From IMG/VR virus record IMGVR_UViG_3300035128_000105, positions 1 to 61,517 of that record: a stretch of 61,517 nucleotides of DNA; one strand, given 5' to 3'. This document shows, in pieces, positions 1 to 61,517 of this stretch. The DNA comes from a virus. The translations under genes and the position numbers were made by a program. Positions within the stretch are counted from its first letter, which is position 1. Every line of letters begins with the position of its first letter. The notes beneath the pieces were generated by a model, which worked only from the letters and a program-made list of their open reading frames with translations, had not been told where the DNA came from and did not search any database.

Positions 1-49
1 GGCGAAACGACTGGAAGAACAACTCAAGGAGCGCTCATCCTCCTAGCTG

Positions 50-265
50 GTGAGACACACGGAACGCTCGACCACCCCGATGAGACAGCGCAAAAAACGC
101 CTGAGAACCGAAAAAGGAACCATGAAAAGACACACCCCCGCAATCATCGAAGAGCAGGTTGACTGTCCGCGCTGCAAAAGCCAACAACACGTAACGCTGA
201 TCTACTGGCCTATCTACCGTTGCGGCAGCTGCAAAGTCCGTTTTCGTAACGAGTGTGCGGCGTGA
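50..265 (+). CDS. small zinc-ribbon protein (CPRC...CGSC)
   Basis: 71-aa ORF with two CxxC pairs; no homology recognised. Confidence 0.3.
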   Translation: MRHTERSTTPMRQRKKRLRTEKGTMKRHTPAIIEEQVDCPRCKSQQHVTLIYWPIYRCGSCKVRFRNECAA

Positions 266-393
266 CTGAGCCCGGCTACTACCGCATTTTCCTGGCGCCG
301 GAAGAATCGTCCTACAATCGATAGAAGGCGCTCGGGCCTGTAATCCCGAGACGGTACACTCCAGCCAGTAATCATGGAACTCAACAAAACAAA

Positions 394-609
394 ATGCCGC
401 GTCAACGCGTCAACCGTTGGTACAGCTTCAAATGGTTTGGTGGTGACAATGCTGAGCAGCGACGTCAACACAATCACGTAAACCGAACAACGTGCCCTTT
501 CTGCGGCAGCAACGACGTCTACGACATCGAAGACGCCGAAGTCATGGCACTGCACCAAGCTGCGGCGAATACGTTGTTTGGTGCCAGCGAGCCCAAAAGC
601 GGACACTGA
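394..609 (+). CDS. small zinc-ribbon-like protein (CPFCGSND)
   Basis: 71-aa ORF, CxxC motif, immediately upstream of primase. Confidence 0.3.
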   Translation: MPRQRVNRWYSFKWFGGDNAEQRRQHNHVNRTTCPFCGSNDVYDIEDAEVMALHQAAANTLFGASEPKSGH

Positions 610-717
610 AACTCGTTCGACGACTGCAGCCCTGACCGCTTGCTTTGCCGGCCGCGTTGCGGCAATGTCGGCGCATGGCGCACGCCGAAGGCAAGGACCC
701 GCACGCACGTGGGGCAT

Positions 718-2502
718 ATGGGCCTAATCCCTGACAATGTAATCGGCGAGATCCGCAAGCGATCGGACATCGTCGCCGTCATCGGCCGGCACGTTCAGCT
801 GCGCAAGGCTGGGCAGAACCACAAGGGGCTGTGCCCGTTTCACAACGAGAACACGCCGTCGTTCAACGTCAACGGCACCAAGGGCTTCTTTTACTGTTTC
901 GGCTGCCACAAAAAGGGCGACGTGTTTTCGTTCGTGATGGAGTACGAGGGCAAGAGCTTCGTCGAGGCCGCCGAGAGCCTGGCCGGACAGCTCGGCATCG
1001 TCATCGAGCGCACCGAAGAGCCCGAGCACGTGCGCCGGCAGCGCGACGAACGCGTCCAGCTTCTGCGCGTCAATAAACTGGCGACGGAGTTCTATCGTCG
1101 GCAATTATGTTCCGACCACGGCAGCGCCGGACGGCGCTACCTCGCCGACAGGGGGATTGGCGACACCGTAGCGGAGACCTTCCAATTGGGCCTAGCACCC
1201 GATAGCTGGAGCACGTTGACGGACTACCTCGCACACAAGCGCGTGCCGATGCATTTGGCCGAGACCCTCGGTCTGGTCGTGCCGCGCAAGTCCGAGGGCC
1301 ACTACGATCGCTTCCGCGACCGCCTGATGTGTCCCATCGTGTTGCCCGGCGGTGAGATTGCCGGGTTCTCCGGCCGCCGGCTCGGCTCGGGCGACGACGA
1401 CAAAGCGGGCGCCAAATACATCAACTCCCCCGAGAGCCCGGTGTACAAAAAGTCGCGCCTGCTGTTCGGTCTGCACGCGGCTCGCGACGCGTTCCGCAAG
1501 CGCAAGCGCGCGGTGCTGGTCGAAGGCAACTTCGACGTCATGGCGCTGCACGAGGCCGGCTTCGCCGAGACCGTGGCGCCTCTGGGCACCGCGCTCACCC
1601 GCGAACAAGCCGATCAGCTGCGCCGGCTCGCCGACAAGGTCGTGCTCATGTACGACGGCGACAAGGCCGGCCAGGCGGCGACGCTCAAGGCCCTGCGCGT
1701 GCTCGTGGCGGCCGACGTGGACGTGCGCATTGTGGTCGTGCCGCCCGGCGACGACCCCGATACCCTGGTCAAACGCCTCAGACCGGACAAGTTCGGCGAG
1801 ATGCTCGAACGCGCCCAGGGCGGTATTCAGTATTTTGCGTACGAAATCTGGGGCAAGAACACCGGCTCGGACCACAGCCAGGCTCAAGTGCTGAGCGAGG
1901 CTGCCAGCGTCATTCTGGCCATCAGAAACCCGACCAAACGAGATCTAGTCGTAGGCATCCTTGCCAAAGCCTTGAATATACCCCCGCAAGTGGTACAACG
2001 GAGCCTCTCGCGAGCCCGAGGCCAGCGCAATTCCGAGCAAAAACAACAGCAACGCCCCGTGTCCCGGGCCCCTGCCGCCCCTGCCGCCCCTGCGGCTCCC
2101 CCGCCCGACCTCGACGAGCTGGCCTTGTTGGCGATCCTGGCCGAGCACCCGCAATTGAGGGAAACGGCCGAACAGAATAGTGTTTTTTCCCTCTTGACGG
2201 ATGAGCGGCTTCGGGACATGTATTGCGCCGCACGTCAGAATCGATCTTATCTGTCCAATCCCAGCGAGTGGCCCGAGGATCTCAGCGCCCTGGTAGCCAA
2301 ACAAATGCTCGCTGGAGCATATGCAGATGTTAAGGACCCCAAGCATTGTCTCATCGAAGCGATCGGCGGCCTCAAGCGGTTGCAGCGCGCCAAGTTGGCG
2401 GCTCTCAAGCGCGAAGCCCAGACGGCAAAACGGCGAGGCGACGTCGAACTCGAACGCAAACTCGTTCGCGAGATTTTGATTACTAGAAGGCAGGTCGATT
2501 GA
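718..2502 (+). CDS. dnaG: DNA primase DnaG-like (CHC2 zinc finger + TOPRIM)
   Basis: [11 protein letters not shown]...[10 protein letters not shown] zinc-binding motif; TOPRIM motifs [16 protein letters not shown] and [11 protein letters not shown]; internal ATG at 718 chosen as start of the 640..2502 ORF. Confidence 0.9.
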
Positions 2503-2504
2503 GA

Positions 2505-2705
2505 ATGCCCCGTACTTCCACCAAGACTTCCAAGTCTGCCACCAAATCCAAAGCCAAGGCCGCAGGGCCGAAGAAGAAGGCAGCTGGGGCAAGAAGCCTA
2601 CGAGGCGCTGCGCAACGACCCGGAGTTAGTCGAACAAAGGCCGGTGACTGGGAACTCGACAACGCATCGGTTCCACCACGACGATCTGACGAAGACGTCA
2701 ACTAA
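2505..2705 (+). CDS. small Lys/Ala-rich basic protein (histone-H1-like composition)
   Basis: ATG at 2505 overlapping primase stop; KSKAKAAGPKKKAAG composition. Confidence 0.3.
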   Translation: MPRTSTKTSKSATKSKAKAAGPKKKAAGARSLRGAAQRPGVSRTKAGDWELDNASVPPRRSDEDVN

Positions 2706-3289
2706 CGATCGAACAACCGATACGCATAGGCTCGATCGACGCTCATTGCGGCTTCAAAGGCCAGGGCTTCATCGGCGTCAGGGTTGCCGTCTCGAATTCG
2801 CCACGGGCGAGCGATTTTTCCAATCGTTTCACGGTCAATGTCAGCGGCTATGGCGCCAAGAATCAGCGAGTCGAGAGAGCCTTTTGGGGAAGCTCCCTTG
2901 GTGACTGTTTCGATGACAGCAGCAACTCCGCCTTTGAGTGCCCACGTACCTGCGTTACGACCGCCTCGTGCCTCAAAACTGTTGCGGCCACGGCGCAATT
3001 CCGCCAACTCGGGCAGGAGCTTGTCGGACCAGCTATCGGTAGATGCATCCCACGGAGGCCCCAACGCAAACTGTTCAAGACGTGTACCCACAACCTGAAC
3101 GCTGTGTAGCTCAATACTGTCTAAGAGGTGGCGCGCATCCTTTAGCTTCGCCAAAAGCTTGTCGTGACCGACGTGCGCAATTCCCGACGCAAAGCCGATC
3201 AGGTTCCGGTAGTCTTTCCACTGGTAGTTACCGAGTGTTTGGACCCGAACGGTGAGGATCTCGCTCGCCATGAGCTGGTGGTTGCTCAC
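2702..3289 (-). CDS. hypothetical protein
   Basis: 195-aa ORF, coherent composition, no confident family assignment. Confidence 0.45.
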   Translation of the reverse strand: MSNHQLMASEILTVRVQTLGNYQWKDYRNLIGFASGIAHVGHDKLLAKLKDARHLLDSIELHSVQVVGTRLEQFALGPPWDASTDSWSDKLLPELAELRRGRNSFEARGGRNAGTWALKGGVAAVIETVTKGASPKGSLDSLILGAIAADIDRETIGKIARPWRIRDGNPDADEALAFEAAMSVDRAYAYRLFDR

Positions 3290-3307
3290 GGCCCGAGTAT
3301 AGCAGCG

Positions 3308-3778
3308 CTACCGATCGTAGGTGTGTTGGAAGACGAGATCGACGTAACATGCCGCGTTCGCAACATTGGGTCCGCTGATGACGATCGCAACGCGACCTGC
3401 CGAGGCAGGATCGATCGTACTGCCTTCGACGGCGTCAGCTGACCACAAAGACGCTGTCGCCAATACAATCGCAAACGAGTTGCGGTTCCGCACACTGATG
3501 TGCCCACGCGGCGTGTCGATGTCCGTCACGGCCGTGAGCCCATCGCCGAAGAGAGTCCGAGCCGCTGCCGTAGTGGCGACAGGAGTACTCACGAGCTGCT
3601 GGATCGGGGAGCCGTTCACGACGAGCGAATCGACGTTGAGATCTGAGCCAGCAACGCCGCCCGCCAGACGATTGGTGATCCCCGTGACATCAGGCGCCGC
3701 TCCTGCGCCACCGTCGGAAGTGACGAGATACCGCAAACGGTTGGGAGTGCGTTCAACGAGAGCTACGGTAAGAGCCAT
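3308..3778 (-). CDS. hypothetical protein
   Basis: 156-aa ORF; near-palindrome GATCGCAGACGCGATC 23 nt upstream of its start. Confidence 0.4.
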   Translation of the reverse strand: MALTVALVERTPNRLRYLVTSDGGAGAAPDVTGITNRLAGGVAGSDLNVDSLVVNGSPIQQLVSTPVATTAAARTLFGDGLTAVTDIDTPRGHISVRNRNSFAIVLATASLWSADAVEGSTIDPASAGRVAIVISGPNVANAACYVDLVFQHTYDR

Positions 3779-3801
3779 ATATCGACAATATCACGGAGGT
3801 C

Positions 3802-3817
3802 GATCGCAGACGCGATC
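3802..3817. repeat. variant palindrome GATCGCAGACGCGATC
   Basis: same GATCGC arms, centre AGAC. Confidence 0.8.
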
Positions 3818-3848
3818 AAAAGCTAGTGTACTTTCCAGGCGTTACCAC

Positions 3849-4007
3849 ATGCAGTATCATGGAACCATGTCTCGATGTCCTGGTTGCGGACGCGACCTCA
3901 GCTACAAGCGTCCCGAGCCAAAACACCAATGCCACGTCTGCCTTCGTCGGCTACGGAAACCAACCGCAACCACTCATGCGGCGTGGACCGAGTTTTTGGT
4001 ACCATAG
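3849..4007 (+). CDS. small zinc-ribbon ORF (CPGCG...CHVC)
   Basis: 52-aa ORF flanked by a 27-bp imperfect direct repeat; low support. Confidence 0.25.
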   Translation: MQYHGTMSRCPGCGRDLSYKRPEPKHQCHVCLRRLRKPTATTHAAWTEFLVP

Positions 4008-4231
4008 AACCGTGTCTCGACGTGCGCTCGAAAACAGTCTCAGGGAACTTCTCTACGACGTCAGTTACACTGAGATCGTACAAGCACTAGCTGAGCTAGC
4101 GGCCGAAGAAGGGTCGAACCTCGATGACGAAGCTGACACGCAAAAGAGCCAGGAAGAGGCCGAACACCTGGAAGAGGTCGCGCACTCGTTCAATCAGGCG
4201 TCAGACGTTCTCGATGAGTGTGCAACCAGGC

Positions 4232-4630
4232 TCAACCGTCTTCGTGTTTGAGTAGGGCAGCCGCCTCAGCGAGCGCTCTGCGCGTGTCTTCTTTCGACTG
4301 CTCGCCTTCTAGCGTCTCGTAGTAACGTCGTTGAAGGTCACGCTCGCTAACAGTTCGCTCTCCGATCTGTTCGTCCTCACTACTCACAGAGAGTACGGAT
4401 GTCATGGCACGCTTCACGTCGTCAGGCAACGGTGTGTTGTCGGAAAGGAACACGTTGAATAGGCGGTTGAGTGAGCTGAGAACAGCAGCCTCTTCGGATG
4501 CTAATTCCTCACCGCAAGCATGACGATACGCGAGCCAGTCACGTGTATTAATCAGGTCTTCAGGTTCGACCTTATTGTCGATGTAGTGGCGCCATGTTCG
4601 CAGAACACGGTCGATAGAATCGTCTACCAT
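4232..4630 (-). CDS. hypothetical acidic protein
   Basis: ATG at 4630, 14 nt downstream of release-factor stop; C-terminal part of the 4232..4987 ORF. Confidence 0.45.
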   Translation of the reverse strand: MVDDSIDRVLRTWRHYIDNKVEPEDLINTRDWLAYRHACGEELASEEAAVLSSLNRLFNVFLSDNTPLPDDVKRAMTSVLSVSSEDEQIGERTVSERDLQRRYYETLEGEQSKEDTRRALAEAAALLKHEDG

Positions 4631-4644
4631 TGACGAGAATTCTA

Positions 4645-5289
4645 CTACCAAAGACCCCTGACGTAATCCTTGAACCGCCACGAGCGGCCCGTAATGTGGT
4701 CCGTGACGCGACCATCCTGGACCCGAATCGTCCGACGCTTGTCGCCGCGCTGGCCTGAACCTACCTGTGCTTTGCGTTTTGTCGCACGTGCTTTCGCCGC
4801 CGACAACCGTTTCTGATCCCAGAGTTTGGCGCGCAGAAGTGCGAGCGCCGCTGCCCGATTTGCGTGCTGGGAACGTCCCGATTCGCAGCGCACGAGAGTC
4901 CCTGTCGGTAGGTGCTTGACCTGCACTGCACTGTTGGTGACGTTGCGATGCTGACCGCCCGCACCCGAGCCGCGACATGTACTCCATTCCAGGTCACGAT
5001 CAGGTAGCCGCAGCTCGACCTGTGTTGGCTCAGCTAGCACAGCGACCGTCACGGTACTGGTATGGACGCGTCCGCGTTTTTCTGTCTTGGGGACTCGTTG
5101 CCAGCGGTGGCCACCAGGCTCGTGCTGGAAGGTCTTCCAGGCGCCTGCGCCACTCACGTGGGCGACGATAAGACCAGGACGCTGGTCCACGACATCAAGG
5201 CTAAAGACCCCTCCGCGCAGCGAGGCGCGTGTAGATGGCCAGCTGCTCTTCGACGAGCTGCTTTGCGTCCGAGCCACCCTCGGCAGCAC
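4645..5289 (-). CDS. class I peptide chain release factor-like protein lacking N-terminal domain 1 (RF1-type PxT=PKT; PrfH/RF-H-like truncation)
   Basis: SGAGGQHRNVTNSAVQVKHLPTG GGQ motif; HRWQRVPKTEKRGRVHTS codon-recognition region aligning to RF1 [20 protein letters not shown]; C-terminal GRVTDH; GTG start with stop 2 codons upstream, so only about 214 aa. Confidence 0.7.
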   Translation of the reverse strand: MLPRVARTQSSSSKSSWPSTRASLRGGVFSLDVVDQRPGLIVAHVSGAGAWKTFQHEPGGHRWQRVPKTEKRGRVHTSTVTVAVLAEPTQVELRLPDRDLEWSTCRGSGAGGQHRNVTNSAVQVKHLPTGTLVRCESGRSQHANRAAALALLRAKLWDQKRLSAAKARATKRKAQVGSGQRGDKRRTIRVQDGRVTDHITGRSWRFKDYVRGLW

Positions 5290-5338
5290 GAATCTCTACG
5301 ATGCATGTCTTCATGGTTTTGGCGACTATAGCATACGT

Positions 5339-5713
5339 CTAGAGTGGCGCAGACTTCATTTGAGCCTTGATAAAACGCGCAGCACCGCCTTTGACTGCGA
5401 GGGCAGCACACAAAGCCGCTCTGAATTCGGGATCTCTGGTTGCACGTCTCAACGCATACTCTAGGCTTGCGTCGTAACTGAACGGTTGGCCAAATTGACG
5501 TGCTCGCTGCAAGGCAGCCCGGCAATCATGGTAGGTGTTGACGGCCCACTCAGGCGCAAAGTGGATTGGTAAGCCCGGAGGGTCTGTTTGGGGTGCGTAA
5601 CACGGAACGTCCCAGTCCTGAAGCAACTTGAAAAACCGCGAAGAAACCCTGAGGACTTTTTCGTCGCCACACGGAACAACACACGTCCATGCAGGAGCGA
5701 TTATCTTTGCCAC
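5339..5713 (-). CDS. hypothetical protein
   Basis: 124-aa ORF in minus-strand gene array. Confidence 0.4.
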   Translation of the reverse strand: MAKIIAPAWTCVVPCGDEKVLRVSSRFFKLLQDWDVPCYAPQTDPPGLPIHFAPEWAVNTYHDCRAALQRARQFGQPFSYDASLEYALRRATRDPEFRAALCAALAVKGGAARFIKAQMKSAPL

Positions 5714-6213
5714 AGCTGCTCCCCAAGGAAGTACGTGGGGTGGCGGCAGTACACGTCAAGACAACGGTCAGGCAAACCACAATCGTGAAAGTAGCCGCAG
5801 CAGCCGCACTTCAGGTCATCGGGGAGTTCAGCGTATCCCAAACTCGCTTCGCGTTGAGCTTTCCGTTTGACGCAATCACGTTCTACCGGGATAGGGTGAG
5901 CACGATCGTGGTAGACGCGGTCGAGCTTCATGATTGTCGGGTCGCGCCGGACTCCACCTAAACAACGCTTGCAGTATGCGATGGTATCGCCATCGTGTGA
6001 CGTCCACCGTGTTGCATCGTTTGAGCACCGCTGCCACGTACCCCTACCATCAGCGTAATGCGCCTCGCATTGCTGGGGTGTCTTGACGAGTCGTGTACGC
6101 ACTATCGTGACCAGGGTAAGACACTGGCGCCAGACACACGTGTGCGTCGCGCGTTTGAGTGTGCCATCTTTGATCACCCGCGCCATGTAGTCAGGCGTCT
6201 TGTCCGAGATCAC
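5701..6213 (-). CDS. cysteine-rich hypothetical protein
   Basis: 170 aa with many Cys/His (CKRC, CGCCGYFHDC). Confidence 0.4.
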   Translation of the reverse strand: MISDKTPDYMARVIKDGTLKRATHTCVWRQCLTLVTIVRTRLVKTPQQCEAHYADGRGTWQRCSNDATRWTSHDGDTIAYCKRCLGGVRRDPTIMKLDRVYHDRAHPIPVERDCVKRKAQREASLGYAELPDDLKCGCCGYFHDCGLPDRCLDVYCRHPTYFLGEQLWQR

Positions 6214-6418
6214 GCCACGTTTTTTCTACCAAAGGCCGCATCGGATCTCGGGCTGGCAGGTAGTGAAGGAACCAGCGTAGAGCACCAAGGTCCCCACCAT
6301 ATCCGTGGGGTTGTTTGTGCCCGGGCTCTCGATGGCACCTAGACGCTGCTCCCTGCTTGTCCGTGAACGGTTCGCCACAAATGGCAGGACGGATCGGCTC
6401 ATTGGTGCTGCGCGACAT
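6191..6418 (-). CDS. hypothetical protein
   Basis: fits exactly between flanking minus-strand genes. Confidence 0.3.
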   Translation of the reverse strand: MSRSTNEPIRPAICGEPFTDKQGAASRCHREPGHKQPHGYGGDLGALRWFLHYLPARDPMRPLVEKTWRDLGQDA

Positions 6419-6784
6419 TTACTCAGGCACTCCTTGACAGTCCGGGCAGACGTAATCCTTGGGTTCTTTTTCGACAACAAACCAGGTCCAACACTCACCG
6501 CACTTGCTCTTGTTGCACTTGTAACAGTACCAGCCGAGGTTGCTGCACTCTTCGCACTCGGGCTCGCCTTCGCCGTCAAAGAACGTGTTGAGACTGCCGC
6601 ACTCCCCGCATTCAGTGTCGTACTCATAGCCGCACGCAGTGTCGTACGTGACCTGGTGGAAACCGTTGGTCGTCTTGTCATCACTGGTGTTGCCACAACT
6701 GTAGCAGCGCCAGACAACAGGATCGTCTCGCCCATTATCGAATGGTTGCAGTATGTCGTCGTTTGTTGTTTGGACGAGTTTCAT
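6419..6784 (-). CDS. cysteine-rich (multi-CxxC) hypothetical protein
   Basis: 121 aa with at least 7 CxxC pairs (CYSCG, CGECG, CEEC, CYKC, CGEC, CPDC). Confidence 0.5.
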   Translation of the reverse strand: MKLVQTTNDDILQPFDNGRDDPVVWRCYSCGNTSDDKTTNGFHQVTYDTACGYEYDTECGECGSLNTFFDGEGEPECEECSNLGWYCYKCNKSKCGECWTWFVVEKEPKDYVCPDCQGVPE

Positions 6785-6954
6785 GAGGGCGCCATCGACC
6801 GCACCAGCGGCAGCAAATTGTCGTGGAAGTGCGTATTGGCCAATCCCAGACTACGTTTTCATGTGTGCGATGCCAACCGAACAGGCACAACAAGCATAAG
6901 GGGCCACGATGCACTTCCATATGGGGCGAACGGTATATCACACGTCAGCCTCCA

Positions 6955-7272
6955 TCACCTGCATACCTCCGCAGTGCACAGTCCACGCTCGTGACACGAC
7001 GGACAGTGGTGGTCAGCGTACTCGCACGGCGCGCGACCACGCTCTGCACGAGGCTTGATACCACAGTGATAGCAATCGCAGTCGCGCGGCCCATCGGTCG
7101 CAGAACGAGGCGACCACGGATGCGTTGGATCCTCGCAATCGCACGTCAACCAAACCGGATTACCGTTCTCATCGTAGGCCGACCAGCCGTGGCGACACGC
7201 AGCAGATTCGACATGGTGTGCTGGTGGAAGCGGCAAAGGGGTTGATGGTTGTTGGAATAAGTCGTCAGTCAT
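6955..7272 (-). CDS. cysteine/histidine-rich hypothetical protein
   Basis: CDCEDPTHPW, CDCYHCG, HHCPSCH motifs. Confidence 0.4.
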   Translation of the reverse strand: MTDDLFQQPSTPLPLPPAHHVESAACRHGWSAYDENGNPVWLTCDCEDPTHPWSPRSATDGPRDCDCYHCGIKPRAERGRAPCEYADHHCPSCHERGLCTAEVCR

Positions 7273-7523
7273 TCAGATTCGTTCTTTGTTAGCTCAGCAC
7301 ACAACGACCACTTCCAACCGTGTTCTTTGTGCACTTCTTCTCTCAGGGCCCAGTAAGGATCGCCATGCTGGTTGCCGGTCAGTACTTCGATGAAGAAACA
7401 CGTATCCGTGACTTGCCTAATACGCCATCGTCCCGCCAGCCAATCAGGAAACTCGAAGGAGAGCCTACTCGCCATTCTTACCGTTTGACAGAACAAGGTC
7501 ACGGTAGTGATCGCGCTCGTCAT
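7269..7523 (-). CDS. hypothetical protein
   Basis: 84-aa ORF, overlaps neighbours by a few nt. Confidence 0.35.
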   Translation of the reverse strand: MTSAITTVTLFCQTVRMASRLSFEFPDWLAGRWRIRQVTDTCFFIEVLTGNQHGDPYWALREEVHKEHGWKWSLCAELTKNESE

Positions 7524-7959
7524 GAAGACGGTTAACTTTTTCTACAAGCCGCTGGACGTCTTCCTCTAAGCATGCGACATGCGTTGCAAGACTTACCCAG
7601 GGTGCAGGAACAGCCAGCGGTACTTCCAGGTTACGGAATGCGGAGTACGCGAGGCACGAGACCTTGAGCAAGAACTCACGGGCTGCACCCGGAGGCCACG
7701 GCAGTGTTTTTGGCCGTGTCCGATTGGCTGTCACATCCTGATGAGGCGTACTTTTTGTGCTGTGCCCGACAGGAATACTTTTTGTGCTGCGCCCGATAGG
7801 AACGCTTTTGATCTCGTGACCACCATTGCCGTCAGGAATAATGGCCGTCACACGACTAACGTAGCCAGGAACGTCTGTCGTGCGAAACACGTCCCGAACA
7901 CGAACACCGCCGTGTTCAGCTTCGTTCACCCAAAAACCATCGACCAAAATCTCAATCAC
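7465..7959 (-). CDS. hypothetical protein with in-frame 27-bp tandem duplication
   Basis: peptide SVPIGRSTK/SIPVGHSTK encoded by tandem DNA repeat 7749..7802. Confidence 0.4.
   Translation of the reverse strand: MIEILVDGFWVNEAEHGGVRVRDVFRTTDVPGYVSRVTAIIPDGNGGHEIKSVPIGRSTKSIPVGHSTKSTPHQDVTANRTRPKTLPWPPGAAREFLLKVSCLAYSAFRNLEVPLAVPAPWVSLATHVACLEEDVQRLVEKVNRLHDERDHYRDLVLSNGKNGE
7749..7802 (-). repeat. 27-bp tandem duplication (x2) inside CDS
   Basis: TACTTTTTGTGCTG(T/C)GCCCGA(C/T)AGGAA twice. Confidence 0.85.
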
Positions 7960-7970
7960 GGCGTGGGCTC

Positions 7971-8507
7971 CTATTTTGGGCCGACGAGCATCGTCATGAC
8001 ACGGTTTTCGTAGCGAGCGGCTCGTTCGAGCTTGGCAACATCGACCAGGTCCGCCATCAACTTGTCGAGCGCGGCGCGACCCGTTCTGGGATGCGCATTT
8101 TCACGGCCACGAAATCGCACTTCAAACTGGACCCGGTTGCCGGCTTCGAGGAATTTGCGAGCTGCTTTGGCTTTGAACGCCAGGTCGTGCGTGTCCGTTT
8201 TTGGGCGCAGCTTGATGATCTTCAACTCGACTTTGGCTTGGCGTTTTTTCTGTTCGTTCTTACGCTTCTTTTCGTCGTACTTGAACTTACCAAAGTCCAT
8301 GATCTTACAGACAGGTGGACGTGCATTGGGTGACACCTCAACCAGGTCAAGTCCCAGCTCGGCTGCTTTCGTGCGCGCGTCGTCAGTTGGCATGACACCG
8401 AGCTTGGTACCGTCTTCGAGGACAACGAAGACCGGCGAAAAACGGATGCGGCTATTGGTGCGAGGCCCGGTTGGTCTTGGACGGTTACCGTGAGACTGTC
8501 TACCCAA
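7971..8507 (-). CDS. infC: translation initiation factor IF-3
   Basis: LDLVEVSPNARPPVCKIMDFGKFKYDEKK and RFRGRENAH match IF-3 N- and C-domains; TTG start preceded by GGAAGGAAG SD. Confidence 0.85.
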   Translation of the reverse strand: MGRQSHGNRPRPTGPRTNSRIRFSPVFVVLEDGTKLGVMPTDDARTKAAELGLDLVEVSPNARPPVCKIMDFGKFKYDEKKRKNEQKKRQAKVELKIIKLRPKTDTHDLAFKAKAARKFLEAGNRVQFEVRFRGRENAHPRTGRAALDKLMADLVDVAKLERAARYENRVMTMLVGPK

Positions 8508-8528
8508 TTTGATCTTCCTTCCATACGT

Positions 8529-9071
8529 TCATTTGTTTTGTCGTTCCTCCGAACGATCCTTCATGGCTTCATCGAGACTGCTGTATTGCGGTAGCTCGTC
8601 ACGTTCCCACTTGCACCCGTTGCATTTACACTCAGGACCCACCATAGCAAAGCCGCATGACAAATAGGTCTTGCCGTCTTTGCTCCAGATGCCGTCTTCG
8701 CCCCAAACAGCACCATCGTTACCATCTGGTGTACCAGGAGGCGGCACCGCCTTGGCAGCTGTCGGCATTTTGGGCACAGGGATTGGATTCTTTTGCCAAC
8801 GACGAAATCGCGCAAATTTGAATGCCCGCCGATCAGCGATGCGTACTTTGTTCAGCCCACAGTACTGCGAGACGAAGTCGATGGCTGCCAGGACATCTCC
8901 CAACTCGCCTTCGAGACGGTCTTTCAGGTTTGTACCGTCCCAGTGCATGATTTCGCCGCTGCTACCAATGAGCTTGCCGCAGACCTGTCCCACCTCATTG
9001 CACTCCTCAATGAGTTTACTGATCCCAGGCCAACGGTTGGAGCCGATAGAAAAGTCGCCGCTGTCAGGCAT
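8529..9071 (-). CDS. MazG-like nucleotide pyrophosphohydrolase domain protein with C-terminal Cys cluster
   Basis: KLIEECNEVGQVCGK...LEGELGDVLAAIDFV resembles the MazG/NTP-PPase EExGE...ELGDVL signature. Confidence 0.55.
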   Translation of the reverse strand: MPDSGDFSIGSNRWPGISKLIEECNEVGQVCGKLIGSSGEIMHWDGTNLKDRLEGELGDVLAAIDFVSQYCGLNKVRIADRRAFKFARFRRWQKNPIPVPKMPTAAKAVPPPGTPDGNDGAVWGEDGIWSKDGKTYLSCGFAMVGPECKCNGCKWERDELPQYSSLDEAMKDRSEERQNK

Positions 9072-9072
9072 G

Positions 9073-9570
9073 CTAATGCTTGTCGGCGCAGTCTTTGACC
9101 ACGCATTCGTGTCGTTCGCAGTAGTCTTCAGCTTTCAGCCGTTGCCGTTGTGCTTCACGTAGACGGCGGCGCCGACTAGCCATAACTTGTGCCCGGTAAC
9201 AGATGTCAACAGCAACCGGACCGTTGCGACGAACGCGTGTACGGTCACCAAAATGTTCAATAAACGCATGAAGGGTGGCTTCGTCGAACGGCTCAAGAAT
9301 AGCGTCTACACCGTCTTCAAACGCGATCCTGAGTTCCGCAACGTCATTGGACACTTGATGCGTCAACTCGTCGATGTTCAGATCGCTGCGTGACTCACGC
9401 GGGTTGTCGGCAAGCGCGTTACGCGCCTTCTCGCGTACCCAACTCGACAAATGCGCCTTGATGTCATCGGCGCGGCCTTCTTCAACAAGTTTTTTCAGGT
9501 CGTCGCAGTTGTCGTCGATGCCACACTCAGCGAGATAGCAGACAAACTGCTCAAGGTTTTTGGCCCCCAT
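9073..9570 (-). CDS. hypothetical protein
   Basis: 165-aa ORF. Confidence 0.4.
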   Translation of the reverse strand: MGAKNLEQFVCYLAECGIDDNCDDLKKLVEEGRADDIKAHLSSWVREKARNALADNPRESRSDLNIDELTHQVSNDVAELRIAFEDGVDAILEPFDEATLHAFIEHFGDRTRVRRNGPVAVDICYRAQVMASRRRRLREAQRQRLKAEDYCERHECVVKDCADKH

Positions 9571-9958
9571 CAGGTGGCGATTTTACATCGTGGTAGCTTT
9601 TTGGCAACGCTTTCTGAGGCGGAGGTCGCTTGATTCGACGTAGGTGACTGGCTCGACGCTCGTCAATGTTTTTCTGTAGATCGGCGTACTTGGCGTGACA
9701 GGCCTCAACGTCCTTACCCAGACGCCGCAACTCGAACATCACGAGCTTGAAGGTCGTGTCAGTCTGCTTGTCGATCTTGGTCGCGCTCTGTTGGACGTTG
9801 TTGACCTTGTCTCGCGCTGCACGCGCCGTGTCACGTGCCTCCAAATATGAAAAGAAGGGAACCGCGATGGCTGCAGCAAGCGCAACCCACGGCGCTGTCG
9901 TTTGGGCTTTTTGTCTGGCAGTCGTTTTGATCTTGGTTGGGGTTTCGGTGTCTGGCAT
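9551..9958 (-). CDS. hypothetical membrane protein (1 TM)
   Basis: ATG at 9958 directly after upstream gene stop (9961); TM WVALAAAIAVPFF. Confidence 0.4.
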   Translation of the reverse strand: MPDTETPTKIKTTARQKAQTTAPWVALAAAIAVPFFSYLEARDTARAARDKVNNVQQSATKIDKQTDTTFKLVMFELRRLGKDVEACHAKYADLQKNIDERRASHLRRIKRPPPQKALPKSYHDVKSPPDGGQKP

Positions 9959-9960
9959 GC

Positions 9961-11127
9961 CTACCTCCGACGGATGTACTGACGGACCTTGGCGGCCGAC
10001 GGAAAGTGGGCGCGCCCAAGAGGTTGAAGTGCAAGCGGTGCGTTCTGTTTGTACCGACGCTTGTAAACCGTGATGAGCGCGCCAGCACCCAAAAACGCAA
10101 GAAGGCCTGCACCAATACCAAAAACGAGGTTGGTGTGCTTCCCGAAAACACCTGTTTTGGGCGGCCACGCTTCAGTTGGAATGTCTTTCGAGCTGGGCCG
10201 CCACGGATTCGGGATCGTGTCGGGAACTGACGTCGGAGGATTCAGCTTGGGGCTAGTCGCGTCGGCCGCGAGTTGTGACGCTTGCTCAAACAACTTGCCA
10301 CGCTCAGCACTCGACCACGGACCGGGCCGATCTCCAGGAAGCCGAATGTCTTTGCCTTGTACCAACGTACCGTCGGCTTTGTACCGGTTGCCTTGCATGG
10401 TATCGCTGATGTACTTGGCGATCTGGATACGAATGTTCACCGGCATTGCAGGCGTCACCATACGTCTGAGCGAATCGATGGCGTTCATGATCGTCTGAAA
10501 CGATGGTGCTTCTCCCTGAAAGCCCACACTGCCGCTGGCAGGCCAGCCACCCAAAATACGCAGCAATCCGTTAACCGTCCACGAGGCATACTCACCCGGC
10601 TTGCCGTACACGTTGAGAAGCATACGTTCAACAGGAATGCTGCCTGCTTGACCGGCTACGGCCTGACGGACTGCATCACTGGTCTCGGCATCCAGGATGT
10701 CACCGATCATCGTTGTGTCAGTACCGATGACGGCCTGCATCAACTGTTTATTGCCGCTATTGTGGCCAAGCCACTGGACCAGGCCGCCGACAACCTGCGC
10801 CCTGGCGTCAGGACGGCAAATCGAAGCCATGTTGGTGCAGCCTGACTCACACAGCCGCGTGTCACACGCCCAGTAAGCGTCTCCTTCTTCGATAGCGCTG
10901 CCATCCGGCAACAGCATCGTCGTAGGCGCTTTGATGGCTTTGAGAAACTGATCGTAGTACAGGCGTGTTAGCGTTGCGGCGCTTTGGGCCTCAGTTTGCG
11001 TCCAGGTTGAACCTGGTCGCTGGGCCGGGACGCCCATGTAGTGTGTCTCGGCGAACGACCACAGATTCTGGACATCTGTGGGCACCGAGCCGCCATAAAC
11101 GGGTTGCGCCAGCGGGGACTTGGACAT
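9961..11127 (-). CDS. hypothetical C-terminally membrane-anchored protein
   Basis: start MSKSPLAQ at 11127, 17 nt downstream of palindrome; C-terminal TM VFGIGAGLLAFLGAGALITVY. Confidence 0.5.
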   Translation of the reverse strand: MSKSPLAQPVYGGSVPTDVQNLWSFAETHYMGVPAQRPGSTWTQTEAQSAATLTRLYYDQFLKAIKAPTTMLLPDGSAIEEGDAYWACDTRLCESGCTNMASICRPDARAQVVGGLVQWLGHNSGNKQLMQAVIGTDTTMIGDILDAETSDAVRQAVAGQAGSIPVERMLLNVYGKPGEYASWTVNGLLRILGGWPASGSVGFQGEAPSFQTIMNAIDSLRRMVTPAMPVNIRIQIAKYISDTMQGNRYKADGTLVQGKDIRLPGDRPGPWSSAERGKLFEQASQLAADATSPKLNPPTSVPDTIPNPWRPSSKDIPTEAWPPKTGVFGKHTNLVFGIGAGLLAFLGAGALITVYKRRYKQNAPLALQPLGRAHFPSAAKVRQYIRRR

Positions 11128-11144
11128 GGAGCTATTGTACTGCC

Positions 11145-11160
11145 GATCGCAGCTGCGATC
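11145..11160. repeat. 16-bp perfect palindrome GATCGCAGCTGCGATC (copy 1)
   Basis: read from sequence; 17 nt upstream of ATG 11127 (minus). Confidence 0.95.
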
Positions 11161-11497
11161 ATCCCCCGATCCAGTCGGCGAGAATTTGCTTACATGTCTC
11201 GGGACTGCCCCCTGACATAGCAGCGATGCACGCATCCCAAATGTCTTGAGGCACCATGTCTACGAGGTGTTGCGCAACGTTGCTTTCAGCGTCTGGATCG
11301 CCTTCACGTGCAATCTGTGCACGAATGCGTGTAGTGGTGAGAGTCGTAGGTAAAGCCAAGTTCTGGACGATGTCACTGTTGCTGAGTACGTAAAACTCCA
11401 TCAACCTGGCGTACGAGCGTTCGCCGTCAAGAAGCCCTTCAATGCTGAGCAACACAGCAAAAGATGGTCGCCTACCGATAGGACGCGCGTTGCTCAT
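11159..11497 (-). CDS. hypothetical protein
   Basis: ATGA overlap with upstream gene; stop codon lies inside the 16-bp palindrome. Confidence 0.35.
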   Translation of the reverse strand: MSNARPIGRRPSFAVLLSIEGLLDGERSYARLMEFYVLSNSDIVQNLALPTTLTTTRIRAQIAREGDPDAESNVAQHLVDMVPQDIWDACIAAMSGGSPETCKQILADWIGG

Positions 11498-12099
11498 GAC
11501 GGTACCGGCAACCGAACAACACCTTTCCATGCATTGGTGCGAACGTGCTGGTGAACAAACTGCTCGGCGAATTTGTAGTCCTCTGTCTCGATGATAGCTT
11601 TGAGGGCTTCGAGAATCGTTTCATCTGGTAGCTCGTCCTTTCCGCTGAAGTCGCGCCAGCGCCAGGGCGTTTCGATGTCCACGATGTACGAACGACGCAC
11701 ATGGAGAGGACGAACATTGAGCGACAGTAGGCGCAACTGCTCCCACAAGTCTGAGACCATCAGCGACTTGTAAGGACCCTTGTTTTCCAGCATCGCCGTT
11801 GTCGTCACGATCGACTGTTTGAGGTTCGTTGTAATACCGTCGGGTACCCAGGCGTGGTAGTAGTCTCGACGTTCGGTGTGGCCATTGATGATGCGTGTCG
11901 CTGAACGCAAGATGCACTCTTGGTGAAGACAGGTAGCCAGGTCCCGGCAAAATTCCAGACCGTAACGCAACGACTTCCAGTCCGAGAGTCGGATCCCGTC
12001 GGCCACGCGAATGACCTCGGCTGGAGAAACATCGGGTAGTTCTGACGACATGTCTCGAAGTATACCGACAGCCTGTGACAATGCTCGATGGATGTGCAA
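11494..12099 (-). CDS. hypothetical protein
   Basis: 201-aa ORF. Confidence 0.4.
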   Translation of the reverse strand: MHIHRALSQAVGILRDMSSELPDVSPAEVIRVADGIRLSDWKSLRYGLEFCRDLATCLHQECILRSATRIINGHTERRDYYHAWVPDGITTNLKQSIVTTTAMLENKGPYKSLMVSDLWEQLRLLSLNVRPLHVRRSYIVDIETPWRWRDFSGKDELPDETILEALKAIIETEDYKFAEQFVHQHVRTNAWKGVVRLPVPS

Positions 12100-12109
12100 C
12101 GCTTGACCT

Positions 12110-12529
12110 GTGTTACCTCAAGCCATCGTCGCGCAAGGAATTGTGGCGACCGCACAGCGCTACGGATCTGACGCTAAAACGGTGCGCGACGCGACGCACG
12201 AAGCGTGCCACGCCCTTGAAGCGAACGCCGAAAGGTGGAACCGCGACACAATCCACGAAGCGCTCGTTCACGCCAATAGCGGTGAGCGTTGGCGCTTGCT
12301 TGCCGCCGAGGTTCGTGCACGCGCTGTAGAACGACGGGTTTGTGAGACACTTGGTGTTCAGTACGATGCAGCAAAGTGGCTCGACATTGCTGCGCTCGAA
12401 ACAATGAAGACCGGCATTCAGGGCGTGCCTGCCGATTTTTGGTCCGTAGCTGTCACCCGTGCGATGACAAACGAGCACGTCCAGGACATGGTCGAACGCA
12501 TCTTGAAATTGTGGGACCAGCCCGTATAG
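12110..12529 (+). CDS. hypothetical protein
   Basis: 139-aa plus-strand ORF in gap between minus-strand genes. Confidence 0.4.
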   Translation: MLPQAIVAQGIVATAQRYGSDAKTVRDATHEACHALEANAERWNRDTIHEALVHANSGERWRLLAAEVRARAVERRVCETLGVQYDAAKWLDIAALETMKTGIQGVPADFWSVAVTRAMTNEHVQDMVERILKLWDQPV

Positions 12530-12530
12530 A

Positions 12531-13325
12531 TCAGTCGCTGTCGGTTGTCTGAAACACGTCGGAACTGAGTTCGCCGAGCATATCCAGCAGCTTATAGCCA
12601 AGCTCGTAGCGGCCGATCTCCCACGCACCTTCAAACGCCAGACGGTATTCTTCTACAGACTCGCGGCCGTCTAGCGCATCACGGTAGCGCCAACGTACGA
12701 CCCGTTCGGCGACGTCGTGGAACGGTAGTCCCTCGTCCAGCACACGCTTGACGATCCGGTGAAGGAACGTGTTGTAGGCGTGCCCTCCACCGTCTGAACG
12801 TGATGCCCATTTTTGGATGAGGACGGTCGCAAGTGCTGCGATCTCGCCTGCTGAAAACCAACGGCTCGCGATGGGCTGTTGGGCCTCAGGCAACGCGTTC
12901 GGGTCAATACCGTAGGCACTTTGCCGTGCCTCGTCGCCGTATTGTCGGGCCGTGTAGTAGATCCGTGAGATGTGGTCGTCGCCGTTGTACTCTTCGAGCG
13001 CTTCTGGCAAAAAGACGTCCATGATCTCACCGTTAGCGAATGCCTCAACAAGCCGGAGAGCCCGTGTGATGGCCTTTCGGGCGTCCGGCAGCTCAACATG
13101 ACTATCGTCGGTCTCGGCCTCTACGCGGCCCCTGAACGGCCCGTGACCCTCGTCGATGCTGCGTAGCTTTGGCGCACGGGGAAGCACGAGACGACACAGG
13201 TCGGCTGCGAGGCCGGCAGCACGAGAACCGTGGTTCCACGGCAACTTAAACCAGGGAGCGTAGTCACCGTCCATGTCTTGTTCCCATTGCTGCTTCCACG
13301 ACGATCGAGCGAGCAATCTTTCCAT
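12531..13325 (-). CDS. hypothetical protein
   Basis: ORF 12531..13448 trimmed to internal ATG; start uncertain. Confidence 0.45.
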   Translation of the reverse strand: MERLLARSSWKQQWEQDMDGDYAPWFKLPWNHGSRAAGLAADLCRLVLPRAPKLRSIDEGHGPFRGRVEAETDDSHVELPDARKAITRALRLVEAFANGEIMDVFLPEALEEYNGDDHISRIYYTARQYGDEARQSAYGIDPNALPEAQQPIASRWFSAGEIAALATVLIQKWASRSDGGGHAYNTFLHRIVKRVLDEGLPFHDVAERVVRWRYRDALDGRESVEEYRLAFEGAWEIGRYELGYKLLDMLGELSSDVFQTTDSD

Positions 13326-13863
13326 GTTCTGCGGACCAAGCCGCTGCCGCAGCGAGACGGATGTTGGGTGGGACGTTGTTGACGGGCGTGTCGTGGAGCC
13401 AGTCCCGGATGCGCCATCTGAGTTCGATCCGTTGGGTTTCGTCATCACTTCCCTCTTGTTCGTCGAGCGCTTGTATCAGTCTGGCGTTGAACAAGCCGTC
13501 TGTGTGCTGCGTCGCCAACATAACACACGCGTCCTCCATCAACTCACGTTGCAACACTGCAAGCGGATACGTGGGTAGGTCGTCGGCGGCGCCGATCGGA
13601 AATGAAAAGTCACCACGTTTGCTGATGTGCCAGCCTAAAATGCGCGCGACGCGTTGCAATACCCGCCGCCGCTCTGCATCAGTCTTTGCACGTAACGCTC
13701 CCCGCCAGAGCGCGGTGGAAGCGTTCCAACACTTGAGTTGGCCGTACCACCGCGCTTTAGGTGTTTTACAGAAGAACTCCGCGATCTCGGCCGCACACCC
13801 CGCTGCGTAAGCGGGGTGCTCCCATCGCATGAGGAGACGCGGACGCCCTAGCTCGAAGCTCAC
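13264..13863 (-). CDS. hypothetical protein
   Basis: 199-aa ORF. Confidence 0.4.
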   Translation of the reverse strand: MSFELGRPRLLMRWEHPAYAAGCAAEIAEFFCKTPKARWYGQLKCWNASTALWRGALRAKTDAERRRVLQRVARILGWHISKRGDFSFPIGAADDLPTYPLAVLQRELMEDACVMLATQHTDGLFNARLIQALDEQEGSDDETQRIELRWRIRDWLHDTPVNNVPPNIRLAAAAAWSAEHGKIARSIVVEAAMGTRHGR

Positions 13864-14285
13864 GCGATATGGATGCCGCCGCCAGGCATCGAGGCGTCGT
13901 GGATACGCTTCTTCTCTGGTGCCGTTTCCTCGAAGACTGGTTTGGCTTCGACGGCGTCGCTGGCGCCGAGCTTGTCGAGCAGCTCCTGAAGTGTGCAGCC
14001 CACGAGCTTGAGGCCATCGTCAAGCGTGCCAATCCGCCAAAAACGGGGACCGTCATACGGCTTGGGCGTGTCACCGGGCTTGGCCAGGTCGCGAATGATG
14101 CGCGTGGTGAAATCATCGACGGGACGGTGCCATACATCGACGATGGCGTTGTCCTTGTCGATCTCGAAGTAGTACACGCAGCGCAGATGGTGTGCTTCGC
14201 TGTGCTTACCAACGGCAAACACGAGGGCTTTTTTCTCGCCTTTGAAATGATCGTACAGGCCGGCTTTTACGGTTACGTTGCTCAT
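13860..14285 (-). CDS. DUF1653-like protein
   Basis: GLYDHFKGEKKALVFAVGKHSEAHHLRCVYY matches DUF1653 Y(R/K)HYKG...HSE...VVY pattern; AAGGA SD before ATG 14285. Confidence 0.6.
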   Translation of the reverse strand: MSNVTVKAGLYDHFKGEKKALVFAVGKHSEAHHLRCVYYFEIDKDNAIVDVWHRPVDDFTTRIIRDLAKPGDTPKPYDGPRFWRIGTLDDGLKLVGCTLQELLDKLGASDAVEAKPVFEETAPEKKRIHDASMPGGGIHIA

Positions 14286-14296
14286 TATCAGTCCTT

Positions 14297-14656
14297 TCAC
14301 ATCAATTGACGTTGTGTCTTGATCGCCGCAACAACGTCTTCCAAACGCTGATCTGGCGCCACGACGCACAAAAAGTTTTCGATCTGACGCGCGTCCTGGA
14401 TAACACCGGTGGGAAGGCCCACGAAATGTCGCACATCTTCGTACGGTACACCGGACTCTGGCGTGATCTCCACGACACCAATAGCACAGATCGGGAAGGC
14501 AACGACATCATCCATACCTTCGTCGTCTTCGTATACAGCACGCCAGCCGGGGCTGGCCATCGTGAGTTGTCTGATCTCGACGCTCGGGTAATCGACAGAG
14601 GAAGTCTCCGAAATGTCCGCCTGATCTACACCAAAGATGTCGTTCGTGTCTGCCAT
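14297..14656 (-). CDS. hypothetical acidic protein
   Basis: 119-aa ORF. Confidence 0.4.
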   Translation of the reverse strand: MADTNDIFGVDQADISETSSVDYPSVEIRQLTMASPGWRAVYEDDEGMDDVVAFPICAIGVVEITPESGVPYEDVRHFVGLPTGVIQDARQIENFLCVVAPDQRLEDVVAAIKTQRQLM

Positions 14657-14698
14657 AGTCCCGTTGTATCAAACGGTCTTGTGCGGTCAAGAAAATGG

Positions 14699-15409
14699 CT
14701 ACGCCAGTTGGAGCGTCCTCCACCCTTCTAAGTGGATATAAAAACATACGCCTTGCGGGAAGCCACGATCGCGGTTGGTGAACACTTCTACGTGGGTTGT
14801 CGATCTCGGCGAAACGGGCAACCACAGTCGAGCACGTCGGCGGAGGAGATACCCTATAGGGACACTCGCTTCTCGGCGTCCTTGTACGTGCAGCTGTGCA
14901 ATGCCGCCGAATGCTATCTTGGTGTCGGGCACTACGGTCGCAGACCACGACGTTAGGATCGCGTGGTCTTCAAACGTTAGCTGACCTGGGACTTCGAGGT
15001 TGGAGCGTTGGGCGTAGCCGATCCGATCAGCGCTACTGAATAGTCGATACGTGGGTGAGGCGTCCGATATGAACGAATCGTAGACGTGGAGACGACGAAT
15101 GGCGTCGTGGTCACCGGTCTTGGTCTGCAGGTACTCACGCGGTTTGTCGTCGAGATCGTTTAGCTCCTGGAAGAGTTTGACGGCCTCGACAGTCAGATCG
15201 CCAGGGCCCGATCCGAGTACACGACGTACACGTGCAAAGACCTCTTGTCGATTCTTGTCTTCGAGCTGTTCCAGCTCAGTACTCTCTGCTTTGCACCAGA
15301 TCTGAGCTAGACGATAGTGCTGGTACCGGTCGAGAAGCTCAAACGCGAGCTTCAGGTTCCCGGCATCAGCGGCAGCGTCCGCCGCGTCGCGGTACTCGTC
15401 GTAGTCCAC
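14699..15409 (-). CDS. hypothetical protein
   Basis: 236-aa ORF. Confidence 0.45.
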   Translation of the reverse strand: MDYDEYRDAADAAADAGNLKLAFELLDRYQHYRLAQIWCKAESTELEQLEDKNRQEVFARVRRVLGSGPGDLTVEAVKLFQELNDLDDKPREYLQTKTGDHDAIRRLHVYDSFISDASPTYRLFSSADRIGYAQRSNLEVPGQLTFEDHAILTSWSATVVPDTKIAFGGIAQLHVQGRREASVPIGYLLRRRARLWLPVSPRSTTHVEVFTNRDRGFPQGVCFYIHLEGWRTLQLA

Positions 15410-15430
15410 GCCAGGGACTATCGCACACGG

Positions 15431-15811
15431 CTATGACAACTGAACGCGGGCGAAAAAGTCGGCCAAACCAGGATGCAGGGGCACCGGCAGACGGTCCATG
15501 GAAAACCAGCCCCAGTCATTGCTCTCTGCGTTCATCCGGGGATACCAGTGCGCGGCCTCGTGCATCGAGATGGCAGCGACGAAGGTCGTGTAGGGGCCAA
15601 TCGTGTGCATTCCGATGGGACGGGCACGTGGCAGGCTACCCGCTTCTTCGCGGAACTCCCGCGCTGCCGCGACAAACGCCGTCTCGCCGGCCTCGATTCC
15701 ACCGCCCGGAACGTTCCAATGATTGGGCACAGGAACGTTGGCAGAACGGCGCATCAAAAAGATCTTACCGTCGCCTCGAACGAGCAAAATACCGGCAGCA
15801 GGACGCATCAT
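15431..15811 (-). CDS. Nudix hydrolase
   Basis: Nudix box GGGIEAGETAFVAAAREFREEAG (Gx5Ex7REUxEExGU). Confidence 0.8.
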   Translation of the reverse strand: MMRPAAGILLVRGDGKIFLMRRSANVPVPNHWNVPGGGIEAGETAFVAAAREFREEAGSLPRARPIGMHTIGPYTTFVAAISMHEAAHWYPRMNAESNDWGWFSMDRLPVPLHPGLADFFARVQLS

Positions 15812-16156
15812 CTATGAGACGCCCCTCAACGGGATTTCGTCGCCTTCGTCCCGCACTTTTGCGATGAGGGCGACATTCGCTTGCCGAATATCCAGGTTGT
15901 TTTCCCGGCCCCAATCCCGACACAAACAATTCCAGGCCAGCTCACCATCGGTAATCTGATCGAAGTTGTCGAGATCGATCCAGTGCGGGAAGATGTCGCC
16001 CATGATGGGCAGCAGCGATCCCTGTGCATCAATGGCGAACGCTTCACGGATTGTGTAGTCCCGACCAGCGGCGGTAACTGTCAGTTGTTTGTAGACGTAG
16101 TTCGCTTTTCCTGCAAATACGTCAGCGATGACGTCATTGGCGCTCATGTAACTCAT
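15812..16156 (-). CDS. hypothetical protein
   Basis: stop abuts Nudix start; start ambiguous. Confidence 0.35.
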   Translation of the reverse strand: MSYMSANDVIADVFAGKANYVYKQLTVTAAGRDYTIREAFAIDAQGSLLPIMGDIFPHWIDLDNFDQITDGELAWNCLCRDWGRENNLDIRQANVALIAKVRDEGDEIPLRGVS

Positions 16157-16814
16157 TTCGGCGTGCGATGATGAACGAAAGACCGAGCCCCAGTGCTGTG
16201 AACGCGAGTGCTGCTGCACCAATCTTTAGGCCAACATGGTTTTTGGTTACGAGCACTTGAGCGAGACGATCTCCAACAAGCCTTGCACCCGTTGCTGTGA
16301 AGTGGACGCCGTCAGGGGTTCGGTAGGCAGACCCGGGCGCCATGTCGCGCGTGTAGCTACGCAGATCGACGAAATTGCCGAACACGCCCTGCATCATCTG
16401 TGCGACGGCCGCCGCTTCTGTTGCCTGCGCGAGCGTGGGCGGCCCGATGCCCCAAACGTCGGCCTTGGGAAATGCGTCTCGAATGCGGGCCATCTGAGTC
16501 GCATCTACACCTAGATCGAGCCCCAGGTCGTTGGTGCCCAACATGACAAAGACAACGTCGGGATCGTACTGCGCCAAACTGGTCAGGATTTGGCTGCCAC
16601 CCTCGTGTGTAAAAAAGCTGTGAGCGGAGCGGCCTACCTTGGCGTTGATGACGACGCTAGCTCCCGCTCGCGCGAGTGCAGCTCCAAAGAAGTCGCCGGG
16701 CGAGCCGTAACGGTTTACGTTCGGATCGGGAGAGTACGTATGAGTGCCGTTACTGCTCTGAGACGAGAGCGAGTCGCCGACGATAAGAATGGTCTTTCCT
16801 TGAACAGCAGGCAT
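16134..16814 (-). CDS. SGNH/GDSL-family hydrolase with C-terminal TM anchor
   Basis: ILIVGDSLS (block I), GTNDL (block III), DGVHFT (block V); C-terminal IGAAALAFTALGLGLSFII; palindrome 16 nt upstream of start. Confidence 0.8.
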   Translation of the reverse strand: MPAVQGKTILIVGDSLSSQSSNGTHTYSPDPNVNRYGSPGDFFGAALARAGASVVINAKVGRSAHSFFTHEGGSQILTSLAQYDPDVVFVMLGTNDLGLDLGVDATQMARIRDAFPKADVWGIGPPTLAQATEAAAVAQMMQGVFGNFVDLRSYTRDMAPGSAYRTPDGVHFTATGARLVGDRLAQVLVTKNHVGLKIGAAALAFTALGLGLSFIIARRNELHERQ

Positions 16815-16830
16815 CGTCTGTATTCTACCC

Positions 16831-16846
16831 GATCGCAGCTGCGATC
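16831..16846. repeat. GATCGCAGCTGCGATC (copy 2)
   Basis: 16 nt upstream of SGNH start (minus). Confidence 0.95.
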
Positions 16847-17405
16847 ATGTATTAGGCTTTTTGACGGGTTTGCGGCGCCGTCTAGGCCACCGGATCACTT
16901 CAAGCGTGACGTCCTCTTTACCGTTATGGCGGATTTGACGTCCCACGCGTGGCGTGATGTCCAAACAACCGCGCCAACCTGAGGTGGGTATTGGCTTACG
17001 TGCGCGTAAACGTTTGAGGTAGAAGCCGATGCCGTTGTACCAGCCGCCTCGCTTCGTCAAGCGCCCGAAGGGACCCCGATCGATAATGATCGCTTCTGTC
17101 GAGAGCTTTGTCCGATGGTTAGTAATACGGATCTTCGTGCCGTACGGCAGCGTCCGATGCGCAGCGCCGACGTCCGTAGGACGAACGCGACGCATCAAAT
17201 ACGGCGTTGCGCCGCCACACCAGGGATCGCCCTTGTAACAGAAAATCGTCGCCTCACAGGTCTGTACATAGCGACCGCTGAGTGGTGTGCCGACACGATG
17301 GGGCGCCGGCTGTGTGGCCGTAACGCGATACGGCTTGGGAGGAGCTGTCGCGACACCCCCGTTAGCGGACAGGTACACGAAGACAGTCAGAGCGTGAACG
17401 AGCAT
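16845..17405 (-). CDS. RlpA-like double-psi beta-barrel (DPBB) domain protein with signal peptide; possible lytic transglycosylase/endolysin-like
   Basis: GAAHRTLPYGTKIRITN...IIIDRGPF resembles RlpA AAHRTLPLGT...NDRGPF; N-terminal hydrophobic signal; stop TGA embedded in palindrome. Confidence 0.6.
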   Translation of the reverse strand: MLVHALTVFVYLSANGGVATAPPKPYRVTATQPAPHRVGTPLSGRYVQTCEATIFCYKGDPWCGGATPYLMRRVRPTDVGAAHRTLPYGTKIRITNHRTKLSTEAIIIDRGPFGRLTKRGGWYNGIGFYLKRLRARKPIPTSGWRGCLDITPRVGRQIRHNGKEDVTLEVIRWPRRRRKPVKKPNT

Positions 17406-17635
17406 GATGATTCCTTTCAGTCTTACTGGCGGCGGATGCTACCAGACATGTAGGACCGCTTACGGAGTATCAGGCGAGCCTCCGGCAACGGTGCAGGATT
17501 GTTACAGAATGTACTGGAACATCGGACCCCGTAACACGTCACGCAACGTGTGACCTGGCAACCCACGCACGTAGCCAATTGACAACGGTGTGGGTGTTGA
17601 TCCTTGACGCGATCGTCTGGATACCAGGTCGGCAC

Positions 17636-17803
17636 TCATCTCAGTATAACTTCGATGATTGTGAATACGACGCCGACAATGATCGCGGCTGTGATTGGGA
17701 TCAGAATCTCTACACGCCCCGTCGCGAAGTACAAGTACACCGACGCTGCAATGGCGGTAGACAATAAAACCAGAAAGACGATTGCCTCACCACGACGGTT
17801 CAT
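17636..17803 (-). CDS. small 2-TM membrane protein (holin-like candidate)
   Basis: MNRRGEAIVFLVLLSTAIAASVYLYF...ITAAIIVGVVFTIIEVIL; ATGA overlap with upstream small ORF. Confidence 0.3.
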   Translation of the reverse strand: MNRRGEAIVFLVLLSTAIAASVYLYFATGRVEILIPITAAIIVGVVFTIIEVILR

Positions 17804-17928
17804 CCAAACAACCTGACGAGTGTGATCGATGTAATGCCGAACAAACAGATCAAGACGAAACCGAAGCCGTTCCACGGACCCCGCTGCTTATAGGCAACGA
17901 TGCCGCTAACGGCTGTAATGATCAACAT
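17800..17928 (-). CDS. small 2-TM membrane protein (about 42 aa; not in ORF track)
   Basis: MLIITAVSGIVAYKQRGPWNGFGFVLICLFGITSITLVRLFG read from sequence; stop overlaps next ATG. Confidence 0.25.
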   Translation of the reverse strand: MLIITAVSGIVAYKQRGPWNGFGFVLICLFGITSITLVRLFG

Positions 17929-17942
17929 CGCAATCAGAAAGA

Positions 17943-18647
17943 TTAGGCCTTGAACGCTTTGCATCCTGCAACCTCCGTCGCATCGAGTAGAGCTTTGGCG
18001 AGTCTCATCGCCTCGTCATACGACAACGTCAGATCTCCCTCGACTGTCCCACTGCTACCGAACGACATTACGACCTCACCGCTTTCCCACGCCGCCAACG
18101 CAATCAAATCCGTATCGCCGACCGGGACGTTCACCTCGAAGTCGGGATCGTCTTCGCGCTCGGGCGCCTTGTAGATAACACGTTTCATGCAGCGGCCTGG
18201 TACTGCCATGTTGCGTCCACCACCCGCTTTTTTGTACTCCGCCAAGTTGTGGATCGACGCATCATACTCGGCAGGCGGCTCGAAGCCAAGATCGATGAAT
18301 TGTCGAATGGGACGTCCTAACGCATGCATCGTGAGCATTTCGTGGCGCATACCAGACGAGATGTCTCCGCCACAAATCCACAGCTCGTCTGACCGTGTCA
18401 GCAAAACAGCGTTGGAGCGTCGCCCACGTAACCGGTCTTCCACGACCGTGTCATCGAGCGTCTCACACGACAAGATCCAGTCGGCGATGATCGCGACGTC
18501 GTAGTTCCTGATGAAAAACTGGTACCAGGCTTTGGCGTTGTGAATGTTGTGTTGCATTCCTTCTTGACTGTCAGCTCGAAGCTGATGTGCCATGAAGATG
18601 ACGGGCACGTACTCGGGATCGGGGGAGGATTTGCTCACTATGTTCAT
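17943..18647 (-). CDS. hypothetical protein
   Basis: 234-aa ORF. Confidence 0.45.
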   Translation of the reverse strand: MNIVSKSSPDPEYVPVIFMAHQLRADSQEGMQHNIHNAKAWYQFFIRNYDVAIIADWILSCETLDDTVVEDRLRGRRSNAVLLTRSDELWICGGDISSGMRHEMLTMHALGRPIRQFIDLGFEPPAEYDASIHNLAEYKKAGGGRNMAVPGRCMKRVIYKAPEREDDPDFEVNVPVGDTDLIALAAWESGEVVMSFGSSGTVEGDLTLSYDEAMRLAKALLDATEVAGCKAFKA

Positions 18648-18656
18648 TTGCGGCTC

Positions 18657-28563: not shown

Positions 28564-28842
28564 GCGTCGATCCTTTCTGCGAGACGATCGACCTTACACA
28601 ATTGGTGTGACACAAGCGAGCGGTCCTCATCGGCCTGCGCAGCTAACACGACTGACAGTCAGACCGTCAACCGTTGATTGGCGTCTTGCCGGTTGTCCAC
28701 AAGGTTGCTGCAGGCATGCGAAATCGTAGGGTACCGATGTATAGACAAAAACGTGGAGTTATCCACAACGTGTACACACAAAAAAATGTACACGCTGCGT
28801 GAACGCAAAACGGTTGTCAGCGCGACGTGATAGCTAAGTGGC
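28564..28842. promoter_or_regulatory. divergent intergenic region with DnaA-box-like motifs (TTATCCACA 28759..28767; TTGTCCACA 28693..28701) and TGTACAC repeats
   Basis: AT-richer 279-bp gap between minus-strand NTPase gene and plus-strand SNF2 gene. Confidence 0.35.
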
Positions 28843-31485
28843 ATGAATCCCGTCGTCACGCCTTTCGCTCGACGACCCGACTGGTTCGTCGTGCCCGCCG
28901 AATGGCTGCCGGAGCTGGCTGGCGTACCAGGCGTGACGTTATTGGGCAGTGCAGGTGGTGTCCACCGCTCTCATCTACCCCTGCTGGCGCAAGCGCACCC
29001 TGAAGTGCACCCGTTTTTGAACGTGCCGTTGGAGAACCAGGCGGCGCGTAGTCGCCTAGATGCATCGACAGAACCACTGGGGTTCAAACTGCGTCCATAC
29101 CAACACGAAGGTCGCGAGTTTATCCATGCGCGACGAGGGACGTTGCTGGCCGATCAGATGAGACTGGGGAAAGGGCAGCCATTAGATGCATGCGTTTTGA
29201 CGCCCACAGGGTGGAAAACGATGGGCGATCTAATTGTAGGCAGCCGAGTCGTTGATCCCGACGGTGGCGAAGGCGTGGTGGAAGATATTTTTCCTCGGGG
29301 ACGCCAACGGGTCTACCGCGTCACGACGTGCGATGGTCGGAGTACCGAGTGCGACGAAGATCATTTGTGGTTGTTGCATACTGCGCATTCTCGGTGGCGC
29401 GGCGGAGATCCGCGTCCACGTGCGCTCAAAACGTTCAAAGACAACCTCTGGATCAAGACGCCAAGCCGATCGTGGGGGCGCGGCAACCGCCGTTTCTTTT
29501 TACCTTTGTGCCGACCGCCTGAAGGCGAAGATACCGATCTCTTCGTCGAACCGTACTTGTTGGGTTGCTTGCTGGGAAACGGCATGCTGCGCAGCGGCAC
29601 GCCCGAGATTTCAACGTCTGAGCGGGAGATTTTAGATCGCATTCGTCCGTCCCTCTCAGCTTACGGCGTCGTACCCAAAGCTGCTGGTGGTGTTGATTGG
29701 CGATTGTCCAGTCCAGCAGGGCAAGAAAACAAGCTAACGACAGCACTGCGTGCGCTGAAGTTGTGGGGCTGTGGTGCACAAGACAAATTCATTCCAGTCC
29801 AATATCTTTCCGCGTCGGTTCCTGTGCGGCGAGCACTCTTGCACGGGTTGATGGACACAGACGGAGACGTCACCGAGGAGCGGATCACGTCGTACAATAC
29901 AGTGTCTACACGTCTGAAAGATGACGTACGTGCGTTGATTGAAAGCCTGGGAGGTTTTGCCTCGGTTTACTACAAGGCGGCGCCACAGTATTCGTATCGT
30001 GGCGAGAAACGTGAAGGGCGCCCGTCTTATCGACTTCACATCCGGCTGCCCGCCAACCCGTTTCTGTTGGCTCGAAAAACGCAACGCTGGTCGAAGGGCC
30101 GCCTGGCGCGAGGCCTTGAAAGCGTTGAGTACGTTGGTGAGAAAGAAACGCGCTGCATCCAAGTATCAACGAAGCGCGGGCTTTACGTCACTGATGGCTT
30201 TATTGTCACGCACAACACGGCCACAAGCGTGATGTCCCACGATCCGGGCCTCGGGCCTCTCGTCATTGTTGCACCGCTGGCTACACGTGCTGTCTGGGTC
30301 GGTTGGATGAAACGGCGTTGGCCTGACGTCGAACCTGTCGTCTTGCGGGGACGAAAATATGACCCGACGAAGATCAGCGATGCGCCGTGTATCTTCATCC
30401 ACTACGACATCCTCCAAGCTCACCAGAATATGGGTCTACGCCGTCCAGGAACACTCGTATTCGACGAAGCGCACATTCTACAAAACCGTCGATCGAAACG
30501 CAGTCAGGCTGCAATTCTACTTGCGTCCCGCGCTGAGCGTGTCATCGCTGCGACCGGCACGCCGCTATGGAATCGGCCCATCGGGCTTTGGACAATTCTG
30601 TCAGTAGTCAACCCTGGAGCCTGGAATTCGTACTACGATTTTGCTCAGCGATACTGCGCCCCGAAGCTTACGGCCTACGGTACACGCTACGATGGTAGCT
30701 CGAACGAAGCTGAATTCAAACTACGAATAGCTGAGGTCATGATTCGTCGTGAATGGCGCGACGTACTAGAGGATCTACCTCCGTCGGAGCGAACCGTCGA
30801 GGTGGCCGACCTCACAGAAAGTCAGCTGTTCAAGCTCGAAGTTGCAGCCGAGAAAATTCGCGATCCGAGTAAACGCCGCGTCGCCGCAGGCGACATGGTG
30901 CGGTTTCGACGCCTCATCGGGCAGTACAAGGCAAAGTTGGCAGTGGACGTGGCGTCCCGTGTGCTTGCCGGTGAAGAGCCTGTCGTCGTCTGGGCCTGGC
31001 ATAGAGACGTTGCTGACAAAATCGCGACGAATATCGCTAAGCGGGACTACATCGCGTACTGCATTACAGGCGCCGACGATCAGGACGCACGTGACAGGAC
31101 TATCGACGAGTGGAAACGGCATCCTGTCGCCGCACTTGTACTGACAATTCCCGTCGGTCAAGTAGGTATCGATCTGTCACACGCGCGGCAGGCTATTTTT
31201 GCAGAGGTTGACTGGACACCTTCGACGGTAGCCCAAGCCGAGATGCGTACGTTCTCTCCGTACCGCCCCATGGCCATTACCTACCTCGTCGTTGATCACG
31301 ACGTCGATCGAGGTCTTATCGAGACCCTTCAACATAAATGCGAATTGGCCACGACGATTGGAGTCCCAGCGTCCGATACTGCTATCGATGTAATCGCCAG
31401 TGCCTTCGGGTTAAACCCCGACGATGCGGATATGGATCGATTAATGAAAGCCTTCCTCGCGGGTTATGACGGCGAGAGCAATTAA
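28843..31485 (+). CDS. SNF2-family DNA helicase interrupted by an intein
   Basis: LRPYQHEG, motif II VFDEAH, helicase C-domain; intein 29191..30216 inserted at P-loop region. Confidence 0.85.
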   Translation: MNPVVTPFARRPDWFVVPAEWLPELAGVPGVTLLGSAGGVHRSHLPLLAQAHPEVHPFLNVPLENQAARSRLDASTEPLGFKLRPYQHEGREFIHARRGTLLADQMRLGKGQPLDACVLTPTGWKTMGDLIVGSRVVDPDGGEGVVEDIFPRGRQRVYRVTTCDGRSTECDEDHLWLLHTAHSRWRGGDPRPRALKTFKDNLWIKTPSRSWGRGNRRFFLPLCRPPEGEDTDLFVEPYLLGCLLGNGMLRSGTPEISTSEREILDRIRPSLSAYGVVPKAAGGVDWRLSSPAGQENKLTTALRALKLWGCGAQDKFIPVQYLSASVPVRRALLHGLMDTDGDVTEERITSYNTVSTRLKDDVRALIESLGGFASVYYKAAPQYSYRGEKREGRPSYRLHIRLPANPFLLARKTQRWSKGRLARGLESVEYVGEKETRCIQVSTKRGLYVTDGFIVTHNTATSVMSHDPGLGPLVIVAPLATRAVWVGWMKRRWPDVEPVVLRGRKYDPTKISDAPCIFIHYDILQAHQNMGLRRPGTLVFDEAHILQNRRSKRSQAAILLASRAERVIAATGTPLWNRPIGLWTILSVVNPGAWNSYYDFAQRYCAPKLTAYGTRYDGSSNEAEFKLRIAEVMIRREWRDVLEDLPPSERTVEVADLTESQLFKLEVAAEKIRDPSKRRVAAGDMVRFRRLIGQYKAKLAVDVASRVLAGEEPVVVWAWHRDVADKIATNIAKRDYIAYCITGADDQDARDRTIDEWKRHPVAALVLTIPVGQVGIDLSHARQAIFAEVDWTPSTVAQAEMRTFSPYRPMAITYLVVDHDVDRGLIETLQHKCELATTIGVPASDTAIDVIASAFGLNPDDADMDRLMKAFLAGYDGESN
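29191..30216 (+). mobile_element. LAGLIDADG intein (342 aa) in SNF2 helicase
   Basis: starts CVLTPTGW, ends VTHN followed by T; LAGLIDADG blocks YLLGCLLGNG and LLHGLMDTDGD. Confidence 0.8.
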
Positions 31486-31601
31486 TGGTCAGCTCGGGCG
31501 CCCATTTATTTGCCAACTGTCACAGCAAGGTGGTAAGGAAGACAAACGCAGTAGCCGATTAACCACCAACCGGGCAACCGCTCGATTCGATCGGGGGATC
31601 G

Positions 31602-34355
31602 ATGACAGCACGCAGCAGTGACGCGACAACTGGCGTCACCACGACACCACCAGGCCTCGTGCGCCTGCCGACAACCGAAGTCGCTCCAGCGATCACCGAG
31701 ATCGCGCCGCCGATCGACCAGCCAGGCGACCAGCCAGGCGACCAGCCAGGCGACCAGCCAGGCGACCAGCCAGGCGACCAGCCAGACGACCAACCTTCTG
31801 CGGGTGTAGAACCTGTGCAATGCGTGGTTTGTGGCGCCGAAATGGATGCGACGACCGCTGAGGATATTTATCAGCATCCTGCTGATAAACCTTGTGTCGT
31901 TGTTTTGACGGACGGGAAGGGCGAGTCTATCGACCGCCAATTCTTCGTCGCTCAAGACGGCAACATCTATGTGATCGAGGCTGAAGCGGAGAGCACGCTG
32001 CCTCCAGTTCCACCGGAGGACGTCGTTACCGTCACACAAGAACCGACGGCCGACGCGGGTACTGCACCGGGTGAGGACGACGACATCGTTGAACTCGGCG
32101 AGCCTGTACTGCCTGACGTTTTTGGAGGCGAAAGCCCGAAGAAACGCAAACGCAAAACCAAAAAGAGCGACAACGTCGTGTTGCCGTCGAACGCCGCTGA
32201 GACCGCCGATGGCGACATCCTCATCCCGCTCAACCCGGATCCAGCAATTCCCACAATGGAAAAAGGGTTGCTGGCCGCGTTCGACAAGTATGGCTTGGAG
32301 CGCCTGGGTGGCGCCTCTGGGGATCTGGGTTGGTCGAGCTTCTCGTGTTACCAGCGCTGTCCTTACCTCTTCAAGCGGATGTACATCGACGGAGAAAAAG
32401 AAGAGGGACGTCCGGGACGTGCTATCGAGATCGGTTCGTGCTTTCACACGTTCGCTGCAATCCATTACCAAAAGATCATCACTCCCGATTATCCGCTCAC
32501 ACCCGACGAACTACACAAGTTTCTGATCGACTTCGGCGTGTCCATGGAGGCGTTGAGCGAAGCGTGGCGTGTGTGGGAAGGGTACCGCTTCGAGTACGAA
32601 GCCGACTACTTGGTCCCTTTGGCGGTCGAGTACCACATCGTCGATCCGAAAACCCGTGAGTCAGCTCGTTACGACTTGATCGCCAAAGTTGAGAAAGCTC
32701 ACCCCGGTGTTCCCGCAGGTACGTACGTAATCGAGCATAAGTGTTTGGTGGGTACCGAAATCATCGACGATCCAACGGGTCGTCGCGCGACCGTCGCCGA
32801 GCTGTACAACCGACAGCAGCCCTTCACGTGTCTGGCGTTTGACTCGAACGAAAGCGCCCTCGTGCAAGTCTCTGCCGATGTTCCACGTCCGACGACAGTC
32901 CGCGACGTCTATACGGTCACGACGGCTACCGGACGTCAATTGGCGACATCGGACAACCACCCATTCTACACGGCACGCGGCTGGGTACCCGCCGCCGATT
33001 TACGAACCGACGATTGGGTTGCGGTGCCAGCCACGACGGCTAGTAAGGAGCGTCGTCGAGAACTGTACACCGACGCCGAACTCATGTTCATCGGACATAT
33101 GATCGGCGATGGTTCCGCGAATCAGAACATCAAGTACACAAAGCAAGATCCGAAGCTTCGTGCGGCCTTTGTGGCGATCTTGCACAAACTTGATTTGTGC
33201 GCAGCAACCGCCGTCCGCGCCGGCACCTACCGTGTGGATCCCGGTGATGAAGATCATGCGCCGTCCATTGTACTTTCCAGTGCTAAGAAAGGCCGTGCCT
33301 GGCAACTCCTCAATCGTGTTGGGTTGCTGGGCAAACGCTCTCCAGAGAAGACACTAGACCGATCCTTGTTTGAATTGCCCGATCGGCAAACGCGGATCCT
33401 TCTTGCCGCGTTGTGGGATACCGACGGCTGCATCGACCTGTTTGAGGAACGGCGTCACGACAAGTCATCCCAGACCAAGGTCCGTATCGCGTACGCTTCA
33501 AGGTCCGAAGCGCTTTGTCGCGGCGTACAAACACTACTTCTTCGTCTTGGAATTAACAGCTCTTTGACGCAGTCGAGCGTCGAGTACGAAAGTGAGCGGC
33601 GTCCGTACTGGACAACAAAGGTAATCGGACGTGAAGCCAAACGCGCGTTCGTACGTGAGATCCAAACACGGGCCGTGCCTTGTGAAAAGTTTTCCGAGGA
33701 CTGGTTACGACAGGTACAAGAAGCAATCAAACCGGGGGACGATCGCCCCATACCAACTGCACTTATTGCCGGGTTAGCGATGACTAGCACGCAGCGCAGC
33801 AAACTGATCGGGGCGTCTACGAGGCCCAAGCATAGTGTGTACGCTTCGACGCTCGAAGCAGTACTGGAGGACGCAGCAAAGCCGATTCTGGCACCCCCAA
33901 TCCACTGGGATCGCGTGCAGTCGGTGCTCGTGACGGGCCGCGAAATGATGTATGACATCACAGTTCCGTTCGTTCACACATTCGTCGCCAACGACATCAT
34001 CACCCACAACACCGCAGGACGGTTCGATGATGCGACTCTCGACGGTTGGCGGAACGACGGTGAGATTCTAGGCCAAATCATGCTGTGGAAACGCCTCAAG
34101 CTGAAGAAGAAGTTCGGCAAGCTTCAGGGCGTGATGGTGAATGTTGTAGGCAAACAGAAAATCCAAAAGTTTCATCGGACGATCGTGCCGCCGCAACGCT
34201 GGCAAACGAATCAACACAGCAAAGACCTCAAGGTTTGGCAAGGCCTCCGGGTGTTAGCCATGGCCAGCAACACGTTTCCGCGTGCGCGGGCTAACTGCAT
34301 CGGTCGCTACGGCAAGTGCTCCCAGTGGCCCCACTGTGCGGACAGGGAAAAGTAG
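31602..34355 (+). CDS. Cas4/RecB-family PD-(D/E)xK exonuclease with N-terminal (PGDQ)n repeat, interrupted by an intein
   Basis: YQRCPYLFKRMY, D...IEHK motif split by intein, C-terminal Cys cluster CIGRYGKCSQWPHC. Confidence 0.75.
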   Translation: MTARSSDATTGVTTTPPGLVRLPTTEVAPAITEIAPPIDQPGDQPGDQPGDQPGDQPGDQPDDQPSAGVEPVQCVVCGAEMDATTAEDIYQHPADKPCVVVLTDGKGESIDRQFFVAQDGNIYVIEAEAESTLPPVPPEDVVTVTQEPTADAGTAPGEDDDIVELGEPVLPDVFGGESPKKRKRKTKKSDNVVLPSNAAETADGDILIPLNPDPAIPTMEKGLLAAFDKYGLERLGGASGDLGWSSFSCYQRCPYLFKRMYIDGEKEEGRPGRAIEIGSCFHTFAAIHYQKIITPDYPLTPDELHKFLIDFGVSMEALSEAWRVWEGYRFEYEADYLVPLAVEYHIVDPKTRESARYDLIAKVEKAHPGVPAGTYVIEHKCLVGTEIIDDPTGRRATVAELYNRQQPFTCLAFDSNESALVQVSADVPRPTTVRDVYTVTTATGRQLATSDNHPFYTARGWVPAADLRTDDWVAVPATTASKERRRELYTDAELMFIGHMIGDGSANQNIKYTKQDPKLRAAFVAILHKLDLCAATAVRAGTYRVDPGDEDHAPSIVLSSAKKGRAWQLLNRVGLLGKRSPEKTLDRSLFELPDRQTRILLAALWDTDGCIDLFEERRHDKSSQTKVRIAYASRSEALCRGVQTLLLRLGINSSLTQSSVEYESERRPYWTTKVIGREAKRAFVREIQTRAVPCEKFSEDWLRQVQEAIKPGDDRPIPTALIAGLAMTSTQRSKLIGASTRPKHSVYASTLEAVLEDAAKPILAPPIHWDRVQSVLVTGREMMYDITVPFVHTFVANDIITHNTAGRFDDATLDGWRNDGEILGQIMLWKRLKLKKKFGKLQGVMVNVVGKQKIQKFHRTIVPPQRWQTNQHSKDLKVWQGLRVLAMASNTFPRARANCIGRYGKCSQWPHCADREK
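31719..31790 (+). repeat. 12-bp tandem repeat (CAGCCAGGCGAC)x6 encoding (QPGD)n
   Basis: read directly from sequence. Confidence 0.9.
32742..34010 (+). mobile_element. LAGLIDADG intein (423 aa) in Cas4-like nuclease
   Basis: starts CLVGTEIIDDPTG, ends ITHN followed by T; LAGLIDADG blocks FIGHMIGDGS and LLAALWDTDGC. Confidence 0.75.
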
Positions 34356-34588
34356 TGCAACGCGCGTATCGGACAACGGACCTGACGGCGTTCAGTGTGC
34401 TCGATGACGAAGAGCGACAATCACTACTCTGGATCAAGGCGTTCCTCGCAGATCCGGAGTCCAAGGGTGGTTTCGCAACGCTGCAAGATTGCGGCTTCGA
34501 CATCATTCAAGATCTTTTAGATTATCTGAGTCGCTACCAGGCAGCGTACAACCAGCTGCGTGCCGATCTATTTTTGGAGGCGAGTTGA
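34356..34588 (+). CDS. hypothetical protein (GTG start)
   Basis: 77-aa reading frame after nuclease stop. Confidence 0.25.
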
Positions 34589-34590
34589 TC

Positions 34591-34869
34591 GTGGGTGCGA
34601 CTAAAAAGATCTCCCCAGCGATCGAACCGATCCCGGTAGCGATCGACGACGTAGATGCGATCGAAATTTGTCGCAACGAGAGCTGTCCGATCGTCGAGAT
34701 CCACGAGGCGCACGTGTTGCCGTCTGGGCGTGGCGCGCCGCCAAAACACTGTCCCGTATGCGTGGCAGTCATACCACGTGGACAGGGTGCACGATGTGAA
34801 GCGTGCGGCTGGAAACGTTCGGGGCGTCCCTTCGCGCGACGCAAGCAAGGAGAGAAAGACGATGCGTGA
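34591..34869 (+). CDS. small zinc-finger protein; paralog of N-terminal domain of 36448..37017
   Basis: GGAGG SD 10 nt before GTG; shared motif AIE(I/V)..(C/I)..(E/D)..C..IEIH. Confidence 0.45.
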   Translation: MGATKKISPAIEPIPVAIDDVDAIEICRNESCPIVEIHEAHVLPSGRGAPPKHCPVCVAVIPRGQGARCEACGWKRSGRPFARRKQGEKDDA

Positions 34870-35725
34870 GATCGATTTGTCCAGTCACCAGCCACCAAAA
34901 CGGACGACCGTATTGTCGTACGGCCAGATGCGGTCAGGTAAAACGCGCTGGGCGGCGACGTGGCCGCGTCCACTGTTTTTGTCGGATGCGACTGAAGGCG
35001 GCTGGACCACGATCAAAAACATGGATCGCAACGTACTTTGGGAGCCCGATGTCGTGCCACGCGTCTGGGCGATCGACACCGCTGCTGACATGATGCAAGC
35101 CCTCGGCGACGTCGAGCCTCTCATCAAGCAAAACCAAGTCCAGACGCTGGTCATCGATTCGCTCACGTTTTACAACGACCTCTATCTGGCAATGCTGTGT
35201 CGTGTCGCAGCACAGGGCGGCCGTCAGCCCGACATGCGCCGCGTCTACGGCAACCTTGGCCAGCATCTTCGTGAGTTGCGGATCCGCGTCCACAACCTCG
35301 ACACAAACGTCGTGTGGTTGTGTCTGGCCAAACAACCTGACGACAGCAACCCGATGGGCGGTCCGATGATTTCGGGGCAACAAGCACAGAAGTTCAGTGC
35401 CGGCTGTGACTACATTTTGTATCACCGCGCGTACCAGCCGACGCCGAACGATCCGCACTACTTCGAGATCCGCACACGCCGCTACAGCCAGTACGCCGCT
35501 GGCGGTCGCGACGAATTCAAACTTCCTGACCCCCTCGCGTACGTGTCTCAGGATGCTGAGACCGGCGAGGACATCTGGGTAGGCGATTGCACGTACCGCA
35601 CGTTTGCCGAAGCGCTCGGGCTGCTAACGCCGCCCACAACTCAACAACAACCCGCAGGTCAGCCCGTCGGGGTTGGCCGCGCCCCCAACCAAGCTTCCGG
35701 GAAGGCAGCACTGTCGTCCCGATAA
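34862..35725 (+). CDS. Sak4-like RecA-fold ATPase (AAA_24 family)
   Basis: Walker A VLSYGQMRSGKT; Walker B LVIDSLT; phage recombination context. Confidence 0.7.
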   Translation: MREIDLSSHQPPKRTTVLSYGQMRSGKTRWAATWPRPLFLSDATEGGWTTIKNMDRNVLWEPDVVPRVWAIDTAADMMQALGDVEPLIKQNQVQTLVIDSLTFYNDLYLAMLCRVAAQGGRQPDMRRVYGNLGQHLRELRIRVHNLDTNVVWLCLAKQPDDSNPMGGPMISGQQAQKFSAGCDYILYHRAYQPTPNDPHYFEIRTRRYSQYAAGGRDEFKLPDPLAYVSQDAETGEDIWVGDCTYRTFAEALGLLTPPTTQQQPAGQPVGVGRAPNQASGKAALSSR

Positions 35726-35786
35726 GTTAGAGCGAACAAGCGCGCTCGATAACCACTAGTAGCACAACAACAGGAGACAAAGGCAA

Positions 35787-36341
35787 ATGGCAGATCAAAA
35801 CAATCAGTTTGTGGACTTCATCGACATGCGCCTCAACGATCCGGAGTTGGAGGCTTGGGACGGTCGCGCTCGTCGCGTCGATCCCGGCTTCTACGACTTC
35901 GAGGTCGAGGAGGCCAAAATCGGTCAGTCCCGCGCAGGAAACCCTACACTGGAGTTGACCTTCCGAGTCATCACCCCGGGCGAGATGGAAAACCGCACCA
36001 TGCGGCAAAGCTACGTCATCATGCCCGACAACGACGGCGCTCGTGCCCGCATGAAGAACCTGATCAGCGCACTCGGTGCCAGCACCGACGGCGAAGGTCG
36101 GTTCGCGGCGAGCAACCTGGTCGGTTTGCGTATGAGCGGCGAAGTCGCCTTGCGGACCTACGAGACGCTCGATACCCGCACCGGCAATCAGGTGCAGCGC
36201 GAGAGCAGCTCGATCATCGGCGAGGCGCCGTGGGAAGGACAGCAACAGCAGCAGGCTCAGCCCGGCGTGGGTCGTGCACCGGTCGGTCAGGCCGTCGCTC
36301 GCCGTACGGGTGGCAACGCCGCTCCACAGGCGCGCGGCTAA
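35787..36341 (+). CDS. possible DUF669-like ssDNA-binding/annealing partner of Sak4
   Basis: AGGAGA SD; position adjacent to Sak4; Gln/Gly-rich C-terminal tail; weak family inference. Confidence 0.4.
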   Translation: MADQNNQFVDFIDMRLNDPELEAWDGRARRVDPGFYDFEVEEAKIGQSRAGNPTLELTFRVITPGEMENRTMRQSYVIMPDNDGARARMKNLISALGASTDGEGRFAASNLVGLRMSGEVALRTYETLDTRTGNQVQRESSSIIGEAPWEGQQQQQAQPGVGRAPVGQAVARRTGGNAAPQARG

Positions 36342-36447
36342 CACCGCTCGTTGTAGGTAGTGAGGGGCGCGCCGCTGTGCCAGAAGGACACTAAGCGGCG
36401 CGCTCCCGAACTTTTTACCAGCTGTACGGACCATGGGGGACTCCTGA

Positions 36448-37017
36448 ATGGCTACTCCGAAGGAACGACGGACATCTGACCGCTTTGCAGCTCACACGTT
36501 GGGGGTAACGACCGCCACGCTGCGAGCTTCTCGTCGAAAACAGACCGCTCCATTCTCATACGTTGACGACGGCGCTATTGAAGTCATCGACGCAACGAAC
36601 ATTTGTCGTGATGATCGTTGTGACCGGATCGAGATCCATGCGACGCACCCAGTAGACAGGCGGGCGACCGATCCGTTCTGCGACCCTACGTACCACACAC
36701 GTAAGGTGCAGCGGCACGGGCCGACGTTGAATGCGATCGTAGCCAAACACATCGAGCGTCGGCGCTGCAAAGTGTTCCGCGAGATCTACAACGACGTCAT
36801 CCACGACTACGGCACCTTCAAATCCAAGGCCGCCGGCACTCGTGCAATCTGGCGCGCTATCGAGCAACTGCTTGCAGCAGATCAAATCACGTCGATCAAA
36901 GTTGCCGGAACGAAATCTCCTGGCGGTTACGTCCGAAGTGACAGTCCACTGCTACGTGACAGCGACGGTCGCAGGTCGTTGCTCGAATCACTCGAAGACC
37001 AGTTCCCAACCTGGTAG
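36448..37017 (+). CDS. hypothetical protein with N-terminal zinc-finger-like domain paralogous to 34591..34869
   Basis: AIEVIDATNICRDDRCDRIEIHATH motif. Confidence 0.45.
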   Translation: MATPKERRTSDRFAAHTLGVTTATLRASRRKQTAPFSYVDDGAIEVIDATNICRDDRCDRIEIHATHPVDRRATDPFCDPTYHTRKVQRHGPTLNAIVAKHIERRRCKVFREIYNDVIHDYGTFKSKAAGTRAIWRAIEQLLAADQITSIKVAGTKSPGGYVRSDSPLLRDSDGRRSLLESLEDQFPTW

Positions 37018-37025
37018 GAGCAACG

Positions 37026-37328
37026 ATGCCAAGCAAGAGGCTAAGCGAGAAGCCAGTTGTCGTGGGGACAGTGTACGAACCGAGTGCGATGCAGGTGTTC
37101 CGGGTACTCGCGTGGCCTGTTACTCGCCACGACCATAGCAGCGACGGTAAACCTCTTCCTGACGTTTTGGGCGTCGAACGATTCGACGGACGGGATGCGC
37201 TTGGAAGTCCTCGTTGGCAGCCAGTTCACGACGACGCACAGCGGGCTCTGGTGATCGCATCCGCTCTCTTTTGGAAAACCGCTAAAGGCGTTGAGCTGAT
37301 CGACGCCGCTACGTCTCCACGAGAGTAG
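37026..37328 (+). CDS. hypothetical protein
   Basis: TAGGAG SD before ATG. Confidence 0.4.
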   Translation: MPSKRLSEKPVVVGTVYEPSAMQVFRVLAWPVTRHDHSSDGKPLPDVLGVERFDGRDALGSPRWQPVHDDAQRALVIASALFWKTAKGVELIDAATSPRE

Positions 37329-37331
37329 AAA

Positions 37332-40300
37332 ATGCCCAGTCCACCTAGATTTGGTGGCCCAGGCGGCTTGCCAGAGCCTGTATTGGGGCGCGGGAATCAG
37401 CTGCCGTTGTTTCGAGGAAAAACGGATGGTGCTGACTGCGCGCACTGTCCGTTTTCGCGTGATGGACGGCCGAATCGACCCGTAGTGGGAGAGGGCCCGG
37501 AGAATCCAAAATGGCTCGCAATCGGTGAAGGCCCTGGTCGCAATGAAGTCGCGATGGGAAGACCCTTCATCGGGGCCTCGGGTCAGATGGTCAACAAGGC
37601 GCTTCAAGCCATCCGACGACCGCGCGATCAAATATGGGTGGATAACTCCACATTGTGTCAACCTACTCCCTACGCGACCGACGAAGACAAAAAACTGGCC
37701 CGTAAATGTTGTGAGCCACGGTTCCGCGCACAAATCATGCAGTGGCCCGATCGGCCCATTCTCGCGTTAGGAGCTATCGCCGCCAGGGCGTTTTTGGGCA
37801 CGAGGTTCTCGATCAACGAGATGGCCGGTTCGTACCACTGGATCGAAAAGAAAAAGTGGGGCGCGCGAGCAGTCATTCCAACGATTCACCCCGCTGCCAT
37901 CTTGCGAGGCGGTGGTGGTATTGGTGGCGCGCATGCACCAGATCTTGCGTTTTGGAACCTGATCTACGATATGGCGAAAATCGATGCCATTGCCAACGGC
38001 AAGGACATCGTCTTTCGCGAAGATGACATTGCTACGGAGTACGAAGATCCAAAACGCGCTGAGCAGCTCGTGCGCCAGATGGTCTTGGACGCTCGTGCGT
38101 GTGGCATGATCGCGACAGATACTGAGACGTACGTCGAAGACGAGAGGAAACACTCGGCGCTTCAACCTCTGAACGCCAAGATGAGTGCGCTGGGTCTAGC
38201 AACGGAAGGATGGGGCCTGTCGGTTGCGTGGAACATCATGACGCCGTACGCCAAACGACTGGTCGCGAACGTTTTTGCTGATTACAACGTTCGCAAGGTC
38301 ATGCATAACCGGCTGTACGACCGTCCGGTACTCGCGCGACACGGCTTACCGGTGTATGGCCCAAACGACGACACAATGTTGCGTCATCATTCGGCGTTTC
38401 CAGGGCTATCTCATAGCCTGCAACGTGTAGCGACACAGTATTTCGCCATCACTCCCTGGAAAGCCGAGTTCCGCAAAGGTCACGACACGCCCGAAAACCT
38501 CACACGATACAACGCCAAAGACACACTGGTCACTGCACGAATCGACGCGCCGCTTACGATCGCACTCAAAAAAACGCAGTCCGAGCGTACGTACGAGATC
38601 GACCTCAAATCCACGGAAGTCGCCCAATGGATGCACGAAAAAGGTGTGCCTGTTTCACGTGAGGTCAATCAGCAACTGTACAACACGTTCCTGGAAAACA
38701 TGACTCAGGCCCGACAGGTCATGGAAGATGCTGCCTACGATCCAGCTATCCAAAAGAAGTTGTGGGATCGACTAGCGTTTGAGCAGGCCAAACGCATTCG
38801 CAAAGCCGATCCGATTGACGACTTCGAGGCGCGGCACAAGACTCGTCTCGAAGAAATCCAACACGCACACAACAAAGGACGTTGGCAGTGGAAGATTGGA
38901 TCGGGCGAGCACGTCGCTGCTTACCTCAAAGCGCGCGGCGTTCCGCTGTATTTCATGACGCCGACCGGACGTACGTCCACCAAAAAAGAAATCCTCGAAC
39001 AGTTTTCTCACCTGCCCGAAGTTCAATCCTTGCTGGATTACCGCGAGAACCAAAAGATGTTCTCGACCTTCGTCTACAGGTTTTTCGATCGATACGATGT
39101 GAACGGGAACATCGTTAAGTACGGATACGCGGACGAGGACAGCCGCATTCATCCGCGTTGGTCAGTCCACAAAATCACGGGTCGCTGGGGAGCCGAAGAC
39201 CCGATGTGCTTCGACGGCGACACGGAGATCCTTACTGAGAACGGTTGGGTCCGGTTCGATGCGCTTCCACGCAATGTTCGGGTGGCGCAGTATCATCTGG
39301 AGGATCGCATTGTAGATTTTGTTCATCCAACAGACTACATCGAGCGCCATCACGCCAGTTCGATGGTACGTCTACAAGGGAAAAATATCGATCTCGTTGT
39401 CACGCCTGATCACCGCTTCCCTGTACGACCTCGCCCCCGAAGGCGGTGCTCGAACCCACGATGGCGGGACATACGCGCTGATGCGTGGAAAAAAGAATAT
39501 CAACTCCCTGTTGCGGGCCGATACGTAGGGGGCTCGTGGGCTCCGTCTCCGGCCTACGTGTCCTTTGTATGTGCGGCGCAAGCAGACGGATCGTGGAACG
39601 GTTACGGCTGGTATTTTGGCCTCAGTAAGACGCGAAAGATAGAACGCCTACGCAACGTACTTGACACGTTGGGCCTGTCGTACCGTTTGACCGACAAAAC
39701 CGAACCGGACCCGTTTCGTGAAGGCACTTTTCGGACACGAAAAATAATCTACGTGCACAAATCCGAGGTGGGCGATGAAGTCGCACAACGGTTGGGGTTA
39801 ACAACGGGACAAACCGGGAAAGGCTTGTTCGGCGCGTGGGTCCTTGACCTCACAGCAACAATGTTGAACCAGTTTGCACTGGAGATCGAGTTTTGGGACG
39901 GCTGTCCAACACGTGAAGGGCAATTTGCGTCCTCACAGAAACAAAGTGCTGATTGGGCCCAAATCGCGTTTGTTTTGACAGACCGTCGCGCAAAAATTCG
40001 TCCATACAACAGCGGTGCCCTACAAACAAAGACGAATTGGCAAGTAGACGTAGCACGTCGCACGCGGACTAAAGGCGCTACGTGGTACATCGGAACTGAC
40101 CAGGCAGTAGCCACGGAAATTCCTGGATCAAAAATTGTTTACTGCGTCTCCGTCCCTTCGTCGTATATCCTCGTACGCCGCAACGGGAAAGTGGTTGTCG
40201 CCGGAAACTGTCAGAACTGGCCGAAGGCGAACAAAAAGAAGGGACGGCCCAATCTGCGGTCCCAGGTCGTTGCGCCGGACGGTCGTATCTTTGTTGGGTT

Positions 40301-42206
40301 CGACTTTGCTCAGTTAGAGGCCCGCATCATCGCGCTCTATAGCGGTGATCCGTTCTTGTGCGACATCTTTTGGAACCACAAAGACATTCACTCAGAGTTC
40401 GCGCGGGTCGTGTGGCCTAACTACGACTCATTGCCGATCGATCAGCGCAAGGTGTTGCGCGACACCATCAAACGCCCTGAGTACGGTGCGTTCTACGGCG
40501 GCCAGATCGACACCCTGTGGAAGAACGTCGTCAAGGATTACCCCGACGTCAAGCTCCAGGACATCGCCAAGATGGTCACACTGATGACGGCGAAGATGCC
40601 TGGCGTTACGTTGTGGCACAACAAGCTACTGCGTGACGTCGCAGTGGCGCCCCATGAGATCCGTAGTGCGGTGTACGGCCGTCGTCGTTGCTTCCCACTT
40701 GGCAACGCTGACATAAATGATGTCTACAATTTCCCGGTGCAGTGCCTACGAGGTGATCAACGCGTGCTGACGACAAACGGTTGGAAGCCAATCGAACAGT
40801 TGGTTCCTGGAGTCGATACGCTTATGCAGCCAAGCGGCCGTACAACGACGGCGTTCAAGCTGCGCAGTACGGGAACGCGTGACATCTACGAAGTACAAAC
40901 AAAAGGGCGGCGAATCTACTGCACGAAAGAACACCGATTCCTCACGTACGTACGGGGCGGCAAGGTCGCCTGGATGAAGACGCGATACCTTGAACAAGGA
41001 CGACATCTCGCAGTCGATTTTACGCCCGCACAGGGCGGTTACGATCCTCCCAACGTCAACCCTGCTATCGCGGAGGCACTAGGAGCCCTTGTCGGTGACG
41101 GCAACTACACAAGGCGTGGATTCGTCATTACGTGCACAACCAAAAGGTACGCTAACCACATCAAGCGGCTTGTCGAGACTTCGTGGCCTGACATGGTGTG
41201 CCGAGTCCGCTCCATAAAAAAACAAGCTGCAAAACACAAACAGCTCTGGTCGGTGTCATCAGAAGGACAGTTAGCAAGTGCGCGTCTCAAAGTTCTTGGG
41301 CTCCAACCCGCGACGGCAAAAGCCAAGAGTCTACCTACGTGGGTTGAGACTGCTACCTTGCCGACGCGTGTAGCGCTCTTGAAAGGTCTTTTTGACTCCG
41401 ATGGGGGACACACCGGCGTAGACGTGTCGTTCACGACGACATCATGGGAGCTTGCTAGAACTACGCAGCGGCTTTTGTTGTCCGTAGGCATCGACGCGCG
41501 CCACTACACGCTCAAACGTAGTCACCGTATTATCATTCGACCTACGAGCCGTCCTTTGTTCGATCAACTCATTGGGTTCACGTACAGCGAAAAACGGCAA
41601 CGCCTTCAATCTAGGCAGCACAAAAATCCCATCGACCGCTTGCCTTCTGATCTCGTCCAACACGTTGCACGGTTGCTCAAAAAACGGTTGCCAAAACGAG
41701 ACAAAGGTTGGACGAAGCTGGAGCACGCACGCCTTACTCGGGCGCTACAGGGATCGGCGAGCCAACAACAAATGGAGAAGATTTTTTCAGCGTGCCATCG
41801 CTGCGCCGAAATCGACGACATCGAACAGATATACACCGACGGCCTGAAGTTCTTTTGGGAAGAGATCGTCAGCGTAAGACGCGTTGGACGCGCCCAGACC
41901 TTTGAGCTGGAGATCGAAGACGATCATGGGTACGTGGCGGAGGGATTCGTTACGCATAATTCGACCGCTTCTGATGTCATGGCAACAGGCATGTTGCGGA
42001 TCGTCCCACGCCTTCAGCAAAAGTACATTAACGCATTTCCTATCCTCCAAATCCACGATGCAATGGTGTTCGAGTGCGACGAAGATGATGGTGAGCGCCT
42101 CAAGGAAGACGTCCGTGAGTGCTTCGAGCAGGAGCACACGTTCGGTGGCGTTACGATTCCCTTTCCCGTAGACCCCGCTGTGGGCAAAAGCTGGGCCCAG
42201 GTCTAG
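37332..42206 (+). CDS. Family-4 uracil-DNA glycosylase domain fused to family A DNA polymerase (3'-5' exo + Pol), interrupted by two inteins
   Basis: UDG motifs GEGPGRNE, GRPFIGASGQMVNKAL, IHPAAILR; exo MIATDTETYVED; PolA motif A GFDFAQLEARIIA, motif C QIHDAMVFE. Confidence 0.85.
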   Translation: MPSPPRFGGPGGLPEPVLGRGNQLPLFRGKTDGADCAHCPFSRDGRPNRPVVGEGPENPKWLAIGEGPGRNEVAMGRPFIGASGQMVNKALQAIRRPRDQIWVDNSTLCQPTPYATDEDKKLARKCCEPRFRAQIMQWPDRPILALGAIAARAFLGTRFSINEMAGSYHWIEKKKWGARAVIPTIHPAAILRGGGGIGGAHAPDLAFWNLIYDMAKIDAIANGKDIVFREDDIATEYEDPKRAEQLVRQMVLDARACGMIATDTETYVEDERKHSALQPLNAKMSALGLATEGWGLSVAWNIMTPYAKRLVANVFADYNVRKVMHNRLYDRPVLARHGLPVYGPNDDTMLRHHSAFPGLSHSLQRVATQYFAITPWKAEFRKGHDTPENLTRYNAKDTLVTARIDAPLTIALKKTQSERTYEIDLKSTEVAQWMHEKGVPVSREVNQQLYNTFLENMTQARQVMEDAAYDPAIQKKLWDRLAFEQAKRIRKADPIDDFEARHKTRLEEIQHAHNKGRWQWKIGSGEHVAAYLKARGVPLYFMTPTGRTSTKKEILEQFSHLPEVQSLLDYRENQKMFSTFVYRFFDRYDVNGNIVKYGYADEDSRIHPRWSVHKITGRWGAEDPMCFDGDTEILTENGWVRFDALPRNVRVAQYHLEDRIVDFVHPTDYIERHHASSMVRLQGKNIDLVVTPDHRFPVRPRPRRRCSNPRWRDIRADAWKKEYQLPVAGRYVGGSWAPSPAYVSFVCAAQADGSWNGYGWYFGLSKTRKIERLRNVLDTLGLSYRLTDKTEPDPFREGTFRTRKIIYVHKSEVGDEVAQRLGLTTGQTGKGLFGAWVLDLTATMLNQFALEIEFWDGCPTREGQFASSQKQSADWAQIAFVLTDRRAKIRPYNSGALQTKTNWQVDVARRTRTKGATWYIGTDQAVATEIPGSKIVYCVSVPSSYILVRRNGKVVVAGNCQNWPKANKKKGRPNLRSQVVAPDGRIFVGFDFAQLEARIIALYSGDPFLCDIFWNHKDIHSEFARVVWPNYDSLPIDQRKVLRDTIKRPEYGAFYGGQIDTLWKNVVKDYPDVKLQDIAKMVTLMTAKMPGVTLWHNKLLRDVAVAPHEIRSAVYGRRRCFPLGNADINDVYNFPVQCLRGDQRVLTTNGWKPIEQLVPGVDTLMQPSGRTTTAFKLRSTGTRDIYEVQTKGRRIYCTKEHRFLTYVRGGKVAWMKTRYLEQGRHLAVDFTPAQGGYDPPNVNPAIAEALGALVGDGNYTRRGFVITCTTKRYANHIKRLVETSWPDMVCRVRSIKKQAAKHKQLWSVSSEGQLASARLKVLGLQPATAKAKSLPTWVETATLPTRVALLKGLFDSDGGHTGVDVSFTTTSWELARTTQRLLLSVGIDARHYTLKRSHRIIIRPTSRPLFDQLIGFTYSEKRQRLQSRQHKNPIDRLPSDLVQHVARLLKKRLPKRDKGWTKLEHARLTRALQGSASQQQMEKIFSACHRCAEIDDIEQIYTDGLKFFWEEIVSVRRVGRAQTFELEIEDDHGYVAEGFVTHNSTASDVMATGMLRIVPRLQQKYINAFPILQIHDAMVFECDEDDGERLKEDVRECFEQEHTFGGVTIPFPVDPAVGKSWAQV
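39207..40208 (+). mobile_element. intein 1 (334 aa) in DNA polymerase
   Basis: CFDGDTEILTENGW start, VVAGN end followed by C; exteins rejoin as TGRWGAEDPM/CQNWP (PolA O-helix region). Confidence 0.8.
40743..41960 (+). mobile_element. intein 2 (406 aa, LAGLIDADG) in DNA polymerase
   Basis: CLRGDQRVLTTNGW start, FVTHN end followed by S; LAGLIDADG blocks ALGALVGDGN and LLKGLFDSDGG. Confidence 0.8.
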
Positions 42207-42229
42207 TTGTCACAGCCATGAGGTAAAAC

Positions 42230-42886
42230 GTGGACGTGCGCGGCAAGTACATCGTGTTCGAGGGGCCCAATGGCAGCGGCAAAAGCACGCTCGCTCATTG
42301 TCTTTCGATGACGCTGTGCGATCGTGGTGACGCTGTGGCGTCGTTGGCGTTTCCGGGACGGTTGTCACCGATCGGGGCTATTATTCGGGACGACTTTGAA
42401 GGACGTGTCGAAGTTGATCCGCGCGCCATGTTGTGGTTGTTCGTCGCCGAAGGCGTCGATCTCGAAGCACGCGTCCTCAAAGCGCTTCGAGAGGGCACGA
42501 CGGTTCTGTGCGACCGTCATACTCAGATCTCGGCGTACGTATATCAATCCCTTATTCACGGATTTGATCACGTCCACGATGTCGTGACTCCCGCGCATTT
42601 CCGCGCTCCCGACTTTGTGTACTTCATCGATCTACCTGTCGAGATCGCGATGGAGCGTCGCCGACAACGCGATGACGCTGACGAAGAAGATCCGTTTGAA
42701 TCAGACGATCGAATCGCCGCTGAACGCAAGGCTTATTTGGATCTCGTCGAAGTGGTTGAAACCTGGTTTCCGGGACCGCTATTTCCCGACGATCCAATCG
42801 GACGATCTACACAAGTTCGAGTCCTGGACGGCACGCGCCCCATCGAGGACAATGTTGGGCTCATCCTCGATGACTTAGAGGCGTAA
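42230..42886 (+). CDS. tmk: thymidylate kinase
   Basis: P-loop IVFEGPNGSGKST, DRH...SAYVYQ; GAGGT SD before GTG. Confidence 0.8.
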   Translation: MDVRGKYIVFEGPNGSGKSTLAHCLSMTLCDRGDAVASLAFPGRLSPIGAIIRDDFEGRVEVDPRAMLWLFVAEGVDLEARVLKALREGTTVLCDRHTQISAYVYQSLIHGFDHVHDVVTPAHFRAPDFVYFIDLPVEIAMERRRQRDDADEEDPFESDDRIAAERKAYLDLVEVVETWFPGPLFPDDPIGRSTQVRVLDGTRPIEDNVGLILDDLEA

Positions 42887-42966
42887 AATGATCTACATCC
42901 TGTACGCGATCGGGGCGATCGCGTTTCTATCGGGTACCTACCTAACAGTAGTAAGCATTCTCAGCC

Positions 42967-43422
42967 ATGACGAAGACCACGACAAACGATGATACGTTCC
43001 CCGAGGTATTGTATTTCGGATGCGGCAATCACGGTGACGCCGGTCATTACTTTTGGCAGTCTGATACCCGCAGTTTCGATGATCATACAGCCAAGACGTC
43101 CCTGCCCTGGAAAACTGTAGATGGAACGTTGTGTCCGTACGCACGAAAGCACGGCTCCACGCCGCGCAAACAGCAAATCGAGGGACTCGCGGCGGTGCGT
43201 CATGAAGACGGTTGGACCGCACTGGCGTTTTGGGATCGATCGGCAGATCGGCGATTTGGATCGAACAGCGTTTTCATCGCTCAAGGTACGCACGATTTTG
43301 CGCGTATGGTTGAATTGGCCAAATTCTACTTTCCACGTACCTGGGAACGATTTCGGTTTGAGGTCATTGAGGCGCGACACTCCACCAACACAGAGTCAGC
43401 ACAGGGGGATTCAGGGAAATGA
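42967..43422 (+). CDS. hypothetical protein
   Basis: 151-aa ORF. Confidence 0.4.
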   Translation: MTKTTTNDDTFPEVLYFGCGNHGDAGHYFWQSDTRSFDDHTAKTSLPWKTVDGTLCPYARKHGSTPRKQQIEGLAAVRHEDGWTALAFWDRSADRRFGSNSVFIAQGTHDFARMVELAKFYFPRTWERFRFEVIEARHSTNTESAQGDSGK

Positions 43423-44051
43423 GCGCCAGTATTTTTGTCGATCTCGATCGCACCGGCCAATGGTTCGTCTTTTGTAGTCCTTACAACGAGAGCTTCATCT
43501 TCGAGTTGAAAGCACGTGTGCCCGCGAAGTTTCGACGCTGGGTTGCTGACCAAAAGGCGTGGTGCGTAGCGCGCAAACACTGGCCTACTACAGAAAAGCT
43601 TCTACGAAAACACTACGGGCACGACATGCAGTTCGAGGTTGGGCCCGCTGCTGAAGCCGCGCAAGTGGATCTACTAGTCGAAGAGGTCCATGAGCCGACT
43701 GCCATGGATTACATGAAGCTCGGCGTGCGCGCAGATGCACCCCATTGTGTTCTCCACGCAGCGTACCATGCACTCGAAGCGCTCTGGACGAACCCCAACC
43801 ACGACGAGATTCGCCTCTTGGGTGTATATCCTATCGACGAAGTTCGTGAGGCATACAAGCGCGCGTGCCAGCTGCGAGGGATCCACCACGATCCGTCTCC
43901 GTTTTACCGCGTCTCACACGGGGTGGATCCGAATACGTCCATGGACCACGTCCCGCCGCCGACGGACGCAGACTACGGCCCGGGGTATGATGCGTTCACG
44001 CGGTCATCTAGCTCCGGTCCCCTTGAATTTGTGGAAGACCGAGATGACTGA
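43419..44051 (+). CDS. hypothetical protein
   Basis: 210-aa ORF, ATGA-type overlaps on both sides. Confidence 0.4.
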   Translation: MSASIFVDLDRTGQWFVFCSPYNESFIFELKARVPAKFRRWVADQKAWCVARKHWPTTEKLLRKHYGHDMQFEVGPAAEAAQVDLLVEEVHEPTAMDYMKLGVRADAPHCVLHAAYHALEALWTNPNHDEIRLLGVYPIDEVREAYKRACQLRGIHHDPSPFYRVSHGVDPNTSMDHVPPPTDADYGPGYDAFTRSSSSGPLEFVEDRDD

Positions 44052-46080
44052 TTACATCGAAGAGACGTTTGGCGCGGGCGGCTATATCGCACGTGCACGT
44101 GCCGCCAACTACGAGGTCCGTGAGGGCCAAATTGCGTTAGCGCGTGCTGTCGATGAAGGTATGCGTACCCATCGACACGTCCTGGCTGAGGCGCCCTGCG
44201 GCACGGGGAAAGGGTACGCGTACGCTGTCCCTGCCATACATCGTGCCCACGAAGACGACAGTGTCACGGTGATCGCTACGGCGAACATTGCGCTACAGAC
44301 ACAACTGATGCGCGACGACCTGCCGTTTCTCAAAAACGCGCTACCGTGGGATTTCCGTTACGACCTGATCAAGGGGCGAAACAACTACGCCTGTAAGTAC
44401 AAAATCGATCAGCTCGACTTGATGCGTTCTTACGGCGCATACGGTGCGCCAGGCACCAGCGAATATGAAAACTACGGGCTGTCTGCCGAGCAAGGTGAGA
44501 TGCTCAACGCGCTTTTGGCCTGGTCAGACGTGACCGAAACGGGCGACCGTGAGGAGTCGAGTTGTCCGGGCGGCCTCCACCCTGCCTGGTCGAAGATCTC
44601 AGTTGGGGGTGATGAATGTTTGCGCGGAGGGTGTCGTTTCCGCGACTCGTGTTGGTCCGAAATTCAACGGGCGAACGCACACCGAGCCCGCATCATCGTC
44701 ACCAACTACAACGTCCTGTTCGCCGACGCTTGGGTTCGGCACCTCTCGGCCAGTGGACACGCACGTGTGCTGCCGGAGTATGACTACTTGGTCATGGACG
44801 AAGCGCATGAGGCTGCACGCATTGCACGCGACTTCTTCGGCAAGTCTATTACGTACAAACGGTTTCGCCGACTGGCCAATTTCATCGAATCCGAGCTGGG
44901 TCTAGCAGTGCTTGCTAAGGAATTGACGAGCACCGCCTATCAGCTCCTGCAGGCCGTGGGCTACTACACGCAAACGGACACGTACCGCCGCAATGGCTGT
45001 CTGAGCGGTCAGGACATGCTCGACTTCACGCCGACCGATGACATCCTCAAGAAGACTCAAAAAGCACTGCATGACGCAACGAAGTCGTGGGACAACACGA
45101 GCAAAGAGGAGCGGGAACGGGGACTTCAAAAAGCCAAAGCCGCCGACGTCATGCACAATCACGCATACCAACTGCGGAACGATTTAGAAGAGGCACTGAA
45201 GGCGCCTGCCAAGGATCGCGTGTACTGGATCGAGCTACGCAACAAAGTAGGAATGCCTGCAGCGATCGAAAGTCGTCCTTTGGGCGTATCCAAGCTTCTT
45301 CAGACGTTCGTGTTCAAAGACGTAGCGTCGGCCACTTTGACCAGTGCGACTCTCACCACCGCCGGCACGTTCAAACTCATCCGTTCGGAAATGGGATTCG
45401 ATGACAGCCCTGTGGTGGAGATCGTGGCGCGATCGCCGTTCAACTTTGTCCGCCAATCACGCCTCGTCGTTGCCGCAAAGACGCTCCCCGTGCCACGCAG
45501 TCAAAATCGACAGTATTACAACGAGGCGGTCCTGCCGATCTACCACGAGGTTCTTGATGTGTGGCCTGGTCGCACGCTTTGTCTGTTCACGGCGAAGTCA
45601 GACCTGGAGTTCGTGCACAAGAGTCTGCAGACTCGGGACGGTGATCGTCAGCTCTTCAAGCAGGGTGAGTGGCCCCGCAATACACTGGTGGACTGGTTTC
45701 GTCAGAACGGCACATCTATTTTGATGGGTGTTGATTCGTTCTGGACGGGCGTCGATGTGCCCGAACCGAAAGCCATTATCATCCATAAGCTGCCTTTTCC
45801 TCGGTTCGATATCGTCAACCGCGCCATCCAGACACAGATGGGCGACGCGTTCTTCAACGAGCGGTACCTGCCTTGGATGATTACGCGATTTCGGCAAGGC
45901 ATCGGCCGACTCATCCGCCAAAAGAATGACTACGGCTTCGTAGTATGCCTGGATCGTCGAGGCTTCGATGCGGGCTATGCGCCTACCGTACGGGCCAGTT
46001 TGCCGTTCGGGCCCGCCTGGATCCGGACAGACCGTTTCGACATGGTCCGCCGGTTTCTCACGACACAGGAAACGGCATGA
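44044..46080 (+). CDS. DinG/Rad3-family ATP-dependent DNA helicase
   Basis: Walker A AEAPCGTGKGYAY, KGRNNYAC, DEAH box VMDEAHE; start ATG 44044 overlapping upstream stop. Confidence 0.8.
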   Translation: MTDYIEETFGAGGYIARARAANYEVREGQIALARAVDEGMRTHRHVLAEAPCGTGKGYAYAVPAIHRAHEDDSVTVIATANIALQTQLMRDDLPFLKNALPWDFRYDLIKGRNNYACKYKIDQLDLMRSYGAYGAPGTSEYENYGLSAEQGEMLNALLAWSDVTETGDREESSCPGGLHPAWSKISVGGDECLRGGCRFRDSCWSEIQRANAHRARIIVTNYNVLFADAWVRHLSASGHARVLPEYDYLVMDEAHEAARIARDFFGKSITYKRFRRLANFIESELGLAVLAKELTSTAYQLLQAVGYYTQTDTYRRNGCLSGQDMLDFTPTDDILKKTQKALHDATKSWDNTSKEERERGLQKAKAADVMHNHAYQLRNDLEEALKAPAKDRVYWIELRNKVGMPAAIESRPLGVSKLLQTFVFKDVASATLTSATLTTAGTFKLIRSEMGFDDSPVVEIVARSPFNFVRQSRLVVAAKTLPVPRSQNRQYYNEAVLPIYHEVLDVWPGRTLCLFTAKSDLEFVHKSLQTRDGDRQLFKQGEWPRNTLVDWFRQNGTSILMGVDSFWTGVDVPEPKAIIIHKLPFPRFDIVNRAIQTQMGDAFFNERYLPWMITRFRQGIGRLIRQKNDYGFVVCLDRRGFDAGYAPTVRASLPFGPAWIRTDRFDMVRRFLTTQETA

Positions 46081-46991
46081 GTGCCGGCACCAAAACTGCG
46101 TTGGTGAAGTTTCCTGAACGTGCACGCACGGAGCCCATCTTGCGTTGGGCGGGCGGTAAGCGCTGGTTGGTGGATGCTGTAGCGCCTGTGATCCACGCCC
46201 ACCTACAACAGACTGGCGGGCGCTACATCGAACCCTTCGCGGGCGGTGCAGCTGTCGCTCTCGACCTGGGGCTGCCCGGCATGATCGTCTCGGATTTGTG
46301 TGAGCCCCTCATCAATTGTTATCGCCAAGCAAGCGCACGCCCAGCTGTAGTGCACCGGATGGTCGAACAGTACAAAGCACGGGGTACTGACAAAGAGACG
46401 TACTACGAAATACGCAACGCACCCCGTCCCAAAAGCGCTCTCGAACGGGCCGCGTGGCTGTTTTACTTGAATGCGCTTTGCTATAATGGGTTGTTTCGTG
46501 AGAACAGCAAGGGCGGCTTCAACGTCCCGTACGGGGTCCGTAGTCGCAAACAGAAGCTGCCCGGAGCGCACCCCTTGGTGAGTCACAGCTTCATCACACT
46601 CGACCGCCTGCAGGCCTTTGCACAGGCTACTGCTGAGACCGACTTTCTCCACTCGGACTTTGCGCCCGTTATCGCGCGGGCGAAGTCTGGCGACTTGGTC
46701 TTTGCGGACTCGCCGTACTTCGGCGTGTTCGACAAATACCTCAAAGAGGGCTTTGGCGTGGACCAACATATTGCGTTGGCGCGCACGCTGAAAACAGCCA
46801 TGCATCGAGGAGCAGCGTTCTTGGCGACCAATAACGACACGCCAGAAATGCGCCGCCTGTACCGTTGGGCCCACCTGAAAAGCACCGGCGAACACCGACG
46901 CATCAACCGAAATGCCAAGGATCGGGGCAAGGTTGACTGTCTTTTGATTGCGTCCTCAAAAGCGCTTCTTCAAGGCGCTACCCTACCCTAG
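46077..46991 (+). CDS. Dam-like N6-adenine DNA methyltransferase (D12 class)
   Basis: WAGGKRWL, EPFAGGAAV, NALCYNGLFREN..GGFNVPYG, DSPYF (DPPY variant); ATGA overlap with DinG stop. Confidence 0.8.
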   Translation: MSAGTKTALVKFPERARTEPILRWAGGKRWLVDAVAPVIHAHLQQTGGRYIEPFAGGAAVALDLGLPGMIVSDLCEPLINCYRQASARPAVVHRMVEQYKARGTDKETYYEIRNAPRPKSALERAAWLFYLNALCYNGLFRENSKGGFNVPYGVRSRKQKLPGAHPLVSHSFITLDRLQAFAQATAETDFLHSDFAPVIARAKSGDLVFADSPYFGVFDKYLKEGFGVDQHIALARTLKTAMHRGAAFLATNNDTPEMRRLYRWAHLKSTGEHRRINRNAKDRGKVDCLLIASSKALLQGATLP

Positions 46992-47152
46992 CGATCTGAA
47001 AACAGCGTTTCCCGCTTATCAGAGTCCTCGAATTCGAGGACTTCGATTTGATCGGATCTGCGATCTACCTCTTGACGGTGGTTTTAAGTCGTGGGATCTT
47101 GAACAGGTCACCGGGCCATGGTCGGCCCAATAAGCTCAACCTGGAGGAACCC

Positions 47153-47266
47153 ATGGCACGTCGTTGCAAATACGGAAAGCTCAAGAGCCCGACCCGCGAT
47201 CCCAAAACCGGCCGCAAACGGTACTGCAAACGCAAACCCAAAAGCCGTCGTCGCCGTCGTCGCTAA
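47153..47266 (+). CDS. small arginine/lysine-rich protein ending RRRRRR
   Basis: GGAGG SD 5 nt before ATG; MARRCKYGKLK...SRRRRRR. Confidence 0.45.
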   Translation: MARRCKYGKLKSPTRDPKTGRKRYCKRKPKSRRRRRR

Positions 47267-47342
47267 CACTGCAGGGGCTGCCGGATGGTAGCCCGCAGTG
47301 CGAACCGAACTCGAACCTGTAAACCCTAACTAGGAGACCAAC

Positions 47343-47471
47343 ATGGCACGTCCCCGCGTTGCGACTTGCGCACGAAAGTGCAAAGGCAAGAAGATGCGTT
47401 CTTTCCGCGCCTGCGTTCGCGCTTGCGCCAAAAAGGGCGGCAGCAAACGCCGTCGTCGTCGCCGCCGCTAA
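47343..47471 (+). CDS. small arginine-rich protein ending RRRRRRR (paralog of 47153)
   Basis: AGGAG SD; MARPRVATCARKCKGKK...KRRRRRRR; not in ORF track (<60 aa). Confidence 0.45.
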   Translation: MARPRVATCARKCKGKKMRSFRACVRACAKKGGSKRRRRRRR

Positions 47472-47493
47472 AGGCAGCGAGATACACAGAGGG

Positions 47494-47525
47494 AGCCGCC
47501 CACAAGGGGCGGCTTTCTTGTTTTT
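47494..47525 (+). terminator. rho-independent terminator
   Basis: stem AGCCGCCC / GGGCGGCT with ACAA loop followed by TTCTTGTTTTT. Confidence 0.6.
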
Positions 47526-47549
47526 GGCGTACTTGTTAGACTGGAGCCC

Positions 47550-47930
47550 ATGGCGAAGGTTCCTGAAGACTGGGATGGCACCCTGTGGCGAAAACCCGAC
47601 GAACACTCGGGCGATTACTGGGCAGTCTGGTATGGGCCAGGGGGCGTAGACGGCGAGTACGCGACCGAAGTCGAGGCAGACGTAGGCGGCTACACCGTTC
47701 GCGAGTACAGCGATGTTACCGGCACCATCACGCCCGATGATCCTGACGAGCCTGTCTTGGTGACGCAAACGTACATCTGGGACGACGATTTGGTTGAGGC
47801 GATCGACGAACTGGGGATCAAACCACCAAAAAAGGATCTCGACTGGCTACGGCTGGCAGTCGGATACGGCGTCGCCTACATGCACGAATGGGGCGGCGAA
47901 GAGAGTTGGACTGACGAGCTGCCCCACTAA
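47550..47930 (+). CDS. hypothetical acidic protein
   Basis: 126-aa ORF following terminator. Confidence 0.4.
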   Translation: MAKVPEDWDGTLWRKPDEHSGDYWAVWYGPGGVDGEYATEVEADVGGYTVREYSDVTGTITPDDPDEPVLVTQTYIWDDDLVEAIDELGIKPPKKDLDWLRLAVGYGVAYMHEWGGEESWTDELPH

Positions 47931-47943
47931 ACAGAGGCGTTTC

Positions 47944-48507
47944 ATGGCGAAAAAAGAGAACATCCGCAACATCGACCAGCTGGCGCTTTTGCTCGATCTT
48001 CCCGAGTGGGACGACATCTTTGAGATGAACTTGGAGTACATAGCCGATCGAGGGCAATACGCGTTTGATGAGGCGCTCGACGACAGTGACGCTGAGGACA
48101 ACGAAACGCTAGAAGCCGAAGCCGAAGTCGCGCGCGAGGACGCTGAAGGGTTGGCGCAGGACGAGGTCTACGGCCAGTGGTACGCGGGCGTCTTTGATGC
48201 GGCCGAACGCTTGCTCGAAGAGCACGAGTTGGATCTCGTATCGATCGGCGATGATACGTTCCCCTATGAGTTCGAGGTCCGGCCCAAAGAAAGCGGACAA
48301 AAGGGTTGGCGCAAAGCGGCAGAAGCTCTCCTGGAAACGATCAATGGCGTTGGTGACTTTTACTTCTCCAGTGTTGAGGATTTTATGGACTCGGGACCCT
48401 ACACTGCGCGTGAAGCGGTGCTTTCGCATCTTGGGTACATCAGTTACTACCCGGAGATCTACGGCTCGCACTCGGCCCGGGCCATCTATGAGTGGTCCTG
48501 GCGCTGA
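47944..48507 (+). CDS. hypothetical highly acidic protein
   Basis: ATG 47944 within ORF 47794..48507. Confidence 0.45.
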   Translation: MAKKENIRNIDQLALLLDLPEWDDIFEMNLEYIADRGQYAFDEALDDSDAEDNETLEAEAEVAREDAEGLAQDEVYGQWYAGVFDAAERLLEEHELDLVSIGDDTFPYEFEVRPKESGQKGWRKAAEALLETINGVGDFYFSSVEDFMDSGPYTAREAVLSHLGYISYYPEIYGSHSARAIYEWSWR

Positions 48508-48539
48508 GTATCCGCCAGGTTAGCTGCACTACAAAACGT

Positions 48540-48555
48540 GATCGCAGCTGCGATC
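48540..48555. repeat. GATCGCAGCTGCGATC (copy 3)
   Basis: 17 nt upstream of ATG 48573 (plus). Confidence 0.95.
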
Positions 48556-48572
48556 CGTTGTAGTATTAGCTC

Positions 48573-48941
48573 ATGCTCGCCGCTGAAATCGTACCGTCGG
48601 TCACGGCTGACCAACCCCCTCCTGAAATGCCTTCGTTGACGCCGCCGGGGGTAACGCCTCCAGGCGCGACACCGCCCGCCGCAACGCCGGGAAAGAGTGA
48701 AAGCAGTTGGTTCGACACCATCGTCAAGTGGGTCACACCGAGTACGACGACTCCCGCGCCAACGCCGACGACCACGGTGGTATTCCCGCAGCCAAAACCG
48801 TTCTACGCGCATGGAGCGTTCTGGGCGATTTTGGGTGTCATTGCCCTTGGCGGTGTCGTCTTGTACTCGCGTAAGAAGGCTACGCCTGCGCCAGCTCCCA
48901 TGTCAGGTGCGCGGCGTCGGCGACGGAAGCGTCGGCGCTAG
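48573..48941 (+). CDS. Pro/Thr-rich membrane protein with C-terminal poly-Arg tail
   Basis: palindrome 17 nt upstream; TM AFWAILGVIALGGVVLY; ends RRRRRKRRR. Confidence 0.4.
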   Translation: MLAAEIVPSVTADQPPPEMPSLTPPGVTPPGATPPAATPGKSESSWFDTIVKWVTPSTTTPAPTPTTTVVFPQPKPFYAHGAFWAILGVIALGGVVLYSRKKATPAPAPMSGARRRRRKRRR

Positions 48942-48950
48942 GAGCAACTG

Positions 48951-49523
48951 ATGATCAAACAAACACGTTGGCGCCAAGTAGACACCTTCGAGCCGTGGAA
49001 CCCCGCGCAGAAGGTGGACGTGCACTACACGGGGCTTCCCGGTGGCTACTCGTCGTTCTACTACAACCACGAACCAAACATCACCAACCTAATGGGGCCT
49101 GATATGCCGTACCAACGCAACCACGTTCCACTTCAACTCCTGGGCGGAGGCAGCCAACTCTTCGCCGCTCAGGTACAAGAAGTCCCTGAAGCCTACGGCA
49201 CCATCCCCGGCGTCTACGGCGTCGTTGGCGGCGCAAACTTCGCTGTTGCTGACATCAATCGAGTCCCCGAGGCCTACGGCACTATCCCCGGCGTCTACAA
49301 CCCTCTCGGCGACGTGACGGTGACGGCAGTGCCGGGCGCCTATGGTCGCCAACCGGGTATCTACGACCGCAAGCAGCACCTGGAAATCCTGCTCAACGGT
49401 GCAATGGGTCTTGGTGACGCAGCACCAATGTCCACGACAACCAAGATTCTGTGGATCGCAGGCGCGGCAGCGGTCGGCGCCGCAGCCGGCTGGGTATCGT
49501 GCTCGATGTGGGGACGCCGTTAG
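48951..49523 (+). CDS. hypothetical protein with VPEAYGTIPGVY repeats and C-terminal TM
   Basis: AGGAG SD; internal 12-aa repeat x2-3. Confidence 0.45.
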   Translation: MIKQTRWRQVDTFEPWNPAQKVDVHYTGLPGGYSSFYYNHEPNITNLMGPDMPYQRNHVPLQLLGGGSQLFAAQVQEVPEAYGTIPGVYGVVGGANFAVADINRVPEAYGTIPGVYNPLGDVTVTAVPGAYGRQPGIYDRKQHLEILLNGAMGLGDAAPMSTTTKILWIAGAAAVGAAAGWVSCSMWGRR

Positions 49524-49525
49524 AA

Positions 49526-49882
49526 ATGGCACGTAAAAACGCTACCTCGAAGTGCAAGTTCGTTGTCTACCACACGCACGACGACGACCGTCCAGCAAGT
49601 GAACGGATCGTCACGACCCAACCTTTCTCACAGAAAGGCTGGTCGAAGGCCAATAGCATGGCCCGCGAGGTAGCACTCGGACTCAATCCACGACTCGGGT
49701 TCGGCACTGAGAAAACTGACACCTACGTAGACATCGAGTGCGAGGGCAAAGCCATGGCACTCATGAACTGCACGCCGAATTTCGGCAAGGAGTTGTGTTG
49801 GGTGAACCATGGGGGACCACATCCCAGCGAAACAGAGCTGGCAGGCACACGCCGAGGGCGTCGTCGAAAGAAGCGGCGCTGA
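49526..49882 (+). CDS. hypothetical protein with C-terminal RRGRRRKKRR tail
   Basis: ATG 49526. Confidence 0.4.
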   Translation: MARKNATSKCKFVVYHTHDDDRPASERIVTTQPFSQKGWSKANSMAREVALGLNPRLGFGTEKTDTYVDIECEGKAMALMNCTPNFGKELCWVNHGGPHPSETELAGTRRGRRRKKRR

Positions 49883-50176
49883 ATGCCTAGCGTATTCACA
49901 CTCGAAGCTCCGACCGGCTTCGGCGAACCGACTCCCAACGCAGATTACCTGGAGCTGCTCGGGGATCCCACACTCGGCTACGACACGGGAGTCGGCCACG
50001 TAGACGGCATCACGGGGGCGATGATGGGGGACGTCACAGGCTTTTTCGCGGACCGAGGACTCATTTTGGGCTCCATCATGGCGTTTGGCTCAGCGGTCGT
50101 CATCGGCACCCTGGTCGGCAACGCGGCTGTCCATGGGCTGCGTAAGCTCGGCTGGCGGCCACCTGGAGAGCGCTGA
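49883..50176 (+). CDS. hypothetical membrane protein
   Basis: TGA-ATG junction; hydrophobic C-terminal half. Confidence 0.35.
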   Translation: MPSVFTLEAPTGFGEPTPNADYLELLGDPTLGYDTGVGHVDGITGAMMGDVTGFFADRGLILGSIMAFGSAVVIGTLVGNAAVHGLRKLGWRPPGER

Positions 50177-50493
50177 TGCCGGTCCAACGCGTGCCGGTTC
50201 TCAACCCTAAACCGGGAGAACCGGAGTCCGTGTGGATGGACACGTGTCCACCAGACTCAGACTTCGCGAAGCTCGACTGCGACTGTATTGGACCCTCGGG
50301 GCCTTGTGGCAACCCGTATTGCTGGTCGTGTCCGCCCTACGCCCTCCGCAACGGGATCGTTGCCGGCACGCTCGTAGGCACAGCAACAATGCTGTTTCGC
50401 CGTAAGGGCGATCCCCTGGTCGCGGGAATTCTGGTCGGCGGCCTGGTCGGTCTTGCGTCTTGGTACTTTTTCAGTGGACGGTGGTGGGTGTGA
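50176..50493 (+). CDS. hypothetical membrane protein (Cys-rich N-terminus, 2 TM)
   Basis: TGATG overlap. Confidence 0.35.
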   Translation: MPVQRVPVLNPKPGEPESVWMDTCPPDSDFAKLDCDCIGPSGPCGNPYCWSCPPYALRNGIVAGTLVGTATMLFRRKGDPLVAGILVGGLVGLASWYFFSGRWWV

Positions 50494-50900
50494 TGGACAG
50501 CTGTCGCTACGCGTACATGTGGTCACCGACTGCATGGGGCGGCGGCGCTTGCGACGTCCCGTATAAACAGCAGGTGGACGCACTGAACAGGATGCGTGAC
50601 GCTGCGCGTGGGACGCCCGTTTGTTGGTACCGTGTCGAAGAAGATGTCCAGTTCAAAGAGCGCTACGACCTTGATTGTCTGACAAAGTACCCAGATCTAT
50701 TGGTTCAAGGCAAAACGCTGTGGCAAAGCCTCCAACCGCCTCCAGTGTCTGACTCGTCGTTTCCGACGGTACCTTCGACAAGCGATTCGTCAACGTTACC
50801 GCCGCCAACACCGTGGCCTACATGGAAAAAAGTGCTGTTGGGTGTGGGACTTGTTGCGGTGAGCGCAGGTGTTATTGTCGTGGTCCGCAAATCAGTATGA
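50493..50900 (+). CDS. hypothetical protein with C-terminal TM anchor
   Basis: TGATG overlap; ATG 50493. Confidence 0.35.
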   Translation: MDSCRYAYMWSPTAWGGGACDVPYKQQVDALNRMRDAARGTPVCWYRVEEDVQFKERYDLDCLTKYPDLLVQGKTLWQSLQPPPVSDSSFPTVPSTSDSSTLPPPTPWPTWKKVLLGVGLVAVSAGVIVVVRKSV

Positions 50901-50945
50901 ATAGCTACTAGAAACATTCCGTCTCACCGTTAGAATAGAACCGAC

Positions 50946-51443
50946 ATGAAGATCACCATCCCAAGCATGCCGAACTGGGAACAGATCGGCGGCGACATGA
51001 ATCCCGGCGCGTACGGGGGCATCATTGCGCGCAGTGATGGTGACGCACTGGAGTTGATCCACATCCAGCCCGTGCGAGAGTACGTCGGTGACGGCGAGGC
51101 CGCTGCTGTTGGTTATCCTTACTGGAGCCGTGAAGGCTATTACGATTTAGACGACCTCCGACTTGATAGCGAACATGTTCGTGATGCGCTCAATTCATGG
51201 GGCTGGGTCGAGGAGGATCTCCTTGAAAAACTCACCCCGACCCAACGGGCCCTGGCGATCGCCGAAATGCTTCTGTCCTACGGTGTCGCGGACGAGGGTC
51301 AATCTGGCTGGGCTGAGGATGTTGTACCCGACAAGGTGAAGTGGTGGAGTGGAGAAACGGCTGGGCCCGAATACTTCGCGGACGAAGAGGACGAGTTTCG
51401 ACAAGACATCCTGGGTGAAGAGGATAAGGACGAGGACTGGTAA
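50946..51443 (+). CDS. hypothetical acidic protein
   Basis: 165-aa ORF. Confidence 0.4.
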   Translation: MKITIPSMPNWEQIGGDMNPGAYGGIIARSDGDALELIHIQPVREYVGDGEAAAVGYPYWSREGYYDLDDLRLDSEHVRDALNSWGWVEEDLLEKLTPTQRALAIAEMLLSYGVADEGQSGWAEDVVPDKVKWWSGETAGPEYFADEEDEFRQDILGEEDKDEDW

Positions 51444-52126
51444 TGGGTCGATACGATCCACAGACAGACTGGCGCGACCTGCGCAAGTTCGTAGGCGATG
51501 GCAAGAACGCTCCCGCCGTCTATGTTCGCGCAGGCGAGGGCTCGATCGACATCGACGACGAGGACGATGTCTACATCGCCGTGGTGTTCGACGTACAAGG
51601 CTTTAGCGGACATACAGCAGCGATCTACGCGGACCAAAATCGTTACCACGCCTCGGCAGATACCGCTTTACAAGAAGCGTTCGAGGAGCTGGAGAACTAC
51701 GTAATCGACGCCAACCCCGATCACGTCGCCGAGCTGCAAGAAGAATGGGGCCACGAATGGTCAGACATCCTCACCGAGACCTTCGATGCACGAATTTGGG
51801 TGCTGAGCGCACGTGATGCTGCCAAAGCGCTTCGTGGGTCTCCCGCCGCTGAGTTCGTGGACATCTACGACGCGGACGGCAACGAATTGTCTGGTGCCAA
51901 AGGCGACTGGGCGCACACAGCCAATCAGCAAATTTTCATCCCCGATCGTCAGATCAAGACAGACAAGGCTGAGTACGTCTACGTGCCTGTGCGAGGGTAC
52001 GCAGGAAGCCTGGCGGTGTTCGACATCAACGACAAGGTGATCGGCTGGATCGACACGCGAACACTCGGGCACGAGAACGTCAGAGAGTGGATGCGGGCGA
52101 CGAACTGGCGCGACACTGGGTACTAG
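51443..52126 (+). CDS. hypothetical protein
   Basis: TAATG overlap, GAGGA SD. Confidence 0.4.
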   Translation: MGRYDPQTDWRDLRKFVGDGKNAPAVYVRAGEGSIDIDDEDDVYIAVVFDVQGFSGHTAAIYADQNRYHASADTALQEAFEELENYVIDANPDHVAELQEEWGHEWSDILTETFDARIWVLSARDAAKALRGSPAAEFVDIYDADGNELSGAKGDWAHTANQQIFIPDRQIKTDKAEYVYVPVRGYAGSLAVFDINDKVIGWIDTRTLGHENVREWMRATNWRDTGY

Positions 52127-52135
52127 GAGAAATCG

Positions 52136-52414
52136 ATGGGCCGTCAACGCGTAAAGCTGATCGACATTCGGATGGTGGAAGAACCCGATGATGAACCTTA
52201 TGAGCGCGTTCCGTACATCGGGATTCGAGCCGTCGCCAAGATCAACATCGATATTGGTGAGGGCGGCATGCAGTTTTGGGTAACACAGACGATCGAGTCG
52301 CCCGGCATATGGCAAGTCGAGTACGACGAAGACGATGCGTACAAAGAAGAGCTTTTTCTAGACGAGAAAGAGATTCTTCTTGAAATGCTTAACGTATTGG
52401 GCGTCAGACGCTAA
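52136..52414 (+). CDS. hypothetical protein
   Basis: AGGAGA SD. Confidence 0.3.
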   Translation: MGRQRVKLIDIRMVEEPDDEPYERVPYIGIRAVAKINIDIGEGGMQFWVTQTIESPGIWQVEYDEDDAYKEELFLDEKEILLEMLNVLGVRR

Positions 52415-52423
52415 GCTGTATCA

Positions 52424-52690
52424 ATGAGCGCTGAACGGCGTCCGGCGGCGATCATCATCACGGCTGCCAAAGGTTTCAAAAACGACGCACGTAGCTTGAT
52501 CGGTCGCGCGATTCGTAACGCGTTGGGCATCCGGCAATGGCTGGTGATGCCGCATATGGTGAGCTACATCTCCGAATCGGAGGCTCGCTCCTACGGTGCT
52601 GGAGATGCACGCTATACGCTCGACGTGACAGACGCGGAAATGGCAGACATCGAAGACGAACTTTTCCGCCTGGCCGCGCTAGAAGGATAG
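52424..52690 (+). CDS. hypothetical protein
   Basis: 88-aa ORF. Confidence 0.3.
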   Translation: MSAERRPAAIIITAAKGFKNDARSLIGRAIRNALGIRQWLVMPHMVSYISESEARSYGAGDARYTLDVTDAEMADIEDELFRLAALEG

Positions 52691-52745
52691 GTCGATAAAG
52701 ATGATCGACCAGCTCCGCCTGTTGACATCTACCACGACTGAAGTG

Positions 52746-53033
52746 TTAGTCGTGACGCTTACACGCGACGCGCTTACCTTTTTTGGTCAGGTCCCAACGG
52801 ATGTCTGTAGACTCGACGACGCGCCGTCCGCGAGGAGAACGGACGCTGCGTTTGACAGAACCGACCTTGGTGCCTTTGATAAGCCCCCGGCGCTGCAATG
52901 CTGTTAGCGTTTGGTGCGTGATCCGTACACCGTCGGCGTACGCTGATGCGGTCTCGTAGCCTATGGTGGAGTGGGTGGAACGGCGTGAGATGGCACAGAG
53001 TGCTTCAGCCATGGTAGGGGTGAGTTTTTTCAT
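52746..53033 (-). CDS. small basic protein, possible winged-helix DNA binding
   Basis: ORF trimmed to ATG 53033 (MKKLTPTMAEALCAI...). Confidence 0.3.
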   Translation of the reverse strand: MKKLTPTMAEALCAISRRSTHSTIGYETASAYADGVRITHQTLTALQRRGLIKGTKVGSVKRSVRSPRGRRVVESTDIRWDLTKKGKRVACKRHD

Positions 53034-53428
53034 ACGTAACCCTGCTTGCTGCGTTTGACTGCACAGAGCCCCGTGCACACGACCTGGTCCTTCGGCGTGA
53101 CTTGGCGCCAGTAGTTTCCAGACTGGCGCATCAGACGTCGTCCGCAACACTCGCAGCGACGCTCCGACTCCGAAACTGGATCGTAGGCCCAGCCGCACGG
53201 ACATGGATCACCAAGAAACACGTCACTCGGCCGCTGCTAACGGGACCGTGTAGACGCCGTTACCCAGGTGACGGAGTCCGGGCAACCCCAGATCAAAGGC
53301 TGCGACTTTGCCTTCAGGGGTGTCGTGAACCACAACAGTGTGATCGAACGCGGCTTCGTAGATCAGACCGTCCACGACAATCTGGACGCGCGCTTGAGCT
53401 GCTTTCTTCGGTTGTTCCATCAGCTGCC

Positions 53429-53737
53429 TCAGATCTTGGCGTACACAAGCGCGCCAGCTGCGAACCCCGCGACGACACCGCCCAACGCCCACCACCAGCG
53501 CTGGCGTTTCAAAGCGCCGACATCGTCTTCAGTCGCTGAAAGCTCCCACCACTGGTGGTACGGCGAGATACCCAACCGAGGCCAACCAGGCCCACGAGTC
53601 CAATCCGTTCCGTGAGGGCCGCGCGGCGGCAACGGTACGTCGAACCCGTATTTCCGCCGCCACGCGCATTGTGTAGAGTGTTTACCCAGCGTCGCGCACC
53701 AGCGCTGTTCAGACATGCCTATCGTGGGCGGGTACAT
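53429..53737 (-). CDS. hypothetical protein with C-terminal TM
   Basis: 102-aa ORF. Confidence 0.3.
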   Translation of the reverse strand: MYPPTIGMSEQRWCATLGKHSTQCAWRRKYGFDVPLPPRGPHGTDWTRGPGWPRLGISPYHQWWELSATEDDVGALKRQRWWWALGGVVAGFAAGALVYAKI

Positions 53738-53749
53738 GCGCCCATTGTA

Positions 53750-54064
53750 TCAGATGTGCTTGAGAACTTCGTTTTCGATCACTTTGGCGGGCACAGCACC
53801 CACAAGTTGCCCGACGACATCGCCGTTTTTGAACACCAGCAGCGTGGGGATCGAACGAATTCCGAATCGTTGGACGAGCTGCTCGTTGTCGTCGAGATCC
53901 ACCTTCGCGACGACCAGACGACCCGTGTACTTCTCGGCGATCTGTTCGACGATGGGTGCGATTGTGCGACAAGGCGCGCACCACGGGGCCCAGAAGTCCA
54001 CGAGCACGGGCGCGGGCGCGTTATTGATAGTGTGGTCGAACGTACTGTCTGTCAGATTGAGCAT
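53750..54064 (-). CDS. trxA: thioredoxin
   Basis: VLVDFWAPWCAPCR active site region, thioredoxin fold length; AGGAGA SD before ATG 54064. Confidence 0.85.
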   Translation of the reverse strand: MLNLTDSTFDHTINNAPAPVLVDFWAPWCAPCRTIAPIVEQIAEKYTGRLVVAKVDLDDNEQLVQRFGIRSIPTLLVFKNGDVVGQLVGAVPAKVIENEVLKHI

Positions 54065-54089
54065 AGTCTCTCCTACCATATTAATTGAG

Positions 54090-54164
54090 TGCGCGGAGCC
54101 GGACTTGCACCGGCACCCCCGAGATCCACAGTCTACGGTGCTCCACTATTTGAGCTACCCGCGC
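54090..54164 (-). tRNA. tRNA-like sequence (75 nt) with degenerate anticodon arm; possible pseudo-tRNA
   Basis: 7-bp acceptor stem (GCGCGGG/TCCGCGC), D-arm TAGCTCAAATAGTGGAGCA, T-arm GCCGG-TGCAAGT-CCGGC; anticodon stem only 3 bp around a CTGTGGA loop (GTG). Confidence 0.35.
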
Positions 54165-54727
54165 TAAAGAACAGTTCGACGCATGAGACCGTTGATGAGG
54201 TACTTCAAATCCTGGGTGTCGTCTACCGCAGAACGAACCTTCTCGTAACAAGACTTGCATAGACGAATCTCGTAGCCGCGCTGGGTGAACGTGTTGGCGA
54301 TTTCCATCGTCACCTTCACTTCCGTTCCTTCAATCCGCTGTTTGATCGCCTCGATTTCAGCGCGTGTACCGTTTGACGGATACAGGTCAGCGGATGTTGT
54401 GGTCGCGTCCGGGACTGAGATGATCTCGAACTTACCTGGAATCGACTGAGGCGGTCCGAGGGGCTCGGCACATGCTGGACAAAGATCGTCCAAGCCGTGC
54501 CGTTTGGCCATTGCTCCCGCATGGTCGTAGTGACCCACACCCGCTGCGGCAACCATAGCATCCTTGACATCACGGACCGTGATACCACCGGGGAAAACGG
54601 GGTCGCCGTTGTCGTCGAATAAGACAGGCTCAACGGGCGTGTCGTCAACGACGGGTTGTACTGGTTTTGGTGTCGGCTCAGTACGCTTCAAAGGAATGTT
54701 CTGGAGAGGCAGGGGACGGTAGCTCAT
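54164..54727 (-). CDS. hypothetical protein
   Basis: ORF trimmed to second ATG. Confidence 0.4.
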   Translation of the reverse strand: MSYRPLPLQNIPLKRTEPTPKPVQPVVDDTPVEPVLFDDNGDPVFPGGITVRDVKDAMVAAAGVGHYDHAGAMAKRHGLDDLCPACAEPLGPPQSIPGKFEIISVPDATTTSADLYPSNGTRAEIEAIKQRIEGTEVKVTMEIANTFTQRGYEIRLCKSCYEKVRSAVDDTQDLKYLINGLMRRTVL

Positions 54728-55002
54728 CGCAACTTCTTCCACCAACCAGGTTTGCGCACAGGCAACGTGTTTGACGTATCGACACTGGGAGGACTTTCGG
54801 TGTTGCAGGTGTTGATGACGAGCGTCTCGCCGTTCTTTGTCGTGACCGTGATGACGACACCCCAGTAAAACGATGGAGTCGGTGAGTTGACGGCGACGCG
54901 CTCAGGGCCCGAGACCTCGATCGACGCGACCTCATGGACGCTGATGTAGCGATGGCCCTTCTCTTTCTGTTCAGAGAAAGGGAAACGCGGGGGTGCGCTC
55001 AT
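54724..55002 (-). CDS. hypothetical protein
   Basis: 92-aa ORF. Confidence 0.3.
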   Translation of the reverse strand: MSAPPRFPFSEQKEKGHRYISVHEVASIEVSGPERVAVNSPTPSFYWGVVITVTTKNGETLVINTCNTESPPSVDTSNTLPVRKPGWWKKLR

Positions 55003-55373
55003 GGGGCGGGCTCCGGTTGTGCACGGCCGTCGAGCTTCAAGAACCGTTCGACGACAACATCAAACCCACCGTCGGCTAAGCGCCCAGACTCGGCAGTGCC
55101 GTCCTTGGCGATGATGAACCACTCATCTTCGAGACCGGGCAGTGTATCGACACAAATGCCGAGACGTTTGTTCTCGAAAATCCACTCGATGGAGTAAGAC
55201 TCTTCCTCATCGACGGTGGCGTACACGTTGGTGAGCCCCAACAACTTCACGGCAGCATGCTCGACGTGGTCCTGAAGCGCATGCACGACCGAGTCAGCTT
55301 TTGCACGCTGGGCTTGGTCCCGAAGACGTGCAACCTCTCGGCGCGGCTCGTCAAACAAAGATAGAATCCTCAT
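54999..55373 (-). CDS. hypothetical protein
   Basis: 124-aa ORF. Confidence 0.4.
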   Translation of the reverse strand: MRILSLFDEPRREVARLRDQAQRAKADSVVHALQDHVEHAAVKLLGLTNVYATVDEEESYSIEWIFENKRLGICVDTLPGLEDEWFIIAKDGTAESGRLADGGFDVVVERFLKLDGRAQPEPAP

Positions 55374-55376
55374 GCG

Positions 55377-55559
55377 TTACCCGATGATGGCTGCGTCGCG
55401 TGTTTGCGCTGACTCATACCGGTAGATGGCCTCTTTGACAGCCTTCTCGATGATTTTTGCGGCAGGCTGTTTGTTGGTTTTTATCTCACCTGCGTACTTT
55501 TCGCCGACGTTCTGCGCGATTGTGTCTGCGAGCTGTTTCAGGTCCATCGCCGGCATCAT
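55377..55559 (-). CDS. hypothetical small protein
   Basis: 60-aa ORF. Confidence 0.3.
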   Translation of the reverse strand: MMPAMDLKQLADTIAQNVGEKYAGEIKTNKQPAAKIIEKAVKEAIYRYESAQTRDAAIIG

Positions 55560-55568
55560 AGCGCGCTG

Positions 55569-56087
55569 CTATGACACGGGTACAGTATCGACAATTCGAC
55601 GAATGATCGTACGTATTTGAGGCTCGAACCGAGGTCGTTGCCACGGGTAGATCTCGCGGTCCTCCGCTTCGAGCTTCCACAAAAGAGCTGCACGACGATC
55701 ATCGTCATCCAGGTACTTGACCAAAAACTCGGCTTGGTCGTTCAAGCTTGTGATGACGGCCGCGCCGAAGTTGCGTGCCTCGGCTGCATGGTGGTCCTCT
55801 CCGAAACACGCGAGGTACCGATCGTAGGTTGTCCAGTCATACGTGGGATCGTCCTTGAGGCTTTGCATCTTCTTGCTGGCAGCACCGTAGTCACGCCATC
55901 CACCGTGATACAAACCATAGGAGCGGCAGTGCAGCTCGCGGCGCGCGTGAGAAATTGCCATGCAGATCAATGTCGCACGCAGACCTGTTGCCTTCGTCAG
56001 CTCTTCTTTCAGGATGCGGTGTGCGCGGCGACGGCGCTGCCGCTCTGTGTCAGTGATGGGTGTGGACTGTGCTTGTGTGGCGTGCAT
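55569..56087 (-). CDS. hypothetical protein
   Basis: start ambiguous (56087 or 56126). Confidence 0.35.
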   Translation of the reverse strand: MHATQAQSTPITDTERQRRRRAHRILKEELTKATGLRATLICMAISHARRELHCRSYGLYHGGWRDYGAASKKMQSLKDDPTYDWTTYDRYLACFGEDHHAAEARNFGAAVITSLNDQAEFLVKYLDDDDRRAALLWKLEAEDREIYPWQRPRFEPQIRTIIRRIVDTVPVS

Positions 56088-56100
56088 GCGACGGATCCTC

Positions 56101-56541
56101 CTAGTCGTTTTCGTCTTCGTCTTCATCGTCGTCTTGGTACGGGGGCGGCTGACACGCCACCAGATACGACCTAACCTGTTCAATAGCTGCATCAGAAACT
56201 CCTTCTTTGCGCATATCAGCTTCCCAGCCGGGCAGCTCTACCTCGTAGACGTTGTACTTCTCGGCGACACAGTACCGATCGGGGTTGGCGAAAATTTGTA
56301 CGCCCAGTGCCTCGATGTATGGTCGTGCTTCGAGCGGTGAATCGGGACAACAACCACAGTTGTGGCGAAAGTCCACGCTGGTTGCGCGTGCGTTGACGCT
56401 CGCACTGGAATAACGCTGTCGTTTCCAGCGATCGGTCGTGATCTTGAGATCGGGGAACTCGACAAGTAAGGCTTCCACGAGTTTCGCTTCCGCCTTTTTC
56501 TGTTCCAGTTCTTCGAGCTTCTTTTGTACAGTTTGGTCCAC
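56101..56541 (-). CDS. hypothetical protein with acidic DDDEDEDEND tail
   Basis: 146-aa ORF. Confidence 0.4.
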   Translation of the reverse strand: MDQTVQKKLEELEQKKAEAKLVEALLVEFPDLKITTDRWKRQRYSSASVNARATSVDFRHNCGCCPDSPLEARPYIEALGVQIFANPDRYCVAEKYNVYEVELPGWEADMRKEGVSDAAIEQVRSYLVACQPPPYQDDDEDEDEND

Positions 56542-56554
56542 TGAGGTCTCCTAG

Positions 56555-56827
56555 TTAGGGTTGTCCTTCGTTAGCGGCTCTTTGTAGTAGTTCGCGCAGA
56601 CGGACCAAAGCGGCATCGCCGGACGCTATCTGGCTGTTGATCTCACCTTTGAGATCCATCCCAAAAACGTGCACGCCGTCTGAGTCGATTATGAGCAAGA
56701 TGCGCCACGAGTCAGGGTGGCCTTGTTTTCCGAAGTACCACTCCATCGAGACGTCACCCATGTCATCGACATGAACGTGTCCGGGCAGCGGCGCACAAAA
56801 ATCGAACTGCGTTGAGCCGTCAGCCAC
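56555..56827 (-). CDS. hypothetical protein
   Basis: 90-aa ORF. Confidence 0.35.
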   Translation of the reverse strand: MADGSTQFDFCAPLPGHVHVDDMGDVSMEWYFGKQGHPDSWRILLIIDSDGVHVFGMDLKGEINSQIASGDAALVRLRELLQRAANEGQP

Positions 56828-57035
56828 GAGTCAGGTATCCAGTCTTCGTCAAGGGTCGTAGATCACCGAGTATGCGACGCACTGCACGTCGGTCTTGGAT
56901 CGGTAAAAGACCAATCGCGGTCGCTTGTCCATCGTAAGGCGCGTCCGGTTCGTGGATGGTCACGTGATCGAAGTCAGCGATAGTGAGTTTCGTGCTGACT
57001 TTGATCAATGCGGACTCATCGGGCACGCCCAACAC
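56820..57035 (-). CDS. hypothetical protein
   Basis: 71-aa ORF. Confidence 0.3.
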   Translation of the reverse strand: MLGVPDESALIKVSTKLTIADFDHVTIHEPDAPYDGQATAIGLLPIQDRRAVRRILGDLRPLTKTGYLTRG

Positions 57036-57327
57036 GACGACCGTGAAGACGGGATTGTGCTCGCCGGTACCCTGACATCGAGGACAGTCGGCGTCCGGGA
57101 CACCCCCAGCTCCGTAGGTTGCGTGGAGGCACGCGCAATCAACGTACGGACACAGGTCGTACGCAAAGCGACGAGGGTCTGAGAGGGACTCTCCAGCGGC
57201 GTGTGCGAGTTGCGCCGCGAGATGTCCGAGGGGAAGATCGGTTCGTACTACCAGGTAGTGGTAGTGCGCCTGCGCGCTAGCGTTGTGGTCGTCCCATGGG
57301 TCCCATGGTGAGGCCGATCGCCAACCT

Positions 57328-57355
57328 TGTCAAATTTTCCTGTTGGTTTTATTTA
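57328..57355 (+). promoter_or_regulatory. sigma70-like promoter candidate (TTGTCA-16 nt-TATTTA)
   Basis: AT-rich tract in divergent gap upstream of methyltransferase gene. Confidence 0.25.
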
Positions 57356-57407
57356 GAATCGCAGCGTTGTGCCGTTGTCTGGGCATGTATGCGGTACGAT
57401 CGATTCG

Positions 57408-61517: not shown

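Follow-up and report, generated by a model that had tools for sequence, protein, structure and literature searches.

A class-I release factor gene of RF1 type divided between two reading frames at a prfB-like +1 shift site in a large phage genome

Introduction

The +1 frameshift that gates prfB expression was previously known in bacteria for RF2 only. In E. coli RF2, the shift takes place at codon 26 (PMC5009743). Among prfB motifs, 98.6% carry one stop, described as nearly always TGA, and TAG is found in 0 of 8,164, while no programmed frameshift was found in prfA, the RF1 gene, in the same 2025 survey, which covered over 12,000 bacterial genomes (PMC12421855). Nor did our literature search bring up any earlier account of an RF1-type gene with a frameshift. 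Another class-I paralog, PrfH or RF-H, is the partner of RtcB2 in ribosome repair. It has ~ 200-230 amino acids and the GGQ motif, and domain 1 is absent (PMC1586002). Two articles that cite Mora 2003 (PMC1586002, PMC6076264) describe domain 1 as dispensable for codon-specific release.

Viruses also encode termination factors. In Mimivirus and Megavirus, the internal stops of an eRF1-type gene are passed by frameshift and readthrough, which the authors read as autoregulation of the bacterial style (Jeudy et al. 2012, PMC3521657). Genes for IF1, IF3, RF1 and RF2 have been reported in phage genomes larger than 200 kb (Al-Shayeb et al. 2020, PMC7162821; Iyer et al. 2021, PMC7824862). By term search, neither article describes a phage release factor gene or a missing domain 1, and the first does not mention frameshifting.

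Results and discussion

The window, meaning the whole stretch of 61,517 nucleotides analysed here (IMG/VR record IMGVR_UViG_3300035128_000105), belongs to a large phage genome with primase, helicases, PolA and Sak4-like proteins with inteins, and its IF-3 and release factor genes fit the picture reported for huge phages. A 214-aa ORF on the minus strand (4645-5289) matches Pfam RF-1 at 7.8e-30 together with a PCRF tail. The initial annotation rightly recognised it as a release factor homolog bearing GGQ (G119-G120-Q121 in domain 3, 4959-4951) and an RF1-type PxT tripeptide (P75-K76-T77 in domain 2/4, 5091-5083). However, it placed the start of the protein inside domain 2 and missed a second, 37-codon ORF lying one frame off on the same strand, which reads MKTCIVEIRAAEGG...RRGL and supplies the beginning of that domain. 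This frame-0 segment (5204-5314; MKTCIVEIRAAEGGSDAKQLVEEQLAIYTRLAARRGL) runs from ATG 5314-5312 to CTT 5206-5204, corresponds to the first strand and helix of domain 2 with an invariant E12-G13-G14 tip, and scores 44 bits against the release factor family HMM in its own frame. In the JGI gene calls of the source contig, the 214-aa ORF is likewise overlapped by one of 37 aa, which matches PCRF weakly.

The two ORFs are linked by a +1 shift at CTT-TAG (5206-5201). A +1 slip at CTT gives a 222-aa product that aligns without break to RF1 residues ~ 104-320; its codons 38-222 (4648-5202) encode the remainder of domain 2/4 and domain 3, and tandem stops TAG TAG (4642-4647) close the gene. Joining raises the RF1 score from 198 bits for the 214-aa ORF alone to 224 bits and moves the start of the model match from position 157 to 104, the joined product spanning 104-316. 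Since the alignment opens at position 104 of 347, domain 1 is not encoded, in agreement with the initial annotation; the alignment to Thermus thermophilus RF1 (PDB sequence) spans residues 106-319 of 354. That annotation had also considered that a frameshift site might provide domain 1 and make the protein an ordinary RF1. A shift site is indeed present at CTT-TAG; what it contributes, however, is the beginning of domain 2 rather than domain 1. Moreover, the ORF upstream of the gene (5339-5713) has no PCRF and no other Pfam match, and no obvious Shine-Dalgarno sequence stands ahead of ATG 5314. The release factor gene is thus split across two frames, with 37 codons from ATG 5314 followed by CUU-UAG-C, and it encodes a class-I release factor descended from RF1, 222 aa long and devoid of domain 1.

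The shift cassette reads GGAGG-GGT-CTT-TAG-C (5214-5200, minus strand). It comprises an internal Shine-Dalgarno-like GGAGG (5210-5214, codons CGG-AGG) separated by the 3 nt GGT (5209-5207) from the shift site CTT-TAG-C (5200-5206), in which the Leu codon CTT (5206-5204) precedes the frame-0 stop TAG (5203-5201) and a 3' C (5200). A +1 slip from CTT to TTT puts AGC (5202-5200) as the next codon. Judged by its sequence, the cassette is a copy of the programmed +1 frameshift of bacterial prfB, with UAG replacing UGA.

The same two-frame layout and cassette recur throughout the release factor family. Among 74 distinct relatives, from IMG/VR contigs mostly of 100-470 kb, a +1 shift at HMM position 37/38 is required in 62, and CTT stands directly before the stop in 61 of these. 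In three other loci a stop occurs in frame at the shift codon, and only five genes are uninterrupted; these five lack GGAGG and do not have CTT at the shift codon. A spacing of exactly 3 nt before CTT is seen for GGAGG in 32 of the 61 CTT-stop loci and for GGGGG in five (together 37/61), while 12 of the 61 have no SD-like element; the stop is followed by C in 45 loci and by G in 14. L172, which at 81% identity is the nearest relative, shares CGGAGGGGT-CTT-TAG-C without any change. Synonymous codon choice at the cassette is strongly biased: CTT occupies the shift site in 61/61, as against 18.5% of Leu codons elsewhere in those genes, and Arg-Arg at the SD codons is written CGG-AGG in 31/35 cases, as against ~ 1.8% expected from the codon usage of the same genes. 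The frameshift-gated release factor design recurs in dozens of huge phages.

This conservation bears on whether the gene is expressed as one protein at all. Gene callers annotate two overlapping ORFs, and a GTG opens the +1 ORF 29 codons before the junction, as would suit a pseudogene or assembly error, translation of the 214-aa ORF only, from GTG 5289, or two separate polypeptides. Such readings are scarcely credible and are already contradicted by the conservation data. The same codon is interrupted, with CTT invariant, in 61 distinct sequences of 45-65% identity drawn from independent metagenomes; the 37 residues in frame 0 are kept at the protein level in every locus (28-44 bits), their invariant E-G-G tip aligning with the RF1 residues that reportedly recognise the first base of the stop codon; and the +1-frame sequence before the junction is not conserved, its start positions varying among relatives.

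The likeness to prfB extends beyond the G-rich element exactly 3 nt before CUU and the adjoining in-frame stop followed by C. In both systems, most of the factor is encoded in the +1 frame, behind a short frame-0 ORF that by itself has no function (PMC5009743), and the uninterrupted phage members are without SD and CTT, as are unframeshifted prfB genes (PMC12421855). In contrast, the phage gene is phage-borne and RF1-like rather than RF2, its site is at codon 37/38, within domain 2, and its stop is UAG in the window and, in the family as a whole, TGA, TAG or TAA. The prfB site, at codon 26 in E. coli, falls in domain 1, which is absent from the phage factor, so the two sites are not homologous, and the phage frameshift is likely of an origin independent from prfB. 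As for Mimivirus and Megavirus, the likeness is that of a virus-encoded class-I termination factor whose gene is interrupted, mostly by a frameshift and in a few phages by in-frame stops. The eRF1 fold, however, is unrelated (eukaryotic/archaeal) and the host eukaryotic; moreover, both events occur there in one gene, whereas in the phage family they are alternatives found in different phages.

By sequence and predicted fold, the phage factor is RF1-like. The RF1 models TIGR00019 and NF001859 are its best-scoring family at 215-224 bits, far under their equivalog cut-offs of 400 and 423 bits, while the PrfH model TIGR03072 gives 81.5 bits for a cut-off of 166.65 and the ArfB model is also far below its cut-off and below the RF1 score. 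Across nine family members, RF1 models score 210-237 bits, RF2 120-165 and PrfH 60-97. In the PDB alignment, G13, D16 and Q72 fall on T. thermophilus RF1 G116, E119 (D in the phage protein) and Q181, and P75-K76-T77, H84 and T85 on P184-V185-T186, H193 and T194. The AlphaFold model (pLDDT 86.7) superposes on ribosome-bound RF1 with TM 0.90 and rmsd 2.1-2.2 Å, whereas PrfH comes at rank 50 with TM 0.65, its PDB sequence match being limited to the GGQ domain. Among cellular proteins, those nearest in sequence are ordinary RF1 (38-46% identity). The phage factor differs from RF1 in being frameshifted and in lacking domain 1, the last 25-30 residues and six residues of domain 2. It differs from PrfH in having a recognition region of RF1 type; the model scores and TM values do not support the PrfH-likeness put forward initially.

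The absence of domain 1, as in PrfH, would nevertheless suit stop-codon-independent ribosome rescue in the manner of PrfH or ArfB, following the action of host or competitor ribotoxins, with the frameshift merely limiting dosage. In seven viral loci a KxDGxN ligase-like gene adjoins the release factor gene, and in L170 it is followed by a PF09414 RNA ligase, both of which recall the PrfH-RtcB pairing. Furthermore, the recognition loops vary: PPN replaces PxT or Q replaces H193 in many relatives, and the loop is deleted in a few. However, the ligase adjacency is restricted to two subclades, no neighbour is conserved across 79 loci, and RtcB, which the initial annotation had proposed to look for, neither adjoins the gene nor matches any of the window ORFs scanned. 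Together with the scores, the fold and the conserved RF1 codon-recognition residues, this makes a rescue function unlikely. Since those residues are kept, stop-codon-dependent termination at UAA and UAG is the most likely role of the product. The phage factor may add to host termination in a genome where ~ 38% of called genes end in TAG (stop-codon use in the window: TAG 18-25, TGA 17-25, TAA 13-14), and would not need the contacts that domain 1 makes with L11 and bL12.

In our best explanation, which we consider probable, the gene encodes a frameshift-gated RF1-type phage factor with prfB-like negative feedback, IF-3 being separate. We infer the frameshift efficiency and regulation from prfB. 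The internal GGAGG, 3 nt upstream, would pair with the 16S rRNA tail and, together with UAG-C as a poor termination context, would allow the peptidyl-tRNA-Leu to slip from CUU to UUU, after which the ribosome would continue in the +1 frame to yield the full factor. If a release factor arrived first at UAG, only the 37-residue peptide would be made. Given that host RF1 and the phage factor would both terminate at UAG, negative feedback is expected: synthesis would drop with rising RF1-type termination activity, the activity sensed being that of host RF1 plus the phage factor itself.

The frameshift could instead be a fixed translational attenuator, or it could sense the general termination capacity of the host (mainly RF2); a potentially toxic factor would thereby be held low at a level set by the host. 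Indeed, release factor overexpression is reported to be toxic (PMC12421855), and the stop at the shift site is interchangeable (TGA 44, TAG 14 and TAA 3 of the 61), having switched many times on the tree. Stop identity showed no correlation with protein residues, with neighbouring stop-codon usage or with the terminal stop of the gene itself, and the tested members are RF1-like whatever their stop, so that simple RF1-type self-regulation is impossible at the 44 TGA sites. In the window, on the other hand, the stop is UAG and the product carries PxT, which makes self-regulation the simplest reading there. An indirect loop would also be possible at UGA, where an RF1-type factor taking UAA would free RF2. 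The attenuator or sensor is a lesser possibility, and the sole difference from prfB-like feedback is the factor sensed.

The IF-3 gene (178 aa, 7971-8507, minus strand) lies upstream of the release factor gene on the same strand at a distance of 2.66 kb, close to the 3 kb first given. It is complete, as had been proposed, with Pfam IF3_N and IF3_C and 195.8 bits against TIGR00168 (cut-off 60), and runs from TTG 8507-8505 to TAG 7973-7971 behind a Shine-Dalgarno-like GGAAGGAAG (8514-8522) 6 nt upstream. The TTG start is supported by alignment with the ATG start of L164, a 68%-identical phage homolog. We regard the protein as an ordinary complete infC homolog, of a kind already reported in huge phages, and not as mechanistically tied to the release factor.

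The initial annotation had instead combined a truncated, PrfH-like release factor with an IF-3 of non-ATG start in one module remodelling host termination and initiation. Both genes are real, neighbouring and on one strand, and the pairing is kept in L172. However, IF-3 lies in the flanks of only one of 83 release factor loci apart from L172, the genes are ~ 110 kb apart in the phage carrying L006 and L164, and the factor is RF1-like; we therefore find a joint module very unlikely. The comparison with the AUU start of bacterial infC fares little better. A non-ATG IF-3 start behind a Shine-Dalgarno sequence is shared, but UUG is one of the canonical starts (AUG/GUG/UUG), which IF-3 does not reject, and ATG opens four other phage IF-3 genes, which are more distant. 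Only L172 has CTG at the position aligned to TTG, behind GGAAAGGAA at the same spacing as in the window, and this possibly non-canonical start gives a weak hint of an infC-type analogy.

The release-factor gene is split between two frames

The release-factor ORF of 214 aa (4645-5289, minus strand) begins with GTG and was matched by the Pfam family RF-1 at 7.8e-30, PCRF being matched over its last 40 positions only. Among NCBIfam models RF1 scored best (198 bits, model positions 157-316 of 347), followed by RF2 (113 bits), PrfH (72 bits) and ArfB (37 bits). Direct reading of the strand upstream of this ORF revealed an ATG at 5314 which opens MKTCIVEIRAAEGGSDAKQLVEEQLAIYTRLAARRGL and is followed by TAG. 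Release-factor domain 2 canonically begins with this peptide, whose frame lies one base behind that of the 214-aa ORF. The initial annotation, in which this frame-0 ORF was missed, had the factor starting inside domain 2; the beginning of that domain is in fact encoded.

The frame-0 ORF ends in CGG AGG GGT CTT TAG C, all on the minus strand. This stretch comprises a Shine-Dalgarno-like GGAGG (5214-5210) located 3 nt 5' of the slippery codon, a GGT spacer (5209-5207), the slippery Leu codon CTT (5206-5204) and the frame-0 stop TAG (5203-5201) followed by C at 5200. If the T of TAG is skipped, reading resumes at AGC (5202-5200), the first codon of the +1 frame, and both ORFs fuse into a 222-aa protein with the predicted junction peptide GLSLDVVDQRPGLIVAHVSGAGAWK, ending at tandem stops TAG TAG (4647-4642). 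The joined protein gives an unbroken alignment to RF1-model positions 104-316, with the score increased to 224 bits, and the PCRF match extends from 42 residues in the single ORF to 89. It carries the GGQ motif at residues 119-121 (4959-4951, minus strand) and the RF1-type PxT tripeptide, here P-K-T, at residues 75-77 (5091-5083, minus strand), as had been read initially. The JGI gene calls on the 78-kb source contig contain the same pair, with a 37-aa ORF showing a weak PCRF match and overlapping the 214-aa ORF.

An upstream frameshift site providing domain 1 had been considered from the outset as what would turn the gene into an ordinary RF1. A frameshift is indeed found, but it adds the start of domain 2 and does not supply domain 1. 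Provision of domain 1 by an upstream gene was also ruled out, since the two ORFs at 5339-5713 and 5701-6213 gave no Pfam match and a comparison of 79 viral loci showed no conserved gene neighbour. No known RNA element from Rfam was detected at the shift site or upstream of infC (4000-9500, E<=1).

Two minor features of the gene ends were observed. The TAG stop (5339-5341, minus strand) of the upstream 124-aa ORF (5339-5713) is in frame with the release-factor ATG (5312-5314), which lies eight codons downstream. At the 3' end (4642-4662, minus strand) the gene reads ...AGG GGT CTT TGG TAG TAG, so that its last four sense codons repeat the shift-site AGGGGTCTTT with TGG replacing the stop, a resemblance that is probably fortuitous given the conserved R-G-x-W C-terminus.

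The product is an RF1-type factor lacking domain 1

Against the two RF1 (prfA) equivalogs, TIGR00019 and NF001859, the joined protein scored 215.5 bits (cut-off 423.25) and 224.3 bits (cut-off 400), below both, and with RF1 at 224 bits vs RF2 at 135 bits. The RF1 model was covered over positions 104-316 of 347 only, with nothing matched upstream, and the initial view that domain 1 is lacking therefore stands. In the PDB the best match was RF1 (1e-46, over residues 106-319 of 354 of T. thermophilus RF1), compared to 1e-27 for RF2 and 1e-12 for PrfH, the latter over the GGQ domain only. In the PDB alignment residues G13, D16, Q72, P75-K76-T77, H84 and T85 fall on G116, E119, Q181, P184-V185-T186, H193 and T194, which we take to be the stop-codon-reading residues in the RF1 termination complex of entry 4V63. 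Within the family alignment E12, G13, G14, Q72, S86 and GGQ are invariant. The AlphaFold model (pLDDT 86.7) superposes on ribosome-bound RF1 with a TM of 0.90 and an rmsd of 2.1-2.2 A, and PrfH is found at rank 50 with a TM of 0.65. Relative to RF1 the factor misses domain 1, the last 25-30 residues and six residues of a domain-2 loop. The closest cellular sequences among the matches listed in a scan of genome contigs are ordinary RF1 with 38-46% identity. The most fitting description of the product is a phage subfamily with RF1 ancestry and no domain 1.

The absence of domain 1 is shared with PrfH/RF-H, to which the factor had initially been likened. However, the PrfH model TIGR03072 gave 81.5 bits vs a cut-off of 166.65 (60-97 bits for eight relatives), and no rtcB-type RNA ligase is found beside the phage gene. 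Similarly, the ArfB match covers residues 100-133 only (36 bits vs a cut-off of 100) and, unlike ArfB, the phage factor has domain 2/4. Membership in PrfH or ArfB was thus ruled out by HMM scores and fold. As stated in PMC1586002 and in PMC6076264, each with reference to Mora et al. 2003, codon-specific release does not require domain 1 and RF3 still recycles RF1 lacking it; domain 1 aids delivery via bL12.

The shift cassette is conserved in related phages

A protein search led to a large family of domain-1-less release factors of ~220 aa, and a profile scan of IMG/VR to 208 contigs. The best 80 of these 208, mostly of 100-470 kb, were taken and all their loci searched frame by frame with the HMM, giving 74 distinct sequences. 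A +1 shift is required at HMM position 37/38 in 62 of the 74, and CTT directly precedes the frame-0 stop in 61 of these 62 (TGA in 44, TAG in 14 and TAA in 3). The base 3' of the stop is C in 45/61 and G in 14/61. GGAGG stands exactly 3 nt 5' of CTT in 32/61 and GGGGG in 5/61 (37/61 together); the SD-like element is absent in 12/61. While CTT makes up 18.5% of the Leu codons elsewhere in those genes, it is the shift-site Leu codon in 61/61, and the Arg-Arg pair at codons 34-35 is written CGG-AGG in 31/35 vs ~1.8% expected. Judged from this codon choice, selection is shown to act on the synonymous sites of the cassette. The nearest relative, L172 (81% identical, independent assembly), carries an identical CGGAGGGGT-CTT-TAG-C. 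In the five uninterrupted genes GGAGG is absent, and so is CTT at that codon.

In five further relatives the early stop is in frame with the gene body. It lies at codon 38 in the loci L004 (CTA-TGA-CTG), L007 (TAT-TAG-ATG) and L008 (CTC-TGA-CTG), and the sister loci L070 and L074 have a common in-frame TGA (TGA-CTx) at codon 46. CT follows the stop directly in each of the four loci with TGA (L004, L008, L070, L074). These could be leaky-stop forms of the same gate or belong to phages with recoded stops, although recoding is argued against in L008 and L070, where a neighbouring gene appears to end at TGA. In total, an early stop needs to be bypassed in 67/74 genes: the 61 with CTT before the stop, one more +1-shifted gene and the 5 in-frame cases. 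A sequencing error or a pseudogene, the latter a concern of the initial annotation, was ruled out by this recurrence, and the GGQ motif is intact.

Some members, L002 and L003 as well as the public protein entries P0066 and P0072, have a shortened recognition loop, with HRWQEKSGGRMQTS or HRWQEVSGN... in place of HRWQRVPPTEKRGRVHTS. In these members the PxT is lost and the CTT-TAG cassette is kept.

The two-frame organisation is also reflected in database annotation. About half of the best 120 protein-search matches are 5'-truncated ORFs, whose N-termini, ...GGVFD... or ...GGVFS..., are the out-of-frame translation of GGAGGGGTCTTTGAC or ...TTTAGC. Many public entries that bear the name 'peptide chain release factor 1' and measure 170-215 aa (P0001, P0002, P0007, P0027 and others) are likewise 5'-cut or begin out of frame, because gene callers fail to join the two frames. 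In practice, gene callers split or truncate these genes, and many 'release factor 1' records of 180-215 aa are 5'-cut artefacts.

Comparison with the prfB frameshift

In the prfB frameshift site, as described in PMC5009743, CUU is followed by an in-frame stop and C, and is preceded by an SD-like element at a spacing of 3 nt. The window gene likewise has an SD-like element 3 nt 5' of the slippery codon, CUU directly 5' of an in-frame stop, the gene body in the +1 frame and a weak termination context, with C at 5200 after the stop. The two differ in that the phage stops are variable (UAG in the window) whereas prfB has UGA, read only by RF2, and in that the phage site at codon 37/38 corresponds to about residue 140 of RF1, in domain 2, whereas the prfB site is at about codon 26, in domain 1 of RF2. 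At the level of sequence, then, the cassette has the defining features of the prfB device, placed at a non-homologous position and with variable stops.

In a 2025 survey of >12,000 bacterial genomes, programmed frameshifting was absent from prfA and TAG was found in 0 of 8,164 prfB motifs (PMC12421855). An early in-frame stop with continuation in the same frame is described as unknown for RF1/RF2 genes (PMC5009743), which also cites a giant virus of amoebae whose release-factor gene is expressed via readthrough and frameshifting (the Mimivirus case, PMC3521657). Full-text searches covering part of the journals gave no account of a frameshifted release-factor gene in phages, and an earlier description is possible. 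The real finding here, as read from these gene sequences, is a conserved programmed +1 frameshift, replaced in a few phages by an in-frame stop, which appears to gate an RF1-type factor of huge phages. Autoregulatory +1 frameshifting has so far been treated as an RF2-only trait. Given that the same cassette, with UAG, occupies a non-homologous site of an RF1-type gene and that its conservation extends over dozens of lineages of huge phages, our results point to convergent evolution of the recoding device. They also suggest that large phages tune termination, beyond initiation and tRNA supply, with a minimal domain-1-less release factor.

What the shift site may sense

The two-frame gene, its cassette, the conservation of both and the RF1-type product have been demonstrated by sequence comparison, and the mechanism is proposed by analogy with prfB. 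The ribosome would pause where its P site holds CUU and its A site UAG-C, and SD:anti-SD pairing at 3-nt spacing would help tRNA-Leu to slip onto UUU. As this slip would have to compete with termination at UAG, factor output would drop as RF1-type activity increases. As the UAG of the window fits the predicted specificity of its product (PxT), negative autoregulation would be the simplest reading for this gene.

Among the 61 relatives, UGA occupies the shift site in 44, yet all members tested are RF1-like. The identity of the stop has switched many times on the tree. Whether the shift site has TGA or TAG is mirrored by no protein residue apart from codon 38 itself (next best column p=3e-4 over 635 tests), and the stop shows no relation to the stop usage of flanking genes, to locus GC or to the stop that ends the gene itself. 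It is possible that the sensor reads host RF2, directly or indirectly, the RF1-type factor taking over UAA termination and thereby freeing RF2. The cassette may also be mainly a dosage limiter, or the factor may read beyond UAA and UAG. A bolder and rather unlikely version of the last reading is that the huge-phage factors have broadened, possibly omnipotent, stop reading and that the cassette is a true autoregulatory 'stop-codon gate' working with any stop. Such a gate would explain the free interchange of UGA, UAG and UAA at the shift site with an unchanged recognition loop, as well as the presence, in some members, of a leaky in-frame stop at that codon in place of the frameshift. If true, the in-frame-stop members would represent readthrough-based autoregulation of a release factor, which was proposed decades ago and never found in bacterial release-factor genes (2016 review, PMC5009743). 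The CUU-UGA, CUU-UAG and CUU-UAA variants offer a natural test set for what the device senses.

The IF-3 gene

The 178-aa IF-3 gene (7971-8507, minus strand) has a TTG start and matches IF3_N (6.8e-29) and IF3_C (4.5e-29) end to end. Against the infC equivalog TIGR00168 it scored 195.8 bits (cut-off 60, positions 5-168 of 170), which bears out the full-length homolog described initially. An in-frame TGA lies 8 codons upstream of the TTG at 8507, and no possible start comes between them; the SD-like GGAAGGAAG precedes the TTG at 6 nt. This TTG aligns with the ATG start of a 68%-identical phage IF-3 in the viral locus L164, while the start called by JGI is an internal ATG (140 aa) that would remove part of IF3_N; on both counts the TTG start is supported by the sequence. 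UUG is a canonical start codon.

All phage IF-3 genes of L164-L167 start with ATG. In L172 (4216-4330; 39-kb contig) a CTG aligns with the TTG of the window, 6 nt after the same SD-like element (GGAAAGGAA), and the sole alternative start in frame, a GTG located 11 codons further upstream, has no Shine-Dalgarno sequence. A CUG start would belong to the class that IF-3 discriminates against, and this codon may be a weak hint of weak-start usage in the lineage of the window. The parallel initially drawn with the autoregulatory AUU start of infC did not hold, the phage gene having TTG here, ATG in L164-L167 and CTG or the upstream GTG in L172. The IF-3 gene is ordinary, and IF-3 genes of huge phages have already been reported (PMC7162821, PMC7824862). 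Release factor and IF-3, proposed initially to act together, are near each other only in the window, L172 and L020, and a conserved pair was ruled out, the nearest relative excepted. Altogether, the initial observation was confirmed in part and its interpretation partly supported.

Genomic context

The window covers a replication region of a phage and encodes a DnaG-type primase, a SNF2 helicase, a Sak4-like protein, a UDG-PolA fusion and a Rad3-type helicase. Intein or LAGLIDADG homing-endonuclease insertions are present in three replication genes, namely those of the SNF2 helicase (28843-31485, plus strand), a PD-(D/E)XK-type protein (31602-34355, plus strand) and the 1624-aa uracil-DNA glycosylase / 3'-5' exonuclease / PolA fusion (37332-42206, plus strand). 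The only RNA gene detected by Rfam in the whole window is a tRNA-His, hence no suppressor tRNA. The ORFs around the release factor and IF-3 showed no informative domain and no RtcB, nor was RtcB matched among the window ORFs of at least 300 aa scanned (all except 12531-13448).

A ~200-aa ligase-like protein with a KxDGxN nucleotidyl-transferase motif adjoins the release factor in L027, L029, L030, L056, L057, L065 and L079, seven viral loci in two subclades. In L170 (8750-9808; 640-kb contig) a PF09414 RNA ligase directly follows the release factor, with IF1 and Thg1 nearby. This adjacency recalls, by analogy, the PrfH-RtcB pairing and is not general.

The uninterrupted copies in L168 (764 kb) and L170 (640 kb) lie in phage-like surroundings with many small ORFs without Pfam match, and a bacterial origin of these 640-764-kb contigs was set aside as their local gene content looks phage-like. 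If they are phages, they would be at or beyond 735 kb, the largest phage genome reported in PMC7162821.

The stops of window ORFs of at least 150 aa are TAG in 18/48 (~38%), TGA in 17 and TAA in 13, with TAG in 25/64 of those of at least 100 aa. For a genome of 57% GC such a share of about 38% is high; TAG is also the stop of both the release-factor gene and the IF-3 gene. Finally, an 881-aa protein (20936-23581, minus strand) gave matches to the shoulder domain of the Major Vault Protein (5.5e-26) and to a vault repeat (7.6e-11), vault-particle domains being eukaryotic and found here inside a phage replication region.

Follow-up and report, generated by a model that had tools for sequence, protein, structure and literature searches.

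Conserved DnaA-box-like sites between the divergent helicase and SNF2 genes of an uncultivated phage form a candidate docking array for host DnaA

The 279-bp gap at positions 28564-28842 of the window, by which we mean the whole stretch of 61,517 nucleotides that was analysed (61.5 kb of a 78-kb contig), carries co-oriented DnaA-box-like sites that are kept by relatives of the phage and, because they are kept, are probably functional as predicted DnaA sites. Our preferred reading, to which we assign a probability of about 40%, is that these sites form a docking array for host DnaA between two divergent promoters and assist the initiation of phage replication. The original prediction had proposed a candidate origin of replication or, alternatively, a regulatory site that titrates host DnaA. 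The box-like sites are likely to matter, given their conservation, DnaA-type variation, flanks and tandem arrangement, whereas the replication origin is retained as a candidate only; titration is not favoured, because it would not require the kept placement between divergent promoters.

The helicase/SNF2 gap and its box-like sites

In the ORF map, the gap is a non-coding control region between divergent operons, that of the helicase running leftward and that of SNF2 running rightward, and it is AT-richer than the window, as had been predicted (52% GC compared with 57%). It contains no open frame common to relatives, and a protein-coding reading was rejected for that reason; no Rfam family matched in the gap or in the interval 27500-30000. 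To its left, the 542-aa minus-strand ORF at 26935-28563, which is identical to JGI gene call P0001, encodes an SF3/D5-like initiator-type helicase with a C-terminal winged helix, in agreement with the D5-like NTPase of the original prediction. By fold, this helicase is closest to initiator helicases that load themselves (Cch, SaPI5 and SaPIbov1 Rep, and D5), and its C-terminal motif FYKSP..LAQKLR is conserved family-wide. To its right, the 880-aa plus-strand ORF at 28843-31485 encodes the expected intein-containing SNF2-family helicase and opens the rightward replication operon; the LAGLIDADG intein is absent from relatives. The replication genes of the phage also include a DnaG-type primase and PolA, the latter in the SNF2-PolA operon, and the phage encodes Sak4 and a RecB-like nuclease.

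Relatives of the helicase/SNF2 locus came from metagenomes only, and MAG labels point to Gemmatimonadota or Polyangiales as candidate hosts. The GenBank phage collection gave neither a DNA match for positions 27000-31000 nor a protein match for the helicase, and a first scan of viral contigs with the helicase protein as the single query found nothing. The divergent helicase/SNF2 pair was kept in all 37 related loci in which both genes could be placed, and in 78 loci of a further set.

Reading the sequence directly, we found all four predicted elements on the plus strand with every coordinate correct, including two DnaA-box-like 9-mers that start 66 bp apart, at 28693 and 28759. Box 2 (28759-28767), with the sequence TTATCCACA and the extended form GAGTTATCCACAAC, matches the consensus TT(A/T)TNCACA at 9 of 9 positions. 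Box 1 (28693-28701), with the sequence TTGTCCACA and the extended form GTTGTCCACAA (28692-28702), is a high-affinity consensus of the Mycobacterium/Streptomyces type (Table 1 of PMC4285127). The two strong boxes of the gap are the two published high-affinity forms of the DnaA consensus. The similarity extends beyond the 9-mers: box 2 and E. coli R4 have the same 5' flank, GAGTTATCCACA, and the extended G-TTATNCACA-R flanks of the gap boxes match those of E. coli R1, R2, and R4, both as checked in E. coli chromosomes.

Two bp past box 2 lies a weak R2-like box, GTGTACACA (28770-28778, plus strand), which contains the palindrome GTGTACAC. The resulting tandem, TTATCCACA-AC-GTGTACACA, in which the second box has three mismatches with up to four allowed, has the geometry of an oriC-type tandem, in which co-oriented boxes are separated by at most 3 bp and the first is nearer to the consensus; among oriC arrangements, tandem pairs led by the better box are the most frequent (PMC8287927). 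A degenerate box, ATGTACACG (28786-28794, plus strand), follows and is joined with the preceding weak box by an 11-bp inverted repeat (28766-28776 and 28787-28797). The TGTACAC repeats of the original prediction are present on the plus strand and are best read as these degenerate R2-like boxes, in keeping with the consensus boxes that two relatives have at the position of ATGTACACG (L002 has TTATCCACA and L003 has TTGTCCACA, each after AAAAAGTT). One more weak box-like sequence, CCTTACACA, lies in the 5' leader of the helicase gene within the imperfect inverted repeat TTACAC-N5-GTGTGA (28592-28610, plus strand), of which L001 and L002 keep the half-sites but not the spacer sequence.

Box 2 and the weak box are held by the 40-mer with the lowest GC content of the whole window (28747-28786; 35% GC, 0.1 percentile), and they are flanked by an A5 tract (28747-28751) and an A7 tract (28780-28786). 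Box 1 and boxes 2-4 lie on opposite sides of an AT-richer stretch. Several further candidates were set aside. The window has a third exact box at 25924, but this one falls within a conserved 86-aa gene, is not kept in the closest relative, and was treated as chance; the region upstream of 36448, at which L030 has a box cluster, has a lone TCCACAGG at chance level; a minus-strand terminator-like hairpin over box 2 (28767-28752) is not conserved in L001-L003; and the boxes are poor -35 elements of tandem promoters, because the invariant T4 and CACA are not those of a -35 hexamer.

Conservation of the boxes among relatives

The simplest alternative is that two DnaA-like 9-mers occur by accident in an AT-richer promoter region. 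Counts over the whole window are in line with this: allowing at most one mismatch, TTATCCACA was found 6 times with 6.7 expected, TGTACAC was found 7 times with 5.3 expected, neither being enriched, and the exact box at 25924 is evidently accidental. However, only two copies of the 11-mer GTTRTNCACAR exist in the 61.5 kb, each of them inside the gap, with 0.47 expected in the whole window; and TTRTNCACA was found 11 times in 15 non-redundant related gaps, where 0.12 were expected, all of them pointing towards SNF2 (Poisson p about 1e-18, a value inflated by shared ancestry). These related sequences are diverged, and in relatives at 54-56% the gap outside the boxes is barely alignable. TTRTNCACA is almost absent from the flanking 6-13 kb, clusters of at least two boxes numbered 14 with 5.7 expected and fell in the helicase/SNF2 gap in 8 of the 14 cases, and in an unbiased 7-mer enrichment the box words ranked directly behind promoter and Shine-Dalgarno words. 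An accidental origin of the boxes is effectively refuted by these counts.

Which bases are kept is informative as well. At the aligned position of box 2, TT[A/G]TCCACA is invariant in the window, L001, L002, and L003, and in L004 and L005 a box of this orientation precedes the SNF2 start by 63-118 nt. Altogether, six of seven lineages, with helicases 52-100% identical, carry TT[A/G]T[C/T]CACA in this orientation and at this distance. Orthologous boxes of the close clade vary at consensus positions 3 and 5 only, and known DnaA boxes differ from one another at these same positions. Over the compiled list of sites, which had been selected for their likeness to the consensus, variation is greatest at positions 1-3 and least at T4 and C6-A9, which are nearly invariant.

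The arrangement of the boxes is kept to a varying degree. Counterparts of box 1 in L002 and L003 are TCCACAA or TTCACAA sites. The weak box has counterparts at the same 2-bp offset, CTGTACACA in L001, GTGTGCACA in L002, and TTACCCACC in L004, so that the strong-then-weak tandem is common to these three lineages and the window; in L001 and L004 a single strong box is kept. In L005, L012, L013, L016, L030, and L035, box pairs are phased by 11 bp. The boxes of the window clade are all direct repeats with none inverted. Clusters of 3-5 boxes that face both ways occur in mid-spacer, and distant relatives have head-to-head pairs such as CTATCCACAAGCTGTGGATCG. In L008 and L030 of the short-gap clade, the cluster occupies another intergenic spot of the same replication module, about 5 kb from the transcription switch. 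No boxes were present in the DNA fetched for L007, L032, L040, and the majority of the short-gap clade; because several relatives do without them, the element is dispensable or replaceable.

Promoters, origin features and candidate readers of the boxes

On the minus strand, a candidate promoter of the leftward helicase operon consists of TTGACG (28670-28665) and, after 18 nt, TTAGCT (28646-28641). Two blocks, GTCAAC and AGCTAACACGAC, do not vary between the window, L001, and L002, and the candidate resembles in form the CTTGACAG-N17/18-TAGCGTG promoter that is strongly enriched in distant relatives; a sigma-70 promoter scan of the gap gave no match. Further downstream on this strand, the Shine-Dalgarno region of the helicase gene contains CAGAAAGGAT (28570-28580), with GATCCTTTCTG conserved in the window, L001, and L002. 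On the plus strand, a conserved TGTCA-N11-TAGCTA element (28815-28836) ends 6 nt before the SNF2 ATG; it may act in translation initiation, or as a promoter that is either leaderless or dependent on an activator. Its strict TGTCA-N11-TA spacing was read directly in seven lineages, and the window contains four copies of the element with 0.87 expected. A rightward promoter built on the geometry of TCTTGAC or TGTCA-N11-TAG was rejected, because neither the -10 element nor the helical phase was consistent.

The -35 elements of these putative divergent promoters always enclose the boxes, which raises the alternative that they serve promoter control only. DnaA acts as a transcription factor at lambda pR and at the bacterial dnaA, nrd, and sda promoters, and host DnaA could in the same way couple the helicase operon, the SNF2-PolA operon, or both, to DnaA-ATP status, with the origin elsewhere or with initiation dependent on recombination. 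Several observations are consistent with this possibility. Box 1 is centred ~62 bp upstream of the predicted leftward start, and the first box of L005, L012, L013, and L045 is centred ~51 bp upstream of theirs, one helical turn closer; one strong box is enough in L001 and L004; the relocated cluster of L008 and L030 is directly upstream of a promoter-like CTTGCGCG-N18-TAGA; Sak4 and the RecB-like nuclease are compatible with recombination-driven replication; and the stimulation of lambda pR by DnaA offers a precedent (PMC7466680). The origin features described below, with trios absent, no convincing unwinding element, and a skew switch placed best away from the gap, also fit. On the other hand, the distances from the boxes to candidate rightward elements vary (9-48 nt to TGTCA and 50-110 nt to CTTGACAG) and show no fixed helical phase. 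Distant relatives have their cluster 50-110 nt upstream of a near-consensus rightward promoter, which, being near-consensus, should need no activator, and mid-spacer clusters of 3-5 boxes in both orientations exceed the needs of a simple operator. The promoters themselves are predictions that the sigma-70 scan did not recover. Taking both sides together, we regard control of transcription alone as a serious alternative, though rather unlikely.

In our preferred reading, the gap would instead be the control hub of the replication module, with two divergent promoters and, between them, a co-oriented array of two high-affinity boxes (28693 and 28759) and two or three degenerate ones (28770, 28786, and perhaps 28592). 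Host DnaA would nucleate on the strong boxes and spread to the weak box 2 bp away. Bound DnaA, the intrinsic bend of the A-tracts, and negative supercoiling between the divergent promoters would jointly destabilise positions 28747-28786, and this opening would permit the SF3/D5-type helicase of the phage to load and start replication, with the DnaG-type primase and PolA acting thereafter. DnaA would then be an accessory origin factor, as at P1 oriR and in iteron plasmids, whereas at oriC it is the only machine that unwinds the DNA; once bound, it would probably modulate both promoters too. The placement of the array beside the gene of an initiator-type helicase, between divergent -35 elements and on the 40-mer of lowest GC content, was counted as an origin-like context.

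Other hallmarks of an origin were sought as well. For the orientation of DnaA-trios, we used the R 13-mer of E. coli, which we take to adjoin R1. The rule applied, NAN on the strand complementary to that of TTATCCACA, was oriented in this way and from the wording "5'-tail encoding DnaA-trios" of PMC8287927; by this rule, no run of at least three trios was found on the proper strand 0-16 nt past the CACA end in the window, and in the family such runs accompanied 2 of 40 boxes, the lowest count of the four middle bases. The gap contains no 13-mer-like unwinding element, no tandem repeats, and no iteron array of the own-initiator type (at least three direct repeats), the box being its sole repeat family. 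The lowest-GC 40-mer, which overlaps box 2, is short and includes boxes; in relatives, the AT minimum is often away from the boxes and no AT-rich unwinding element is kept beside them. Clustering of GATC was rejected as an oriC-like feature (two in the gap with 2.2 expected), GATC occurring genome-wide at twice the random expectation. GC skew, proposed in the original prediction as a check, shows a weak switch that is placed best at 22-26 kb, with 28.5 kb marginally worse (delta chi-square about 4.5); the transcription-independent term of the GC skew is about +/-0.02, and AT skew merely tracks the direction of transcription. Because trios, iterons, and a kept unwinding element are absent and the skew switch fits best at 22-26 kb, we keep the origin half of the interpretation as a candidate only.

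It counts against the preferred reading that SF3 initiator helicases normally need no DnaA to recognise their origins. The boxes might instead be iterons read by a phage protein, most plausibly the SF3/D5-like helicase through its C-terminal winged helix, at an origin in the style of SaPI or SV40 with an AT-richer core and inverted pairs for the loading of head-to-head hexamers; the likeness to DnaA boxes would be coincidence or mimicry. Because the motif was sought from the outset in the original prediction, a selection effect, a look-alike recognised by another protein has to be considered. The fold of the helicase, closest to self-loading initiators, is in favour, as are the AT-richer stretch flanked by box 1 and boxes 2-4 and the head-to-head pairs of distant relatives, similar to the palindromic sites at SF3-initiator origins; the family-wide FYKSP..LAQKLR motif could explain a constant site. 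Yet a 9/9 match to the DnaA consensus, together with DnaA-type degeneracy and E. coli-type flanks, would be unlikely for an unrelated protein, the boxes of the window clade are direct rather than inverted repeats, and the gaps of L032 and L040 have no boxes despite helicases 68-69% identical to that of the box-bearing L012.

Other phage-encoded readers fared no better. No ORF resembling DnaA domain IV was found in the window (tblastn with E. coli domain IV; best E 0.02, which is noise). A small excisionase-like HTH gene co-occurs with the boxes in 19 of 19 cases in the 39-44% clade of distant relatives, making a phage-encoded reader conceivable there; however, it is physically adjacent to the boxes, so that one deletion removes both, and it is absent wherever boxes of the window type or short-gap type occur (the window clade, L008, and L030, all of which bear boxes). 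The absence of a dedicated phage reader among these candidates was counted for host DnaA, and we judge recognition of the boxes by a phage protein to be unlikely.

A last alternative is that the boxes sequester host DnaA, as datA does, and shut down host initiation while having no role in phage initiation or transcription. On general grounds, high-affinity boxes multiplied by phage copy number could rival the chromosomal pool, and T5-like phages conserve DnaA boxes for which a non-replicative purpose has been proposed (bioRxiv 10.1101/866236). Against this, each genome has only 2-4 boxes, the motif is not enriched elsewhere in the window, and sequestration does not account for the kept inter-promoter position, the single orientation, or the 2-bp tandem, all of which makes it highly improbable.

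Implications and comparison with known systems

If host DnaA docks at the gap, a whole uncultivated phage family of soil and sediment, without relatives in GenBank, ties its replication module to the universal initiator of bacteria, and the boxes would provide a rare sequence-readable handle on how such phages begin to replicate and sense host physiology. A more specific version, which we consider doubtful, is a hybrid initiation in which host DnaA acts as the origin-recognition and opening factor and loads the viral SF3/D5/Cch-type helicase rather than DnaB. Phage replication would then be directly sensitive to host DnaA-ATP status, and DnaA boxes and an SF3/D5-type helicase would make an unusual mix of bacterial and viral initiation parts; we are aware of no published example in which a bacterial initiator supplies a helicase of eukaryotic-virus type. 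Should the boxes only tune promoters, they would be an ordinary, well-conserved case of a phage borrowing a host transcription factor. In practice, the array is a concrete fragment of ~120 bp that is testable with any purified DnaA.

The injection-stop (iss) region of T5-like phages resembles the gap in having family-conserved consensus or near-consensus boxes in close pairs within a long non-coding region, with a pair spacing of 3 bp compared with 2 bp in the gap (bioRxiv 10.1101/866236). In T5, however, eight boxes lie in inverted repeats of the terminal repeat, far from replication genes and mapped origins, and their proposed role is membrane anchoring and not replication (bioRxiv 10.1101/866236). 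The origins of SaPIs, SV40 large T antigen, and papillomavirus E1 adjoin, like the gap, the gene of a self-loading initiator helicase of related fold, and short repeats flank an AT-richer core, with inverted pairs in the distant relatives of the window. The sites of these initiators are initiator-specific and unrelated to DnaA boxes, whereas the site in the gap equals the universal bacterial DnaA box and is present or absent without regard to helicase phylogeny.

With bacterial oriC, the gap shares the 9-mer, the G-TTATNCACA-R flanks, a strong box followed after 2 bp by a weaker co-oriented one, A-tracts, and an AT-richer neighbourhood. It differs in having two strong and two or three weak sites in one orientation and no oppositely oriented arrays, in lacking the 13-mer unwinding element, DnaA-trios, and GATC enrichment, and in lying beside an SF3 helicase gene rather than dnaA/dnaN or gidA/mioC. 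With lambda pR and ori-lambda, it would share the action of host DnaA at an early phage promoter driving replication genes (PMC7466680). In lambda, however, the iterons for the O protein are within the O gene, DnaB is hijacked by way of P, and the DnaA sites are weak and downstream of pR, while the gap boxes have consensus strength and an upstream position between divergent promoters.

P1 oriR and the iteron plasmids F, pSC101, RK2, and R6K combine Rep iteron arrays with recruitment of host DnaB, unlike the gap, which has no second iteron family and adjoins the gene of the phage's own SF3/D5-type helicase. These replicons have few DnaA boxes beside the gene of their own initiator, and DnaA assists opening there. 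The gap resembles them in that one to few DnaA boxes lie beside the initiator gene of the element, where DnaA would assist, and not define, the origin.

Layout of the helicase/SNF2 gap

The gap at 28564-28842 spans 279 bp and is flanked in the ORF map by a 542-aa ORF on the minus strand, which encodes a helicase of the SF3/D5-like initiator type, and by an 880-aa ORF on the plus strand, which encodes an SNF2 helicase interrupted by a LAGLIDADG intein; genes to the left of the gap are transcribed leftward and genes to the right rightward. Because the relatives compared have no common coding frame in the gap and no Rfam family matches it, we regard it as non-coding. Re-reading of the sequence located all four elements of the original prediction on the + strand: two DnaA-box-like 9-mers (box 1, TTGTCCACA, 28693-28701; box 2, TTATCCACA, 28759-28767) and two TGTACAC repeats (GTGTACACA, 28770-28778; ATGTACACG, 28786-28794). 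The repeats are, however, better read as weak or decayed boxes: GTGTACACA is R2-like, and the position aligned to the degenerate ATGTACACG holds AAAAAGTTATCCACAGG and AAAAAGTTGTCCACAGG in the related loci L002 and L003, respectively, suggesting that this copy is decayed in the window. Together with the element before it, the ATGTACACG copy now makes up an 11-bp inverted repeat (repeat I5).

From left to right, the gap comprises the conserved Shine-Dalgarno region of the helicase gene (28570-28580), an imperfect inverted repeat (TTACAC-N5-GTGTGA, 28594-28610) with half-sites kept and spacer variable in relatives, a conserved candidate leftward promoter (TTGACG-N18-TTAGCT, 28670-28641), box 1, box 2, the weak boxes with A5 and A7 tracts, and, ending 6 nt short of the ATG, a TGTCA-N11-TAGCTA element (28815-28836) whose spacing is strict and which is kept in 7 lineages. 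The promoter candidate resembles the CTTGACAG-N17/18-TAGCGTG promoter highly enriched in distant relatives, and in every clade the boxes lie between two divergent putative -35 elements. The lowest-GC 40-mer in the entire window (28747-28786, 35% GC) is also found here.

Related elements occur elsewhere. TGTCA-N11-TAG is present in 4 copies in the window compared to 0.87 expected (28815-28833; 39648-39666, -; 52612-52630, -; 58817-58835), of which the copy at 58817 is intergenic and immediately precedes the gene at 58867-59940; the motif may represent a class of phage-specific promoters or activator sites. A promoter-like A-tract and CTTGCGTG-N17-TAGCAA at 25783-25822 (-), upstream of the gene at 25191-25772, closely resembles the CGCGCAAG(T/C)TTTTT elements adjoining box clusters of the relatives L008 and L030.

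Conservation and identity of the boxes

In the window alone, the bare 9-mers are not more frequent than expected by chance: TTATCCACA with at most one mismatch occurs 6 times (6.7 expected) and TGTACAC 7 times (5.3 expected). A third exact box (25924) falls within the gene for an 86-aa protein that is conserved in L001 and L003, and L001 does not keep the box. That the gap boxes are accidental is nevertheless extremely unlikely, because the extended 11-mer common to both, GTTRTNCACAR, has just two copies in the 61.5-kb window, those of the gap boxes themselves (0.47 expected window-wide), and because the boxes are conserved in relatives. Specifically, 92 related loci were gathered, the sources being metagenomes, viral contigs, and two MAGs, and the divergent helicase/SNF2 pair was kept wherever both genes could be placed (37/37 loci; 78 in the larger set). 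In the window clade (L001-L006 and L038; helicase 52-100% identical), the gap is 264-400 nt long and diverges fast, and 6 of 7 lineages carry a TT[A/G]T[C/T]CACA box of unchanged orientation at 63-118 nt before the SNF2 start, with an invariant box at the aligned box 2 position in four lineages. TTRTNCACA occurs 11 times in 15 non-redundant long gaps, always towards SNF2, compared to an expectation of 0.12 derived from the remaining sequence of these loci. An unbiased 7-mer enrichment in 35 non-redundant gaps returned promoter words (CTTGACA, TAGCGTG) and a Shine-Dalgarno word first, followed by the box words ATTCACA, TGTCCAC, GTCCACA, and CACAGGG. When two or more boxes inside 70 nt are counted as a cluster, there are 14 clusters compared to 5.7 expected, and 8 of the 14 are in the helicase/SNF2 gap. 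The p-values are inflated, since related loci are not independent samples, but the result is clear in its direction and indicates that the boxes are under selection.

Several features make it likely that the gap motifs are DnaA boxes. The two forms coincide exactly with the pair of high-affinity consensuses that Table 1 of PMC4285127 gives for bacteria: E. coli, Vibrio, Pseudomonas, and Bacillus have TTATCCACA, whereas Mycobacterium and Streptomyces have TTGTCCACA. Orthologous boxes in the close clade have either A or G at position 3 and either C or T at position 5, where known DnaA boxes differ; in the compiled sites, which were selected by consensus similarity, positions 1-3 are most variable and T4 and C6-A9 nearly invariant. 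The flanks in the family consensus, (A)(A/G)G-TT[A/G]TCCACA-[G/A]-[G/C], agree with those of E. coli R1 (TGTTATCCACAGGG), R2 (GGTTATACACAAC), and R4 (AGTTATCCACAGTA); the 212-nt oriC stretch used for this comparison was 100% identical to E. coli chromosomes. Moreover, a weaker box follows box 2 by exactly 2 bp in the same orientation, with a weak box at the same offset in L001, L002, and L004, and 11-bp phasing of box pairs recurs in L005, L012, L013, L016, L030, and L035; bacterial origins most commonly show a tandem pair in which the upstream box is the better match (PMC8287927).

Finally, no dedicated phage reader of the boxes was found, and the window contains no ORF resembling DnaA domain IV. 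We considered that the boxes could be iterons bound by the phage helicase, or by a different phage protein, at a SaPI- or SV40-like origin functioning without DnaA. In the 39-44% clade, the boxes are accompanied by a small excisionase-like HTH gene (19/19), but it adjoins them, so that a single deletion would take both, and it is absent from the window clade, L008, and L030, though boxes are present there. The helicases of L032 and L040 are 68-69% identical to that of box-bearing L012, yet their gaps are box-free, which argues against the conserved winged helix of the helicase as the reader. We consider such phage iterons unlikely; the motifs are probably functional and most probably sites for host DnaA.

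The gap cassette of the 39-44% clade (L012, L013, L015, L016, L035, L049, and L074) includes the small leftward excisionase/MerR-like HTH gene with its own TTGACT-N17-TAATNC promoter, a perfect palindrome (TCTCGNCGAGA), and 3-5 DnaA-like boxes, often as head-to-head pairs (CTATCCACAAGCTGTGGATCG). In long-gap relatives without DnaA-like boxes, the gaps are packed with GATC (L032, 15 sites vs 3.7 expected; L007, 7 vs 2.5; L040, 8 vs 4.0).

Origin features and the replication module

DnaA-trios were oriented using the E. coli R 13-mer together with the "5'-tail" wording in the published description of the basal unwinding system. This system consists of one or more boxes and, separated from them by no more than 16 nt, three or more NAN trios on the trio strand (PMC8287927). 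No trios were found in the window, and in the family 2 of 40 boxes had them, fewer than for any other middle base; thus, a defining feature of an oriC-type, DnaA-unwound origin is lacking. Repeat searches found no iterons in the gap besides the boxes. Of the original prediction, the DnaA-box site is upheld by box conservation, form, and flanks, and the origin remains a candidate, with no trios or separate iterons. The AT minimum overlaps box 2 but is short, and in relatives it is often elsewhere in the gap. GATC is not enriched in the gap, though its density in the window (8.0 per kb) is about twice random; sites are most crowded at 34350-34800 (11 in 300 nt), and relatives reach 17 per kb.

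AT skew follows transcription direction (coefficient 0.06). GC skew is independent of transcription; its positional component is weak (~±0.02) and explains about 5% of the variance in the 61.5 kb analysed, the whole contig being 78 kb long. Its best breakpoint is at 22-26 kb rather than at the gap, with 28.5 kb marginally worse (delta chi-square ~4.5), a result mildly unfavourable to an origin at the gap but not decisive. The cumulative GC-skew minimum is at 22724, with no obvious non-coding element at about 22000-26000.

The rightward operon encodes a PD-(D/E)XK nuclease with intein, a Sak4-like annealing protein, a UDG-PolA fusion with intein, a thymidylate kinase, and a DinG-like helicase. 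A full-length DnaG-type primase with zinc ribbon, catalytic core, and Toprim is encoded at 640-2502 (+), on the opposite strand and far from the replication module; its DnaB-binding domain match is borderline (20.4 bits vs a cutoff of 20.6), and no DnaB-like helicase was seen in the window. In PHROG 47, a DnaG-like primase and a helicase of the gap-adjoining type are fused in one protein. LAGLIDADG inteins interrupt three replication genes (SNF2, 28843-31485; nuclease, 31602-34355; UDG-PolA, 37332-42206), and their presence varies: SNF2 of L002-L006 has none, and some homologs have an intein in the helicase instead (P0010, P0065, L034-L037). The N-terminal part of the nuclease gene contains a near-perfect 12-nt tandem repeat (CGACCAGCCAGG, 31715-31792, 6.5 copies, 98% matches) coinciding with a weak PT-repeat Pfam match.

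DNA and protein matches sought in GenBank revealed no relatives of the phage. Host labels conflict: L007 and L008 comprise one locus, which may be a prophage, in a 4.7-Mb Gemmatimonadota MAG chromosome and one on a Polyangiales MAG contig, and the homolog P0028 is labelled as a Candidatus Sigynarchaeota MAG. The window also encodes a tRNA-His (54089-54164, -) and an 881-aa protein (20936-23581, -) that matches the shoulder domain of Major Vault Protein (E 5e-26) and contains a Vault_3 repeat. Such a vault-like protein is unusual in a phage; the same gene follows the helicase operon in L004, L005, and the P0006 contig.

Proposed role of the array

Our working hypothesis, to which we assign a probability of roughly 0.4, is that the DnaA array aids loading of the phage SF3 helicase. 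Specifically, DnaA would dock on the boxes as an accessory origin factor, and docked DnaA together with divergent transcription would help to open the AT-richest segment, allowing the helicase to load. An origin-related role is favoured because the array adjoins the gene for an initiator-type helicase and lies between putative divergent promoters, where negative supercoiling builds up. Moreover, the cluster relocates inside the replication module: where only 29-122 nt separate the two genes (the short-gap clade), the gap has no boxes, and L008 and L030 of this clade have clusters of 3-4 boxes with AAAAAGTT flanks and 11-bp phasing, as in the gap boxes, in another intergenic spot upstream of the homolog of window gene 36448-37017. 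In the window, a long GC-rich hairpin with a T-run, resembling a terminator, lies at 36365-36415, between an ORF end at 36341 and the gene at 36448; the equivalent spot in L030 has a terminator and a DnaA-like box cluster.

DnaA-dependent promoter control alone has a precedent in lambda pR (PMC7466680). However, in distant relatives 3-5 boxes are located mid-spacer, 50-110 nt upstream of a promoter so near to consensus that an activator should be unnecessary, an arrangement that favours an origin-related role; we consider control of transcription only a rather improbable explanation. T5-like phages carry conserved DnaA boxes (bioRxiv 10.1101/866236), and conserved phage DnaA boxes therefore need not signify an origin; that the array is a DnaA sink, as the original prediction also envisaged, we consider very improbable.

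DnaA boxes in control or origin regions of phages and plasmids are already known, and the gap array adds a well-conserved new case, from a phage family that has no cultivated relatives. What is unusual here is that the boxes are paired with an SF3/D5-type helicase. Whether DnaA truly loads such a helicase is doubtful; if it does, this would be a hybrid initiation system, of which we know no description. The model for the accessory role proposed here is provided by the DnaA boxes of P1 oriR and iteron plasmids, and the mode of action in the gap would differ from that at oriC.

Follow-up and report, generated by a model that had tools for sequence, protein, structure and literature searches.

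The 61,517-nucleotide window analysed here (IMG/VR record IMGVR_UViG_3300035128_000105, taken over its full length) raises the question of how many inteins interrupt its replication genes, where each begins and ends, and by which route each would be removed. The original prediction placed four LAGLIDADG-bearing inteins in three genes: one in an SNF2 helicase, one in a Cas4-like nuclease, and two in a family A DNA polymerase. All four are borne out by Pfam and PDB E-values and by exact empty sites in relatives, and the LAGLIDADG domain of each was identified by Pfam LAGLIDADG_3 for inteins 1, 2 and 4 and by AlphaFold and Foldseek for intein 3. With an identical copy of the 880-residue SNF2 precursor also present in an independent assembly, the observation of four inteins is far beyond chance. 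From the listing of open reading frames (ORFs), every intein lies in frame with neither a stop codon nor a frameshift. All four are confined to 13.4 kb and account for 4.5 kb, or 44%, of the length of the three genes, a load that had rightly been called high (Table 1). When the four inteins served as phmmer queries against every six-frame ORF of the window, no fifth intein was returned, and an Rfam search of the window matched only a tRNA and no group I or group II intron. The GC and GC3 values are slightly lower in the inteins (0.55–0.62) than in the exteins (0.58–0.75), a gap too small to serve as evidence.

The region had no megablast match among 50,697 phage records, which indicates a lineage without a representative among cultured phages. 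PHROGs and Pfam recognized no virion genes among 30 other ORFs of the window. Relatives are found on contigs of 145–243 kb, and one is part of a 4.7 Mb Gemmatimonadota contig. Distant homologues occur in Thermus and Rhodothermus phages, and the SNF2 host is of a phage type that shares only ~30% identity with its counterparts in cultured phages. Judged by its replication module and the Thermus and Rhodothermus homologues, the contig appears to be phage-like.

Table 1. Intein-bearing precursors, inteins and intein 1 motifs in the window. A slash marks a splice junction.
Feature	Position	Strand	Length	Details
SNF2-family helicase precursor	28843..31485	+	880 aa; 532 aa spliced	Pfam SNF2-rel_dom and Helicase_C
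Intein 1, class 3 with LAGLIDADG	29173..30216	+	348 aa	Between Walker A Lys110 and Thr: RLGK/GQPLDACVLTPTGW…GFIVTHN/TATSVM
Intein 1 block B, DEDHLW	29353..29370	+		His64 (B:10); Trp66 (B:12, class 3 signature)
Intein 1 first LAGLIDADG motif, LLGCLLGNG	29557..29583	+		Asn for catalytic Asp
Intein 1 second LAGLIDADG motif, LLHGLMDTDG	29836..29865	+		Asp present
Intein 1 block F, TRCIQV	30148..30165	+		Cys328 (F:4), predicted initiating nucleophile
Intein 1 Thr346-His347-Asn348	30208..30216	+		C-terminal end
Cas4-like / RecB-family PD-(D/E)XK nuclease precursor	31602..34355	+	917 aa; 494 aa spliced	Four invariant Cys
Intein 2, class 1 with LAGLIDADG	32742..34010	+	423 aa	After catalytic Lys of E-H-K: YVIEHK/CLVGTE…DIITHN/TAGRF
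UDG – 3'-5' exonuclease – family A DNA polymerase precursor	37332..42206	+	1624 aa; 884 aa spliced	Pfam UDG, DNA_pol_A_exo1 and DNA_pol_A; Taq alignment
Intein 3, PolA site a	39207..40208	+	334 aa	TGRWGAEDPM/…/CQNWP (Taq DPN/LQNIP); Cys1, TPDH block B, Cys313 F:4, Gly333-Asn334, +1 Cys
Intein 4, PolA site b, class 1 with LAGLIDADG	40743..41960	+	406 aa	NFPVQ/…/STASD (Taq NMPVQ/GTAAD), upstream of motif C (QIHDA)

Empty sites and reconstituted host proteins

The original prediction had proposed an alignment of the exteins with intein-free homologues, and this comparison found empty sites at both the protein and DNA level in L006, P0004, P0122 and P0241. L006 is a syntenic intein-free relative with exteins ~70–86% identical to those of the window, and all four of its sites are empty to the codon. 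At the nuclease site, YVIEHK/C…ITHN/TAGRFDD corresponds to YVVEHK/TAGRFDD in L006, while the two polymerase junctions, GAEDPM/C…VAGN/CQNWP at site a and NFPVQ/C…VTHN/STASD at site b, correspond to GAEDPM/AQNWP and NFPVQ/STGAD, respectively. P0004 is an intein-free SNF2 orthologue (540 aa, 82% identity) with the uninterrupted sequence RLGK/TATCVM, and P0122 is the intein-free orthologue of the UDG–exonuclease–polymerase protein.

Compared to L006, the predicted limits of inteins 2, 3 and 4 are codon-exact; those of intein 1 (29191..30216) had its start misplaced 18 bases too late, the true start being 29173. A Cys start had been expected throughout and is found in inteins 2, 3 and 4 (Cys1), while residue 1 of intein 1 is Gly. 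Similarly, inteins 1, 2 and 4 have the expected His-Asn end, while intein 3 ends in Ala-Gly-Asn. The residue that follows is Thr, Ser or Cys in each case as foreseen (HN/T, HN/T, GN/C and HN/S for inteins 1 to 4). An intein HMM search, also proposed at the outset and performed with Pfam, detected inteins 1, 2 and 4 but not intein 3.

Splicing in silico raised the Pfam score of SNF2 from 66.6 to 76.5 bits. PDDEXK_1, which scored 20.3 bits before splicing and thus fell short of its cut-off of 22, reached 24.6 bits afterwards. The DNA_pol_A profile, which matched the precursor in three pieces with 122.9 bits, matched the spliced polymerase in one piece with 161 bits over positions 8–380 of 381. 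In-silico excision restores the motifs of the SNF2 helicase, Cas4-like nuclease and polymerase, as had been expected, provided that the corrected SNF2 boundary is used (LGK/T); with a start at 29191, the product would read LGKGQPLDA/TATS and motif I would be non-canonical. The predicted insertion sites in the SNF2 P-loop, in the nuclease EHK motif and ahead of motif C in the polymerase agree with the alignments, while the remaining site, assigned to the PolA O-helix, does not.

Classification of intein 1

By its sequence, intein 1 is a class 3 intein that starts at 29173 and not a class 1 intein. Class 3 inteins are a defined type that is housed in P-loop helicases including SNF2 (PMC2807308, PMC5222942). 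Intein 1 matches LAGLIDADG_3 and Hom_end in Pfam and PI-SceI among PDB sequences. When aligned to Msm DnaB-1 (6bs8) and gp41-1 (6riz), its residue 1 is Gly111 and its C-terminal Asn is Asn348; the WCT triplet (Trp66, Cys328 and Thr346) aligns to the WCT residues of both structures, with Cys328 opposite Cys118 of Msm DnaB-1. A set of 63 homologous inteins is consistent with this register. All 63 directly follow the Walker A GK, and residue 1 is Ala (45), Gly (11), Leu (2), Glu (2), Ser (2) or Met (1), never Cys or Thr. H-L-W is present at positions 64–66 in 62 of the 63 and Cys at F:4 in every one, followed after the intein by Thr or Ser at +1.

In lacking an N-terminal nucleophile, in its WCT residues, His-Asn end and Thr+1, and in its position between the Walker A Lys and Thr, intein 1 resembles the class 3 helicase inteins of Deinococcus radiodurans Snf2, mycobacteriophage Bethlehem DnaB and M. 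smegmatis / M. chimaera DnaB-1 (PDB 6bs8, 6rix; PMC2807308, PMC5222942), and it has direct sequence similarity to the Msm and Mch DnaB inteins. The block B residues are His64 and Trp66 as compared to His65 and Trp67 in verified class 3 inteins (PMC5222942). Unlike the known examples, intein 1 starts with Gly, Ala being commoner, its host is a phage-type SNF2, and the first LAGLIDADG Asp is Asn. The relatives P0002, P0005 and P0006 have LLGDG in this motif versus LLGNG in intein 1. Because of this substitution at a catalytic position, intein 1 may have an impaired endonuclease.

If intein 1 were instead a class 1 intein beginning at Cys117 (29191), GQPLDA would be kept in the P-loop region of the spliced helicase. 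The sequence CVLTPTG is superficially like the start of a block A and THN/T is an ordinary C-terminus; however, the intein-free P0004, P0011 and P0013 read GK/T[AL]T without GQPLDA, and all phage SNF2 homologues have GKT or GKS. The LGKG… product would have no Walker A Thr or Ser. Moreover, the supposed Cys1 occupies position 7 of the intein, where Cys occurs in only 2 of the 63 homologues, and alignment to 6bs8, 6riz and 6qaz requires the six additional N-terminal residues. A class 1 assignment is, from this evidence, extremely improbable.

Inteins of the nuclease and polymerase

Intein 2 has the features of a class 1 intein: it starts with Cys1, its F:4 residue is Asp (MYDITV), and B:12 is not Trp. 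Pfam matches were obtained to Intein_splicing (1.9e-15) and LAGLIDADG_3 (1.4e-15), and Asp is present in both LAGLIDADG motifs. The insertion site reads EHKT or EHKS in 85 of 96 intein-free homologues, while at least four homologues have a bounded intein (…THN/T) at this site and a fifth has the same N-terminal junction. In its kind of host and its LAGLIDADG domains, intein 2 resembles the inteins of actinobacteriophage Cas4 / RecB-like exonucleases (cluster C1 mycobacteriophages; ScoobyDoobyDoo-type; bioRxiv 10.1101/2025.01.02.630785; PMC5050341). The site is also the same, falling in RecB motif III (E-x-K/T), with EFKT in actinobacteriophage Cas4 and EHKT here. The Cas4 inteins placed in the class 3 phylogeny of that survey belong to class 3 and trace back to terminase inteins (bioRxiv 10.1101/2025.01.02.630785), whereas intein 2 is class 1.

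An AlphaFold model of the spliced nuclease (pLDDT 90) was matched by Foldseek to Cas4-family ACE1, RecE, AddB, AdnAB, MGME1 and SSO0001 Cas4. Among 26 homologues, D152, K174, C47, C270, C277 and C283 (fragment numbering) are invariant. A family profile made from the 26 homologues had no match among PDB sequences, so the Cas4/RecB relationship is distant. On the modelled fold and conserved residues, the host of intein 2 is classified as a distant Cas4 / RecB-family PD-(D/E)XK nuclease.

Intein 3 had no match in Pfam by hmmscan or among PDB sequences by phmmer. Its AlphaFold model (pLDDT 90.5) has a HINT and LAGLIDADG fold, the latter visible in the secondary structure of the model, and Foldseek identified TliVMA, PhoVMA, PI-SceI, PI-PfuI and I-DmoI, and both LAGLIDADG motifs retain Asp. 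While the insertion had been assigned to the O-helix, alignment with Taq places it at TGRLSSSDPN/LQNIP, upstream of motif A, and the O-helix (RDTIKRPEYGAFYG) is uninterrupted. Homologues with 25–33% identity over the full length occur in a mycobacteriophage C1 nucleotidyltransferase, Staphylococcus Kayvirus NAMPT and the DNA polymerase of Escherichia phage JEP1 (Vequintavirus). Common to these and intein 3 are Cys1, T-x-x-H, a block F of the form x-C-[VF]-[ST]-V-P, R-R-N and a C-terminal Gly-Asn. The JEP1 intein lies just before the O-helix (GDAH/C…GN/CNNAK), whereas intein 3 lies before motif A (DPM/…/CQNWP), and the +1 residue, Cys in intein 3, is Thr in the homologues from Mycobacterium and Staphylococcus phages.

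The penultimate residue of intein 3, Gly333, is conserved across its family, a penultimate His being absent, and is shared with the class 1 intein of the Bethlehem gp51 RDF. Since phage class 1 inteins with a penultimate Gly splice (Kelley et al., PMC5050341), intein 3 stays admissible as class 1. With no penultimate His and an unusual invariant Cys at F:4, its splicing route is the least certain of the four.

Intein 4 has Cys1, a penultimate His and Asp in both LAGLIDADG motifs, with Pfam matches to Intein_splicing (3.3e-11) and LAGLIDADG_3 (2.1e-9). With inteins 3 and 4 removed, the polymerase aligns to Taq through both junctions, and motifs A, B and C follow in order (DFAQLEAR, KRPEYGAFYG and QIHDA). 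Across 120 homologues, the UDG–PolA family has ~10 distinct intein sites, among them motif A, the O-helix and the UDG domain, and as many as three inteins occur in one polymerase (P0133). An insertion in relatives at spliced position 659 was rejected as a 'DIH/T' site, being inside motif A (GFDF/C…HN/[SC]QLEAR). A variable stretch at spliced positions 155–177 of many homologues is a low-complexity linker and was rejected as an intein. In the literature searched for documented PolA intein insertion sites, inteins of bacterial Pol I were mentioned only in passing.

Predicted splicing, homing and significance

Very probably, the replication module of a phage-like genome has been invaded by four mobile inteins, in each of which a LAGLIDADG homing endonuclease is nested within a HINT splicing domain, and self-excision is predicted for each. 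Both the splicing chemistry and the endonuclease activity described here are predicted properties of the four inteins. Each shares the reading frame of its host protein and, once translated, would excise itself and rejoin the exteins to give a functional SNF2 helicase, Cas4-like nuclease and UDG–exonuclease–PolA polymerase. For inteins 2, 3 and 4, the class 1 route would begin with an N-S acyl shift at Cys1, followed by transfer of the N-extein onto the +1 residue (Thr, Cys or Ser), cyclisation of the terminal Asn, and an acyl shift to re-form the peptide bond. Intein 1 would be expected to take the class 3 route because it has Gly at position 1 together with Trp66, Cys328 and Thr346. Here, block F Cys328 would attack the Lys110-Gly111 bond, the N-extein would be handed to Thr+1, and Asn348 would cyclise.

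With respect to mobility, the endonucleases would cut intein-free alleles during co-infection, and repair would copy the intein in. At the same sites as the inteins of the window, relatives have mini-intein alleles (P0003, P0123, P0133 and P0135; P0123 and P0138 at PolA site b) or are empty (P0004 and P0122). The occurrence of empty, full-length and mini-intein alleles fits a homing cycle. All four intein types have precedents in phages and bacteria. The window also resembles the system described in PMC7886860, whose core replication genes harbour a cluster of several mobile self-splicing elements, but it differs in having four inteins within 13.4 kb, no group I intron, and a different, unclassified lineage.

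The invariance of Cys313 raises the prospect that the intein 3 family departs from the plain class 1 route. In combination with Cys1 and Cys+1, and with no penultimate His, this residue would serve either as an alternative or second nucleophile in a class 3-like manner, or as a redox or metal switch that would gate polymerase maturation. Cys313 is conserved in 10 aligned PolA-site relatives and in the distant homologues from Mycobacterium phage, Staphylococcus phage and Escherichia phage JEP1; F:4 is usually Asp in class 1, whereas class 3 has Cys there (PMC2807308). Among mini-inteins, the closest fold match for intein 3 is the class 3 split intein 6zgq, and in a class 3 DnaB intein the cysteines of the catalytic site serve as a sensor of oxidative stress (PMC6195587). 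However, Cys1 is invariant in the same sequences, the class 3 Trp at B:12 is replaced by Phe or Leu, G:5 varies among Ala, Thr and Val, and class 1 phage inteins with a penultimate Gly splice normally (PMC5050341), so that such a departure is unlikely. Still less likely is a state of decay in which at least one insert can no longer splice and its host gene is non-functional, as in a defective element. The sequence does come from a metagenomic contig, and a catalytic Asp of the intein 1 endonuclease is replaced by Asn, but loss of the endonuclease belongs to the normal course of homing and leaves splicing unaffected. The ORFs are uninterrupted, the exteins are strongly conserved with relatives, and the splicing-block residues, including the block B His, are intact in all four inteins. 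The observations may also be read jointly. The UDG–exonuclease–PolA protein would then rank among the most invaded intein targets known. The site-a family, with its invariant Cys1, Cys F:4 and Gly-Asn/Gln, and with Cys+1 at the PolA site and Thr+1 in distant homologues, would rely on two cysteines for a non-standard splicing mechanism, possibly gated by redox state or metal, and together with the P-loop and ExK inteins it would make maturation of the replication module conditional. This combined reading is improbable.

With four self-excising mobile inteins as the preferred reading, annotation of the SNF2, nuclease and UDG–PolA genes should present them as intein-bearing precursors and adopt the boundaries of Table 1. 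The SNF2 case illustrates how a fortuitous Cys can misguide the boundary call of a class 3 intein. Since Pfam intein models miss intein 3 and its relatives, surveys based on these models will undercount this family. The data also point to UDG-fused family A polymerases as a little-described intein hot spot. Together with its relatives, the contig provides a natural series of empty, full-length and mini-intein alleles at four sites that is well placed for following homing dynamics among uncultured phages. More speculatively, if splicing of any of the four inteins were conditional upon temperature, redox state or metal, it would act as a post-translational gate on phage replication.

Empty sites and boundaries of the four inteins

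The four LAGLIDADG-bearing inteins that had been predicted in the SNF2-family helicase, the Cas4-like nuclease and the family A DNA polymerase (sites a and b) are genuine, and the original prediction is confirmed in part as an observation and supported in part as an interpretation. Searched against proteins, the SNF2 precursor matched the window's own product, from a JGI contig of 61,517 nt, which makes the window an entire contig. It also matched P0004, a protein of 540 aa that is 82% identical and contains no insert. P0004 is encoded on L006, a 14.4-kb ENA contig in synteny with the window; both have SNF2, the nuclease, AAA_24, a pair of small genes, UDG-exo-PolA and thymidylate kinase, but L006 lacks all four inserts. 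The DNA of the window and L006 gives the same insertion points base by base; together with the protein-level match, this demonstrates that the coordinates first proposed for inteins 2, 3 and 4 were exact. As proposed, all four stretches are in frame and start with Cys, but the true first residue of the SNF2 intein is Gly111. A His-Asn terminus had been stated for each; inteins 1, 2 and 4 end in THN/T, THN/T and THN/S, while intein 3 ends in AGN/C.

Features of the window, with intein junctions (/, insertion point) compared to the intein-free contig L006
Feature	Position	Strand	Window junction	L006 junction	Remarks
Vault-like ORF, 880 aa	20936..23581	-
SNF2-family helicase precursor, 880 aa	28843..31485	+			Pfam SNF2-rel_dom, Helicase_C
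Intein 1 (SNF2)	29173..30216	+	LLADQMRLGK(GQPLDACVLTPTGW…GFIVTHN)TATSVMSHDPG	LLADMMRLGK/TATCVMSHDPG
PD-(D/E)XK nuclease precursor, 917 aa	31602..34355	+			Weak Pfam match
12-nt tandem repeat	31715..31792	+			Nuclease N-terminal region
Intein 2 (nuclease)	32742..34010	+	YVIEHK(intein)TAGRFDD	YVVEHK/TAGRFDD
Uracil-DNA-glycosylase / 3'-5' exonuclease / family A DNA polymerase fusion, 1624 aa	37332..42206	+			Pfam
Start of polymerase ORF	37332..37484				Precedes source gene call
Intein 3 (PolA site a)	39207..40208	+	GAEDPM(intein)CQNWPKANK	GAEDPM/AQNWPKADK
Intein 4 (PolA site b)	40743..41960	+	NFPVQ(intein)STASDVMATG	NFPVQ/STGADIMATG
tRNA-His (GTG)	54089..54164	-			Only RNA family detected in window

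As proposed, excision restores the host motifs, and all host-domain Pfam scores rose after in-silico splicing of the three proteins. The SNF2-rel_dom score increased from 66.6 to 76.5 bits with motif I now covered, PDDEXK_1 from 20.3 to 24.6 bits (Pfam cut-off of 22 bits), and DNA_pol_A from 122.9 bits in three pieces to 161 bits in one piece spanning profile positions 8-380 of 381. In the source annotation, the polymerase (P0121, 1573 aa) begins 51 codons past the first ATG of the ORF.

The nuclease is interrupted at the catalytic Lys of E-H-K. EHK[T/S] is present in 85 of 96 intein-free homologues, and nuclease homologues all keep Asp152, Lys174 and four Cys. A model of the spliced nuclease domain (pLDDT 90) matches Cas4-family ACE1, RecE, AddB, AdnAB, MGME1 and SSO0001 Cas4. 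At least four nuclease homologues contain a class 1 intein bounded by EHK/C…THN/T at the site of intein 2, and a fifth, P0313, has the EHK/C junction there. The nuclease also contains 6.5 copies of a perfect tandem repeat (CGACCAGCCAGG) encoding (DQPG)n; since the array is missing from the L006 orthologue, it is a length-polymorphic, low-complexity insert.

The spliced polymerase aligns to Taq polymerase without a break. Site a corresponds to Taq TGRLSSSDPN/LQNIP, approximately 25 residues upstream of motif A (FDFAQLEARI in the window), and not to the O-helix as had been suggested; the O-helix (motif B, RDTIKRPEYGAFYG) is uninterrupted. Site b was correctly placed upstream of motif C (QIHDA) and aligns to Taq NMPVQ/GTAADL. 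In Klenow and Taq polymerases, the minor groove is sensed by the TGR Arg and the PVQ Gln (Klenow R668 and Q849), and both sites are DNA-contact motifs. Among 120 UDG-exo-PolA homologues (P0121-P0240), intein-like inserts with C…[HAS]N/[CST] junctions are found at about ten positions. The UDG domain has two of these, the exonuclease domain or its vicinity has three, and one is near position 580; the others are site a, a position within motif A (GFDF/C…HN/[SC]QLEAR), a position within the O-helix (KRPEY/C…HN/C[AST]FYGG), and site b. One polymerase, P0133, has three such inserts, and the family as a whole is heavily invaded. The intein-free L006 polymerase, P0122 (L006 8543..11395), has an internal tandem duplication of ~115 aa that is not in the window's polymerase; query residues 460-574 align at subject 400-515 and again at 523-641.

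Class assignment of inteins 1 and 3

When P0004 is aligned with the window, the SNF2 insert begins at Gly111 (nt 29173), right behind the Walker A lysine, and the start originally given as 29191 is six codons off. Excision from 29173 restores G-K-T, and GK[T/S] is invariant in phage SNF2 homologues. A start at 29191 would leave LGKGQPLDA/T, which is found in no homologue. HMMER alignments with gp41-1 (6qaz, 6riz) and the M. smegmatis and M. chimaera DnaB-1 inteins (6bs8, 6rix, 6riy) also identify Gly111 as residue 1, and Asn348 as the last intein residue. The N-terminus reads G-Q-P-L-D-A-C-V-L-T-P-T-G-W-K-T-M-G-D; the aligned part of M. smegmatis DnaB-1, from residue 4, is L-D-T-P-L-P-T-P-S-G-W-T-T-M-G-D.

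All 63 homologous inteins from SNF2, DnaB, RecA and other P-loop ATPases are inserted directly after GK. Their first residue is Ala (45), Gly (11), Leu, Glu or Ser (2 each) or Met (1), and position 7, the Cys taken originally as the start, is Cys in just two. The +1 residue, the first of the C-terminal extein, is Thr in 61 and Ser in 2; H-L-W occupies positions 64-66 in 62, and Cys is at block F position 4 in every one. Class 3 inteins have no N-terminal nucleophile, carry Trp B:12, Cys F:4 and Thr G:5 (block positions) with Thr or Ser at +1, and reside mostly in the P-loops of DnaB, RecG, SNF2 and terminase (PMC2807308; PMC5222942). Intein 1 presents His64, Trp66, Cys328, Thr346-His347-Asn348 and Thr+1, the first two corresponding to His65 and Trp67 of class 3 inteins verified by experiment. 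By sequence it is a class 3 intein, for which SNF2 and DnaB P-loop inteins provide precedent. In a relative, P0003, this site holds a mini-intein of 150 aa that has lost the endonuclease domain; thus, empty (P0004), mini (P0003) and full (window) alleles all exist there. The first LAGLIDADG motif of intein 1 is LLGNG, and LLGDG in relatives. LAGLIDADG enzymes depend on catalytic Asp residues such as Asp218 and Asp326 of PI-SceI; judging from LLGNG, the intein 1 endonuclease may be inactive or a nickase.

Intein 3 has no match in Pfam and no sequence match in the PDB. Eleven polymerase homologues, counting the window product, carry an insert at precisely site a, of 312-335 aa when full-length and 145-155 aa when mini. 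In an alignment of ten, Cys1, Thr66 and His69 (block B), V-Y-C313-V-x-V-P (block F), Arg-Arg and Gly333 are invariant, and Asn comes last in all but P0128 and P0135. These two end in Gly-Gln, not Gly-Asn (…VIVVGQ/CQNVP and …VIAGQ/CQNVP), and are natural C-terminal Gln variants. An AlphaFold model from the ten sequences (mean pLDDT 90.5) was matched by Foldseek to the endonuclease-bearing inteins TliVMA (E 6e-14), PhoVMA, PI-SceI and PI-PfuI, and its middle part to the monomeric LAGLIDADG enzyme I-DmoI; the LAGLIDADG-like motifs are FVCAAQADG and ALEIEFWDG. Intein 3 is real despite the lack of a sequence-model match.

Distant full-length homologues (25-33% identity) occur in cultured phages: mycobacteriophage C1 nucleotidyltransferase, Staphylococcus Kayvirus NAMPT, the DNA polymerase of Escherichia phage JEP1 (Vequintavirus) with polymerase-annotated matches in several E. 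coli phages, and RNR beta of Pseudanabaena and Vibrio phages. The three looked at closely (BeanWater, phiSNIID and JEP1) share Cys1, Cys F:4 and Gly-Asn with intein 3. That the block F Cys has an alternative role is improbable; class 1 phage inteins with a penultimate Gly, which are a precedent for intein 3, splice efficiently (PMC5050341). Given this precedent and its own features, intein 3 is placed in class 1 from its sequence, its block F Cys being atypical.

Splicing and homing

From the chemistry of their class, inteins 2, 3 and 4 would form a thioester at Cys1, followed by transfer to the +1 residue (Thr, Cys or Ser, respectively), Asn cyclisation and an acyl shift. In intein 1, Cys328 would attack the Lys110-Gly111 bond, with transfer to Thr+1 and then Asn348 cyclisation. 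Mini-inteins of 145-155 aa without an endonuclease domain, found in P0003 (SNF2, 684 aa) and in P0123, P0133 and P0135 (PolA), share their sites with the full-length inteins 1, 3 and 4 and are probably decay stages of the homing cycle. The presence/absence polymorphism and these mini-inteins suggest that homing would be driven by the LAGLIDADG domains. The +1 residue of site a is Ala (GCG) in the empty allele and Cys in the window; thus, the Cys codon must have arrived with the intein by co-conversion of the flank.

Contig identity and intein density

The contig appears to be a phage. In favor are its replication-type genes (DnaG primase, D5-like primase/NTPase, a Sak4-like AAA_24 protein and an SSB-like protein), thymidylate kinase, a DinG-like helicase, Dam methylase, one tRNA-His, and the closest cultured-phage SNF2 genes, those of Thermus and Rhodothermus phages (~30% identity). 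Against it, no virion gene was recognised among 30 further ORFs. Two domains were recognised in the vault-like ORF, the Major Vault Protein shoulder (PF11978, E 5.5e-26) and a vault repeat (PF17795, E 7.5e-11); it has no PHROGs match and is unusual for a phage-like contig. Homologues of SNF2 (P0005, JSV86_10450) and PolA (P0132, JSV86_10410) lie eight locus tags apart on a 4.7 Mb contig of an NCBI Gemmatimonadota MAG; their closeness points to an integrated relative and to Gemmatimonadota as a possible host phylum.

Every element of the four inteins has a precedent. Actinophage Cas4/RecB exonucleases have inteins at motif III E-x-K/T (bioRxiv 10.1101/2025.01.02.630785); those that the survey singles out in its class 3 phylogeny belong to class 3, but intein 2 belongs to class 1. 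Bacterial Pol I inteins have been mentioned (PMC4760082). In the literature searched, no account of insertion sites in family A polymerases was found, and the PolA sites are not claimed as new. The four inteins sum to 4,533 nt, or 7.4% of the contig, 34% of the 13.4-kb region that holds the three genes and 44% of the genes themselves, and no further intein or group I/II intron was found in the window. By comparison, crAss-like Zeta phages, described as having an 'unprecedented density', have at most three inteins (plus introns) per genome (PMC7886860). The system is of moderate interest for this intein density, for a clean allele series (empty, full, mini) and for the hot spot in PolA.
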